This document shows, in pieces, positions 1-64,000 of a DNA stretch of 64,000 nucleotides (its first letter is position 1; each line of letters begins with the position of its first letter). The DNA is from Ostrea edulis (lineage: Eukaryota): assembly GCF_947568905.1 (NCBI RefSeq), contig NC_079166.1:10478001-10542000 (forward strand), given 5' to 3'. Both the position numbers and the translations under genes were made by a program. The notes below the pieces were generated by a model that saw only the letters and a list, made by a program, of their open reading frames with translations, was not told where the DNA came from and did not search any database.

Positions 1-1032
1 AGATAACTTGCTACAAAAAGCATTGTGACATCATTAACTCTTGACGTTTTTGTTAAAAAGTAATTTTAAAACTTATTGTTCTAGAGTGGAATTAAATTAT
101 AAGGAATTGATTCTATAGCAAATTAGGATCCTTGGTTATGTAACATAACTTGGTGTGCAGATTAAGATTTTTATAAAACAACTTCGCAGTTTACAAGTGC
201 ATTCTGCACAAACAAATGTAAATACCCGATACTCTGTTTTTAATTTGATATTATCCCTTTAACAAGGACGAGTCGCTATATTGAAGATATTAGTTATAAA
301 AAATTAATCTCATTGAATTAAAATTACCTGCTTAAATAGTTTAATTACACTAACACAATTTTCCCATCACCTTTTCTTAAAATCATGCCCCTTCAGCGTG
401 AGATATATCCTTTTTTCAATTAATGCCAGATACATAAAGATATATACAAAAAATTGGAAAGTACATTTATCTTTAGAACACATTTGTTTTTAATTCAAAT
501 GAAATCCGCAGTCATACGGCGAGTTGTCTCTGTTTTACTAAATGCATACCAATTCATCATTTCTGAGAGAAAATGCTATTTTTGCTACATTTTGACTTTA
601 AGTTTTGTTATTGTAAAGGTCTGTAATTATCATGTGAAGCACGTCCCTGGTGTTTCTGTGAAAGAAAGTTTGACACCTACGACACAGATTCTATACCATA
701 AGTTTCAATAAAACATTGTCTTGTCGTACTGGTTGATTTTCATTTGTCAGTTTTAAGAAGAAAAAAATCTTCGTTTGTCATTTTCATGTAGATTAAAGAA
801 TGTTCAAGAAGTGGATGATAATTTTCGAGCAATGAATGTCACTTATGTTTTTGTAATGGAATTGGAAGTGCATTATGATACAATCAAAGTACTGTGTGCA
901 GTCTTTAAATTCCTACCAGATATTAACATAATTTAGCAACCAAATGAGATATTATGAGCTATCAGAGAAGAGAACAATGATATCTTTGCTATGAAATGCA
1001 CGGTGAGTACGATGAAGACATGTGTATATTAA

Positions 1033-1578
1033 AGTAATTCCACCCTCCTGTGATGTCATCAGATTTTGCAATATCAATGATTTATGTAGATTTATGCATG
1101 GTACGAGCATAAATTTTGTTGGAGTCTTTTCCGATGGATATTGTAAAAAATCTTGTTAAAAATAAAATATTCAAAAATTCTAAGTTATAGGTACATAATC
1201 AATGATATGCTTCAAAATATTAGATCCAAGGGCAATAACTCTGTTTTTATTGATTTCTCTATCATGTCTATTATGTGATAGATATCCTTTATTTTTTAGA
1301 GACATTTGTATATTTTTGTGAAGATACAGTTTCATGAAATTGTTATGAATACTATTCTATCGTTTTAACCAGTTTCTATGAAGTTTTCATTATGCTGTTG
1401 AAGGAAAATTGCAATTTTCTGTAGGTGATATATGATTCTGTTTATGTATGTCTCGCATCTAAAAAAGTGTGATGACCTATATATTTTATTTGATAATTTA
1501 TTAGTTTTAACCCTAATATATATAAATAAATACGTTTTTTAAACTTGTATCAGATAAAACTGTGAGTATGGAGTTACC
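1033..1578. mobile_element. Non-autonomous DNA transposon, Kolobok-like, degenerate
   Basis: TTAA at 1029-1032 and 1579-1582. Imperfect TIRs AGTAATTCCACCCTC / GGTAACTCCATACTC (reverse complement of right end), 11/15 identical. A related internal sequence recurs at about 18100-18470. Confidence 0.5.
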
Positions 1579-1600
1579 TTAAGATGGATGTTTAGTTATA

Positions 1601-1700
1601 ACATCCAACCTCTGGTATGTCCAGGGGTCCTTGTTTTCCCTTCTCCTAATGCTGTCTTCTTTATATAATTATGAGATTGATCACTGTTCGTTATCTTCAT
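1601..1700 (+). mobile_element. 3' fragment of Penelope-like retroelement family
   Basis: Ends in the shared family terminus ...ATGAGATTGATCACTGTTCGTTATCTTCA, as in the longest copy (15330-15726). Confidence 0.6.
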
Positions 1701-3786
1701 TTGCTCCTAAACATGGTCTAGCTTCAAGAATTTAATGCATATTCTACCAATTAGTTCCTAATGCATAATTTGTGCATTATCAAACAAGATTCAAAGATAA
1801 ATGGATAACTAATCTATAGTAAAGTACTACAGTTTTTCAAGGTGTCATATTTTCGCGGTTTCCAGGGGACCTAATTGAATGGTTCAGGTGATGTTATTGT
1901 AGTTCAGTTTCTCTCGTTAGCATTTTTTACAGTGAATAATTAAACAGATATTACAGACTACTATTTCACACGTGTTTTGTCCCGTTTTCATTGTTTATTT
2001 TTCAGTTCATAGAATTGAAAACACATTTCATTATACAGCAATACATCTGAAAAATAGGAAAATTCAGTTTCATTGATCGGGTTTTCCATCTCGTTTTAAC
2101 AAACTTGATGAATGTTTTTTCATAGCATCATAGCTTTAAAATAATGCACAGCATATGAATCATCCGCAATCAAAGTAACACATATTACCAAGCACACCAT
2201 TAAACATTAACACCTTAAACATCTTGATATAATCAGCTTACTGTCAATATAATACTGTTTATAAAGAGAATTTCATTGTGACGTACACTTTCACATGCTA
2301 CTGACATCAGTTTTCAGTGAATCTGATTCGTCATTCATACATGTTGAGCAATGCCTTCGTCAGCTTGATGAAGATTGACGAGATGATGGGTTTGTACAGG
2401 GCAGATGAATGGTACAACTGTTTTATCGACTGGTGGTAGTTTCTGTCTCTGCTATGTATTTCTGATTTTCAAATTGTTTTTGCTGCCAAAAAAGAAACCA
2501 CGAACTGATTGATTAGCAATGTTCCGACCCTATAAAGGAACCTACTTATATTTCATCAATGAAACCATATATCACTAATGTATTGGTATCATGTTCAATG
2601 GCTTAATCATTGAAGCTGAAGTGATAAGAGACATTTACAATGATCATTTTTCGGTGAAAAAATCTCTAAATTAGACGTTGCAATTATTGATATGGGAACA
2701 AACTATCTTAAATGAATACACATTTGGTACAACGTTTTCTCAACTATAAACAAGGTTAATCATATCTCCATACATAATAACACATAATCAGGAAACATTT
2801 AAAATCATTTAAAGAAAATGTTGTTCATGATTTTGTGGTGTTCATTCATTTAAGTGTTTTGAAAATTGTCAAAATTGAGGTTATCGTAGGTACAATATAG
2901 TATATTGGATATTGTTCATAAATTTTGTAAATAAAGTCGGTCTTAAGATTTAAAACGAAGCTTGTGATTAAAGACATTCGAGGTCAAACAGACAAACTGC
3001 TCGTACATAATGAATGCGCTTATGTAGATGTATTTAAGACGAAATTAGCTTCAGAAGTCCAGAATAAAAAAAGTGATTCATATTCATTTTTCATATCTGC
3101 TCGAAATAAAGGATCTGTTGAAATTTGTTTCATGTACACATTCCAGAACAGCGTGCACATACGGTGCGCAATTCTAAACGAATATACAGCAAATTTAGCT
3201 GTTCTTCATTGCGTCTCCTGGAGAATGGTCCTAAAACTTACGTACCCTTCGTTGCGTAACCTGGCCTGAATTTCTTCAGATAAACTTAATTAAATCGAAA
3301 CTCGCACTTAAGTCTGAAATTGTACACAAATGTTGACTGCTCAAATAAATGAAAACTCAAACTTTTCGAGCAATAAGGACAAAGAGAAATGGTCTTCAGG
3401 AAGACCACTGTTGCTCATCAATTTCATTTCCCCCCATTATCCTCCCCATTTTTGATCATCAAAGTTAGTAACGCAGTTCTATTAGAGATATTCTCCTGAG
3501 GTTTTCTATGGATATTTGGTTACCTTAGATGTATTCAAGACCCTTAGGTGAATTAAACATGTAATACCGGTATGCTTATCCTTCAATTTTTCAAAACGCA
3601 CCCTACATGACTTTAAAAACATGAAGGAAGTTCAAACTTTAGAGATTGAATTTAGTTCCGTACGTATCATTACAAGGGCGGTATAAAATTCCCATTCCAT
3701 TCCGATAGCCATAAAATCGTTAATGACAAATTCATAGTCATTGGGTACCGTTAAAATTAATTAAAAAATTCCTTGTGAAGGAAATG

Positions 3787-3950
3787 NNNNNNNNNNNNNN
3801 NNNNNNNNNNNNNNNNNNNNNNNNNNNNNNNNNNNNNNNNNNNNNNNNNNNNNNNNNNNNNNNNNNNNNNNNNNNNNNNNNNNNNNNNNNNNNNNNNNNN
3901 NNNNNNNNNNNNNNNNNNNNNNNNNNNNNNNNNNNNNNNNNNNNNNNNNN
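3787..3950. other. Assembly gap (164 N)
   Basis: Run of N. Confidence 1.
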
Positions 3951-4446
3951 TCCAAAACTAGTATGCTCAAACCGATTATATAATTAACTTAGAAATTCCA
4001 ACGTAGGATATTCAATTTCCCCTTTATAAACTTAAATTTTGTATGATGTTTTATACAACTATGACCTAACATTATGATAATTATTTGCCAAATTCTGATT
4101 AAGAATGAATTAGATAACACATCGAATTAGACAATTGAAAGTAAGAGAAGAAATTAAACACACCATCAGTTAATGACGAGGGGTGAGAGCGGTGTGTCAC
4201 GGAGTAATTAGCAGTGAGGTTCCAAAAGATTGCAGGTATGAGAAAAATCGCATGCATTCATTAATAATGTAAAACATAAATTAGTATGTCGCGGTAAACA
4301 TTACTAACTTAGCAACTAGAGAGCACGACACTTTCAGAAACTGCCCAGGAAATGCTTTTAATGAAGTCATCTTTCTTATTCAAACAGAATGTTAATGCAG
4401 TGCCAAGATAAATGACCGGATTTCGTTCAGTAGAAAAGGACGACAC

Positions 4447-4660
4447 ATGCTGTCTGTTGGATTAGCTACAAAGTGTTATGATTCTCTTCAACAAATAAGT
4501 TTGTTTTATCTCATTATAATATACGAGGACATAGTTTTATACGCAACGGCGACAGTGTTGGAAAATTAACGATCGTTGGAACACGACGCTATAGGACCGT
4601 GATACATGATGGTGGAGAGGCGCCGAGGTTTGTTACCATACACCTGATTGTCGACAACAG
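4447..4660 (+). other. Probable upstream exon of the Kazal/His-rich gene; coding status uncertain
   Basis: Strong donor CAACAG|GTAAG at 4660/4661. One frame reads GHSFIRNGDSVGKLTIVGTRRYRTVIHDGGEAPRFVTIHLIVDN but has no in-frame ATG. Confidence 0.4.
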
Positions 4661-6029
4661 GTAAGTTATCAAAACTTTTGTAAGCATGGTCAAGGATTAA
4701 TACTAGACGTTAATAGAACAAAGAGAGCAATGTTCTATACGTATTAATTTAACATAAGTGTGCCCTACGATGGTTCATTAGAATACGTTAAAACTGTTAC
4801 TCGGTACCTCTAAATAGTACAACATCAAGAAAACTTTAACATCTCGAAAAATCTAACAATTTTTAATATTAGTAAACAACTATGTATACAAGATGATGTT
4901 GAAGAAAACTTAAACATCTCGAAAAACCTGGCAATTTTTATATTACTAAACAACAATGTATACAAGATGATGTTGAAACATAATACAGATAGTGACTGTA
5001 AAACTATGTCTTATTCTACATGACGATTGTTTATAACAGTGACATACCCATGGTATTAGCTGTATAAAATTTAATTGCTGTGTATACACGCAAGGTCTTT
5101 CTTTGTGGTATGGACAATTCCTTATTATTATTTTAGAATATCTACATATTGTTACAAACTCATTGACATTTATTTTTTGTACGTTTGAATATTTGCACAG
5201 TTTACACTTGTATTGATGCATTGCTTAATCTCTGTTGCAGAGGAAATAAAGAATGTATGTCTGTTTATTAATTGTTGATAAGTAGCGGTTAACGTCATTG
5301 CAATGTTAGAATATATATTTATCAAAAGTATAAAAAGATACTTTTAATGTACAGTGTATATGTAGCTACTGAATTCACGGAAAATACAATTAAAAACAAT
5401 TCAGTAAAACTCCTGCTGATTGCTTTTTTGTGTTTTTTTTTAAAAAGAAAATTGGTATTTACATATCAGAGGGGGTAGAAGTTGTAAATTAAACTTTAAT
5501 ACGTAGGAAATCTCTAAAATCTCTAAAGTCTTTCTCTAATGTTTGTCTTCAAACTTAATTATCAAATTCACTTCCCTTTGAAGTCAATTTGTGCTATCTT
5601 AGAGATCACACGTTTTCCGTTGATTTGTTTCTAAAAATGAGGACTCAAAGCCTGGTCTCAGATAAAATTGTAATTGTAAGTCAAACAGAAGAAGCTTATA
5701 ACGAAATACAATCAATCATGTCTATACATCTATTTATCTATCTAGATGTATCTATCTAGCAGTCTATCCATCTCTCTCTAATATCTATCTAATATTGCTT
5801 TATCAAAATGTGAAGTGAAAATAATGAATTTACATACAATGATGTACATCACAATTCAAATGATTGTGTGATCTACAATCTCACATCAACAGATTGTCAC
5901 ACAATTCATCTAATTGTCATAAATTCAACATAAAGAGTTTGATTATAAATATTCAGTAACTACAATCCTAACGATATAGAATTGGACAGAAACAGTCGTC
6001 AGCATTGATCATTTTGTTTGTCATTGCAG

Positions 6030-9000
6030 TGTTGACGATGAACCACGCTTTGAACTTCCTCACCTTATTTTCCTCTCTCAATGGACCACTTCCATTCCCT
6101 GGGCACAGAGTACCAGGACTAAGACCTATTCACCCGATGCCAATGACTCCAGCATTGTCTGCAGGTGTGTCTTTCAATGAAATTGAAAATATTTTAGATA
6201 GAAGGAAAGGCAGCCTAACTATCCCTCATTCCATTCAGAGCCATCTCTTCGAACATCAACTTGGTCTTAGTTTTCCACCTCCGAATCCACAACCACCATC
6301 GTCAGCCCCCGGAGTTCCACTCACTAACATCATAAACATTCTAAACAGAATGAGAGCTGGCAATAATCATCCTCGTTTTCACCCTGAATCGTCAGATAAT
6401 CACCAACATCATAGCCATCCTCATCACAGTTCTGAATCTCCCAATTTTCCTATGGATGTCCACCTCCATCAAAGTTTTGAACCACCACATATTCCCTCAG
6501 ATCATACCCAGTCTCATCAAAATTCTGAATCTCACAATATTCTTCCGGAACATGCTCATCGTCATCAAAGTTCTGAATCGCTTGATATTCTCTCTGAAAA
6601 ATTCCAATCTCATCGAAGTTCTGAATCTCTTAACATTTCCACAGAGAAAAATCGTACCCTTCTAAGTTCTGCGTCTTCGAGTATTCTTTCGAAACAGAGT
6701 AACTCCAGCTCAAATCAGGAACCGTCGAATTTTCATCCAAAGAATAATCATTCTCACCTCAAATCTGAAACACTGAATACTCGTGGAGAACATGATCATC
6801 CTCACAGAAAATCTAAACCTGTGAATTTAGAAACTACAAATCGACAAACAAAACATATTCGTAAGAATGAAGGAAAAGGTACCATTGATCATGGAAGTAA
6901 AGCATTAATTGAACGCTTTAAAGACCCCATCGGATTCCATGAATTATTGGAGGACTTTGACGTACATATATCCCATGTTCCCAAACCTAATGGAGATGAT
7001 CATGCTGATATTACAAATATGACAAGAACCTTGAATACCTCAGAGGAGCTTGAAACAGCAGATACAGCAGACAGTGATGATTTTCCTACACTACTAAATG
7101 GTAAGAAGTAAATCAAGTAAAATATCTTTGGGAATTAAAACAATTTTGGGGGATTTGCCAAATGTTCAAATGATGTATATAATCATATATGTATTTGATG
7201 CCGATGCTTCGTTTTGTCATTTTGTTTGATTTACAAATGAAACGAGAAACCTATTATATGTCTTGGATGCAAGGTGAAGATAATGAACAGTGATCAATCT
7301 CATAACTCCTACAAGCAATACAAAATAGATAGTTGGGCAAACACGGACCCCTGGACACACCAGAGGTGGGATCAGGTGCCTAGGAGGAGTTTTATATTCT
7401 CAAGACACAAAATGGAAAATATTGTTAAATAAAATTATCTCCTTAAGTACACGGATTAAAACAGGGTCTGATTTATGAGATTGATCACTGTTCGTTATCT
7501 TCAGTTTTCATGTATAACCAATTCGCTGGACAGATTTTTCCAGCTTGAAAGAGTTTGAAAATAATGCTATTTTAAAGTGTCTTAGAAATAAATAAGTGGA
7601 TATTAGTTACTGTAGCTTCAATATCATACTTATATAAAAATAACATAAACATACATGTTTTTATGTTTACGTGTTATGTACATACACATGAATGTAAATT
7701 ATGTAAGAACAGGTGAGTTGAATTACGATAATGTCTTCAAACAAACCTTTGTTTTTCTTGAGCAACACAAATTTGACCACATAAAAATAAGGATTCTATA
7801 GTAATGTAATTATGTGATGAAATTTTCCAGAAAGTTCATTTTTGATTCCTAAATATAAGATACGCCTATAGTTTAAGTAAGATTGCCAAAAATAAAATTC
7901 AAAATACATTCAAAATACATTATCAGCCTTCTGGTTATGAACAATAATCACACCCATGAATTAAACGTTACACCTATGTAAAATTGACTTTTTATGCCGC
8001 GTTCATGCATCCTATTTATAACTATAACCCATTATCAATCATTAAACTGTCAATAGTGTGTAAACTCCCATATCTATTCTTAAGTGTCAATATCATGTCG
8101 TGTCAATTATGTTGCTTCAAAAAGAAATCGAATGGTTGCTAATGACTTGATTGGGTGTCTATTTTGACTGCTATAAAATACTAACGGATAGATGTGACTT
8201 TCCTAACAACAGTTACTGTATAGAAAACTAGAGTTTATATAGTAAATCAAAATATCCAGGTTTATAATACCATAGACAAAGTCTTGTTTAAAAGAAGATT
8301 TCACGCTGTTAAATGAATTATAAAAGACAGAACAAAACATATTTAAAATGTCCAAATGATTCTCAGTAGCACAAAGTTTATAAAAGAAAACTACATGTAT
8401 AATCAATGATAGAAACGTATCACACCTTTTTTTTGTTGTTGTTGCTTAAATGTTACTTTCAGTTATTTGATTATTTTTTAGCATACATTCCTTCATTGAT
8501 CCAACGGGATAGTCGTATACAACACAATTAAGATGTAAATTTTCAGTTATCTATTAAATTTGGCCCCGACGATATGAGTAATTGTATGGTATCATAACAC
8601 AGCGACCTTTATAGTTTCTGGTTCATTTTCGTCAGATAAGTAGTTAAATCTTACTTCAAACAATAAAAATGGAGACAGAAAAAACGAGGACATTTGCATT
8701 TATAACATGTGACCTTTACATGATCAGGGTTGTTCTATTAATATCTCTTCTTCATTATATTAATGTACATCGGGGTCACCTTGTTCAATAGTTTTTTGTT
8801 AAAGAAAATGAATTATCATCACAATAGTGGAACTCAAATTTGAACTTCGGTTAGAGTTTACATAAAGAAAAAGTGAAGATAACAAACAGCAATTCTACAA
8901 AGAATACAAAATTAAGAGTAGGGCGAACCCGAACCACTGAACATACCAGAGGTGATATCAGGTGCTTCATAGTCGTAAGCATCCCCTGTCGACCGGTCAC

Positions 9001-12000
9001 ACCCGCCTTGAGTCCTATTTCAATTAACAAGATATATGTTAAGAATATGCCATTTATTCGAGACTTAACAATTTTTGGTGAAACTTTAGGTACAGTATCT
9101 GATTAGCTTTAGGATTATTAGTCTATGATAATTTGCTTTTATTCATTTATGAAAGATTACTACACATATGACCATTATGAGAAAATAGAACCTGTTTTAA
9201 ATCTCGTTACTCTTCTGATGACGTGTATGTATGACATTTATTGTTTCAACAACGGTTGGGGAAAACGTTCCCGACGTAACGATGAATATTTCTCAATGAC
9301 ATTTTATAAATTCGTCGTTACTTCTCAATTTACATACTATTAATATGTTTTCATTATTGTCAAGATAAGGCCTTCGTTTGAACAATGGTAAAATGAGTTG
9401 AATGATTTTGATGCCATTGATACATGAATACAATTGTTCAATAAAGAATATATATTTTAATTCTCAATAGAGTAAGGGAACTTGAATCAGGATCAATGAT
9501 GTTTTATGATTTATTAATTGGAACTTATTTACAAATCATGATCCCCCATTAATTGTATCCCTTGTAACTATGACATTCATAAGGAATAGAAATAGGACTG
9601 TTCCATGTATATCAATTTTGCTTTGACTTTGATTTCAAGAAATGTGTGATGACGATTTGTAGTATTGAATTTTACAGCTTCATTGGAGTGTGATAAACCG
9701 TGCCCTGAACCTATCGAATGTTCTTTTGGTTTGCTACAAGAGACCTGTCCTAGATGTGAATGTGCTCCGGACCCCTGTGTCGTAAGTGTCGTGTTCATTT
9801 ACAATCTAAATACATCATATTGTCCAATGAAATCAGGTTTTGATTACTGCATTTTTATATAATGTTAAACAATGGAAAGTGTTTTAGTGACGTGTTCACA
9901 TCTTGATTTTCCCTATTGCGTTTATTATACAATATCGTATCGTAATCGTAGATTAGTAAGATTTCAAACACTTGTAATGAATCCCGCAATTAAAAATCAC
10001 ATATAAGTACAGACATCAATATAGCGAACATTGATAACATTAATGTGATTTATGGTCCAATAAAGGTCTAATTTACATGTGCTGAAAACACTCTTGAGTA
10101 AATAATGATACATATTAATGACTAATGACAAAATAAAAACTCGATTCATTGAATTAATGAACAGATGTATGGGGATTCGTGTACACACGCACTTTTGTCT
10201 TAGAATTTGTCTTCGACTGTTGCATGTATTTCAATGTTTAAAGTATTTTGTACTTGATATCGCAAAAGTTTCCTCAATTCAACTTTTCAAATGACATACA
10301 TTCTTGAAAAATAGGTTATTTAAGGACTAACATGAATAATGGAAACGTGAATGTTAATGTGAGTGTAAAAGAGTAACAGGGCTGTGAACTTAGGCCTTAA
10401 ACAAACAGTGAAAAATGAAGAATAAATTACCCGTCCCAAGAACTTGTTTCGGTTGTTACATTCTTTGAAATATCGTTTAGCTAAAGCCAATGTGACATAT
10501 CTGTTCACTTCTACAGAGTGTGAGATGTCAGCTAAAGCCAATGTGACATATCTGTTCACTTCTACAGAGTGTGAGATGTCAGCTAAAGCCAATGTGACAT
10601 ATCTGTTCACTTCTACAGAGTGTGAGATGTCAGCTAAAGCCAATGTGACATATCTGTTCACTTCTACAGAGTATGTGGCTTATCTGTTCACTTCTACTGC
10701 GTATGAGATGCTATCACAAAAATGAGGAATTGTTTTATATAAATTGCAAAACACATAAAATTGAAGGAATTGTTTGGGGGATCTATGTACATCTGTGTGT
10801 CAGTTGTAATGAGATAAAGGAAATTGTCATTTTCAAATCATCGAAGAACTAGCATACGTTGAAGAAATTTCAAGAATTACGGAAAATTATTCATAATCAT
10901 GACGTCACCGTTAAAATACTATGGCTACAAAGTGTAAAATATCTACAAAGCTGGTGTGTCCAGGGGTCCGTGTTTGCCCAACTATCTATTTTGTATTGCT
11001 TATAGGAGTTATGAGATTGATCACTGTTCGTTATCTTCACCTTGCATTCTACACATAACATTTATTTTTATTGTAAATTTGCTCGATTCTACCAACTTAC
11101 CATTCTTACTAATTATCACACTTATGTCTTTGTGTATATGTAGTTATGCTTCACTGTATATAAGCATACTGCATACAGAAATGAAGGTGTAAAAAAAAAA
11201 GCAATATATACACATGGAACCGCTCAGTGAAGAGCAATATATACACATGGAACCGCTCAGTGAAGAGCAATATATACACATGGAACCGCTCAGTGAAGAG
11301 CAATATATACACATGGAACCGCTCAGTGGAGAGCATTGGGGGTGGGGGTGGGGGTAGATTGTAGTAATTGTTTCTTACATTTTCACAAAACAACTTCTGA
11401 GAAAAATCAGGTGGTTTTTTTTTTACTTATGGTAACTTGTTCTACACAATACGAAATGAGCAGCGTAGTGATAACACGATAGAATTTGGAAACACAGTGT
11501 CTATCCCCCACCTCTTTACTGTGAGTGTATAATATGACATTGACCTGCATGTTAATGGCGATTTATCAGTAACCATATCTAATCTAATTAAGTACTCATA
11601 GCAAAGTTCGTGAAAAAATAATGCCCCACGAATTTCAGAGGAATTCGACATAATGAAACGAATTTGATATTATCGCAAATACATACATGTTGTAATTGTT
11701 TCTCTCTTATCTGAATCATTTCATTAATATATATAATATCCAAACATCGGGTACAATTATACAATACGTTTTAAAAAACTAATTCAATAGCCATATGTAA
11801 ATAAGTGTTAACAGTCTACATTAGTTCGATGTCCTGAGGTATCAATTAACGTACCCATGAAAAGGCACAGATAGGGAACACTTCGGTCAATTGTAAGAAA
11901 ATAGTCCGTTCTAAAAGTACTCTATATGCACTGTAGCATTATACAGTTGAGAGTTATCTAAGCAGAACTGTTAGTTACAGGATTCAAAAACGTAACAATG

Positions 12001-13561
12001 GCTGTTTTTTTTATGTTTTAGGACAACCCATGCTCTTCGGCGGAAGAATGCATTCGTATTTCCAATGACGAGTGCGTCGATCAAAACAGCACCACATGTC
12101 CCCATTTATATATCTGTCAAGGTGATTAGAAGTTATTGTCTGTACAAATGTTTATATATATCTGGATAATACTACATTAACGTATGCAGTTCATCATAAT
12201 AAATGTTGCTGTATTTCAAATTAGATCTTAAATTCCCTTTCAGACCTTGGTTGTGATTGTCCTGCTACTTGGGATCCTGTTTGTGGCACTAATGAAGAAT
12301 TGTCTGTAACAACATACATCAACAACTGCACCTTGAATTGTCACGAGTATGTCTTACCGTTTCCTCAAAATTCTTCTCTTCCTTATTTCAGCAGATTTAT
12401 AACGGAGGTTTGATTTATCTGTTCAATAACGGATAAGAAAATGTATTTCATACAAAGCAATTAGTATTGAGGGGGGGGGGGATTCGCAATATCCCGTCGT
12501 TATTACGAGAAAAGATCTCGAAATTTCAAGAGAATTAACTCGAAATGTTTCTCGTAATTTTGAAATATTTCCTCGTTGTACAAGTAAATTCTCTCCTTTA
12601 CACTACACAGTTTTCGTAGAAAAACGACATGCACTTGGACTAATTCATGTACTAAATTTTCAGAGGAATGGAAAAGGTTTATGATGGAGAATGTTGGCCG
12701 TTAAATATTCCAAGATTTTATTTCAACCAAAATGATACAGACGATGGAGATGAAGAAAACAAAACATTAATTGCTGATACAGTGGACACAGACGATATTA
12801 TTTTTGAAATAGTGAACGAGACAGATCTATCAAGACGTCCAACATTATCTCCATCTTTGAATATGTATGATGACAATGACACAACAACAACAACAACAAC
12901 AACAACTACTACTACTACTACAACCACCACTACCACCGCCGCCGCCTCAACAACATATACAACCACAGCAGCAATGCCAACAGGAATTACAACTAAGAAA
13001 AACACCATGCCACCTTCTACCGTTATTCCAAACATTAAATCTAATACCACAAAAGAAAACGCAATGGAAACTACAACACAAAATGATATTTTGTTTGCAA
13101 AACAAATTATTCAGGACTTTGAGAGCATGCTAAATTTCTCAGCTTTAAACTCTTTAGAGAAAGGTTACGGCAAAAATCGAAGCACAGAAAGTGTGAAACA
13201 CAATTCACCTGTGGGGAAGATTAAAGAAATCACGGAGTTTAAGAATAGACTTTTCCTCCTAGAAAACGACATCCCAAGAATTCCGAAGGAGTTTCTGCAT
13301 GTTGTGCATAATACAAGATTTACGAGAAAACCAAAGAAAGCATCTAAAATCAGGTCTCACGTGAAACAGAATTACGACAAACTCAGAGTGGGTCAAATGA
13401 CCACTAAACCGTCAAATAAAATTGAAAAGGTGAATACGTTAAATCCTGCTGATGATCTCATGTTCGAATCAGATGACGATTTTACTGGGCAAGACTTGCC
13501 TAAGTTATTTGATATTTTGAATGGATATCACTTTAATAACAAAACGTGGTCTGGGCAGTGA
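6030..13561 (+). CDS. Multi-exon secreted-type protein: His/Pro/Ser-rich repeats, Cys-rich (antistasin/FOLN-like) modules, Kazal protease-inhibitor domain, Thr-rich mucin-like tail
   Basis: Exons 6030-7100, 9678-9781, 12022-12121, 12244-12346, 12664-13561; all GT-AG with matching phases (1,0,1,2). Spliced Kazal: CDCPATWDPVCGTNEELSVTTYINNCTLNCHEGMEKVYDGEC. Cys modules: CDKPCPEPIECSFGLLQETCPRCECAPDPCV and DNPCSSAEECIRISNDECVDQNSTTCPHLYIC. The start codon is uncertain. Confidence 0.85.
7269..7503. mobile_element. Two Penelope-like 3' fragments in inverted orientation (7269-7390 minus, 7473-7503 plus)
   Basis: GGTGAAGATAATGAACAGTGATCAATCTCATAACTCC...GGAGGAGT, followed about 80 bp later by the reverse-complement terminus. 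Confidence 0.6.
8873..9020 (-). mobile_element. Penelope-like 3' fragment, diverged
   Basis: GTGAAGATAACAAACAG...ACATACCAGAGGTGATATCAGGTGC...GTAAGCATCCCCTGTCGACCGGTCACACCCGCC matches the family. Confidence 0.6.
10480..10712. repeat. 51-bp minisatellite, about 4 copies, intronic
   Basis: Unit GCTAAAGCCAATGTGACATATCTGTTCACTTCTACAGAGTGTGAGATGTCA, head-to-tail. Confidence 0.95.
10953..11046 (+). mobile_element. Penelope-like 3' fragment
   Basis: GGTGTGTCCAGGGGTCCGTGTTTGCCCAAC...GATCACTGTTCGTTATCTTCACCTTGC. Confidence 0.65.
11201..11335. repeat. 33-bp minisatellite, 4 copies
   Basis: Unit GCAATATATACACATGGAACCGCTCAGTGAAGA. Confidence 0.95.
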
Positions 13562-14019
13562 AAAAATCCATGCTCAATGATTGTGTAGAACGAACCTTAC
13601 ACTGACGAACTACTTCCCCCAGATTCATCCGCACGAAGAAAGCCTACCTATCTAATATACTCAAACTGTTGTCATCAGTATCGGAGAATATGACGTAACG
13701 TATATACAGAGACTTTCCTTTTGATACACGTGTGCTATGACGTAGTTTGTTTGGTTCCTTTTCTTCTACATGATATTCCTCGGGATACCTGAGGGGGCGG
13801 GGGGCAATGGAAACAATTTTATATTGTAATTAAAATTGTCTTTGTCACAAAAACAGGTGCACCAAATTGATATCTCAAGGAGCTAGTTACCAAAGTCTCA
13901 TCAATCTTCATTTCCCATTAAAAATTTATTTAGTAATGCTATATAATTGTAAAGTCATGCATACTACTGTGTTTTTATACATCTTTGTACATTGCCAATT
14001 TCATCATAATTCTAAAAGT

Positions 14020-14281
14020 CACACACTTTATCCGTATCCAAGACATGTATCACATCCTATTGCCGTTCTTGGCACACTGGTTTTGGCTACAGATGGCTCC
14101 GTTTGCCTGATCGGGATATAGGGCTCACGGCGGATTTGACCGGTCGACAGGGGATGCTTACTCCACCTATAGGCACCTGACCCCACCTCTGGTATATCCA
14201 GGGGTCTATGTGTGCCCAACTCTCTATTTTGTATCGCTTATAGGAGTTGTGAGATTGATCACTGTTCGTTATCTTCACCTT
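14020..14281 (+). mobile_element. Penelope-like 3' fragment
   Basis: GATATAGGGCTCACGGCGG...GACAGGGGATGCTTACTCC...GATCACTGTTCGTTATCTTCACC. Confidence 0.65.
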
Positions 14282-14919
14282 TCATTCATTGTGCTATATC
14301 TTTCGACATTGCGTGTAATTAAGGAAGGTGATAATTCCCCTGCTATCATTGTATGTCTGATTTTAAAAACAAATATTTAACCTGGGTATTTAGTCAGTTT
14401 AAATTATCTTAAGTACTACCATTATAGTATTACTGTGTACACCTAGTACTCTAGGTCTGGGGAAGTAAATAGGTTACCAGAAAAGGGTTATTCACCCCCT
14501 CTGAATAAAAAGATAGTCATGTGAATAAATAAGGTATGCCGATTATAGATAATCATATAAATAAATAAGATATGCCGTAGTGAAACATGACAATGGTATA
14601 TCTCACATACCGAGTAAATATAAGTAAATAAGGTATGCCGATTATATAGTTAGTTATCAGCGATTGACGAAAATAAAATGACTTACTTATATTTTACTAT
14701 TGACTGCATGGTGGTTTCGTTTCAACCACGTGCCATTTTATCCTTTAACATAGCATTGGCATTTTATTCATTCAATTTAAAAGTAACAGTTAATGTAAAA
14801 ATCCTTGGGAATCTATTGATGATAAGATCAAAATTGAAAATGTATTTTCAAGTATATGACCCTTGTGTTTTCGAGATAACATTCTTCAAATCGATCTCTA
14901 TTGCACAGTACCCTGAACG

Positions 14920-15140
14920 TTCCCTGCGTGAGCGGGAGGTAGTACCGGGAGCGTTCATTGCGTGAGCGGAAGGTAGTACCCGGAGCGTTCACTGCGTGCG
15001 CGGGAGGTCGTTGGTTCGAGCCCTGCTCATACTTTGTCCGCGTCAACATAGGAAGTGACAATGTTCGATATTCAGAAGTGAAAGTCAGGAATCTTTCGGA
15101 TGAGGCCTCACAAACCGAGGTCACCTTTCACATCAGACAG
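14920..15140 (+). mobile_element. Degenerate tRNA-derived SINE with locally repeated head
   Basis: B-box GGTTCGAGCCC at about 15014. Body (TAGGAAGTGAC...AGAAGTGAAAGTC...TCTTTCGGATG) resembles the copy at 26990. Short repeats GCGTGAGCGGGAGGTAGTACC lie upstream. Confidence 0.5.
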
Positions 15141-15329
15141 TGACAAGACAGAGAGCTGTCCGTGTTACATCCCTGAGCTATATGCATTGTCTTCACTTAC
15201 AGCCAGTGACGTCTCTGTATGAGTAAAAAATTCTCAAAGGAGCGTAAAATAAAAACAAAGCGTTCCTCAGATTTCAATTATATAAAGAGTCACCAACTTT
15301 TAACTTTCCAATGACTTTCATGCATATAC

Positions 15330-15726
15330 ATGCATGTATAGTCAGTTTTTAAATCGAGGTAAGCTACTGACTAACAAATTGATAGTACAGGGATTTCAAC
15401 AGTCTCGATTGAAGTCAGCATTTCGCAAATTCTATGGTCGTTATAACGATCTACTTCGTCAGTACAATCGCATTGGGTCAAATGCTGTTTCATACCGATT
15501 GCTAAGCCGTTCTTGGCACACTGATTTTGACTGCGGATAACTCCGATTACCTGATCAGGATATAGGGCTCACGGCGGGTGTGACCGGGCAACAGGGGATG
15601 CTTACTCCTCTTAGGCACCTGATCCCACCTCTGGTGTGTCCAGGGGTCCCTGTTTGCCCGACTCTCTATTTTGTATTGCTTATAGGAGTTATGACATTGA
15701 TCACTGTTCGTTATCTTCACCTTGCA
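15330..15726 (+). mobile_element. Longest Penelope-like element fragment: RT C-terminal (thumb/HTH) coding region plus 3' UTR
   Basis: ORF YSQFLNRGKLLTNKLIVQGFQQSRLKSAFRKFYGRYNDL resembles the C-terminus of PLE-type RTs. No GIY-YIG domain follows. It ends in the shared family terminus. Confidence 0.65.
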
Positions 15727-15986
15727 TGCACATATAAAAAAGCAGGAAAAATTCCGCCAGTTATTTTTTATGAGCAAACTTTATATAAACATGATGAGAA
15801 TTTTCCTGACGCACACTTTTACTACTATCACTTATTAGAGGTATTCGTTTGTAAGGGCATTCAGGATACATCGCTTACTTCTAATATTTCAGAATTCTTA
15901 GCTGGACTGCTACTAAACACCATGTCTCTCCGTTCTATGTTTTATAATATGTGTCCTTTGGCACCAAACTTGCTCCGCAGTTGGTG

Positions 15987-16029
<43 letters not shown>

Positions 16030-16502
16030 CATTTATTTATCTCTAGTATATAACATACTTATCTTCAAACTATCAATCGACCTTGTTATGTATGAGCGGT
16101 GTGACCAAGGATATGACACTGTAGTAGTCATGGGTGAGCTTTGTGAATGAATGTTCATGTTAGTGTATATTTTTTATTTATTGCCAATGTGTTATTTTAA
16201 GAATTTGTATGTTTTGTCTAGAAATGGTCGTGTGATTCTGTAATTAATGTATTGTAGAGTCTATAACTAATTTATTAACAATCATGCATTGTATTACAAC
16301 AATAGACTTACTCAAGGGATCATAAATTAAATTTTTATAATATATATACATTTGGTTAAAAGATATGAAAAACATACGTGACCACCATACGTGGAAGGAA
16401 CAAATTAATAAATTATCAAAAGGAAACTTTCTTTTTCTTCTATATATATTTTACCACGCTTCGAATGACGACAAAAAGTAACTGAAACTTTATTCGAACT
16501 TC

Positions 16503-16626
16503 ACACTGATATATCAATACAGATTTATACGACACTGATATATCAATACAGATTTATACGACACTGATATATCAATACAGATTTATACGACACTGATATA
16601 TCAATACAGATTTATATGACACTGAA
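16503..16626. repeat. 29-bp minisatellite, about 4 copies
   Basis: Unit GACACTGATATATCAATACAGATTTATAC. Confidence 0.95.
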
Positions 16627-16699
16627 CATGTTGTGTAAAAAGAAGTTCTTGATTGAAACTCGGATTTCAGAAAAGAGTAGAAACATATTGTTACATTCA

Positions 16700-17892
16700 T
16701 CAGAGATGAATGGCTTCGTCTCCTTGTTTCTCTCTTGTTTTGGTGCGAACTGTAAAACGGCCAGAAAAATTATTACAATCCCAGGTTGTTGGGTCAAACA
16801 CATCGTCCCACAATTCCGTTTCAAACACACCCGGTTCTTCATTTTCCAGTTCCTTCAAATCGCGCCGATGATTAAACAGGCGATATTTCATCAGAATTCC
16901 GTGCTTCAGTTCTGGAGATATAGCAGATATGTGTTGTGGAGTTCTGTTTTGCTTTATAACTCTGACGCCCTTTTTCTTCTCTTCAAAGAGGAGAGGGAAG
17001 TTCATAAGATAGTATATAAACTGATTTTCAATTGGCGGAAAGTTTCTGTCTTTAAAGATTAACTGCTTTGTGAAGATCTTCAAATGCAAATCCTTTTCTT
17101 TTAACATCGTAAGGGTATTTGCTTTCGGCCGCCTAAGTAACTGAGAATGACTTGGTAACAGAATTGACGTACGTCTTTCCTCTGTTTTTTCCAAATAAGG
17201 AATACAACCTGGCCCGTCTGATTCCCATCGCTTTATACCGCCCTCTCCTGAGGGTTGCTCTGAAATCTCCGTAAATTGGACGCCTGGAAGTAGACTTTCA
17301 TTAATTGGTTTATTCTGGGCGCTTTGTATATTGTAGAGATTCTCGTTGAAGCCGCGAGGATACCTTTTCTGACGCCTAACCAAAGATATTACTTCCGGGC
17401 TCTGCAGTAACTGCTTATTCTTATCCTTGCCTGCGAAAGTGTAAATATAAATGCGCTTGGTAGATACATATCAACAAACCAACAACAAAAAAAATCATTT
17501 TTATTTTAACATCCTAATGTAAACATTGAAAAACATCAACAACTCATGTTAAATTAGAATGCCCGAGGATGTTTGAACATCAACGAATGCTACTTTAATT
17601 TATTGAATATTACCTTTATTAGTTTAGCATGGATGGCAGATGCAGAATAAGTAGTTTTTATGCTCGCAATAATTGGTGCGTGTATTTCATTTATAGTTCA
17701 TTTACTTTCATTGAAAAAGATACTGAGATTTTTTTTATTGCTGAATATATGAAACTCCGCTTGGTGTGGGGAAAGTGTAAAAAAAAAAACAAAAAAAAAA
17801 AACTCACTTAATCTATGTGGAAGAATTCCTAAATCGTAAAAAACCTGCAAACATCGAAGTTTTTTCATAGACAGAAGGTAATCATTTTCCAT
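16700..17892 (-). CDS. Two-exon ORF of unknown family, about 271 aa
   Basis: Exon 17892-17808 (MENDYLLSMKKLRCLQVFYDLGILPHRL, donor A|GTGAGT) splices in phase 1 to acceptor TTTCGCAG|GC at 17430, in frame with the 227-aa ORF ending at 16700. Confidence 0.55.
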
Positions 17893-20084
17893 GGTTATTT
17901 TCTATTGTGATGTCATAGAAATCTTTGACGTCATAGTCAAACGGCTCATCTGTGATTGATGATGTCACAATGAATAACGCTGGTGACGACATTTCGTCGG
18001 CTCAGATACTTCCTCTTGTAACGCAAACTTCCACCAGAGTTCGTTTGCTCACAAATTCGTAGGCACTGTGACGTAATGAGGCCTCGACGGGGAGTTTGCT
18101 TGTAACGTTATCAGATTTCGCAGTCAATGCTTTGATAATAAAGATTTATGCATGGCAGGAACATGAATTTTGTTAAAGTCTTTTTCAATAGTTATTGTAA
18201 AAGACCTTGTTAACCATAATATATTTAAAAAGTCTAAGTTATATATGAATAATCAATTAAATGTTTCAAAATATTGAATCCAAGGGTAATAACTCACTTT
18301 TCACTAAATTATTTATCAAGTCCATAATGCGATAGATTTCCTTTATTTTTCACAATCATTTTGTATATTTTTTAAAGAAACAATTACATGAAATTGTTAT
18401 GAATACTTATTCTATTACATCATTTTAACCACTTTTTTGGTTACTTATCATTTCCATTAGTGGAACTCTTCAAATTAAAGGCGTGTAAAGTCGTGCTACC
18501 GGGACACCATACGTAAACATTACTTAGGCATACATAATATAAATTATGGTATCGGATACATATTATATATAACCGACTGCAAACCATAACACTGATTAAA
18601 ATTCTAAAGTCAAATTTAGGAATTGATTATTCTCACAAGAAAACAGACGAACTTATTAAACTATGTGAGTGAGTGCAGGTACTAGATCTGTCAAATCTGA
18701 CCGATATAAAGCATCGATCGCAAGAAGAACTGTGAAGGGAAAAACCTATATGCACATCCAACACAACAACTTTTAATGTGAGTAATATGTTTTTAAAGTT
18801 ATTCTGTCAGACTATGAAGACATTCTATTTTATCATACAATTAGGACAGGTTCATATGGCATGGACTTGGTAATCGTACACGAACACCCCCCCCCCCCCT
18901 CAATTTCCATATTTTAGAACAAGTTATATATATGCCAAACTGCGTTTTTAAAGACGTTTATAACACTAATTAACACAACTAATGCGTTTCCAAACTGCAT
19001 TCAAGCTATTTTGAAAATTACAAAATATTGATGGATTTAGGACAGAGAACATCATTGTTTGGAATTTTTAAAATAGGTGTGGTGGAGTTTAAAAACATGT
19101 AACATTTTTAATAAGATTGTGTTAGAATATTTGAAAAATGCAGTTTGACCAATGTATGTTATTTTATTTAAAAATACACCATGTATTTTAACTCTTAAAA
19201 GGGGGGGGGGGGGGTGTGCTATGACCGTTTCGTTTATGTCCCAGTAATATCGCACTTGCTCGCGAGACTTGTGTATTTTCTTACCAATGACGCAGAAGAG
19301 TCATCAAAGCGCGATAACTCTAACGAGCTGGTAATGAGAAGTAACCTGTTATCAATGTCAAAAAATTGTAATTATTATCAACATTTCACCATAGATAGAT
19401 AGATAGGTAGATAAAGCACAGACAGTTTCACTTTATTTGGATAACCACTTCCGCCCCTACCGCCCCTACCCGGGGTTGAACTCCTATCAGAAAGTAACCA
19501 GCGCGCTAGACCGCTCGACCATCTAGGCAAGTAAAAAGACTTTCGTTAATTGGTTTATTCTGGGCGCTTTGTATATTGTAGAGATTCTCATTGAAGCCGC
19601 GAGGATACCTTTTCTGACGCCTAACCAAAGATATTACTTCCGGGCTCTGTAGTAACTGCTTATTCTTATCCTTGCCTGCGAAAGTGTAAATATAAATGCG
19701 CTTGGTAGATACATATCAACAAACCAAAAGATAAGTATTCTAGAAAGGTGAAATTACCTTATGTCACAACTCAAAGTCAATGATGGATTGAAGGGGTAAG
19801 CATGGTCGGGGGAGACATACCCCTCCTAGCTACATGTACATTTCGTTGACGGAGCATATTGCAATATAGTGTAACATGCCAAACCAAGTTATATATAATT
19901 ATGAATTAACTATCAGGTATTATTAATCACTCTTCCAGTTGATGTCTTCTGATATATTTGATATTAATATTTTCACACATAAACATACACAGTATCAGTA
20001 TTTCTTTTGAGTGTCTTTAATTCTTTTCATTTGTTCAAAATTTCCATGTCGAATATACCGAAACAACTTAATGGATTTAGAAAA

Positions 20085-20310
20085 TTAGTTGCCGATCGGC
20101 GGACTCGAACCCGGTCCGACCACATGTCGGTCAGCCTGGGGATTTTGACAGAAATGAAAATAAATGTAGAATATATAGATAGATAGATAAAGCACAGACA
20201 GTTTCACTTTATTTGGATACCCACTTCCGCCCCTACCGCCCCTACCCGGGGTTGAACTCCTAGCAGAAAGTAACCAGCGCGCTAGACCGCTCGACCATCT
20301 AGGCAAGTAA
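20085..20310 (-). mobile_element. tRNA-derived repeat with TAGA microsatellite
   Basis: Minus strand has A-box-like TGGTCGAGCGGTCTAGCGCGCTGG (about 20300-20275) and B-box GGTTCGAGTCC (about 20111-20101), separated by about 170 bp containing (TAGA)n. Confidence 0.4.
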
Positions 20311-22410
20311 AAAAAACCTTGCTTTCGATGACGATGGAATTCTCGCCACGCTGTCACACGCTACACGGTCATTGAGAATGGAAATGGGATACAGTTAACG
20401 TACATTTAAGAGGACCACACAAGATACACGAACAAAATCCCCAGTCGTTAAAACACATGATGTGGACGTAACACATATTATTCCTCAACATTCTTAAGCG
20501 CATTGTTTATTATTGCAGCGCATTCATGAGGAAATGGCTGTCATAGCCTTTTAATGTTTTATTTATTTTCTGTGCATTATGAGTATAACATTCTGTAGTA
20601 AGGTATATATGCATTGTAAAACACCTTTGAGCGTACATAGTGTATGAAAAGGGTGCGTGCTATATGAATATTTTATTATTATTATCATTATTGAAAATGT
20701 AAATATTTATCAAAGAACAGAGCATACGGGTCTTTAAAGTTCTTAATGTCTATGTGTAAATACCGCATGTTTTGAAAAATATAGCAAAGAAATTGAATAT
20801 GTATTCAAAACTCCGATCCTAAGGCTAAATTATTAAGTATCGACATGTTCACAAGATCTGTCATCAAACATATTCAACGGTTAAGTCGTACAGGAAATAG
20901 AAGGGGAAATACATATCCTATATTTTTCAAGCTGACAATGTTTATATAAATGTGCAAACCGTGATAGAAATAAAATGTTCGTCTTGAACCAGGAATTACG
21001 TACTTTCTAAATTTCTTTTATGTCAAAATGTAAAAATCAATTTGAGATCTAAAATTTAAAAAAAAAAAAAAAAAAATTAAAAAATAAAAAATAAAAAAAA
21101 TAAAAATTTACAGTTCATAATTCTGAAATTCAGATTGATATTCGGTTTGATACATTTGACAGTGTTCATTTTAAAATATGGTCTATAAAATGCATCAGGT
21201 GCCCGATTTCGAAACAAGTTAGGGGGAAGGGGGGGGGGGGGGTAACGGACGGTTACTTCTCAGCCGCACGATCATGGCACCTGCGTTTAATATACTATTG
21301 GCAGTAAAACACCGCTATACATATACAGATTATGTGTGAAATAATGAGAAATGTATCGAGTATATATAAAGAATGCTCACAATTTGATGTGTTTTAAGTG
21401 TGTTGTATAAAGTTAATTGCACAAACTGGCAACCGTTTCCAAAACAATTTTACTGAAAATCTTGATTGACTATTGGATCTCTGAGAGAAGAGGGTATTTG
21501 AATATCACGAAAAGTTCTATTTCATCAAATCATTAAATTCATTAGTCAGTGATTGTCCTTTGTTGTATCATAACAAACACCCCCTGTTTTCTCTTTCACC
21601 GTCTATAAAAAATTTCATACATGTAATGTAAGCAAACCACATTTATTCAAACAAAGCTGAATTCAATTTTTTTTTTTTTTTTATATTTCCGTTATTCTCA
21701 TTAAAAGGAAGGTAGTCAGAATAATTTCATTTGAAATTACTTCCTATTTCAGTTAGAAAGCGCGAACGAAATAAATAGTATTTATGGTGCAAGGGAGGCG
21801 ACTCTAATAGCGAGCACTGAGTTTACAAATATTCAAATCGCGCCGTATTTGTCTCTCTTCTTGTATATAAATGTGTAGCAATTGATCGATACTCTGCTCG
21901 ATCCTACTACTGTGGATGTTTAAACATTTAAAATTACGAAGTTATGCATGAGCAGTCAAGGGGAAATATATCCACGAAGAGAGGAAGTTATATCGCACTC
22001 ATTCATTGCGTGAATATATGGTAAGTGTGATTTTTTAAATTTCTGTTTACTATACCTCGTCAAAGGAATATCATTTTTCTTTTCGATTGCTAATTGCAAA
22101 TTTCATGTCGATGAGCGAAATAGTCAGGTGGTATAAGTGTAGGATTCAATCGACTGAATACTTGTACATTTATGTTCATATATCAACTCCTTGTTGTATT
22201 ACCCGAGCGGATTCCACTTTCGCTTTAATAGATTTATGTACTTTATAAGTTACCAAATCTTTGGATACAGAATGTTTGGTGATATACGTATCAGAACTGA
22301 ACAATTCATTTATATGCTCCGGTTAGCTTGATCAATACGGTTTGTTTAAGTTTTTGACAACAATCCAAATTAAGTTCAGGAAATTAAAGCTGGTATATAT
22401 ACGTCTTTGT

Positions 22411-22461
<51 letters not shown>

Positions 22462-23588
22462 TAAGCATTACGCTTACATTTGAGGGTATTTTGTTACTCA
22501 TTCCCTCTCCCAGGTGACTCAGTACACTAATTTTTGATATAATGGCTCGTTTAAGCACCTCGTATGAAGCATGCTTTCAACATCGAAAGAGTGATACAAG
22601 TTCTCAATTATTTTATATGAATTTTTGAGGATTTTTTTCGGAATGAGAAAAAGGGTGTTTTGTTCGCAGGAAAGAGATTCTAAAATCTCACATTGACGTT
22701 GATTTAATGCATGATAAACATGTAAATATCTGATAAAACCTGTGAAGAAAATTCACGTAAATGCTCTATTTTTTATTTTAAATAAAAGATTATCTACGAA
22801 AATTGCAACGGTTTTTTTCGGTTAATGTTTCGAAAATTCACTGTTAAATTTTTTTAAGAAACATGTCATTTAGGAAAAAAAAAGATAATGTAAACAAATA
22901 CATGTATCTCTTAAAAAGAAATTGAAATGAAATAACCAAATTTCAGATATATATCGCTAGTTTTTAGATTTGAACTAAACCAAAGAAAAAAGTACCGATA
23001 CCGTTCAAAAATTGTTGAAATTACTAGAATAATCATATTATTGCGAATTTTATGCTCTTTTCAAGAAGAAATAGTTTCCTTCATGAATTCATTTATTTTG
23101 TAAACTATTTTACATCAAGGGAATGTAGGTTTCCGATTGAAATGTTCTCTTTTTTATGATTCCAATATTGGGGGCCTGGTTCAAATTTTAAAAACTGCAA
23201 TATTTCTGAATTATGGCTATTTCATTTTAACTTCTTTTTAAAATACATTTGTGCGATAAGTCTTTTCTAAATGACTTTAAAATATTTTAGCTGTACATTT
23301 AAAAGATATATTAACAAATGACGTTTTCCATTAGATATATTTTCATTGAAAAATTTACAATGTCTATCTAAGCCTTTTAGGCAAGTTTTATGAGAAATTC
23401 ATGCCATACATCAATTCACAGCAAAACGAGCATTTTAAAATCTCTGATTTGTAAACAAAACATCTCTTTTTATTATTCCGGAAAAATCGCACAAAAATTA
23501 AAACCAAACACATATAAATCTTTCGATGGTGAAATCACACTTCATACAAGGTGCTTTAATTATTTTTTAATGTTGGACAAGATTTATA

Positions 23589-23589
<1 letters not shown>

Positions 23590-23632
<43 letters not shown>

Positions 23633-25540
23633 GTTGTCATGGTTGGAAAGTAAACATAAGGCTGTCATGATTGGAGGTAATTTAATAATAAGAGTTGTCA
23701 TAGTTAGAAGCATTGAGATTATATACAAGATAAATCCTTAATGTCAAGAATTCAAATAATCAGGGTCTGTATGTTTTGTTGTAAAATGCTATCAGTGCTT
23801 ATATTCAGAATATCTGTCCAAGTTTCCCATTTCGTTTTGAAATCTTCGAGTTTACAGTTTTTGTAGCCATATATTTCAATGTTGAAATGTGTGTTTTGAT
23901 ATCTATAAGTAATTCGTGAATAGATTGTTTTTCATTCAAACAGGCTTCCTATGAATATATGATTTAAAAATCAGAAAGATTAAGTATGATCCACTGGTTT
24001 TAGGATCGAGGTTAAGTCCAAAGATAAATGTTAATGGATTTCTTGGAATAACATTTCCCCTTGTCTGACAATACTCATAGAATATATTGATTAAGTCTGG
24101 AACAACGGGACACTCCCAAAGTATAAGACATATTGTCTCTTCATATGTATTACAAAAGCTGCATAATCTACTTTCTTTGAATCCTATTTTCAACAAAAAG
24201 GTATTAGTTGTTAGTATGTGATGGTTGATTCTAAACTGTACCCATTGTAGTTTGGTACTCTTACTATTGATGAAAGGTAACTGAAAAATATTTTTCCAAT
24301 CTAATTCTGATAAGGTAAAATACTCTCTCCATTTTGGTTTGTAGAATGATGTGACATTTTCATCTAAGTTTATGGTATAGGACATAGCTCTACTACCGTT
24401 TTTGGATGAACAAAAGAGTTTGATATGAAAAGGTATAAAAGGCTTATAGTTCACTTCTTCCTTTAAATTCTCTGACAATTCATGCTAGCTGTTACTGCTT
24501 TCTGTAAACCTAGGTATGTCAGAAAGTTGGTTTTGACATTAAAATTTTTCTCTAGAAGCAATAACTTTTCAAAAAAAGATCCCTTTTCATCAAGCAGATC
24601 ATTGATATATATTATATTCTTGTTGAACCATTCACTATAAAAATGGAACCTTTTCCCTATATTAAAATTCTTTTATTAAACCAATTTAGCTGGGATATAA
24701 AATCTTCCCATGTATGTAACTTCATGTTATTTTGAATATTTTGAAAGACAAGGAATGTGTCTATCCAGATGTGGAATTTTTTGTTGATGTTGTCTGATCC
24801 AGTTTTTTAAATCATATCAGTATTAAATGATTTACCCAATTGTTTTTTCCAATTTGCATTTCGACCATTCATTGATCTTTTAATCCAGGAAGATTTAAGG
24901 CCTTGTACAATGTATATAGTTATTGCTGTCAATCATATTCAATCCATCATGTGCATATTCTTGCGTGGTTTATTTGATTTTGATTTTGTCAATATTAGAG
25001 TTCCATAGAAATTTATAAGATACTAGTATACTATTTAGGTCTTTTATGAATTTGATTGATGGTGTTGGTAGTGAAATAAATAAATGATTCATTTGGGAGA
25101 AGGTAAGGGATTTTATTAGGGTAATCCTACCTATAGGAGTGATATGTCTTTTGTTCCACTGGTTGGTAATTTCTTTGATTTTAATTAACTTTTTATCATA
25201 GTTGAGTTTGAGGATTTTACTTAGGTCAACATCAAAATGGATACCTAGAAGCTTAAATTGAGTTGTCCAACGAAAGTTCATTTCTTGACATAAAATTTCA
25301 TTTGAGTATTTTTGCCTACCTATCCATACTAATTGTGTTTTTGAAAAAATTAATGTTAAGTCCAGAGATTGCATTAAAATTGTTCAGTTCATCTATGGTG
25401 GCTTTTAGAGACTTTTCAGAGTCATCTAGAATTACTGCTGTGTCATCTGCATGTCTGCATATTGAGACATGAATTCAATATCAGGTGCTTTAATATTAAA
25501 CAGTCATTTAACACAATTTTGGTTTAATGAGTTACCCTAA
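23590..25540 (-). mobile_element. 5'-truncated, degenerate non-LTR retrotransposon (L1/Tx1-like): RT and C-terminal zf-RVT
   Basis: Minus strand: SQYAD[8-bp duplication]DTAVIL...NAISGLNINFSKTQLVWIG; KLLGIHFDVDL...TPIGRITLIKSL; KLQWVQFRINHHILTTN...CSFCNTYEETICLILWECP. Frameshifts and stops present; ends near (GA)n at 23591. Confidence 0.9.
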
Positions 25541-25614
25541 AAAAGAATGAAAATAAAATGACTTTATAGTCTTTCGTACTGTTTTCAGTTTTAACCGTCT
25601 TGCTTGACCAACAG

Positions 25615-27452
25615 TTGAAGGGTCTATAAAAAAAATGTTTCATGGATACAGATACCCTGTTTATCCGGTGACATCATGTCCTCCGGATGATGCGGCCTGG
25701 GAGTCGGCCTCTAGGCGGAGAAACTGCAGTCGTGACATCGTCAAAAACCGTTACATCTGCGTACCCAATCAAAGCAAGACTTCACTGCTGGAGTTCTGCT
25801 ATGATGAAATCAGACCTATGGTTCAACCTGGTAAATATGTGCTTATCAGAATCAATGATAAAACTAAAATAATTTGACATTTTATTGCACATTTTGTTAG
25901 AAACAAAAATATCGATGCATGGGTTGATATGTATATTTCATGGGTTATTTTGGTTGTAATTAGTGCAAATATCGAATTACTAAAGTTTAAGGAAGTTGTG
26001 TAAAATTGCTGTGATGTTCAAACGTTGAGATATACCTCTACCAAATGTTTACCTACTTCACTCGACATAATTGATGAACAAAGGATAAAATTAAAATTCT
26101 ACATGGTAAAATGTATTTATTTTACTTATATTCTATAACATAAATTCAGTGTCCATTTCCATTTCTGAAACATATTTGTAGCTAGTGTCATTAACCAACT
26201 ATTTACACTTACATGTATTTTCATCAGACATTTTCACCAACTATTTACACTTATTTTCATCAAACATTTTCACCAACTATTTAAACTTATTTTCACCAAA
26301 CATTTTCACCAACTATTTTACACTTATTTTCATCAAATATTTTATCATCACATGTATCTGAAACTTATACAACGACACCGCACTTAAAATATCAATGACA
26401 TGCATCGGAAGTATTAAATCAGAGATTCAACAACTGAAAAGCTGTTCGGATTTTAGAATATCAGGAGTTCCTTGAAATAAACAAGGAACGAATTAAACCT
26501 GCTAATCAGCAGACAAATATCATCTTTGTATGAACAATAACTATCAATGATACGACTGGCCGGTGTCGGTATGCGCATGCGAACTCCTCTGCTCAATCAC
26601 AGGCGTGGATCCAGATAGTTTCCAAACAGTGGGATGAGACTCTCATTACTACTAGTTATATGGAGGGCTCCAAAACGTACACAGAGCATTTAGCAAATAC
26701 GGTACATTTCTGCGAAACGTGGCTCCTGAACTTGACCTCTTCAACATATCGCGCATTACCAAATTCGATAAACGATAACTCAAGATTAATCCAATGAATA
26801 GATGTAAGAAATCAAACTCGATGTTAACATTTGGTGGGGACCTAAGGGCTTAAGTCCCCTGAATCTACTGACTAAATAAAATGTGCATGCTTTTCTGGAC
26901 AGTTCTATAAAAATAGATCATGTGGGGGTGGGGGGGGGTTGGGGTTGGATTCGCCATTGCTAGCTACGTGTTTTTAAAATAACTAACCCTGCATGGACCT
27001 GGTTGCTGTAGCTCAGCGATATATCGCTTGGGTTTGTGGGAGGGAGGTCGTGAGTTCGAGCCCCGCTCCTGCCATGTCGCATCAAACCTAAGACATAAAC
27101 ATAGGTAGTGATTGCTCCTTTGCCAAACGCACGGCATTTAAAAGTGAGTGTCACGGGTCTTTCCGATATGACCTTAAAAATAGATATCCTGTGTTGCGGC
27201 AGGTGTTAGCACGTTAAAGAACCCTCCTTGCTACGGCCCCGTGCGATAAGCACGTCTACATTAGTAAACAATTCTCAAAGCAACGTTAACTAATGAAATC
27301 CTTCACAACAAATAAAAATAAACAATTCCTGGGATACAATACAAATGGAAAAAATAAACCCAAATACAATACAATTGGAAAGTAGAGAATACAAATGAAA
27401 TATTATACAATACAAATGAAAAAGATCAAATATTACAACGTTTGACATGCCA

Positions 27453-27498
<46 letters not shown>

Positions 27499-30400
27499 TA
27501 TCACAACCTGCAAAACCAAATCTCCTAGCGACTTGTGACCAGCACTCTCGACCATTTCGACAAATCTTTAAAACCTTGCTTTCGATGGCAATGGAATTCC
27601 TTTCACTTTGACACACACTATACGGTCATTGAAAATGGTAATGGGATACAGTGAATTTAAGAGGACCATGTAAGATTCATACTTCATTTGAGATATTTTA
27701 TAAAGTATTGATTCAGTCTGTCTTCAGCTCTTATAAAATAAACGTCGGATATACAATTTTCTATTTTCACTATACTTTTACAAGGAAACTGTATAGAATT
27801 AGCCGGTACAGGAACTTTAAATCAGCAGAAATGTTCTACGTTTAGGGAGGGATGCCCGACAGACCCTTACTTCAGCGATCTGATATACAAAAGTAAGTCA
27901 TGTATAAAGAACTAGATTCGCCTTAACATTGTCGTATCAGTAACTAAAATGCATGCCATTGTTGATTAATTTGTGTAAAACGCAATTTTATTGGTTAAAT
28001 TGAATTGATCATTATGTTTATATCATATAAACTGATATGGTGCATATGACGTTCTTGGAATTTCCTCACAATGCGTTCCATTTTCTTGCTACGACAATAA
28101 TCAATCTCTACCCAGAGTTATCGTTCCCGCTACGTTTCACTCTGTCAACGTCTAAAAATCATATCAAAACGTACTAAAACTAACTTAGCATATCAAACTG
28201 TAATGATCATATCTAAGCAAATCAAACACTTGTCTGAATTTTATAAACGCAGAAGCTGGTAAATATGAGACACCTGAGCAAATTGAAAGGTTTTATATAA
28301 ATATTCATTCATTCATTCACCCAATAATACTAGAATAATCATGGAATTCGTTATTTTTGTGAACTTACTGTAAGATTTTAAGCTTAACACTAAAACTTGT
28401 AAAATCATACTTTATAATGCAATAGGTAGAAATAAGTTTTGCCAAGAATCTTGACATTCAGATGTTGACAGGTGTTGTAGCGCAGCGTAATACGCCCTCT
28501 GGTGAGAGATTTCCACGTCATATGACATTCAAATGTCCTTTATCATTATTCGTCAAATTACATCGCATGTGTTTTGAATACTTTCTACTGATAAGGTCCC
28601 GTTGCTATGGTAGCCAAAACACACGGAAACAGATATCGTTCAGTATTACCGTTGTATCGAAATTTTATGAACAGTTCCCTGTCTATTTTCTGTGAATTGT
28701 CAAAAAAGAGAAATTAATGAGAAAGAAATTGTGTAATTTTCAGGTTTTTTTTTAATTGATGCAGTGGTACATGGGACACTGGTAAATAAAATGCTTCCCT
28801 CATGTTTTACGGATTACACTCTACAAATATTGATTCGTATTCTACCTTCCTTTTTCTAAGTCATATTGGTGATTCAAGGTAGCGCTAAAATATCTTTTTG
28901 ATCTTGTCGACAGTTATCATGGTAACTATCGTGTACAGCAACCGACGTGTTGTTTAATTTTGTTTCTAGCTGATACCACATTGCACATGTATCATGGAAG
29001 TTCTAAGAATGTCTGTGCGCATGTCTGTCCATAAAAGGTTACGGGGCGGGGTTACTGAGAATGGGAGCTAATGAAAATGTACATGTATATCTTACTACAG
29101 ATCCTGCTTGTTTGCAAATCAACACCATCAACGGCTGTTATGTTGCTGACCCAAAGTGTCCAAACAAAACGTAATTAGAAATCTGACTTGTTGTTACCCT
29201 CCGTAATGTCTCATAAAATGACTATGTTTATTTTATTTGGAATCAAGGGATAGAGATAGTACGCTCACACCGGCTAACACAACTGCATATCCCATACCCA
29301 GCACAGATGGAAGTGGTAGCGTCTGGATAGCTGGTGCTTTCGTCGGAACTGTCGTGGTCATCTTAATCCTTTCAGTACTAATACTGCTATTTCTTCGAAG
29401 AAGACACGGGCACCGAAGACGCGGTGGTGGAAGTATGTTAATTTCATCATACATTTTATCAATGTAAATGGTGTCGATAATGCGCGTCTGACATTATTGA
29501 AATACGTTCTGTTACAATATAATATTGCACTTCTGTAGAGTCTACACGTTCAACAAACCTGCTGTTGGGATCAGAGGAAGGTAGGTATCAGTAACGTATA
29601 ACACTGCGTGCGAATTGTAGAATAGCTTGTTTTTACATGTAGGAAGGTAATCTGACAAAAAGGGTCCATAATGAAAATCTCTTTAAATGAAAGCTGTGAA
29701 CTTATTCTTTTATCATAGTATTTCATATGCATGCTATCATTAATTGGATCAGTTTGCAATAATCCATGCCTCCTCTTGTGCCATTTCACATTTTGTACTT
29801 TTAGAATTGATTAATCAATTGAAATTTTGGTGATAAATTGAAAAGAGCAAGACTCCACAACCCTTCAATAGCACACTTGAGTTTTAAAATCAACGAATGG
29901 TGGACTTTAGGCTTGGGAATATTTTATATAATTTTCTATCAAAAAAACTTACGCATGAATAGTTTGTTTTCATATTTGAAGAAGACGGGGTTGACGAAAA
30001 TATTGAAATTCCAGAAACATCAATAGGACGAAAATCTAGCTCTTCTATGACACCGAAAGGTAATGCTGGTTTGTAAAAATATATATATAGGTTGGAAACA
30101 TCGTTTGTCTTACTTTCCTATCATGAATCTTGCACATGATTGTATCACAATTCTCCAATTCTTAAATTGGAATTTTCACGTATCCGTTCATCTCACAGTT
30201 TAAATAAAAACAATAAAATTTGTGAACTGAACGACTTTAAAGAAGACACAAACCTTTATATTTCAGTATGTGATCTTGGTGTACGTCCTGTTACGATAGA
30301 GTCCCCATTCTACAAAGAAACAAGAGCATTTATGGCTGTAAAAGACGCCATAGCAAAGAATAATTGTGTTCTTATAATTGGTGAACCCGGATGTGGAAAA

Positions 30401-33400
30401 ACGGCAATGATGAATGAAGTAGCTAACAGTCTGATTGCAGATGATTATGACATACAGGAAGTTTTCACTTTCCAAGATATCAAATCGTATCCAGACAAGA
30501 GGAACCTTTACATTTTTGATAATGCCTTTGGAATATTTGGATGTGATATTTCATTCATAGACATCTTAGATAATTTTCGAGATATCAAGACACTGCTGAG
30601 AAGTAAATACAATAAACTTATCATAACATGTAGGCTTACCGTGTATAGAAAAATGCAACAATTCAATTTTCCGTCCGTGATGAAAGTTGTGAATCTTTCT
30701 GATCCTTCAATTTCCCTGTGTTGTCAAGAGAGGAATAATCTGCTTCAGCAGTTTTGCAGTTATCACCAGCTGTTGCTGCCAGATGTTAAACTATTAGCGG
30801 GTTGCATAAACCAGTCTTTTCCACTATTGTGCACACTTCTATTTGAGGTTGATGAATTAAGAGCACATGCGGCTGATATTTTTGAAAATCCCATTGCATC
30901 ACTTCTTGAATTCTTTGATTCTTTAAGGCAAGACAGACCACTTACCTATATTTGTCTTGTATATTGTGCACTACAATGCCCCGTGCATTACCCTTTAAAT
31001 AATCCCAAAAATTGTTCTGAGAAAGAAAACTCCGTGATTAGGTCATGCGAAAAATACTACAAGGGTGTCTCCATGGAAATGGTTCAACAGGAATTTGATC
31101 AAATAGTAAAAACAACAGCATGGCTACAAAAAAAGAGAAACACCAGTACTTACATTTTTAAGCACACCTATGTGTATGAAATACTTGCATATCATTTTGG
31201 GAAGAGTCACCCAGATGATTTCTTGGCATCCATGGCTTGTAATTACATCGCAGAAAAATGTTTGGTGAGAAGTGAGACAGAAAAAAATGTTTATGGGGAA
31301 CAGCTGTGTTTACTTACGGACAACGAAAGATTGAAAGACAGACTTTTTGCTGATATAGATGATGGTGAATATGTTGATGTATTCACAAACGAATGTTGGA
31401 AAAATGATGGATTTCGTGAAACCTTTGTGAGATCTGTGCGAGAAATGACATCAGAGGATCGTGTAAAAACGTTTTTCAATTCCACTTTGGTAAAACGGAG
31501 ACCTTATTTGATTAAAAAATCTAATAAAAACCCAAAGAACTATATTTCTTTGAAGAGCAATGATGCCGGATGGTTTCGTGAGAAACTTCTAGAAGATCGG
31601 ACGGAGACAGTGGAGGGTGATTACATTTACCATGAGGGAAAGGTCAAAGCCATAAGTTGGGTGATAGGATATGGACTGCATGACGTTCTTACGGAGCTAG
31701 TCAATAAAGAAGAAGACAATAAACATTGGATAAGTCATGCAGATTTAACAAGAAATGCTGAGCAGCTCAGACTGCTGATGTTGGCAATCCTCAGTGAAAA
31801 TCAGGAAACTTTGATGATTGTTTTGGGAAATGTGAATTCTTGTAACATCAATACTTCATGCTTCTCCTTGGCCAAAATTGACGGGGATCAATGTGAGAAG
31901 ATATACTTAAATAAGTATAAGAGATTTACTCCATTAACAATTTCTTGCTATAAAGGATTTTCCAGTGCAATTAAAACACTTGTGGAAAAGGGAGCCGATG
32001 TCAATTTAAGAGATCAGAATGGAAGCTGTCCCTTAGTATTAGCTTGCCGATTTGGTGCATATTCTGATGTCGAATACCTGGTGAATCGCCAGGCTTCTGT
32101 TTTGTGTAGGTCGGAAAATGGCGATTCACCTCTTATTGCCGCTATCATCGGCAATGATTTGGAAATTGTTCAGTTTCTTCTCAGCAAGAAAGCAGATGTC
32201 AGTGAGAGCAACAAGAAGATGAGAACTCCGCTCTATTACGCGGCTAGAGGGGGGTCTCTGGACATAGTCAAACTCTTAGTAGAAGCAAATGCAGCGGTAA
32301 ACGAAACTGACGAGTTTCAAAAGTTTCCGTTATACTGGGTCGCTCAACTTGGCTATTTTGAAATAGCATGTTATCTTATAGACCATGGCGCTGAGATTGA
32401 TCAGTGTGACACGAAGGGGAAAACTCCACTTTATTGTGCAGCAAAGCGAGGATACCTCAAAATTGTTAAAGTTCTTGTCAAAAATGGAGCTTCCATAAAT
32501 TGGACAACTACAAAGAACAGAACGGCGCTTTACAGAACTGCGAAGAGAGGACATTTTGAACTGTGTAAGTTTCTGTTGGACAAAAAAGCGAATGTCCATA
32601 AAACGGACTGTCAAGGCTACACTGCTTTATATTGGGCTTCTAAAAAGGGTCATTTTAGTATTGTAAAGTTGTTACTGAATCATAATGCTTCTCCGAATAA
32701 TCAGTCTGATGGAGGAAAAACAGCATTGTACTGGGCAGCACAGAGAGGCCATTTAGATATTGCAAAATCTCTCGTCGAGAAGGGAGCTGATGTTAATATA
32801 GAAGATGCGAGCAGTAAGTCTCCTTTGTACTGTGCTTCGAAGCGTGGACATAAGGAATTGGTAGAATTTCTTCTTGAACATGGTGCAGATGTCAACACGA
32901 GAAACATCAAGAACAAATCAGCACTGTTTCGCGCGTCTAAGAGAAATCATTTGCATGTTGTTGAAGTTCTCATAGAAAAAGGAGCGGATGTGAACCTTTC
33001 CAACAATGATGGTGAGTCTCCACTTTATTGGGCAGCCAAAAGAAATCATTTGGAAGTTGTCGGTAAACTTTTGAGTGCCAACGCTAACGTAAACAGTTGC
33101 TCAAATCTACAGCAGACACCTTTGTATTGGGCCTCTCAGCGAAGCAACTTGGCCGTTGCTAAAGCTCTCGTTAAAAGCGGCGCAGACGTAAATAAGGCAG
33201 GGAAAAACAATAAATCACCACTTTATTGTGCAGCAAAACGGGGTTGTTTACCTATTGTAGAACTTCTCGTGGAGCAAGGAGCTGATGTTAATACCAGAAA
33301 CGTAAAACAACAGTCAGCACTGCTTCGGGCCTCGAAAAGAAACCATAAAAACGTTGTGACATACCTTGTGAATAAAAACGCTGACGTCAATCTTGGAGAT

Positions 33401-33700
33401 AACCATAAAGAAACGCCACTGAAATGGGCGGCAGAAAATGGACATTATGACGTAGTCGTGATTTTGTGTGAAAAAGGAAGTGACGTCAATGCATTTAATT
33501 CTGAACATAAAACACCGCTCTACTGCGCTGCAAAACATGGCCGCGAAAATATCGTTCAATATTTATTAGGAAAGGGGGCTAATAGTGATCTTCATGACAG
33601 ACATGGTCACTCGCCATTATCCATGGCAAGGGATGCTGGATACGATAATATTGTTCAAATCATTAACTCTGCAAAATATGCATCAACACCGACCTATTAG
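25615..33700 (+). CDS. Single-pass membrane protein: Cys-rich ectodomain, TM helix, STAND (nSTAND3-like) P-loop NTPase, about 18 ankyrin repeats; first (signal-peptide) exon not located
   Basis: Exons 25615-25830, 27785-27892, 29101-29170, 29248-29432, 29539-29580, 29982-30059, 30267-33700; all GT-AG and phase-compatible, about 1377 aa. TM: VWIAGAFVGTVVVILILSVLILLFL-RRRH. Walker A GEPGCGKT (30380-30403), Walker B LYIFDNAFG (from 30506), sensor-like LIITCR. 33-aa ankyrin repeats at 31925-33670. Confidence 0.88.
26205..26345. repeat. Imperfect minisatellite, unit about 36 bp
   Basis: Repeated CATTTTCACCAACTATTTACACTTATTTTCATCAAA. Confidence 0.8.
26990..27330 (+). mobile_element. tRNA-derived SINE, probably MetaSINE-like, in a receptor intron
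   Basis: Head GTAGCTCAGCG...GAGTTCGAGCCCC. Core CTTTCCGATATGACCTTAAAAA...GTGTTGCGGCAGGTGTTAGCACGTTAAAGAACCCTCC. A-rich tail. Confidence 0.65.
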
Positions 33701-33924
33701 ATTTTTTTACGTTACCGAACTAGATCAATCGTAAGAAATAATGGATTTAAATTCCGCTATAAGTGTTCTTCGTTTTGAGTATTAATAATCTTTATCTTTC
33801 AATATGTATTTGAGTAATAGGTGTCTTTTCTGCTTAAGTACGGCTTGAATTGGTAAATGGTCATGGCATTTGAAAAACAACATTATTAAAAGCAACTTAA
33901 TACATTTTGTCAACACTGTACACA

Positions 33925-33965
33925 TATAGGAGTTATGATATTGGTCACTGTTCGTTATCTTCACA
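33925..33965 (+). mobile_element. Very short Penelope-like 3' end inserted into one unit of a local tandem duplication of about 240 bp
   Basis: TAGGAGTTATGATATTGGTCACTGTTCGTTATCTTCAC. The sister unit at about 34140-34210 lacks it. Confidence 0.55.
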
Positions 33966-35808
33966 ATTTCATAGTAATAAAAATGTTTTCGTCAATTATT
34001 CAATGTTTTCTGGAATCGGGATTTTAACATCTTTCATTTATTAATACCCTTCTCTTCATTACTCGTTTGTTTGATTTTATCTTAAGATTATTTTTCAGTA
34101 AGTGCATGTAACATGAAACTTGTTTGACAATATTACACACATTTTGTCAACAATGTATGCATAGTAACAAAACTGTTTGAGTCAAATATTCAATGTTTTC
34201 TTGAATTGAGATTTTCAGCATCTCCTTTATTCCTTGATACAATGTACCCCTTTCTTTATTACTTGTTTGTTTTTGTAATGTTTGATTGTTTTGTTTTTAT
34301 TTAAATATGTACATGTAACTTGAAATTATCTTTGTGATATTGCTATACAACAGTTATTTAAAAACCTTCATAAATTCAAACAAACCTTATGACCTTTACC
34401 CTTACCAAATACTTTACTTCCCTCTTTCGTAAATAAAGACACCATAACAAGTTGCACACTTTATTTGTCTTATTGTATACAGATAAATGTATGTGCTTAC
34501 CCCCAACCCCCTTCTGGCGATTTTTGGTTTTGACAATTAAGCAATGTGCATAATTGTTGTAGATTCAATATTACAACTACTTTACAGTGGAAATGCCATA
34601 TGTACATTGACACCAAAAATAGGTATAGACCAAAAACACGCCCTACAGAATTGAAAAATTCATAAAATTAGAAATTTAAGCAAATTCAAGCATTCCGGTT
34701 GACGGCAATGATTCAATTTACATAAAAGTCCAATTCCCCTTAAAATGCAGTAACTGCGTGTGTGACTTAAGGTCATGTGTAAGAATTATTCAGAAAAATG
34801 AAGCTTTATATCCTATTGTTTTGGGTGTAGTTCATTTATTAATATTACAAACCTAAAGACACTTTTCAAGTACCACAACATAATTATATACGCCTCCTCT
34901 ACTTTCACTTCGCATGTTTACTTAAGATGTCAAGGGTCATATACTATACTATATATATATATATACTATATATTTTTATTTCCAATCAAGGGCCCTCAAG
35001 GGACAGCATGAAAATACATACAAATAATGTACATATACATATACAAGTAAAGAAAGAAGTGATTACATAACACATAGTTATATACAAATAGTGTCATATA
35101 TTGTTCAAAATAAATTTTCCAGTTATATTTAGAATGGATGGCTCTTCAGAACATAGTATGTAAATGAATTTTTGTTCATCATTGAGTTTGGTAAAAAAAA
35201 ATTACTGTTTTTTCTATAGCACCACAAAAAGATTTTCATTCATCATATGACGTCATTTGACCAGATTATACAAGACGCAAATAGATGATCATAAATCGAC
35301 ACGGCGCACAGCCAGTTGTACATAAACCAATAAAAACATGACATGATAGAAATGTATAAGTTTCACAGAATCCAGTATTCACTGTCCAAATTGCATCATC
35401 CGCTTGCAAATAAGTTAAAAAATGGCCCGCAAGATGAAAACCTACTCCTACACTTTGTTTATTTGTGTTTTTTCTCGAGTTCAGTGTATTGTTCAAGAGC
35501 ATTTCAAGATTTGGACAGTGATTTCTAGATAAAGCCTTGTTCAAAGCTTTCAAATAATCTCATGGCATCACAATACATTTATTTTCCTCTTACCGCCGTC
35601 CAGTTTTATCTTCGATATGCATGTAAACACGCTATATCTAATTAATATTCAAACGCAGCACTGATGTAGAATATTGATCCAAAATTAGATACTGGAAAGG
35701 GAAGTAACACGGCGGGAAAATTACAATTTATTATGTAAATGTATTCATGATACATGTACGCAGGCCAACCAATGTATTTTAACCAAGAAACATTTACTTT
35801 AGTTTTAA

Positions 35809-36800
35809 AGAGACACTACAGCTCATTTTGCGCAAAAATCATGAAATGACAATTTTCCCAGCGCTTTCTCAATTTTTGTTGCATTGTTGAAAGTATGAAC
35901 TTTGCGAAATTAACACTTATCTAAAGTTAAATATTATCGTTTTAACGTAAAAATTAATACTTTTTGATGGCCTATACACAAAATATCGAGTCTCCTCCTT
36001 TCAATCTTCAGACGCATGCGCATAGACAGTAAACAGTGCAGCATGTCGTCCAGAGAGAGAAAGTGTAGTTGATAGATTTAGAATTTTGACAGATTCTGTG
36101 AGAAAAGAGGTAAAATTAGAATGAGATAAAACTCATACGTGAAATAAAATTTACCTTGGTATCAGTTTGACCGTTGGAAAACAAAGAGCTCGGAGAAACA
36201 CATGTAACTCGGTGGCGGATCTAGGATTTCCGAAGAGGGGTGTGAAAGTCAAAGATTAGCCAATGTAATCGGCCATTCTGGTGCAAAATTTGGATTTCCA
36301 TTCACAATCTGTGGGGTAAAAAGGGAGGGGGATCCTGGCCCCCTAAATCTGCCATTGAGACTAGCTGCGAAGACACCACGTTTAAAAGTAAGTGCTATTT
36401 TTATCTGAACACGACACGTGTTAGTTGTAAAAACATCGGTCAGTGGGAACATGGAAGGTTTCTATTGAAATAATGATTTATAATTACTTATTATAAGGAG
36501 CAGGGAATAATCTTATACTTGAAAGGTGAGTGTGGACCCCCTTGAAGGGGAATTTAAATAATTTCCTTCAGAACACCTTTACTGTCATTCAAAACCACGT
36601 GATGTAAATAAGCATTCAAAAGTCCGAGTCAGCATGAAGAAACCTTTGAATTCCGAACGATCTTCAAAGCGCAGTTGAGAGTAAATTGATGCATCCCAAT
36701 TGTTAAAAATTGTCAGTATCGATATGAAATTTATCATTTTATCAATACATGGTTTTAAAAACACTTTATTAAAATGTGGAAAATGAGCTGTAGTGTCTCT
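35809..36800. mobile_element. Non-autonomous Kolobok-like DNA transposon
   Basis: Perfect 21-bp TIR AGAGACACTACAGCTCATTTT. TTAA on both sides (35805-35808, 36801-36804). Confidence 0.85.
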
Positions 36801-36851
36801 TTAATCTAACTCTCTCTATATATATTGTTTATTCGCCAATCAAGGTTCCTT

Positions 36852-36884
<33 letters not shown>

Positions 36885-39199
36885 TGTACAGCCATGAAAA
36901 AAAAACCCAACAACAATCATTCAGAATTACTAATACTATCAGAGTTCACACTTCTGCACTACACATATCTATAATTATATATGAAATACTAATTGCAGAC
37001 AAGATTTAAATTAACAACATGATATATACAATAAAATAACCTATGCAACTGCTTCACACGTCGGTTCCTGAGACAGCGGATAAGTGTTGTGTGAATACAT
37101 ATAAAATTGTAATCAATTAAATCAATATAATTATAGTTTAGTAAGTACAGTATACAAGTATAAAACACATGTGCATGCAGGATCCAGTTGTGCTGAATGT
37201 TTTATGGTAATGCAGAGAGGTTAGAATAGAATGATTATATATTAAATGAAAACAATTGTATGAAGTGTTCAGATCTATGAATGTTGACTTGATTACAGGG
37301 GCACCAAGGGACAGTGCCTCTTAACAGTCTGGTAATAAATTTATTGTACCGGACTGTTGGTCTTGTACTCCCAGTAACCAAGACAGTTATATTAAACAAC
37401 TAATTTCAGAAACATTTTAAACTCTAGTTTGTATTCAAACATTGTACGTTTGTAACGCCATAACAATAACGGAGCGGATCAAAGATCTGTTTACAATTAG
37501 ATTGTTTAGATTCCAAACTTAAACCTCATGAATGCATGACAGTCTGATTACCCCCCCCCCCTTTTTTCCCCTATCGTCGTCAGGGACCATTAGAAGGGGG
37601 CTGGTTTTAATCAGACTACAAACATAAATATACATGCACTATCTACCTTCGATCTAGGCCTAAAACGAAATAATTCCTTCAATGTGAATGTGTTAAACAA
37701 ACAAGTGTGTAATATATGTACATGTATTACATATATTAAAAAAATATTTCTTCGCTTTGGTATGAATACAATAACACACCAGTATCTATATATATTTTTG
37801 AAAATTTAATCTGATGCAAAGAAGTATGCATTTAATTTCACAGAGATTGGTGCGGTGTTGAATTCTCTGCATTACCTCGAACACATCATACGTGATAGCC
37901 ATTAGTACAGCAAGTTCTTATATTTCTGAGCTTAATAACAGATCGAACTCAGTGCGTAATTTGTAACTGACGATTCGCGGTGCAAATCATGCGCCGATCC
38001 AGGAATATTGTCTCGGGTGTCAATCCTTGCATTTTGGGGGGTGGGGTGGGGTGGGGGGTCTAAACAAGGTTACAAACATGCAGTATCTACTAAACAGATG
38101 TAGAATATATACAAAAATATGATACACTACATGTATATTTTCATGAAACACTGTTGAAGGGTGGTTGTCTATATCTGGACCCATGCTGCTCTTGCAATGA
38201 AACACATTTTAGGGAAGGGGATAACTTAATTTGAGAGTTTTAAAAACGATTAAAATGTCATGGAGTAATTACTTTTCAAGTTGAGTGGGTTGGGTAGGAG
38301 TCTGGACCAATGCAGCATCTGCTCTTGCAATGAAACATACATAATGAGGGGGGGGGGGGGTATATATATCTTGTTCTACAATGAATATTTGTATTATATC
38401 ATTATGTATATTTAAAAAAAAAAATCCGTGGGAATACTTAACGACTCGAGTTTGATTTGTTTTAGAAATAGTTTAAGGTGACATCGTGAAAATCAAAATA
38501 GCTTTCAACAAAATATGTATCTAGAATACAGCCATCGTACAAGCTACCGGGAGACTAGAAGTGACACATACTCCTCCACTACTTGGGGAGGGGGTATATT
38601 TTTCCATTTTTAAAAAATATTCTTAATTCATCATTGAAAATAAAGATGGCTGCAGTATGTAAAATATCTAGTTCACCAAATGAGTGTCAATTTTTTTTTT
38701 TACTTCATATGACACCTCCCACCCCACCCCTTCACTCTCAAATACTTTTTATCACTTGACCATTAAAATGTAGAAAGATTAAAATTTGAAGTACTCAGTC
38801 AATGCAAAGTAATTCAAAGTGAATTTTAATTAAGTTTCAATTAAACTATTTCTCATTTTGTTTTGTGTTTAATTGAAAACATTTATAGAACAGAAGATTA
38901 GATGCTTTTACAGCAGTCATTTTCTTCATATTAAAACTTGACAGTTTACTAAAGCCATTCATTTTTTTTTTTTTTTTTTTGGTTGGATACAATATTCCCA
39001 TAATTTTTCAAACAATGAAAAAGCGTGTAACATGTACATCAAATGATAAAGTATTTACTGGAGTAAACTTTCCATATTAAAATCCATACAACTATTAAGT
39101 TTGAACAATGTTAAAGAACCTTGTAACTTAGGAACATTTTATTTGTAAAACCCTTTAGCTAAGAACAGTATATATAATATGTGGCATTTTTAAAATCCT

Positions 39200-39365
39200 T
39201 AGTGTTCCATCATGCTCCCGTTTACTATCATTATACTATTGTATTTACCATCATTCTCCCGTTTACTATCATTATACTATTGTATTTACCATCATTCCCC
39301 CGTTTACTATCATTATACTATTGTATTTACCATCATTCTCCCGTTTACTATCATTATACTATTTT
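39200..39365. repeat. 41-bp minisatellite, 4 copies
   Basis: Unit CATCATTCTCCCGTTTACTATCATTATACTATTGTATTTAC. Confidence 0.9.
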
Positions 39366-39482
39366 TGTATTTACATCTGCTAGATATCTTTGTAACAAAT
39401 AGTCGTTTATTTTCAGCTTTGTTGTAATTATTGCACATGTTATTTATTTTGATAATGCTATATAAGATGTATACATGTTTGT

Positions 39483-39640
39483 AAGGTGAAGATAACGAAC
39501 AGTGATCAATCTCATAACTCCTACAAGCAATACAAAATAGATAGTTGGGCAAACACGGACCCCTGGACACACCAGGGGTGGGAGCAGGTGCCTAGGAGGA
39601 ACAAACATCCCCTGTCGACTGGCCACACCTGCCGTGAGTC
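39483..39640 (-). mobile_element. Penelope-like 3' fragment
   Basis: AAGGTGAAGATAACGAACAGTGATCAATCTCATAACTCC...CCCCTGTCGACTGGCCACACCTGCCGTGAGTCCC. Confidence 0.65.
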
Positions 39641-40017
39641 CCACATGTACACGTATGTCTTTTGCAATAAAGAATTAATTATTGTTTTAATAGGATTCGT
39701 ATTGTAAGATCTCATTGGGGCGGAATTACCATTCAAGTAGCGGGTCTTTGTTTTGCTGATCTTCTGTAATCAAATATTTGTAATCCGATGTAAAAGTCAA
39801 TTCTTTTTTAATTTGTGAATTATTTCTTCATCTGCTAAACCTGCCCACCCCTCTGTCTGTGTTAATGTCTGTAAAGCTAGCAACTAACAAGTGGAATCAA
39901 CGCAAGACTTATCGTGAAGCTTATGGTTTACATACTGTAGGATATAGGTACATGTAGTATAACATGTAGTATACAATGAAAACTAAAATAACCCTATTCA
40001 TCCAAACAAAAGTTTCC

Positions 40018-40577
40018 TTTTTGATTATACCCCTCAACAAGTTGTGTGTGTGTGTGTGTGGGGGGGGGGGGGGGGTATACTGGAATCGGGTTGTCCGTCT
40101 GTCCGTCTGTAGACGCAATGGTTTCCGGGCTCTAAAGCATTATCCTTTCCACCTACCGTCACCATATCATATATATGGACTACTCATGGGATGAAGATGT
40201 TCCCTATCGATTTTGGGGTCAAAAGGTCAAAGGTCAAGCGCACTGGACATCGAAGTAGCAATATGGTTTCCGGGCTCTAAAGCGTTATCCTTTCCACCTA
40301 CAGTCACCATATCATACATATGGACTACCCATGGGATGAAGATGTTCCCTATCGATTTTGGGTTCAAAAGGTCAAAGGTCACGCGCACTGGACATCAAAG
40401 TAGCAATATGGTTTCCATTTAAATTCTTTAACGGCTTTTTTCATCGCATGGAGATGCTGTTTTCCTATATACCTTTTGGATCATAATACTGAAGTTTTAC
40501 CTATTACCAACACCCTGTGGGAGATTGAGGTAAGCGGGGGTATTCTTAGTGAGCATTGCTCACAGTACCTCTTGTTT
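40018..40577 (+). mobile_element. Helentron-associated non-autonomous element (HINE/DINE-1/Pearl-like) with 145-bp internal tandem repeats
   Basis: 5' TTGATTATACCCC...GGGGGTATA, (GTCC)n, two-plus 145-bp units (40121, 40266), 3' palindrome GTGAGCATTGCTCAC. Absent from the paralogous site at about 46550. Confidence 0.75.
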
Positions 40578-40602
40578 AATCACATTTTTTGTATTATTTC
40601 AG

Positions 40603-40722
40603 ATCAAAACAGCTGCTGATCGCTATATCCATGCTCGTATATTCCAGGACGTTTTTGGAACTACATCTCTATCTGATGTGCAGACCGGGAAATCTCTTTC
40701 TGACGAAATTTCGTCTTTCTAG
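40603..40722 (+). pseudogene. Orphan paralogous cystatin exon 3 (open, with intact acceptor and stop)
   Basis: TTTCAG|IKTAADRYIHARIFQDVFGTTSLSDVQTGKSLSDEISSF*; 16/120 nt differ from 46834-46953. No matching exons 1-2 seen upstream. Confidence 0.7.
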
Positions 40723-41755
40723 CTCATCATAACAAAAGTGATGATATTTTGTACCCTGTAGCGAAAGCGATAAATCCATGAAGTCACAAAGTTTTAAAAA
40801 CAAATCTAATTGTGTGATGATACAATTTATTTTTATGGAGTTTTAATCCGTCATTCAAATTTGATGATACATATAGAAAGAAACACTAATTTGTAAATTA
40901 TTTTAAGAAGGACGAACATATAATGCGAATTGTTGAGTTTTGTTTAAGTTATTGCGCAAACACCAAAACTATGATTACATGTATCAGGGTAACTCAAATA
41001 AGCATGTTTTTACAGTGAATAGCTGATTATCGGGTTTTGTTTTTATCACATTAGACGATGAATATATGTATGTACTTTTCATCATGGATATTATATAATT
41101 TGTAAATATTTAGTAAGATGATTTCCTAATTTATACTGTAAAGAATAATTTGAAACAAACCCTGAGCACATCTTAGCTCTAGGCATGCTGTTTGATGAAT
41201 AAGGACTAAATGATTTTTCTTCTTCTTCCACTACGGAGGTATATTACGGAGGTAATCTATTAACAAAGTTCAAGGTATTAATTTCCAATAGAGGGGTGGG
41301 GGTGTATTATGGTCTTGTACGGATGTTGGCGTGAGGGGTAATTAGTTAAGGATGGCGGTAACAAAATTCCTACTGAGTGGTTATAGTGAGTAAATGCTAT
41401 ACTGAGGCAGTGGCGGATTCAGCGTCGGACGTACCTCCTCCCCCTTCCTTTAAAGCTGTATATGACCCATGCTAATATATTATTTCTGTACAAAATTACT
41501 TTAAATCAGTTTTGGGGTCGGCTCTCGAAGCGAGATGCTCCTTACTGTAAACCGGCGTCTTTGAACGTGGATTTTCAGCGGCTCACAGACTCGTCTGTTT
41601 ATTCTTACACCGACAGCAAATAAAGCCCGCGCACAAAGGTGTTCAAAAATTTTATTTGTTTTTGGACAACTTTATCAAGTTTTGAAGACAGGTCATATGT
41701 TGACATTCTATAACCATGCAATTTAAATGAGTACCCTCAATACGTTCAAAGGAAC

Positions 41756-42274
41756 TGTAATGTGTAGCGGTTAACCATCCGAGGGTTGGTCACGCTCGTC
41801 ATTGCTAAACTTGCGTGATTATGAGAGATACTCTACCACATCACTAGAAAATCTAGCTCTCCAGCGAGGCAGTATGGGTTCCCTCTATACTGTCTGCTAC
41901 ACCCCCCCACCCCCCGTGCTCAAGGAAGATTTGTCCCGAAACTTAGCGTGAGTCCCAGCTCTCTGAGTATTTCGGCATCTCCTCAGCAACGACATCCGCC
42001 ATTCCTGACGACAACCAATGCCGTCTGCGGACGAAACTACGTCCGTACATATAGACACAAAGCCCCAGAGCTCCGAAGAGATTTTTACCAAACATCAAAG
42101 TCACTATACACTGCTACCATTCTGTAACGTGTAGCGGTCACCCAGACAAGTGCTGATGCACGCTCGCCGTAGCTTAACTTGCATAACGAAGAGAGATATA
42201 CTCTACCACAAAACTAGAAAAGCTAGCTATCTAGTAGCGAGGCAGTATGAGTTCCTTCTATACTGTCCACTACA
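41756..42274 (-). mobile_element. TRIM-like miniature LTR retrotransposon (519 bp)
   Basis: Two diverged TG...CA direct repeats (42123-42274, 41756-41901). On the minus strand, PBS TGGTAGCAGTG lies 3 nt after the 5' LTR and PPT GGGGGGTGGGGGGG abuts the 3' LTR. Flanks GAAC/AAAC; empty site AAAC at about 48210. Confidence 0.75.
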
Positions 42275-42996
42275 AAACTCTGCAGTGTGCATGAATGCAT
42301 GATGTATGATTTAGTGTCACATACGATTGTACTCGTGACGTCTGTGTATAAATAAATCAACGATATAATAAACAGATACTTGTAATTTCGTAAACATGAA
42401 AGAAATAGTGCTATGATTTTTAGAGTAAACATTTTACAGTAAAGAAAGTAAATGTCTCGCTTTCTTTGGTTGAAAGAGCATGGTAAATATTTGAAAATGG
42501 TATGGGTCTGTTACGAACGATTCATACTCCAAGTCGAGGCCTCATCGAAAGTGTATAAAAGCATATATCATATGACTATTTCGCGGGAATCTATTTGGGT
42601 GAGATAGAGAACGCAAGTCAAGTCAGTTGTGTTTCGCATTTAGATTATTCTGCAATCATTTAACAACTTCTAAAGTGATGACTTAGCAACAATGCTGATT
42701 GGATGAAAAATTCGTCTGATTTCTTAGTAAAAAAAATTCGTCCGAAGTCCATCTGCTCTAAGTACACGTGACTAATTTTAGCGCTATTTATAGAACGGGA
42801 ATTTCTACACAAATACTGTAAAGGAACTATATTCGTATAAATATTTTTTCATTGCTACCAAAAATAAACACAATCAAATATATGAGTAAATTACAAAATT
42901 AATTTAAAGACACAACACACAGTGATGACGTGGCAGAATAGTCAACTTGATGACGGAGGCCACTGACTGGTAGAAGAAGTAGACAGATAGTTAATA

Positions 42997-43255
42997 CGAG
43001 TTACCGGTATATATAAATTGTCTTCTGCTTAACGAGTTACCGGTATATATAAATTGTCTTCTGCTTAACGAGTTACCGGTATATATAAATTATCGTCTGC
43101 TTAACGAGTTACCGGTATATATAAATTCTCGTCTACTTAACGAGTTACCGGTATATATAAATTATCTTCAGCTTAACGAGTTACCGGTACATATAAATTA
43201 TCGTCTGCTTAACGAGTTACCGGTATATATAAATTATCGTCTGCTTAACGAGTTC
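42997..43255. repeat. 36-bp minisatellite, about 7 copies
   Basis: Unit ACGAGTTACCGGTATATATAAATTATCGTCTGCTTA. Confidence 0.95.
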
Positions 43256-43518
43256 GATAACGTGACGGAACAAGCGGCGAATTTTGATCTTGTACTGCTT
43301 GATATGGGGGCTCAACGAGGATATATTGAAACGGAGCAGAGTCGCATTCCACCGTTCCTAAGACACAACCAGTGTTAAAAACTTCTCCAACACAAAGCAG
43401 CATACATCCAGTCACCGCTTGTTCTCTTCAGGAGTTTATACACATCTAATTTTAGCTTTTACCCTTTACACCTTTAATTTGGCGTATAATCTATTTAATT
43501 CTGCTCAGTAACTCTACA

Positions 43519-43608
43519 AGTAAGTCTCCTTTGTACTGTGCTTCGAAGCGTGGACATACGGAACTGGTAGAATTTCTTCTTAAACATGGTGCAGATCAGC
43601 ACTGTTTC
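43519..43608 (+). pseudogene. Short remnant copy of the ankyrin-coding region of the receptor gene
   Basis: AGTAAGTCTCCTTTGTACTGTGCTTCGAAGCGTGGACAT...CATGGTGCAGAT matches about 32814-32889, then jumps to CAGCACTGTTTC (about 32919). Confidence 0.85.
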
Positions 43609-43789
43609 CAGGGGCGGATCCAGGAATTGTGGTTAGGGGGGAGGGGCGCCACTTTATGAGGCAGTGGCTCCAGGGCGAAGCCCTGGTGGGCGTCCAGGGG
43701 GCGAAGCCCCTGGAAGCTCCTGGATATTACAGATTTTATGGGGCTTGAAATATTTTCTTCATTTCAATATGTACATATAACAGGAAGTT

Positions 43790-44303
43790 ATCTTTGTGAT
43801 ATTGTTGTACATCAGCTAATTATTGTACAACTTTGTGATATTGCTGTACATCAGCTAATTATTGTACAACTTTGTGATATTGCTGTACATCAGCTAATTA
43901 TTGTACAACTTTGTGATATTGTTGTACATCAGCTAATTATTGTACAACTTTGTGATATTGCTGTACATCAGCTAATTATTGTACAACTTTGTGATATTGC
44001 TGTACATCAGCTAATTATTGTACAACTTTGTGATATTGCTGTACATCAGCTAATTATTGTACAACTTTGTGATATTGCTGTACATCAGCTAATTATTGTA
44101 CAACTTTGTGATATTGCTGTACATCAGCTAATTATTGTACAACTTTGTGATATTGTTGTACATCAGCTAATTATTGTACAACTTTGTGATATTGCTGTAC
44201 ATCAGCTAATTATTGTACAACTTTGTGATATTGCTGTACATCAGCTAATTATTGTACAACTTTGTGACATTGTTGTACATCAGCTAATTATTGTACAACT
44301 TTG
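43790..44303. repeat. 39-bp minisatellite, about 13 copies
   Basis: Unit CTTTGTGATATTGCTGTACATCAGCTAATTATTGTACAA. Confidence 0.97.
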
Positions 44304-44571
44304 ATCGAGGTAGAGGGCTCAGAATCAGTCTGCTGTCAAACCCCATTCAATATACGCTGAATGAAGTAAAGATTTGAATGTAAAAATCACTTGATACTAT
44401 GTGTAAAATTGACATGGAACTTCAAATTAAAAGTTTACAGATTTAAAGTTGACTCAGAACCATTAGCGAACATACCACAACCAATACATTATTTAATTAA
44501 AGATATGTTTTTATATTCTCAAAGTTATTCATGACTTGCAAATTATAATAGTAGGCAAACAAACAGACACA

Positions 44572-44636
<65 letters not shown>

Positions 44637-44749
44637 ATGTTCTCTCACGATAAGCGATTGATACATCAGGTATCACTGAACGGAATCTCGTATTTAAGTG
44701 AGATTTGACAGAAATATAAAATATAAGATAGACTTTAACTGTTTCTTCT

Positions 44750-45115
44750 AGTACTGATAGTACTTACACTATAAAATACAAAAATACTGATAGTACTTAC
44801 ACTATAAAATACAATAATACTGATAGTACTTACACTATAAAATACAAAAATACTGATAGTACTTACACTATAAAATACAATAATACTGATAGTACTTACA
44901 CTATAAAATACAATAATACTGATAGTACTTACACTATAAAATACAAAAATACTGATAGTACTTACACTATAAAATACAATAATACTGATAGTACTTACAC
45001 TATAAAATACAATAATACTGATAGTACTTACACTATAAAATACAAAAATACTGATAGTACTTACACTATAAAATATAATAATACTGATAGTACTTACACT
45101 ATAAAATAAAATAAT
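44750..45115. repeat. 33-bp minisatellite, about 11 copies
   Basis: Unit TACTGATAGTACTTACACTATAAAATACAA(T/A)AA. Confidence 0.97.
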
Positions 45116-45373
45116 AACCTTCACACACAGACTAACGAAACCAAACGAGGAAGAAAAACCAACGTTTACTACATAATAAACAACTTACAATCAACAATCA
45201 GTGTCACAGCACAACGAACGTACAATAACACAAACAGCTGTCACAGCGATAAATTATTGACTGTCCATGCAGAATATATATAGGTATGACGTAGAAATAA
45301 CACTCAAATGCACGTGCAGTTTATGTATATAAATAGTTTGTCAGCTGTTCATTGATTGATTACAAGGGCAAAT

Positions 45374-46953
45374 ATGGCGTACTTGAGGATAGGGATTTGT
45401 CTGTGCTTACTGGGGCTAGTATATGGCCTGGGTGGTAGGAGAACAGGGGGACTTTCTACACGAGTTTTCTCAATAGATCAAACAGCTACGGATGTCGTTA
45501 ACAGTGTATGTATCCCCCCCCTCTCTCTCTCTCTCTCTCTCATATCAATCAAGGGTAATGCAGTGCTTTTGTGTAACATCCGGGGGATTTATTTAATAGT
45601 TGATGTGAAATTAGTCCAAGAAATTCTAATGTAATATTTATTAACAGGTGAAAAATGAAATACGTGGCCGACTTACTGCAGGCGATGTAACGGACATTTT
45701 TGAGCCCATTTCCTACAAAACTCAACTAGTAGCAGGGACCAACTACTTCGTCAAGGTATATATTTGTATTAATTAAATATCGCAATGTACATTTGTATTT
45801 GTAAGGGAAAATCTTGATTTAGCTGGTGGTAATTCGCATATGAAATATCATATGTTGTTTACTGCAATCAGAACGTGTGGGACCTGTATTCGGATTCAGT
45901 GCATAGATCTGATTTACCTTGTGACGTCAGATACAAATGCCGACACGATACTGCTATACTAAAAGTGACCATTTCCCGGTCGCTATAAGTCTATTTAAGA
46001 TGTTATATGTAGGATATGGTCTACAGCCTCTCTTATTGCTTAAGTTTCAACACATCAATTGTATTAAAATTAAAAAGTCCATTGCTAACGAAGCTTGCTG
46101 CATATTACGGAAACTTTAATCAGCACATGCACTTATATATGCATTACACAGAGTAAAAGAAATCTTTTGTTCTCTCTTGACGTTGTCCTGCTGTCGTGGT
46201 TTTTTGTTTTTTTAATTTGTTCGCCTTCATTATCATTCTTATTAGGATGTGTGGTGAAGTGCTCAACAGGGCGAAATTGTCATTCAAGTGGCAGGTTTTT
46301 ACTTTGGTTTTCTTCTGTAATCAGATATTTGTAAACGGATGTAAAAGTCATATTTTGTCATTTGTGAATTATGTCGTGAGACTTGTCCATCTCTCTGCTC
46401 GTTTGAATGTCTGTAAAGCTAGTAACTGGCAGGTGAAACTAACACAAGTCTTATCGTGAAGCTTACGGTTTACAAATGGTGTCTGTACTAGGTAGTATAC
46501 ACTGAAAGCTAAAATAACCCCTATATCCCCCCAAACAAAAGTTTCTTTTTGATTTAATTACATTTTTTTTGTATTAGTTATTGTAAACATTTTTTATTGC
46601 AACATAAATAGGTACATGCAGTACATTCAACAATGAAGATTAATTTACTACAGAAATATAAATTGTTAAGTAGGATTCGGAAACAAGTTATAAAACTTGT
46701 ATTAATCCGTTTTCTATGTGTAGATTTACAGTTGTAATGTTGATCCGCCTAAATTGGAGGTATAAGATATTGTTTTGACAGTAATTATGTGATTAAGATG
46801 AGTAATAATGCTAATTATTGGTAATTATTTCAGATAAAGACAGCTGCTGATCGCTATATCCATGCTCGCATATACCGCGACTTCTCCGGAAATACATCCC
46901 TATCTGATGTGCAGACCGGGAAATCCCTTGCTGACGAAATTTCGTATTTTTAG
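45374..46953 (+). CDS. Stefin-type (type 1, cystatin A/B-like) cysteine-protease inhibitor with N-terminal signal peptide, 119 aa
   Basis: Exons 45374-45505, 45648-45755, 46834-46953, both introns phase 0. Hydrophobic N-terminus MAYLRIGICLCLLGLVYG. N-terminal GG, QLVAGTNYFVK (QxVxG) and C-terminal KSLADEISYF are stefin-like. No Cys in the mature part. Confidence 0.92.
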
Positions 46954-47766
46954 TTCATCATAACAAAAGTGATGCTATTTTATACCCTGTAGCGAAAGCG
47001 ATAAATCCAGGAAGTCACAAAGTTTTAAAAATAAATCCATTTGCGTGATGATAAAATTTATTTTTATAGATTTTTTAAATCCATCATATGATGATAGGAT
47101 AATAGGAAGAACACTAATTAGTAACTATTTTTTTTAAATACATGTAATGCGAATTGTTGAGTTTCGTGCAAGTTATTGAGCAAGCACTAAAACTCTGATT
47201 ATCAGGGTAACCGAAATAAAACTTATTTTACATTTATTAGTTCATTGTCCTTTTTTTTTTTTTTATCACATTAGAATATTTACATGTACATGTATATGCA
47301 TCTTTCATCATGGATATTATGTAATTTGTAAATATTTAGCAAGAGCCCCCCCCCCCCCCCCCCTCTCAAAGATTCCCTGATAATTTGTACGGTAAAGAAT
47401 GATTTGCAACAAACCCTGAGCACATTTTAGCTCTAGACATGTTGTTTAGTGACTAAGGAATAAACGGTATTTTTCTTCCACTACGGGGGTATATTACAGA
47501 GTAGTTTACATGTATTAACGAACTCCAAGGTATTAATTTGCAATATAGGGGGTGGGGGGTATTATGGTCTTACACGGATGTTGGCGTGAGGGGTAATTAG
47601 TGTCGGTAGAAAAATTCCTGCTGAGTGAATGCTATATTGAGGGAGTGGCGGATTCAGCGCCTCTTTAAAGCTTTATATACATGTACATGTAGCCCATGTC
47701 GATCTATTATTTTTTGTGCAGAGTAAATAGTTATTGAGTCAGCTTGCTGTCACCGGCGTCCCTTAA

Positions 47767-48111
47767 GGAGTGTGCTACACCGGAGAAATTTGATATGGAT
47801 GAAAAGTGGAGGATGTGTAGTGATATTTTGAAATTGAAAACTTTTCAATTTACTTTTTTTAGTCTAAAAAGCAATTTTAGTAGAAAGCAATCTGGAAAAA
47901 AAAAATTAAAGCGCCTGCTAGACTCGAAACCGCAATCTACAGTTCAGCAGTCGACCTGCTTTTTTTTTTTTTTCTCTTTCGACCTGCTAACCTTCTGAGC
48001 TACTCAGCTAGGCTATGGCTTTTGAAATGAATAGACAAATATTGCTGATATTTATATTTTCATCCATGTTTTGAAAGGAAGTCAGCCATCATGACGATGT
48101 ATAGTATATCC
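47767..48111. mobile_element. TTAA-flanked insertion (Kolobok-like MITE) containing a tRNA-like segment
   Basis: TTAA at 47763-47766 and 48112-48115; weak TIRs beginning GGA. Absent from the paralogous duplicated segment near 41560. Confidence 0.5.
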
Positions 48112-49182
48112 TTAATCAAATCAATCCCGCGCATAAAGTTTTGAAGACATATTATATGTTGATATCTTATATCAATGTAATTTAAATGAATCCCCTCAAT
48201 ATGTTTAAAGAAACTATATAGTACGCATGAATACATTTAGTATGCAAATATTAAGTATCACATGTGATTGTACCTGTGATGTGTGTATAAATAAATCAAC
48301 TTCAAAAAATGGATAATTTCGTAAGCATGAAACAAATAGTGCTATGATTTTTATGTAACTATTCGTTGAAGATTACCTCTTCCAGTTGAAAATGAAGTGC
48401 GAATTCACTCGCAGACCCTTTCGGCTTTTGATTAAAGTTATTACCTTCCCTTCCTCCTTGAACACATATACATGAAAAATGAAACAGCGAGATTACTAGT
48501 ATTTAAAACGTAAATATAGCGAGTACGCATAAATTATATTTGCCGCTTGTGAAATTTGTTAGGCGTCTATAAATTGCCCCCACTGGCGTCAAGGGAATAT
48601 CAATATGATGCATATAACTTCTGAGCGTATTTCTAGACACTCTCTAGAATTTTCTCAAATAATTCGAAAACGTTTTTAAAGGTATATGTGCCGTATTAAA
48701 CAGTATTTTGATCGATGTTAAATACCAGACTAAAATTTTGTCATTATGATAAACTATGAAAAATTATATGATTTGAAAATTTCCACAAATTATATATGGG
48801 TAATGAAAGGAGTATTGGTCTACGCAGTGTATGGAGAAACAGGTGATTTTCTAATGTATATTTATGAAGGAATGATGTTTATAGTGGATGTGCGAAAACG
48901 CGAGAGAAAAATGAGAAAATACTATTGGAAACACCATGGTAGATTTACAGTATGTAGTCGTACTGAATGGTGATTTCATGTCGACATTGAATTTAATCCC
49001 CCTCTATAGCGCAAACTGGTTCTCTCTACCCTGTTTCCTCTACTGTCCTTTATCGCTGAATGTGTCCCGTCAACAGCCTGCAGGCTGACCACGCTTTCAC
49101 GTCGTCAAGCTTCTTTTATCGTTTACATTTTTCTAACCAAGATAACGCGATTTACCTTGAATTTGAAAATTGTAAGGGGGGG

Positions 49183-49213
<31 letters not shown>

Positions 49214-49637
49214 TTAAATCCGTTACTGGTTTTTGCATCCACTGTACATTATGAATATTTATACGTGTGACATGATATAATGGAGTGTATGTAACATTTT
49301 TTATATGACCTACCAACTCACTACTTAGGTACCTCGTCATCTATAGTACTGCAGCACAGCGTAAACAATAAAACTAGTGTGTACCTATAGCTATATATGT
49401 ACAATGTATATGGGTTTTCTTCTGATATAAATCACTGAAATTAAATTCATGTTTGACAATATACATATACATCACAGTCAATACGTTTCCTATTGCTATT
49501 TACACATGTACTGTATAACATAATTCACTGTTATAATGTTTTATCAGATGTATATGATTTTGTAATTGCAGTGCTGTTACAGGTATGTGTCCAATCCAGC
49601 GGCGGCCCTAGGTGAGGATCAAAAGGGGGTCTCCGTG

Positions 49638-49837
49638 NNNNNNNNNNNNNNNNNNNNNNNNNNNNNNNNNNNNNNNNNNNNNNNNNNNNNNNNNNNNNNN
49701 NNNNNNNNNNNNNNNNNNNNNNNNNNNNNNNNNNNNNNNNNNNNNNNNNNNNNNNNNNNNNNNNNNNNNNNNNNNNNNNNNNNNNNNNNNNNNNNNNNNN
49801 NNNNNNNNNNNNNNNNNNNNNNNNNNNNNNNNNNNNN
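49638..49837. other. Assembly gap (200 N)
   Basis: Run of N. Confidence 1.
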
Positions 49838-50044
49838 GGGTGTGGTGAATTTCTGGTGAAAATGGGGATGGGGTCATATTCGGTCACGAGGGGATAGGAA
49901 AGATCGAATGTAAACAATACCCTCGTTTCCAAGAAATGAGGATGTGGTTTAAACTGTTTCTCGGGGGGGGGGGGGGGGATGCTTATTTATAGTTTTGTTT
50001 CTTACAGGTTGGCATTTTTGATTTAGAACTTTTCAAGGTTATTC

Positions 50045-50089
<45 letters not shown>

Positions 50090-50143
50090 CAATTGGCAAA
50101 AGAACTGGGGTTTGACATAGAATACTGCAGTTAGTGACAGTCC

Positions 50144-50508
50144 GTATTTTTCACTGTATATCGTTATTGCTATATGCAGTCTATACGCAATTTTAATTAC
50201 ACGATTATGTCGCTATTGACAGAAATAAATAAATAAATCCTAGTTTAGTCCCCATACATTCATTACAAAACCGATCATGATTCGATATCAACACGACATC
50301 GTCAGTCGATATCAATATGCACCACTATAATTATCACATACCTTTACTGACGATATCGTGTTGATATCGAATCATGATCGGTTTTGTAATGAATGTATGG
50401 GGACTAAACTAGGATTTATTTATTTATTTCTGTCAATAGCGACATAATCGTGTAATTAAAATTGCGTATAGACTGCATATAGCAATAACGATATACAGTG
50501 AAAAATAC
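50144..50508. repeat. Near-perfect long inverted repeat (163-bp arms, 39-bp spacer)
   Basis: 50144-50306 is the reverse complement of 50346-50508, with one mismatch seen. Confidence 0.95.
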
Positions 50509-50759
50509 ATACGGGTTCAAGCCCAGTATTCCGACGGTCCGATAGTCCGACGGGCCGGTAGTCCGACGGTCCGATAGTCCGACGGTTCAATATTCCGACG
50601 GTCCAATAGCCCGACATGTTGACCATCACCAAAAATGTTAATCAATAGAGTTAAAACGTATTCATGTCAAGCATTATTTTAAGGAAATTACCAGAAACCG
50701 CCAAAATCGACACGGCCTGATTATAAATCAGACAATCAATTTCTGACCAAAATCATTCA

Positions 50760-51120
50760 AGTGTAAACTTACGGCGGCGTAGAAAGGCCATATATAAATA
50801 TATTATTCGTTCGGACGAATTAGCTATTTGTTCGGACATATTAGTAATTCGTTCGGACAAATTAGTAATTCGTTCGGACGAATTACCGATTTGTTCGGAC
50901 GAAATAGAAAATCGTTCGGACAAATTAGGAATTTGTTCGGACGAATTAGCTATTTGTTCGGACAAATTAGCAATTTGTTCGGACGAATTAGCTATTTGAT
51001 CGGACATATCAGTAATTCGTTCGGACAAATTAGTAATTCGTTCGGACGAATTATGGATTTGTTCGGACGAAATAGACATTCGTTCGGACAAATTAGCCAT
51101 TTGTTCGGACGAATTTGTTA
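50760..51120. repeat. 21-bp degenerate minisatellite, about 15 units, probably within a Helitron/HINE-type element
   Basis: Repeated TTCGTTCGGAC(G/A)AATTAG... next to CTTACGGCGGCGTAGAAAGGCCAT. Confidence 0.8.
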
Positions 51121-52909
51121 TTAGCTATAAGCTAAGGCAACGCCAATGCCGTAGTCAAACACCGTAAAGTGTTGGTAGGAGAGCACAAAACTTAGATTGG
51201 GACACATGCTAAAATGGGATTCAATTCCAAAATTTTCCACATAAACGTCATGAAGATGGTGACGGTAACCTACATAATCACCCCCAACCCCTGAAATAAC
51301 AAGCTAAAAATGGTAGGAATCCCTACACCCTGCTCAGTCTTAAAAGTTTGAAGTAGGCCTCAAACCCACCCCCCCCCCCCACCCACCCCCACCCCCATCC
51401 ACGGGCAAAAGTTTATTAAATGAAAATTTTCTGTATAACGGGGCATAACACAATCAATAAGGAAATCAATTTTTGTATGGAAAGACAATAATGCAATTAT
51501 GCGCCAATCAGAGCCTATCTAAGTTTTTCAACGGAAATCTGTATATCCGAATTTTATACCAATTTTATGGTATACCTTTCTTTATAGCAAATAACAATTT
51601 TTGAACAGAAATTTCTTGCACTAGAATTAAGGGGAGGATGTTATCAAACAACATTTGATATAAAGATGAGGATCTCGTTTGGGGTCCCAGAAGTGTAAGG
51701 AGGGGGCACATACATACTCTTGTCTCCACTCCCTACTTTTGAAAGTGTTAAGGGGACACGAACAGGCGCGTGGCATCGTTTTTGAAAGGGGGAAGCTGGG
51801 GGCCAGCCAGAAAGGATTAGTGGGAGGGAGGCAGCCGAACCAAAAAGAGTTTTAACATGTAAAAAAGAAGAAAGGAATTTTTTTTAAAAGTGGGGAAGGG
51901 ATCAGCCCCCCCCCCCCCCTCTGTTGATACGTCCCTGACGAGTATCCGTTGTCAGCCCTCCCTACAAGCCTATATATATCTGTATATATGTATACCTACA
52001 TATATCTACATAGCTCTCTATAAAGACACGATGAAAATGTTCCTTAAATTCAGCATACATACATACAGACAGACAGACATACATACAGACACACACACAG
52101 CGAGTAGGAATGAATGAACCCACGGGTGATGGAGAAAGGAACGAAGCGTAATCAACCGTCGGCTTCCGACGATGCCGAAATATATACATGTAGATGTAGG
52201 TGGGTACCTGTAAAGTGCGAAACGAAACGAAATCTACCGAAACGAAAACCCACCGAAATGAAATGAAACAGATTGTATAACCGAACTCTTTTATTAGAAA
52301 TGGTATCTTAGGCCCCTGTGAATATTACCACATGTAAATAAAATTCGCTTCCCCTTTGATATAGGCTTTCAGCTTGACTGGTACACAGCTTTAAAAGCTG
52401 GAAAGGGCGGGGGGAGGTGGTGAGTAAGCAAAATGTACATATCCGAAGTTGATTAAATAACATGTGCAATTAGTTTCAGATCAATAAATTTCAGAACGGA
52501 GAGTTACAGTCTCAGAGGTCTGGCGAAACACACTAAACAAGGGGTGGGGTCGCTGGCGTTGGATCCGCTTTTGGGTATAGATACATTGTTTTAAGAAACT
52601 GGTGTCTGAGAAATTTGAAAGCAGGAAGAGCTCTTAACCTTTTATTTTATCTCTAACTGCTGAGGTGCGAGTACTTTCAATAATGGAAAAAGTTAGATAG
52701 TATACCATATTATATGAATGCAATTCGGTAAAAAATATATATATGTGTGTTATTAAAAATTATTATTGATATGTAGTGAGTCTAAATATAACTCTATACA
52801 TTTGTTTTGTTGCTAGGACGGGGAATTGAAAACGGGAAGGAAAGCAGAATTTTTTATGCAATAATATCAGGAGGAGGTCAGCATTTTGTAAACTCAAAAG
52901 GCTTATGAA

Positions 52910-55900
52910 TGTTTATGATATAATAATAGCATAATACATTTAAAGATTATTTCCCAGTTTGAATTTCCCGCGATATTTCATGTGTGTATTGAACTATTCC
53001 CAGAATGCACTGTATTTTGTTTGACTGCCATCTTTATTAAACTTGTTAGACTGTTCACACGTGTTTCTCGATCTCCCGCACTAAACATGGTGTCAGAAGA
53101 CTTAACACAGTAAGGAAACGCCTAGAGACTGTAAGTGTTTTTCAGGTGACATTTCCGATATTCTGAACCATTATGCCTAAATTCAACCCGCCAGAATCGT
53201 TCGACTTTAGCCGACCAAGCGAGTGGCCGGAGTGGAAACAACGATTTTGCAGGTACCGAACCGCCACGAAACTTGACAAGGAGGATGAAGCCATCCAAAT
53301 TAGTTCATTGATATATGCCATGGGACTGCAGGCGGAACACATAGTTAAGTCTTTCGTATTTGGTGACGGGGAAGATGAGACAAAGTTCGAGGTAATTCTG
53401 AAGAAGTACGATGACTATTTTGTACCCAAACGTAACGTGATTCACGAAAGGGCCAAATTCCACCTGAGATCGCAAGCTCAAGGAGAATCAGTCGAAACTT
53501 TTATTCGTTCACTGCATGAACTCTCAGAACATTGTGATTTTGCTAACAGATCCGAGGCAATCCGAGATAGACTTGTTATTGGCATCAACGACAAAGGACT
53601 ATCAGAGAAACTGCAGCTAACCAAGGATTTGACTCTTGAGAAAGCGTCAGAAATGGCCAGGAATTCTGAATTAGTGAAATCTCAAATTAGAGATCTACAA
53701 TCCAAAAATTTGGATGCGGTACGGGTGAAACGTCATACTCAAGATCCGCCACACCAAGTAAATCGTGGAAGAGGTGCGCAACGGACTCGCGGTGGACAGT
53801 CTAGTCGCGGCAGAGGATCTAATAATCAGAACCGACAGAATGCGAATTTACCGTTGTGTGGAGCGTGCAATTGTAAACATTACGAGGGTCAGTGCCCAGC
53901 TCATGGACGGCGATGCAGAAAGTGCAACCGTAGGAATCATTTCGCAGTGTGCTGTCGTTCCAACACTGTTGCCGGTGTTCGTGAAATTGTCGACGACGAC
54001 AATGATCATCATGACTACTTTCTAGGTTCAGTGACCGCGTGCAACGAGGGAGAACCGTGGTTTGTTAAACTTAAAGTTTGTGGTTCAGAGATTCCGTTCA
54101 AGATTGATACTGGTGCTGACATTTCCATCATGTCAGAATACACGTACAAATCGCTACCATTTCAACCAAAATTACATGTGAACAACAGCAAACTACAAAC
54201 GCCAAACGGTGATCTTCACTCACTTGGAAAATTCAAGGTTACTACTCGACATAAGAATCATCCTTATTCATTTCACGTAGTTGTGATTCCAAGCACCGAC
54301 TCTCAGAATAATCTTCTATCAAGATCAGTTGCGTCTACCATGGGTCTCATTCAGAAGATAGGAAGTGTCATAGAACATCACGGTACTATGAAAGGTGACC
54401 CAGTGAAAATTGTTCTCCGATCTGATGCGCAACAGTATTGTGTTACGACTGCTCGACGAATACCGTTCGCTCTTATGCCGAAAGTGAAAGCAGAACTCGA
54501 CAAACTAGAAAATGATGGTATCATTCGTAAAATTAATGAACCTACTGACTGGTGTGCACCAACGGTTCCAGCAACAAAGAAAAACGGTGATGTGCGTATT
54601 TGCATCGATCTGAAGCGTCTTAACGAAGCCGTTAAACGTGAGTACTACATGCTACCGAATCTGGACGATATCTCTCCGAAATTAAGCGAAGCGACCATAT
54701 TCTCTAAATTGGATGCAGCATCAGGATTTCATCAACTTAAACTGCACGAGGACAGTCAAAAATTGACTACATTTATTACTCCTTTTGGAAGGTACTGTTA
54801 CACGCGCGTACCGTTCGGAATCTCGTCAGCACCCGAGATATTCCAAAGGCGCATGGGAGAAGTACTATCTGGGTTGGAAGGCGTAGAGTCGATAATAGAT
54901 GACGTCATCATCTATGGATCTTCACGCAATGAACACGACCGCAGATTAAAAGCAGCATTGGATCGTATTAGAGATGCAGGGATCAAACTAAATCCCAACA
55001 AGTGCGAATATCGAAAGGAGAAAATTGAATATTTTGGACACATCATCTCGAAAGATGGTGTTCAACCTAGTCCAGAACGTGTGCGCTCTATTCTGGATTT
55101 GCCACCACCGACTAACATCAGTGAGTTGCGTCGTATTATCGGGATGATCAATTATCTTGGTCGATTTGTTCCTGATCTATCCAGTATCATGAACCCTATC
55201 AATAATCTGTTAAAATCAGACACAGCGTGGACTTGGGATGAATCTCAGCAAAGTGCGTTTGACCGTGTGAAGAAACTCATTACAGAAGCGCCAGTACTTG
55301 CATTTTACGATATGACTCGACCCACTATCGTTAGTGCGGATGCAAGTAGTTTCGGTATCGGTGCAGCGCTATTTCAAGTTGTGGATGGAGAGACTAAAAC
55401 CAATCGCATTTGCGTCTCGCACACTTACCGAGGCAGAGCGTAAATATGCGCAAATTGAGAAGGAATGTTTGGCCGGAGTGTGGGCATGCGAGAAATTCGA
55501 CCGATACCTCATGGGAATTGGATCATTCGAACTGATTACGGACCATAAGCCGTTAGTACCGCTGATTAATACTCAAGATCTCAATAAAGCGCCATTGAGA
55601 TGCCAGAGATTACTGATGAGATTACGTAGGTACAATGTCGTAGCGAAACATGTTCCAGGAAAACAGCTCGTGGTTCCGGATACGCTTTCGAGAAGTCCTC
55701 TCAATATCAGTGATCAAAGCAATACTGTTGAAGATGTTACCGCATACGTAGCGTCCGTGGTCAATACGAAACCATTATCAGATAAGAAATTGGAAGAAAT
55801 TTGTAACGAAACATCCTCAGATCCGATTCTACCTGACAGTTCAGTTCGAAATCATTCAGACAGTTTTCGATTGATTATGGATTTCATCATACATTCTCCA

Positions 55901-57082
55901 GTCCTCATTATCCTCAAGCAAATGGAGAGGCAGAGAGTGTGGTTAAAGTAGCCAAACGAATACTCAAACAGCCGGATGTATTTCTAGCCCTAATGGCTTA
56001 CCGCAGTACCCCCGTACATGCGACAGGTACTAGTCCATCTGAACTCATCATGGGACGTAAAATCAGAACTACCGTTCCGATTGGTTCTGACCAACTAGAG
56101 CCTGGATGGCCGGACCTAGGAAAAGTTAGGGAAAAGGACAGACAATCCAAACACAGGATGCGTGTAAACTTCAATCGTATGCATGGAGCTCGCATTTTAA
56201 AACCACTTTACGTAGGTGACCGTGTTAGGGTGAAAACTGATAAAGAAAAGTCTTGGGATGAGGCAGGAATCGTCACATCTGCTGATTACGCGAACCGCTC
56301 ATACTTTGTGAAAACTCTCAGTGGAGACCTCAGGAGAAATCGTAAGCACTTGCTTCATGTCAATGATGAAATGCAAGATTCATCTGTGCCAAGTGATTTT
56401 CAGTGTTCTTCCGCTATGGAACCGGAACCGGAAATTCCGATGGGGAACCAGAATTCAGAGGAATCGCTGTGTACCGAAACAACCACACCACTTACCAATG
56501 AAACTCCGAGTGTACCTGTTACGAACATTCCACAGAGTAGCACTCCACCAGCTACCGTAAGGCGTAGTGGTCGCGAAATAAAACGCCCCAAATACCTAAG
56601 TGACTATTTGCTGTGAATTTATTCATAAGTCATGTCAGACATTTTGAACAGTTTTGCTATTTTGCTATTCATTTACTTTAATGTACATGGTATTCATTTT
56701 TGCACATTTCACTGGAAGTGAATAGAGACATTACACAGTTGTATGTAATTATGTTATAAAGACAGTCAACTCTAATCATTATATAAAGATATTTTGATAC
56801 ATTGAAAAATTCAATTCCTATGTACTGTACATCTATTTTTGCTTCAACTATTCCTAATTTTGGTAAAGATAAATTTTTGAGATTTATAATCTTAAGGAAG
56901 GAGATGTTTATAATATATTAATAGCATAATACATTTAAAGATTATTTCCCAGTTTGAATTTCCCGCGATATTTCATGTGTGTATTGAACTATTCCCAGAA
57001 TGCACTGTATTTTGTTTGACTGCCATCTTTATTAAACTTGTTAGACTGTTCACACGTGTTTCTCGATCTCCCGCACTAAACA
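52910..57082 (+). mobile_element. Ty3/Gypsy LTR retrotransposon (Mag-like), both LTRs present, internally defective
   Basis: 178-bp TG...CA LTRs at 52910-53087 and 56905-57082 (2 mismatches seen). TSD ATGAA. PBS TGGTGTCAGAAG (53088). PPT AAGGAAGGAGA. Confidence 0.97.
53173..56616 (+). pseudogene. Gypsy gag-pol: gag with CCHC knuckle, protease, RT, RNase H, partial integrase
   Basis: CRKCNRRNHFAVC; FKIDTGAD; RT IIDDVIIYG; RNase H ADASS...YAQIEKE. Frameshift near 55390 (GAGAGA). The integrase HHCC and first catalytic residues are missing at about 55830, resuming at QFSS...[13 protein letters not shown]. Confidence 0.92.
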
Positions 57083-58456
57083 ATGAACAAGGGAAGCAGA
57101 AATTGCAAAGAGGACGGGAAGACACACTCAGAATCCACCGTTTGATATACTACATACAAATACACAATATCCACATGTATACATAGATTTGACTTTAGAG
57201 CAAAAAATACTGAAACGTGTATTTATGCCGAACTGTAACCCTCCGTTCTGAAATTTATGGATCCGAAACTAATTGCACAGGATATTCAATCAACTTCGGA
57301 TATGAACTTTGTGCTTATTCACCCTCTTCCAACTTTTAAAACTTTGTATCTGTCAAGCCGAAGGCTTACCACAATGGGGAGGCAAATTTTATTTATATGT
57401 AATAACTTTAACAGGGGCTTAAGATACCATTTTTAATTATTATAATTAATAGAGTTCGGTTATACACCATTTTTAATTATTATAATCAATAGAGTTCGGT
57501 TATACAATCTGTTTCGTTTCGTTTCGATGGGCTTCGTCTCGTTTCGGTGGGTTACGTTTCGGTAGATTTCGTTTCGTTTCGCACTTTACAGGTACCCGAT
57601 GTAGGTCGAACCCGTTCTAAGTTTCCCACTGTGCGATGTTTTGCTCTTGTGACGTAAAAAATCGCTCTGGCACACGGCACTTAATCCTGTTTTCTGCTGC
57701 CTATTACATAGCGATCTCTTATATATGTGGCCACAAATTATCGGAGTTTCGGACTCTCGGACCGTCGGACTACCGTACCGTCGGAGTGTCGGACTATCTA
57801 ACCATCGGACCGTCGGAATACTGGGCGGTCACCATTGATATCGGTACGATATCATGTTTGGTTTGTTGATATCGTATTTACATCGTGTCTTGGACAACAC
57901 TCTTTAATGTATGAACCGTTGTAATAAATTTACCATATGATATGCGTAACCACGCCACTCTTTTTAGATTATTGTCCGATCGTTCAGATTTCAACACATT
58001 CACTTTACCCCGAATTTCCTCATCAAGCTTTAGAATACGATTAAGGTTATTAGCACATAATTTACAAGCGTAACCACTGCTGTTGATGCGAATTTCATTT
58101 TATAAATACTGATAAACGTTCCTTGCTTCCGTAAACAGGGATCTGTAGCCTTTTTTTGTCCGTTATTACTTGTAAACAAATGCTGCACGTTTTAGTTGTG
58201 GGCGTAGTCATTAAAATATCGGAAATCTGTTATTGTGACTGTGATTAGTCAAAACAAGTAATGTGCCATTTCATAAATATTTATAAAAATCAAGGGTTCC
58301 GCTGATCATGCAGCCACGGATTGAGGTAGGGTAGGTACTACCGGACTCACTAACCGTGACTAGCGATGATGCATCGACAATCAATACTACTTTTATCATT
58401 TTATCACCACGTGTTTTAAAAACACTTGACTGCAATTTTGAAAATGAACTGTAGCG

Positions 58457-58510
58457 TGCAAGGTGAAGATAACGAACAGTGATCAATCTCATAACTCCTA
58501 TAAGCAATAC
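58457..58510 (-). mobile_element. Penelope-like 3' end fragment
   Basis: GCAAGGTGAAGATAACGAACAGTGATCAATCTCATAACTCCTATAAGCAATAC. Confidence 0.65.
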
Positions 58511-59145
58511 AGTCTGTTTAATGCCTAGGTCACACATTCACGGTTTGGACGCCGGATTGCTATGGATACGATCCGGGATCCTTCGTGGCAATCTGTATTG
58601 TTCCGTGGCTTTCCGTATTATGGCTGTAGTTGTACATAGTACATGTAGTACTTGTATATCCATGACAAATTTTGAACATGTTCCAAATTTTACCACGGAA
58701 CAAACATCCGTAGTACATCCGTATTGATCCGTTTTAGTCCGTATTAAAACCGTATCTATTCGTAGATCCGGTGTCGCCAAGAATTCGTACGGTTATTTAC
58801 GGTGAACTACGTACTAGTACGGTCAAACCATGTATTGGCTAAGGGTTTATTACGAATTTGTCGCGGAACAGCACGAAACCATTGCGTTGCATTGCGGATA
58901 GGTAGAGATCAACAAGGTTTCCCGAGGTCTTTGACGGTTGACAACGTAACGTCACGACAAAATACGGAATATCACAGCTCACAACTGTGTATTACGAAGA
59001 AATACCACTATATGTGCTAAAGAGGGATAGTCATAAGATTGGCACCAAACTGTAACCAAATTGACACTAGGGTTATGTATAAATACTCCCTGTTAAATGT
59101 AGTCTGCATCTTGCCCTAGGTGTACATGTACAAATATTATCCAAC

Positions 59146-60400
59146 ATGAACAATCAACAAATGGTGCTTGTTATCAATTGGCTGAAACTGGATATTGATG
59201 TGGTACAAAATATTAGGGCTATGATCGAGCTTGTTGAGGACAGAATTGGAGGTGATCGGTGGCAGAGGAGATGGTGGACTAGGGACTGGATTCTTCGAAG
59301 GCCCATCCATGGCCAATATGAGGCTCTCATGGCTGAACTTTGTGAGGAAAATCCAGCTGCATTTAAGAATTTTGTATGAAAAGATCCACATATGCTTCAA
59401 GAACTTCTACAAGTTATTGGTCCGAAAATTACGAAGAATACCACCTGGTATAGACAACCAATGAATTATGGATTGAGGCTAGCCATCACCCTAAGATATT
59501 TGGCTACGGGACACAGCTACTACACATTTATATATGGTTTCCGGGTAGCGCACAATACCATCTGTGGTATTCGAGATGTATGTGAAGCCAGAGTTTCAGC
59601 GTATTCTGAGGATGTTACCCAGCCTCGTACTGAACCTGAACAGTCACAGGCTATAGTAGAACAGTTTACAGCGATATGGAAGTTTCCTCATACACTGAGT
59701 GCTCTAGATGGCAAACACTTAGCAATTCGGTGTTCTCAAAACTGAGGATCCCTGTACCACAGTTATAAAGGATATCATTCAGTGGTGCTGATGGCCCTTG
59801 TCGACGCAGATTACAAATTCCGATGGGTTAATATTGGTGCTCAATTTGGATGTTCTGATGCTCAGATTTGGAACCAGAGTGAGTTGAAAAAGGCCATTTA
59901 AAGGAGGTTGATTAGCATGCCAACAGCCACCCCGGTTCCCGGTGATGACAAACCAATGGGCTATTATATCATCGCAGATGACGCATTTGGCATGAAAACC
60001 TGGCTCATGAAGTCTTTCTTCAGACGCGGTATTGCCTATGACGAGAGGATTTTCAACTACCGCTTATCGAGGGCTAGAAGAGTTGTCGATAATACCTTTG
60101 GTATTCTTGCAAATCGATTCAGATGTTTGTTGTCAATAGTGAGCCAAAAGCCAGATACAGTGCACGTCATAGTTCTCGCCTATGTTTGCCTTCATAACAT
60201 AATGAGTCAGATATCCTGGTGATCAGAACTCTCCAATGGACTAAGAAGACGATGAACACCAAATTATTCTTGGAGCATGGAGAGATGGTGTCATCATGGA
60301 TGGTATGCAAATTCCCAGGGGCCGTAATATGGACACCTTCGACGCAAAACAACAGAGATTATTATCTAAAACATTACGTAAATTCTCCTGTTCGATCTGG
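59146..60400 (+). pseudogene. Harbinger DDE transposase (HARBI1/DDE_Tnp_4-like) with in-frame stops
   Basis: RLAITLRYLATG, ALDGKHLAIRC, IADDAF, FNYRLSRARRVVDNTFGILANRFRCL. ORFs at 59146, 59392 and 59908 share one frame. Confidence 0.9.
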
Positions 60401-60814
60401 CAGAATAAAATAGTATGGAGGATTATCCTTCAGAATTGTTGTTTGTTGGTTATTAACTATTGTATCTCATTTAATATTACACTGAAGACTTTCTGGTTGC
60501 TTGTCTTTATTTACATATGATGGAATGTAGAAGCAATTCATATGAGCAGATTGGGGCCCGTCTGTACTTTGTCATACTTTTGTATGGTCAAATCACAAGG
60601 TCAAGCTGCGAAATTCAAATCTAATATTGAAAAAAAAAAACGTTTGAAAATGATAAAAGAATAACTAGCTCCATTCCCGTAACTAAAGGAATTTTGCCCA
60701 CTTAAGCATACTTATTTGACCATCTTTAGAAATATTGACTACATTTTACACCGCGACCTGTTAAATCGATTTGTAGTAATACCACTACAAACCACTTAAT
60801 TATGGTTTACCTAC

Positions 60815-61150
60815 ATTCGCAGATGCCAAGTTCTTCTGCTTTTTCTTTCCATAGGTCAGTTTTTATCTTTGTTAGTGTATAATCAGCTTGTCCGTTGTCG
60901 TATAGGAGTTCATGTTCTTGGAACCATTGTGCAACATCATCCTGCTTCTGGGAAAATTAAATGTAGTGGTTCCTGGCGTGACTTTCTAGTATCTTTTTTT
61001 ATTAACAGGTACCTCTTATTCAGAGGAGGTACTAGACGAACCCAAGTCTCTGTCAATGCTAGAACGTGCCTCATCACGCACATTTTGATTTTCCTTGGCC
61101 CTCGTTCCAGTGGGTGGATATTTAAGAGATATTCTCTTTTTTGGCGCCAT
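60815..61150 (-). pseudogene. Harbinger second gene, MADF/Myb-like DNA-binding protein, degenerate
   Basis: Minus strand: MAPKKRIS...QDDVAQWFQEHELLYDNGQADYTLTKIKTDLWKEKAEELGICE, followed by a donor GTAGGT. Contains stops. Confidence 0.7.
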
Positions 61151-62087
61151 CTTGAATGTAAACGAGCACGAGCGAATGCATGTACGAATTGCTTACCTGA
61201 TTCTGCTCGTGGGCACTCCGCAGTGATTCGTAGTATCCCGTATCAGACCGTTCTTATTCGTTCTAACCCTCACTTATGCCATAACAGATCATAGTTCGCC
61301 CGTAGTGTGCACGCCCTGGTATGTGCCGTTCTGTATTAAACCGTGTTATTTCCGTATCAAATCGTGGAGTTCCGTATCAAACCCTAACTAACCGTAGCAC
61401 TCATGTTGCCAATTAACCCTCTTCCTACATTTTCCTTGGTAGATACGTCACAAACCACAGTCCAATCGTTTCGTATCCGTATCAGGTCCGTACCGGACTA
61501 CGCAAATCGGCATTTCCGGGATCATCCGTAAGATTTAATCCCTAGTGAAACGGCAAGGCAAACCATGAATGTGTGACCTAGACATATCATATAAAACACA
61601 AACACCATATATTTTTCGAACTTTAGTTTTATTTCACTATTGAATTTGGTCTGCGTAGCGCCACTTATGGTAGTAAGTAGTCATTAGGCAATATCATTTC
61701 GTATTCCGACAATTGTAACGGGACAAATAGGCAAAAACTGGCGGCATGCTGACCTGATTGATCAAGTTTTCTTCACATACCCTAGCCCACCTAACCAATG
61801 AAATCTGATGCAGGGATAGATATAGCGTCCGATTCCGATTCTTATCTAAAAGAAAACAAGAAACATTGATGCAAGCCGGAAAGATTATGGGAATTGTAAG
61901 GAATAAGGTTAGAAAAGGTGTTCCAAAGAATTCCTTTGTTTAAAAGCGCTTGATAAATACAACGCGAAGGCTGGCAAAACTTGGAGAAATTTCGATCAAA
62001 TCAACTGAGTGAAAGAATCGTTAATTATACGAAGTGACTATTTATTGGTAGCTCAATAATGCAACTTATATCAAAATTTGAACTTAA

Positions 62088-62597
62088 AGGGACTGGTTCA
62101 CGTTTTTCGAAAGAACTAGTTTTCATTCTTTATGTTAAAAATTAAAAATATAACTCATTTAATGTTGACAACCAAAATTTTGACCATCTGAATGCAAGGT
62201 TAGTAGCAATGTTTTAGCTTTTATTCAGTGTTATGTAAACAAAGACTCGAGTCTTTTTATGCAAAGAAACAAACCAGTGAAACGTTAATTTTGTAATTCA
62301 AAGCATCTTCATTTTGTACAATCACAACTTTTAAGCTTTAAATGATATATTTTACCTAAGGTATACTTGAGATGTGATGCATATAATAAACTTAGATCAA
62401 TATCCATTTATTTTGAAAACTTCGTAAACAATAACACACCTTTGTTTTCAAAACAAATAATAAACTCTCTCAAATGAATTTCTGTCATGATGCATGGCCT
62501 TAATTTTTTTGTGAAACCCTCTAAACATACTACACTAGAGATTTTGATCATTTAAAGTATAAAACAAAATTTGGGGGAAAATCGTGAATCAGTCCCT
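62088..62597. mobile_element. Non-autonomous Kolobok-like DNA transposon (510 bp)
   Basis: TIR AGGGACTGGTTCACGTTTTT / AGGGACTGATTCACGATTTT; TTAA on both sides. Confidence 0.85.
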
Positions 62598-63199
62598 TTA
62601 ATATGCAATACCAAAGTCAACAGCAGGCTATACACAATTTACGCTTGTCCGATGGGTCAACACAATGATACGTTTGCCCGATCAATCGATATAATTTGCC
62701 TCAACTAAATATATTTTCTTTCCTGTGGCGTTGCACGTGAAAATGTCTGATCTTTGCAGTTTCCATAAAGTCACGTGGTAAAAATTCTTGTGTTTGAAAG
62801 TCCTCTAAGTAGGAAACATTTTTCAGAAGGCAACGTGAGTTATTTCCCCTTCAATACAAGGGCGCACAACGTGTTGCGGTTCTCAATCCATAGCGTCAAT
62901 ATATAGATTTAATATATCTTATTGTAATTCAGTGCCAGTTAAGGGATTTTTCTGTAATGAATGAGAAATGAAATGACTGCGAAATAATAGTAGTCTCTGA
63001 TTTTATGTATGTGTCCTTTGTGACTTTTTCCGCATGCAATGTTGGATCATGATGTAACAAAATCTGTAAATATTAGTCCTTTACTACTTTTACGGATCAA
63101 GATATCTTTAGCATATAATTAATCCTTCAATGTTAACTTTATTAAACTTTTTGGACGTTCAAAACACAATTAGATAGCAGAAATTATATGTGCAACCAA

Positions 63200-63322
63200 A
63201 GCATGTACATGTTACGTTGACGGATTCAGGGGTACGTACGGACGTTGTAACACACGTGCATGCCTATGTTACTTTGACGGATTCAGGGGTACGTACGGAC
63301 GTTGTAACACACGTGCATGCCT
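63200..63322. repeat. 57-bp tandem duplication (2 copies)
   Basis: TGTTACGTTGACGGATTCAGGGGTACGTACGGACGTTGTAACACACGTGCATGCC, twice. Confidence 0.9.
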
Positions 63323-63639
63323 TTGGTTTTAAAAAAAAGTACAAGAGAAATATAGAGAGTGATATATATCAGAGTATGGTATTTATATATATCTAAATCT
63401 AAATGGGGGGGGGGGGGGGGGACTCTGTAAGCTTATGTCATCTGACATCGATTTTCATCATTCATCGGTTTTAAAGGGGAAGGGTGTTTATGAAAACTAT
63501 GTGAATTTAATAGTTTTGTCAGACATTCAATATTTGATCATATCGATCCCTTAGCTATAAATCCTGCAAATTCGTTTGTCATTTCAAATTCTTTCTAAAG
63601 TGTTTTTTATAGCAAGCCTTTTTACTATTTATTGGTAAT

Positions 63640-63960
63640 ATAAGATATCTCTTTAAAGAAAAGAGATATCTATTCACACTAGAGACATATCTCTATTGGT
63701 TATAGAGATATCTCTGAAAGTTAGAGAGATGTCTATTTACGCTAGGGAGATATCTCTTTAAACAAAAGAGATATCTCTTTAAACAAAAGAGATATCCCTT
63801 TACGCTAGAGAGATTTCTCTTTCTCTTTGAGAGATATCTCTTAAAGCTATATCTCTCAAAGAGAAAGCGACATCTCTCTATTCTAAAGCGATATATCTCT
63901 ATCAATGTAAAAGAGACTCTTTAAGTTTTAAATTCTCAAAAAGAGATATCTCTTTAACTT
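63640..63960. repeat. Degenerate repeat of about 21-22 bp built on the palindrome AGAGATATCTCT
   Basis: Many AGAGATATCTCT-like cores. Confidence 0.8.
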
Positions 63961-64000
63961 AAAGATCACAATGACTTCTCCATGTTGCATCGCCATTAAT

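Follow-up and report, generated by a model that had tools for sequence, protein, structure and literature searches.

In the textbook view, STAND/NLR switches are sensors of the cytosol. Oysters have no adaptive immune system; they rely on innate receptor families that have undergone massive expansion, and they suffer repeated mortalities from viruses and Vibrio as well as transmissible neoplasia. Membrane-spanning versions of a STAND protein would show how an external cue can act without intermediaries on a switch that oligomerises under nucleotide control. A locus in Ostrea edulis raises the question of whether such a protein is made there from a single gene. We examined it within a 64,000-nucleotide stretch of contig NC_079166.1 (hereafter the window, whose coordinates we use throughout). 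The original prediction, made from the sequence by itself, joined seven phase-compatible exons into one gene whose transmembrane (TM) exon is spliced to an NTPase-ankyrin exon, encoding about 10 Cys, a TM segment with an RRRH motif, a linker, a P-loop NTPase and about 18 ankyrin repeats. Every one of these elements is present.

Seven exons join in frame into a predicted membrane protein

The only large open reading frame in the locus (30140-33700, + strand) carries an nSTAND3 domain and ankyrin repeats. Six smaller exons upstream join it in frame to give a product of 1,370 amino acids (aa), with the following features:

25635..25830, + strand: exon 1, which holds the start codon and opens the 10-Cys module (aa 1-65; Cys 15/31/42/55)
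27785..27892, + strand: exon 2, central portion of the Cys-rich module (Cys 68/82/89); 72 % identity to Saccostrea echinata
29101..29170, + strand: exon 3, end of the Cys-rich module (Cys 105/114/121), with an NKT sequon
29248..29432, + strand: exon 4, Ser/Thr/Pro stalk with an NTT sequon, TM helix and polybasic RRRHGHRRR
29324-29395, + strand: predicted TM helix, aa 151-174, in exon 4
29396-29422, + strand: polybasic RRRHGHRRR in exon 4, directly after the TM helix
29539..29580, + strand: exon 5, 42-nt linker cassette (STRSTNLLLGSEE), in frame
29982..30059, + strand: exon 6, 78-nt linker cassette, acidic and Ser-rich (DGVDENIEIPETSIGRKSSSSMTPK)
30267..33700, + strand: exon 7, coding for the nSTAND3 NTPase, a helical spacer and the 18 ankyrin repeats, and closed by the stop codon TAG (33698-33700)
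30284..31318, + strand: predicted STAND module (NBD, helical domain, winged helix)
30311-30679, + strand: Pfam nSTAND3 span
30380-30403, + strand: Walker A GEPGCGKT (aa 265)
30506-30523, + strand: Walker B LYIFDN
30623-30634, + strand: sensor-1 Arg (ITCR)
31925..33673, + strand: ankyrin array of 18 repeats (aa 780-1362), from Pfam matches and repeat count

Exon 1 opens with a Met that is retained in seven related models (P0001, P0020, P0021, P0022, P0026, P0028 and P0037), lies downstream of an in-frame TGA at 25605-25607, and has an open frame ending at the donor CTG/gtaaat; it shares 68 % identity with exon 1 of S. echinata. For exon 2, acceptors at 27785 and 27812 both keep the frame with exon 1, and a start at 27846 was discarded since it breaks that frame. 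We chose 27785 because orthology and spliced contigs both point to it. The junctions at 29432/29539/29982/30267 are canonical GT..AG and maintain the frame.

Assembled contigs lacking introns, from two sequencing runs (X1 and X2) that are RNA only by guess and derive from a relative about 95 % identical to the window rather than from its own individual, cross the exon 1/2, 2/3, 3/4, 4/5 and 6/7 junctions. X1 record 1 holds the tail of exon 1 with exons 2, 3 and 4, covering 27784-27892 and running on into exon 3; loose ends of this record and of X2 record 6 fit a join between the tail of exon 1 and 27784 or 27785. X2 record 8 holds the tail of exon 2, exons 3 and 4 (29248-29432, joined at both ends), 41 unplaced letters at the position of exon 5, and exons 6 and 7. 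The joints have GT..AG ends at 29170/29248 (both runs), at 29432/29539 (X2), and at 30057/30265, equivalent to 30059/30267 when the cut is moved by two (both runs). Exon 6 is covered by X2 record 8 and X1 record 4, and exon 7 by contigs of both runs at about 95 % identity; cover of the transcript begins in the tail of exon 1, short of the 5' end. DNA contigs from the window's species (runs X4 and X7) read through introns 5 and 6; neither of these two runs has a listed joint at an exon boundary. The spliced contigs, the in-frame joins and orthology in S. echinata thus bear out the predicted seven-exon, single-gene structure, giving an exact, transcript-supported model for one such receptor in which the RNA status of the supporting runs is a guess.

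The S. echinata locus contains a stop-free seven-exon frame with identical phases, in which all 10 Cys and the TM helix are kept. DNA-level alignment is confined to exons 1, 2, 3 and 7, and the introns are unalignable. Exon 3 aligns (78 % in DNA, 67 % in protein) to S. echinata sequence treated as intron and left out of the RefSeq model. The counterpart of exon 4 encodes a TM helix and HRRKNKNSRKNK at the equivalent position, that of exon 5 is 48 nt long in unchanged phase, and that of exon 6 carries DNERIEIKES. Given this agreement, we consider it probable that the locus is one + strand gene whose 1,370-aa product crosses the membrane once, with its N-terminus outside or in the lumen and its domains in the proposed order.

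The same RefSeq model (P0001) joins exon 2 straight to exon 7, and because skipping exons 3-6 preserves the frame, a non-membrane isoform may exist. One could go further and take the main product to be soluble, made from exons 1, 2 and 7 or as NTPase-ankyrin alone from an internal start, with the TM form minor or non-productive. Besides P0001 and the intact frame, this reading could draw on X1 record 4, which starts within intron 5 and runs on through exons 6 and 7, and on many Logan ORF calls that begin at the NTPase. The Logan calls are, however, uninformative here because they are bacterial-style calls on single exons. Exons 3-6 are open with equal phases across oyster genera amid unalignable introns, and the sole contig spanning the region, X2 record 8, includes exons 3, 4 and 6 with its 41 unplaced letters at exon 5. 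A 10-Cys module with glycosylation sites would also be unlikely to fold without translocation across a membrane. We therefore regard a mainly soluble product as very unlikely. Current annotations misname relatives or omit the membrane part, as had been anticipated for automated annotation: P0001 skips exons 3-6 and the Logan ORFs start at the NTPase.

The NTPase is of the STAND type

Exon 7 scores 68.3-69.8 bits with the nSTAND3 profile (PF20720; cut-off 27.2, E 3e-19). Scores for NACHT and NB-ARC, spanning 12-17 bits, fall below threshold (NACHT 14-17 against 26.7; NB-ARC 12 against 23.5), and the window protein has no LRR matches, its repeats being ankyrins. We accordingly rejected assignment as an NLR in the strict sense (NACHT or NB-ARC with LRR); by its sequence the protein is organised like an NLR but falls outside the NLR family. 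The motifs GEPGCGKT, LYIFDN and ITCR are all present, and the Walker A Gly and Lys and the sensor-1 Arg are invariant among 21 relatives. Nucleotide hydrolysis may be weak, because Asn replaces the second acidic residue of Walker B in this clade.

The STAND class of NTPases reportedly goes back to Leipe, Koonin and Aravind in 2004. A tripartite core of NBD, helical domain and winged helix separates it from generic AAA+ proteins, and the AlphaFold 2 model of our module (pLDDT 80.9) shows this core. In a structure search with the model, STAND structures (MalT, NLRC4, NLRP3, NOD2, NRC1 and Apaf-1) ranked top, with 265-305 residues aligned over model residues 6-350 and across all three parts, while generic AAA+ proteins (Clp, p97) aligned over about 190 residues (model residues 7-207). 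Profile and structure searches thus agree with the predicted STAND-type NTPase. Of the two outcomes named beforehand as contrary to the prediction, a TM gene ending before 30267 and the lack of any STAND-type match, neither was observed. Downstream, the ankyrin array matches Pfam Ank, Ank_2, Ank_3, Ank_4 and Ank_5 with E down to 1e-127, and we counted 18 repeats.

The Cys-rich head probably lies outside the cytosol

The head contains Cys at aa 15, 31, 42, 55, 68, 82, 89, 105, 114 and 121, together with four N-x-S/T sequons, of which three are positionally conserved. The protein has one hydrophobic segment only (aa 151-174; KD19 maximum 3.2), followed by RRRHGHRRR and a charge bias of +7 on its C-terminal side, as expected for a single TM helix under the positive-inside rule; S. 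echinata retains the helix. On the strength of hydropathy, charge bias and sequons, it is most likely that the N-terminus faces outside (or the lumen) and that the NTPase and ankyrins are cytosolic. No signal peptide was detectable in the window protein, its S. echinata counterpart or the nearest paralogues, and the cleavable N-terminal signal of a type I protein is lacking in the window gene. Because its first 25 residues are hydrophilic (mean KD -0.44) and no upstream signal-peptide exon was found within the window, insertion would follow the type III (reverse signal-anchor) route. Translocation of an N-terminal domain of about 150 aa by a reverse signal-anchor is possible, if uncommon.

The start Met lies 3-8 residues ahead of the module in all close relatives, each without a signal peptide, and this, with the lack of an upstream signal-peptide exon, could mean that the clade has lost the signal peptide, so that the head stays cytosolic and the hydrophobic segment anchors the protein in a different topology. 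The strong positive charge after the TM helix nevertheless predicts an N-out orientation, and the head, which has kept its sequons and each of its 10 Cys, is the most strongly constrained part of the protein. With the orientation reversed, about 1,200 aa of NTPase and ankyrin, both cytosolic folds, would lie in the lumen. We consider a cytosolic head highly improbable.

The head defines a mollusc family with many different tails

Using phmmer (E <= 1e-3), we found the 10-Cys head leading about 440 mollusc protein clusters. We found no Pfam family or PDB counterpart for it, and define this unnamed family here by alignment A1. Its pattern, C-P...C...C...EFC...C...C...GCP...C...C...C, is complete in the window protein, and the 10 Cys are invariant or nearly so in 85 sequences. 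Most members have a signal-peptide-like N-terminus (67 of the 76 checked) and a TM helix after the module (70 of 89), and the paralogue P0164 encodes its signal peptide in a separate exon. The predicted ectodomain therefore holds up for the family at large; for the window gene, which has no detectable signal peptide, an N-out head is the likely arrangement.

The full architecture occurs in RefSeq models of five oyster species and in mollusc-only ESM Atlas clusters, where the nSTAND3 shares are 99 % and 69 %. This spread agrees with the suggestion that such Cys-rich exons mark an expanded, uncharacterised receptor-like family of oysters and other molluscs, the groups in which we have found it so far; judged from its sequence distribution, the head is mollusc-specific. 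Across the family the head is joined to nSTAND3-ANK, Roc-COR-ANK, ANK alone, HEPN or AIG1 tails. A mollusc-only ectodomain, unmatched among the solved structures searched, thus heads STAND, ROCO, HEPN and AIG1 proteins, and the family as defined offers a concrete, testable entry to surface-to-cytosol immune signalling in invertebrates.

A model for signalling from the membrane

The order of parts (10-Cys module with sequons, short stalk, TM helix with a polybasic stop-transfer motif, linker, nSTAND3, helical spacer and 18 ankyrins) suggests a working model. The head would place the protein at the plasma membrane or an endosomal or phagosomal membrane and bind a conserved external ligand or partner. 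Clustering by ligand, or loss of autoinhibition, might then trigger nucleotide exchange and oligomerisation of the STAND module at the membrane. Because the protein has no recognisable effector domain, the ankyrin array may recruit downstream factors, serving as a partner-binding surface, an autoinhibitory one, or both. The linker between TM helix and NTPase, about 65 aa and acidic and Ser-rich, appears to be fast-evolving.

Inverted signalling of this kind, with ankyrins as output, is a matter of pure inference and is not told apart from a membrane-tethered cytosolic sensor, in which the ankyrins sense in the cytosol and the head and TM helix do no more than position or regulate the protein, perhaps on a phagosomal or endosomal membrane, passing on no outside signal. 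C-terminal repeats generally act as sensor and autoinhibitor in characterised STAND proteins, the structural matches of our STAND module are proteins with such repeats, and soluble nSTAND3-ankyrin relatives without the head exist. In the family, acidic dileucine-type sorting motifs follow the TM helix in 22 of 79 tails, more than the 9.4 ± 2.8 obtained by shuffling, a hint of trafficking through endosomes. Against this, the head is the most conserved region of the protein (68.8 %, compared with 46-61 % in the cytosolic regions), a 10-Cys domain of such size and constraint exceeds what a membrane anchor needs, and one head with many different tails fits a shared input module. We judge the tethered sensor unlikely. 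As a tentative and still doubtful extension of the outside-in model, the head could be a new extracellular fold and a shared ligand-binding input, wired within one polypeptide to nSTAND3, Roc-COR, HEPN or AIG1. The results would be one-piece fusions of a surface receptor with an NLR or a ROCO protein. In these, an outside ligand would drive oligomerisation at the membrane in a nucleotide-dependent way that bypasses death-fold adaptors.

Relation to known STAND receptors

The original prediction implied novelty, and this did not survive comparison with two published systems: the idea of a membrane-spanning NLR-like protein is not new, judging from the passages on oyster proteins in Kaur, Burroughs, Iyer & Aravind (2021, eLife; PMC8195603) and on sea-cucumber membrane NLRs in PMC13133943. 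The former describe oyster Cys-rich-TM receptor-like STAND architectures and lineage-specific TRADD-N/STAND expansions, with a constant Cys-rich extracellular N-terminus and TM helix, variable tails that include STAND NTPases, HEPN, AIG1 GTPases and ankyrins, and a dyad of DED and NCOA6-clade TRADD-N between the TM helix and the tail. The oyster expansion and the Cys-rich head with TM helix are shared with our family, whose partner census contains the same four module types; the two Cys-rich domains are compared by description only. Unlike those receptors as described there, our protein has no DED/TRADD-N dyad, and its linker is too short for one. Searches for DED, TRADD-N and Death domains gave no match in the window protein or 49 family representatives, and we rejected membership in that Cys-rich-TM-DED-TRADD-N class.

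The sea-cucumber proteins AjNLRC4 and AjNLR-new (PMC13133943 and its references 24 and 25) are described as STAND-type receptors integrated in the plasma membrane; in AjNLRC4 a recognition domain outside the cell is combined with a TM segment and an NTPase inside it, and this protein is experimentally tied to Vibrio phagocytosis. Like them, our protein would be a membrane-integrated STAND-type receptor of a marine invertebrate, in our case as read from sequence. As described there, theirs have NACHT and an Ig ectodomain, no ankyrin array, and belong to another phylum, whereas ours combines nSTAND3 with a 10-Cys head.

With Apaf-1, NLRC4, NLRP3, NOD2, plant NB-ARC proteins and the bacterial MalT/Avs, the window protein shares the predicted NBD/helical/winged-helix core, Walker A and B, the sensor-1 Arg and C-terminal repeats. 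Those proteins are soluble, with an N-terminal effector or adaptor (CARD, PYD, TIR, CC or nuclease) and mostly LRR, WD40 or TPR repeats; ours has a putative lumenal or extracellular head and a TM helix at the N-terminus, and ankyrins, but nothing recognisable as an effector. The NTPase family (PF20720) and the ankyrin C-terminus recur in soluble metazoan proteins, such as the Mytilus HEPN_DZIP3-nSTAND3-ANK protein P0019; these have neither the Cys-rich head nor the TM helix, and some carry an N-terminal HEPN domain.

Seven exons encode one predicted membrane-spanning protein

Our data show that the gene encodes a predicted single-pass membrane protein in which a constrained head, rich in disulfides, is linked to a STAND switch and an array of ankyrin repeats, and that it belongs to a modular family. 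An ORF scan of the window revealed one long ORF within 25.6-33.7 kb (30140-33700, + strand), and upstream of it short open segments bordered by canonical splice signals. The seven phase-compatible exons of the original prediction join in frame. For the first junction, an exon 2 at 27846-27892 was rejected: it does not share the frame of exon 1 and meets a stop. Starts at 27785 and 27812 both keep the frame, and we chose 27785 because orthology and transcript contigs support it.

Exons of the gene (window positions)
25635-25830, + strand, exon 1
27785-27892, + strand, exon 2
29101-29170, + strand, exon 3
29248-29432, + strand, exon 4
29539-29580, + strand, exon 5
29982-30059, + strand, exon 6
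30267-33700, + strand, exon 7

The model totals 4,113 nt and encodes 1,370 aa, with an in-frame TGA 30 nt 5' of the ATG. Translation across 29432 to 29539, 29580 to 29982 and 30059 to 30267 is in frame and reads ...RRRHGHRRRGGG-K-STRSTNLLLGSEEEDGVDENIEIPETSIGRKSSSSMTPK-VCDLGVRPV..., bearing out the junctions singled out beforehand (29432/29539/29982/30267).

Ten Cys of the protein lie inside aa 15-121, and its first 137 aa contain four N-x-S/T sequons. A single hydrophobic segment at aa 151-174 (Kyte-Doolittle 19-window maximum 3.2) is followed by RRRHGHRRR. The NTPase has its Walker A motif, GEPGCGKT, at aa 265, and also a Walker B of the form LYIFDN and the sensor-1 Arg inside ITCR; 18 ankyrin repeats occupy aa 780-1362. 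These features agree with the predicted ectodomain of about 10 Cys, the TM segment with an RRRH stop-transfer motif, and the array of about 18 repeats. The exon 7 ORF product matched the whole set of ankyrin Pfam models, with E-values down to 1e-127.

In index searches, no run recorded as RNA contained the region. Two sequencing runs from one study, X1 and X2, surfaced in the exon 4-7 search only, with a low share of words; their RNA type is a guess, and their organism label differs from that of the DNA runs containing the region. Both contain contigs that lack introns and share about 95 % identity with the window; these derive from a close relative, or from a divergent allele or paralogue, and stop short of the transcript 5' end and exon 1 proper. 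X1 record 1 (338 nt) passes from 48 nt that correspond to the exon 1 end through 27784-27892 and 29101-29170 to 29248-29358. X2 record 8 (545 nt) passes from the end of exon 2 through 29101-29170 and 29248-29432 into 41 nt that are unplaced and sit where exon 5 is expected (the joint 29432 to 29539 is listed), and then through 29981-30057 to 30265-30387. All listed joints are GT..AG, and those at exon boundaries are 29170 to 29248, 29432 to 29539, and 30057 to 30265 (cut +2). No exon-boundary joint was listed for X4 or X7, DNA runs of the window's species whose contigs read through introns 5 and 6. In X1 record 4, exon 6 is spliced to exon 7 and the contig starts inside intron 5, which could reflect pre-mRNA or an alternative 5' end. 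From the X1 and X2 joints we conclude that the TM exon is spliced into the NTPase exon. These probable transcripts continue from exon 4 to exon 7 rather than ending before 30267, as expected if the TM and NTPase-ankyrin parts form one gene.

The NTPase belongs to the nSTAND3 clade

The nSTAND3 profile (Pfam PF20720) scored 68-70 bits against the exon 7 ORF product, compared with a curated cut-off of 27.2; the NACHT and NB-ARC profiles gave P-loop matches below threshold only. In an alignment of 21 NTPase relatives, the Walker A Gly/Gly/Gly/Lys and the arginine of T[CS]R are invariant. For the first 574 residues of exon 7, the AlphaFold2 prediction is confident (pLDDT 80.9, pTM 0.82) and matches known STAND structures.

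Structural matches of the AlphaFold2 model (match score; residues aligned)
MalT: 14.1; 270
NLRC4: 13.5; 299
NLRP3: 13.4; 295
NOD2: 13.1; 283
NRC1 NB-ARC: 12.5; 267
Apaf-1: 11.8; 265

On the basis of these motifs and structural matches, the protein is a STAND NTPase of the nSTAND3 clade, so that the STAND assignment originally made holds at both the profile and the structural level. It is NLR-like in layout, and is not a member of the NACHT or NB-ARC/LRR families. In its clade the second acidic residue of Walker B is Asn (D-N, not D-D), a substitution that may slow hydrolysis.

The head defines a mollusc-specific family with variable partner domains

A Pfam profile scan assigned the N-terminal 10-Cys head to no family. 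Using residues 1-105 of P0001, the RefSeq model of the Saccostrea echinata counterpart, we ran an exhaustive phmmer search of 1.84 billion representatives and obtained 440 clusters at E <= 1e-3, of which 123 reach E <= 1e-10. The ten Cys are invariant or nearly so in the head-family alignment (85 sequences). Among the predicted structures of the ESM Atlas the head matches mollusc clusters only (TM-score 0.81-0.84), and two head clusters, with 92 and 78 members, consist mostly of nSTAND3(-Ank) proteins. The head is a mollusc-specific ectodomain family. A signal-peptide-like hydrophobic N-terminus is present in 67/76 representatives in which the module begins no earlier than residue 18, and 70/89 have a TM helix within 160 residues past the module.

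Pfam scans of the long hits showed that RefSeq proteins of five oyster species share the overall architecture.

RefSeq proteins sharing the architecture
Magallana angulata: XP_052694853.1
M. gigas: XP_065926160.1
Crassostrea virginica: XP_022292004.1
S. echinata: XP_061198294.1
S. cucullata: XP_062587675.1

All five are labeled 'uncharacterized' or 'phosphatase 6 regulatory ankyrin repeat subunit-like'. The breadth of the phmmer and RefSeq matches fits the earlier suggestion of an expanded, uncharacterised receptor family, and a literature search found no paper describing the 10-Cys head family.

A census of partner domains in 49 head-family representatives, each of at least 280 aa, identified ANK in 15, nSTAND3 in 9, Roc/COR-A in 6-7, Ig in 3 and HEPN_DZIP3 in 2, with one each of AIG1, NADAR and a BIRC-type UBA; DED, TRADD-N, Death and TIR were absent at E <= 1e-5. 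The pattern is one of a receptor-like head that stays constant while the immune-type cytosolic modules vary. Six family proteins (P0041, P0101, P0063, P0066, P0139 and P0033) place the 10-Cys head and a TM helix ahead of Roc-COR (ROCO-type GTPase), with or without ankyrin repeats, and these oyster proteins are predicted to be membrane-anchored ROCO proteins.

The acidic dileucine motif [DE]xxxL[LI] occurs 11-27 residues past the TM helix in 22/79 family tails, compared with 9.4 ± 2.8 in shuffles, and 0/1,000 shuffles reached 22. Carriers include P0034, P0056, P0071, P0073, P0083, P0087, P0095, P0098 and P0106. This enrichment suggests adaptor-dependent endocytic or endolysosomal trafficking for many family members. 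In the window gene, all that remains of the motif is a degenerate NLLL with an acidic cluster after it.

The S. echinata gene conserves the seven-exon structure

The closest database relative of the NTPase part is P0001 (49 % identity), whose N-terminal part is clearly orthologous to exons 1 and 2 and is joined straight to nSTAND3 without a TM helix. In its locus (L001, from JAVQLB010000012.1), the RefSeq model leaves out four exons within 12223-13032 that are conserved, open and compatible in phase. They are the third Cys-rich exon, the TM exon and both linker exons, and the annotated protein therefore lacks a membrane anchor. The skipped intron contains a collinear exon 3 equivalent (67 % identity), a TM exon equivalent encoding a hydrophobic helix followed by HRRKNKNSRKNK, and equivalents of both small linker exons, all with canonical splice sites and phases identical to those of the window gene. 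The resulting seven-exon ORF is stop-free, encodes 1,357 aa, and keeps ten of ten Cys. The loss of the membrane part in P0001 is the kind of error that the original prediction had warned of in automated annotation, and comparable mis-modelling may affect other members of the head family.

The form joining exon 2 directly to exon 7 may instead be a real isoform: it is in frame, because the lengths of exons 3 and 4 jointly, exon 5 and exon 6 (255, 42 and 78 nt, respectively) are all divisible by three. It would, however, strand the 10-Cys module in the cytosol, and for this reason we consider it more likely to be a model artefact.

Between the window and the S. echinata locus, only exons 1, 2, 3 and 7 align at the DNA level (72-80 %); introns do not, and conservation begins just 7 nt 5' of the ATG. 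The alignments indicate exon-specific purifying selection across oyster genera. At the protein level, the head is the most conserved of all regions.

Identity of the window protein to its S. echinata counterpart
Head (ectodomain): 68.8 %
Ankyrin array: 61 %
NBD: 55 %
Helical domain/WHD: 47 %
Spacer: 46 %
TM: 33 %
Linker: 28 %
Stalk: 25 %

Membrane topology and proposed mechanism

In the window gene, the S. echinata gene and their nearest relatives (P0020, P0021, P0022, P0026, P0028 and P0037), the protein begins with a Met 3-8 residues ahead of the module and has no hydrophobic leader; P0001, P0020 and P0021 are RefSeq models, each of a different species. Scanned under both strict and relaxed settings, the upstream intervals 12-25.6 kb and 1-25.6 kb yielded no candidate signal-peptide exon. 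A more distant exon is conceivable on principle, as one paralogue encodes its signal peptide in an exon of its own, 72 nt long and lying 18 kb upstream, but the 25.6 kb scanned here contain no such candidate. Given the missing leader and upstream exon, we infer that this clade uses the TM helix as a reverse signal-anchor (type III). An N-out topology is probable: a +7 charge cluster sits after the helix, the Cys and sequons are retained, and a lumenal location for about 1,200 aa of NTPase and ankyrin sequence is implausible.

STAND modules alternate between two states, a monomer that binds ADP and is autoinhibited by its repeats, and an oligomer that binds ATP, and the STAND module of this protein would be expected to do the same. 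We favor a membrane-tethered switch that would be triggered by ligand binding or clustering through the head, as this is the module that is both conserved and shared; the rival is a trigger by a cytosolic ligand of the ankyrin array. As there is no recognisable effector domain, output would have to be partner recruitment, most plausibly via the ankyrin surface.

Membrane-spanning NLR-like receptors are already known as a concept, from C. virginica expansions termed receptor-like architectures (Kaur et al, 2021; PMC8195603) and from sea-cucumber AjNLRC4 (Ig-TM-NACHT), a plasma-membrane NLR studied experimentally (PMC13133943). The window protein differs from these in that its NTPase is coupled directly to the TM helix with no death-fold adaptor, is of the nSTAND3 clade and is combined with an 18-repeat ankyrin array; its head is without known fold and is common to ROCO-type GTPases, and its clade has no signal peptide.

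Repeats and other elements in the window

Intron 1 contains a (CT)n microsatellite of about 40 nt (27452-27495). A tRNA-like sequence noted by eye at ~26990-27075 in the same intron was rejected as tRNA-derived, as ARAGORN finds none. In intron 2, 28100-28510 is a very high-copy repeat, with a summed contig depth of 15,000-22,000 in DNA run X4 versus about 28 in the flanks. It shows many heterogeneous joints (28126-28141 to 28472-28491) skipping about 330-360 nt. The repeat is probably a mobile element of MITE or SINE-like type whose insertions are polymorphic.

Directly upstream of exon 1, minus-strand ORFs at 23936-25374 resemble a non-LTR retrotransposon tail, so that only about 260 nt separate this element from the ATG. 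They include a weak zf-RVT match (23939-24478, minus strand) and an ORF (24970-25374, minus strand) that is RT-like by eye, with no Pfam match.

The window, in which 3787-3950 and 49638-49837 are masked or N, holds no tandem paralogue of the gene; the sole match is an isolated 31-aa ankyrin fragment (43504-43596, + strand) with 77 % identity to the repeat at aa 1071-1101, which may be a pseudo-exon or a duplicated-repeat remnant. It is followed by an ORF of no assigned family (43738-44304). Further downstream, an LTR-retrotransposon-type pol (53173-56616, + strand; aspartyl protease, RVT_1, RNase H) spans three overlapping ORFs and is therefore interrupted by frame changes.
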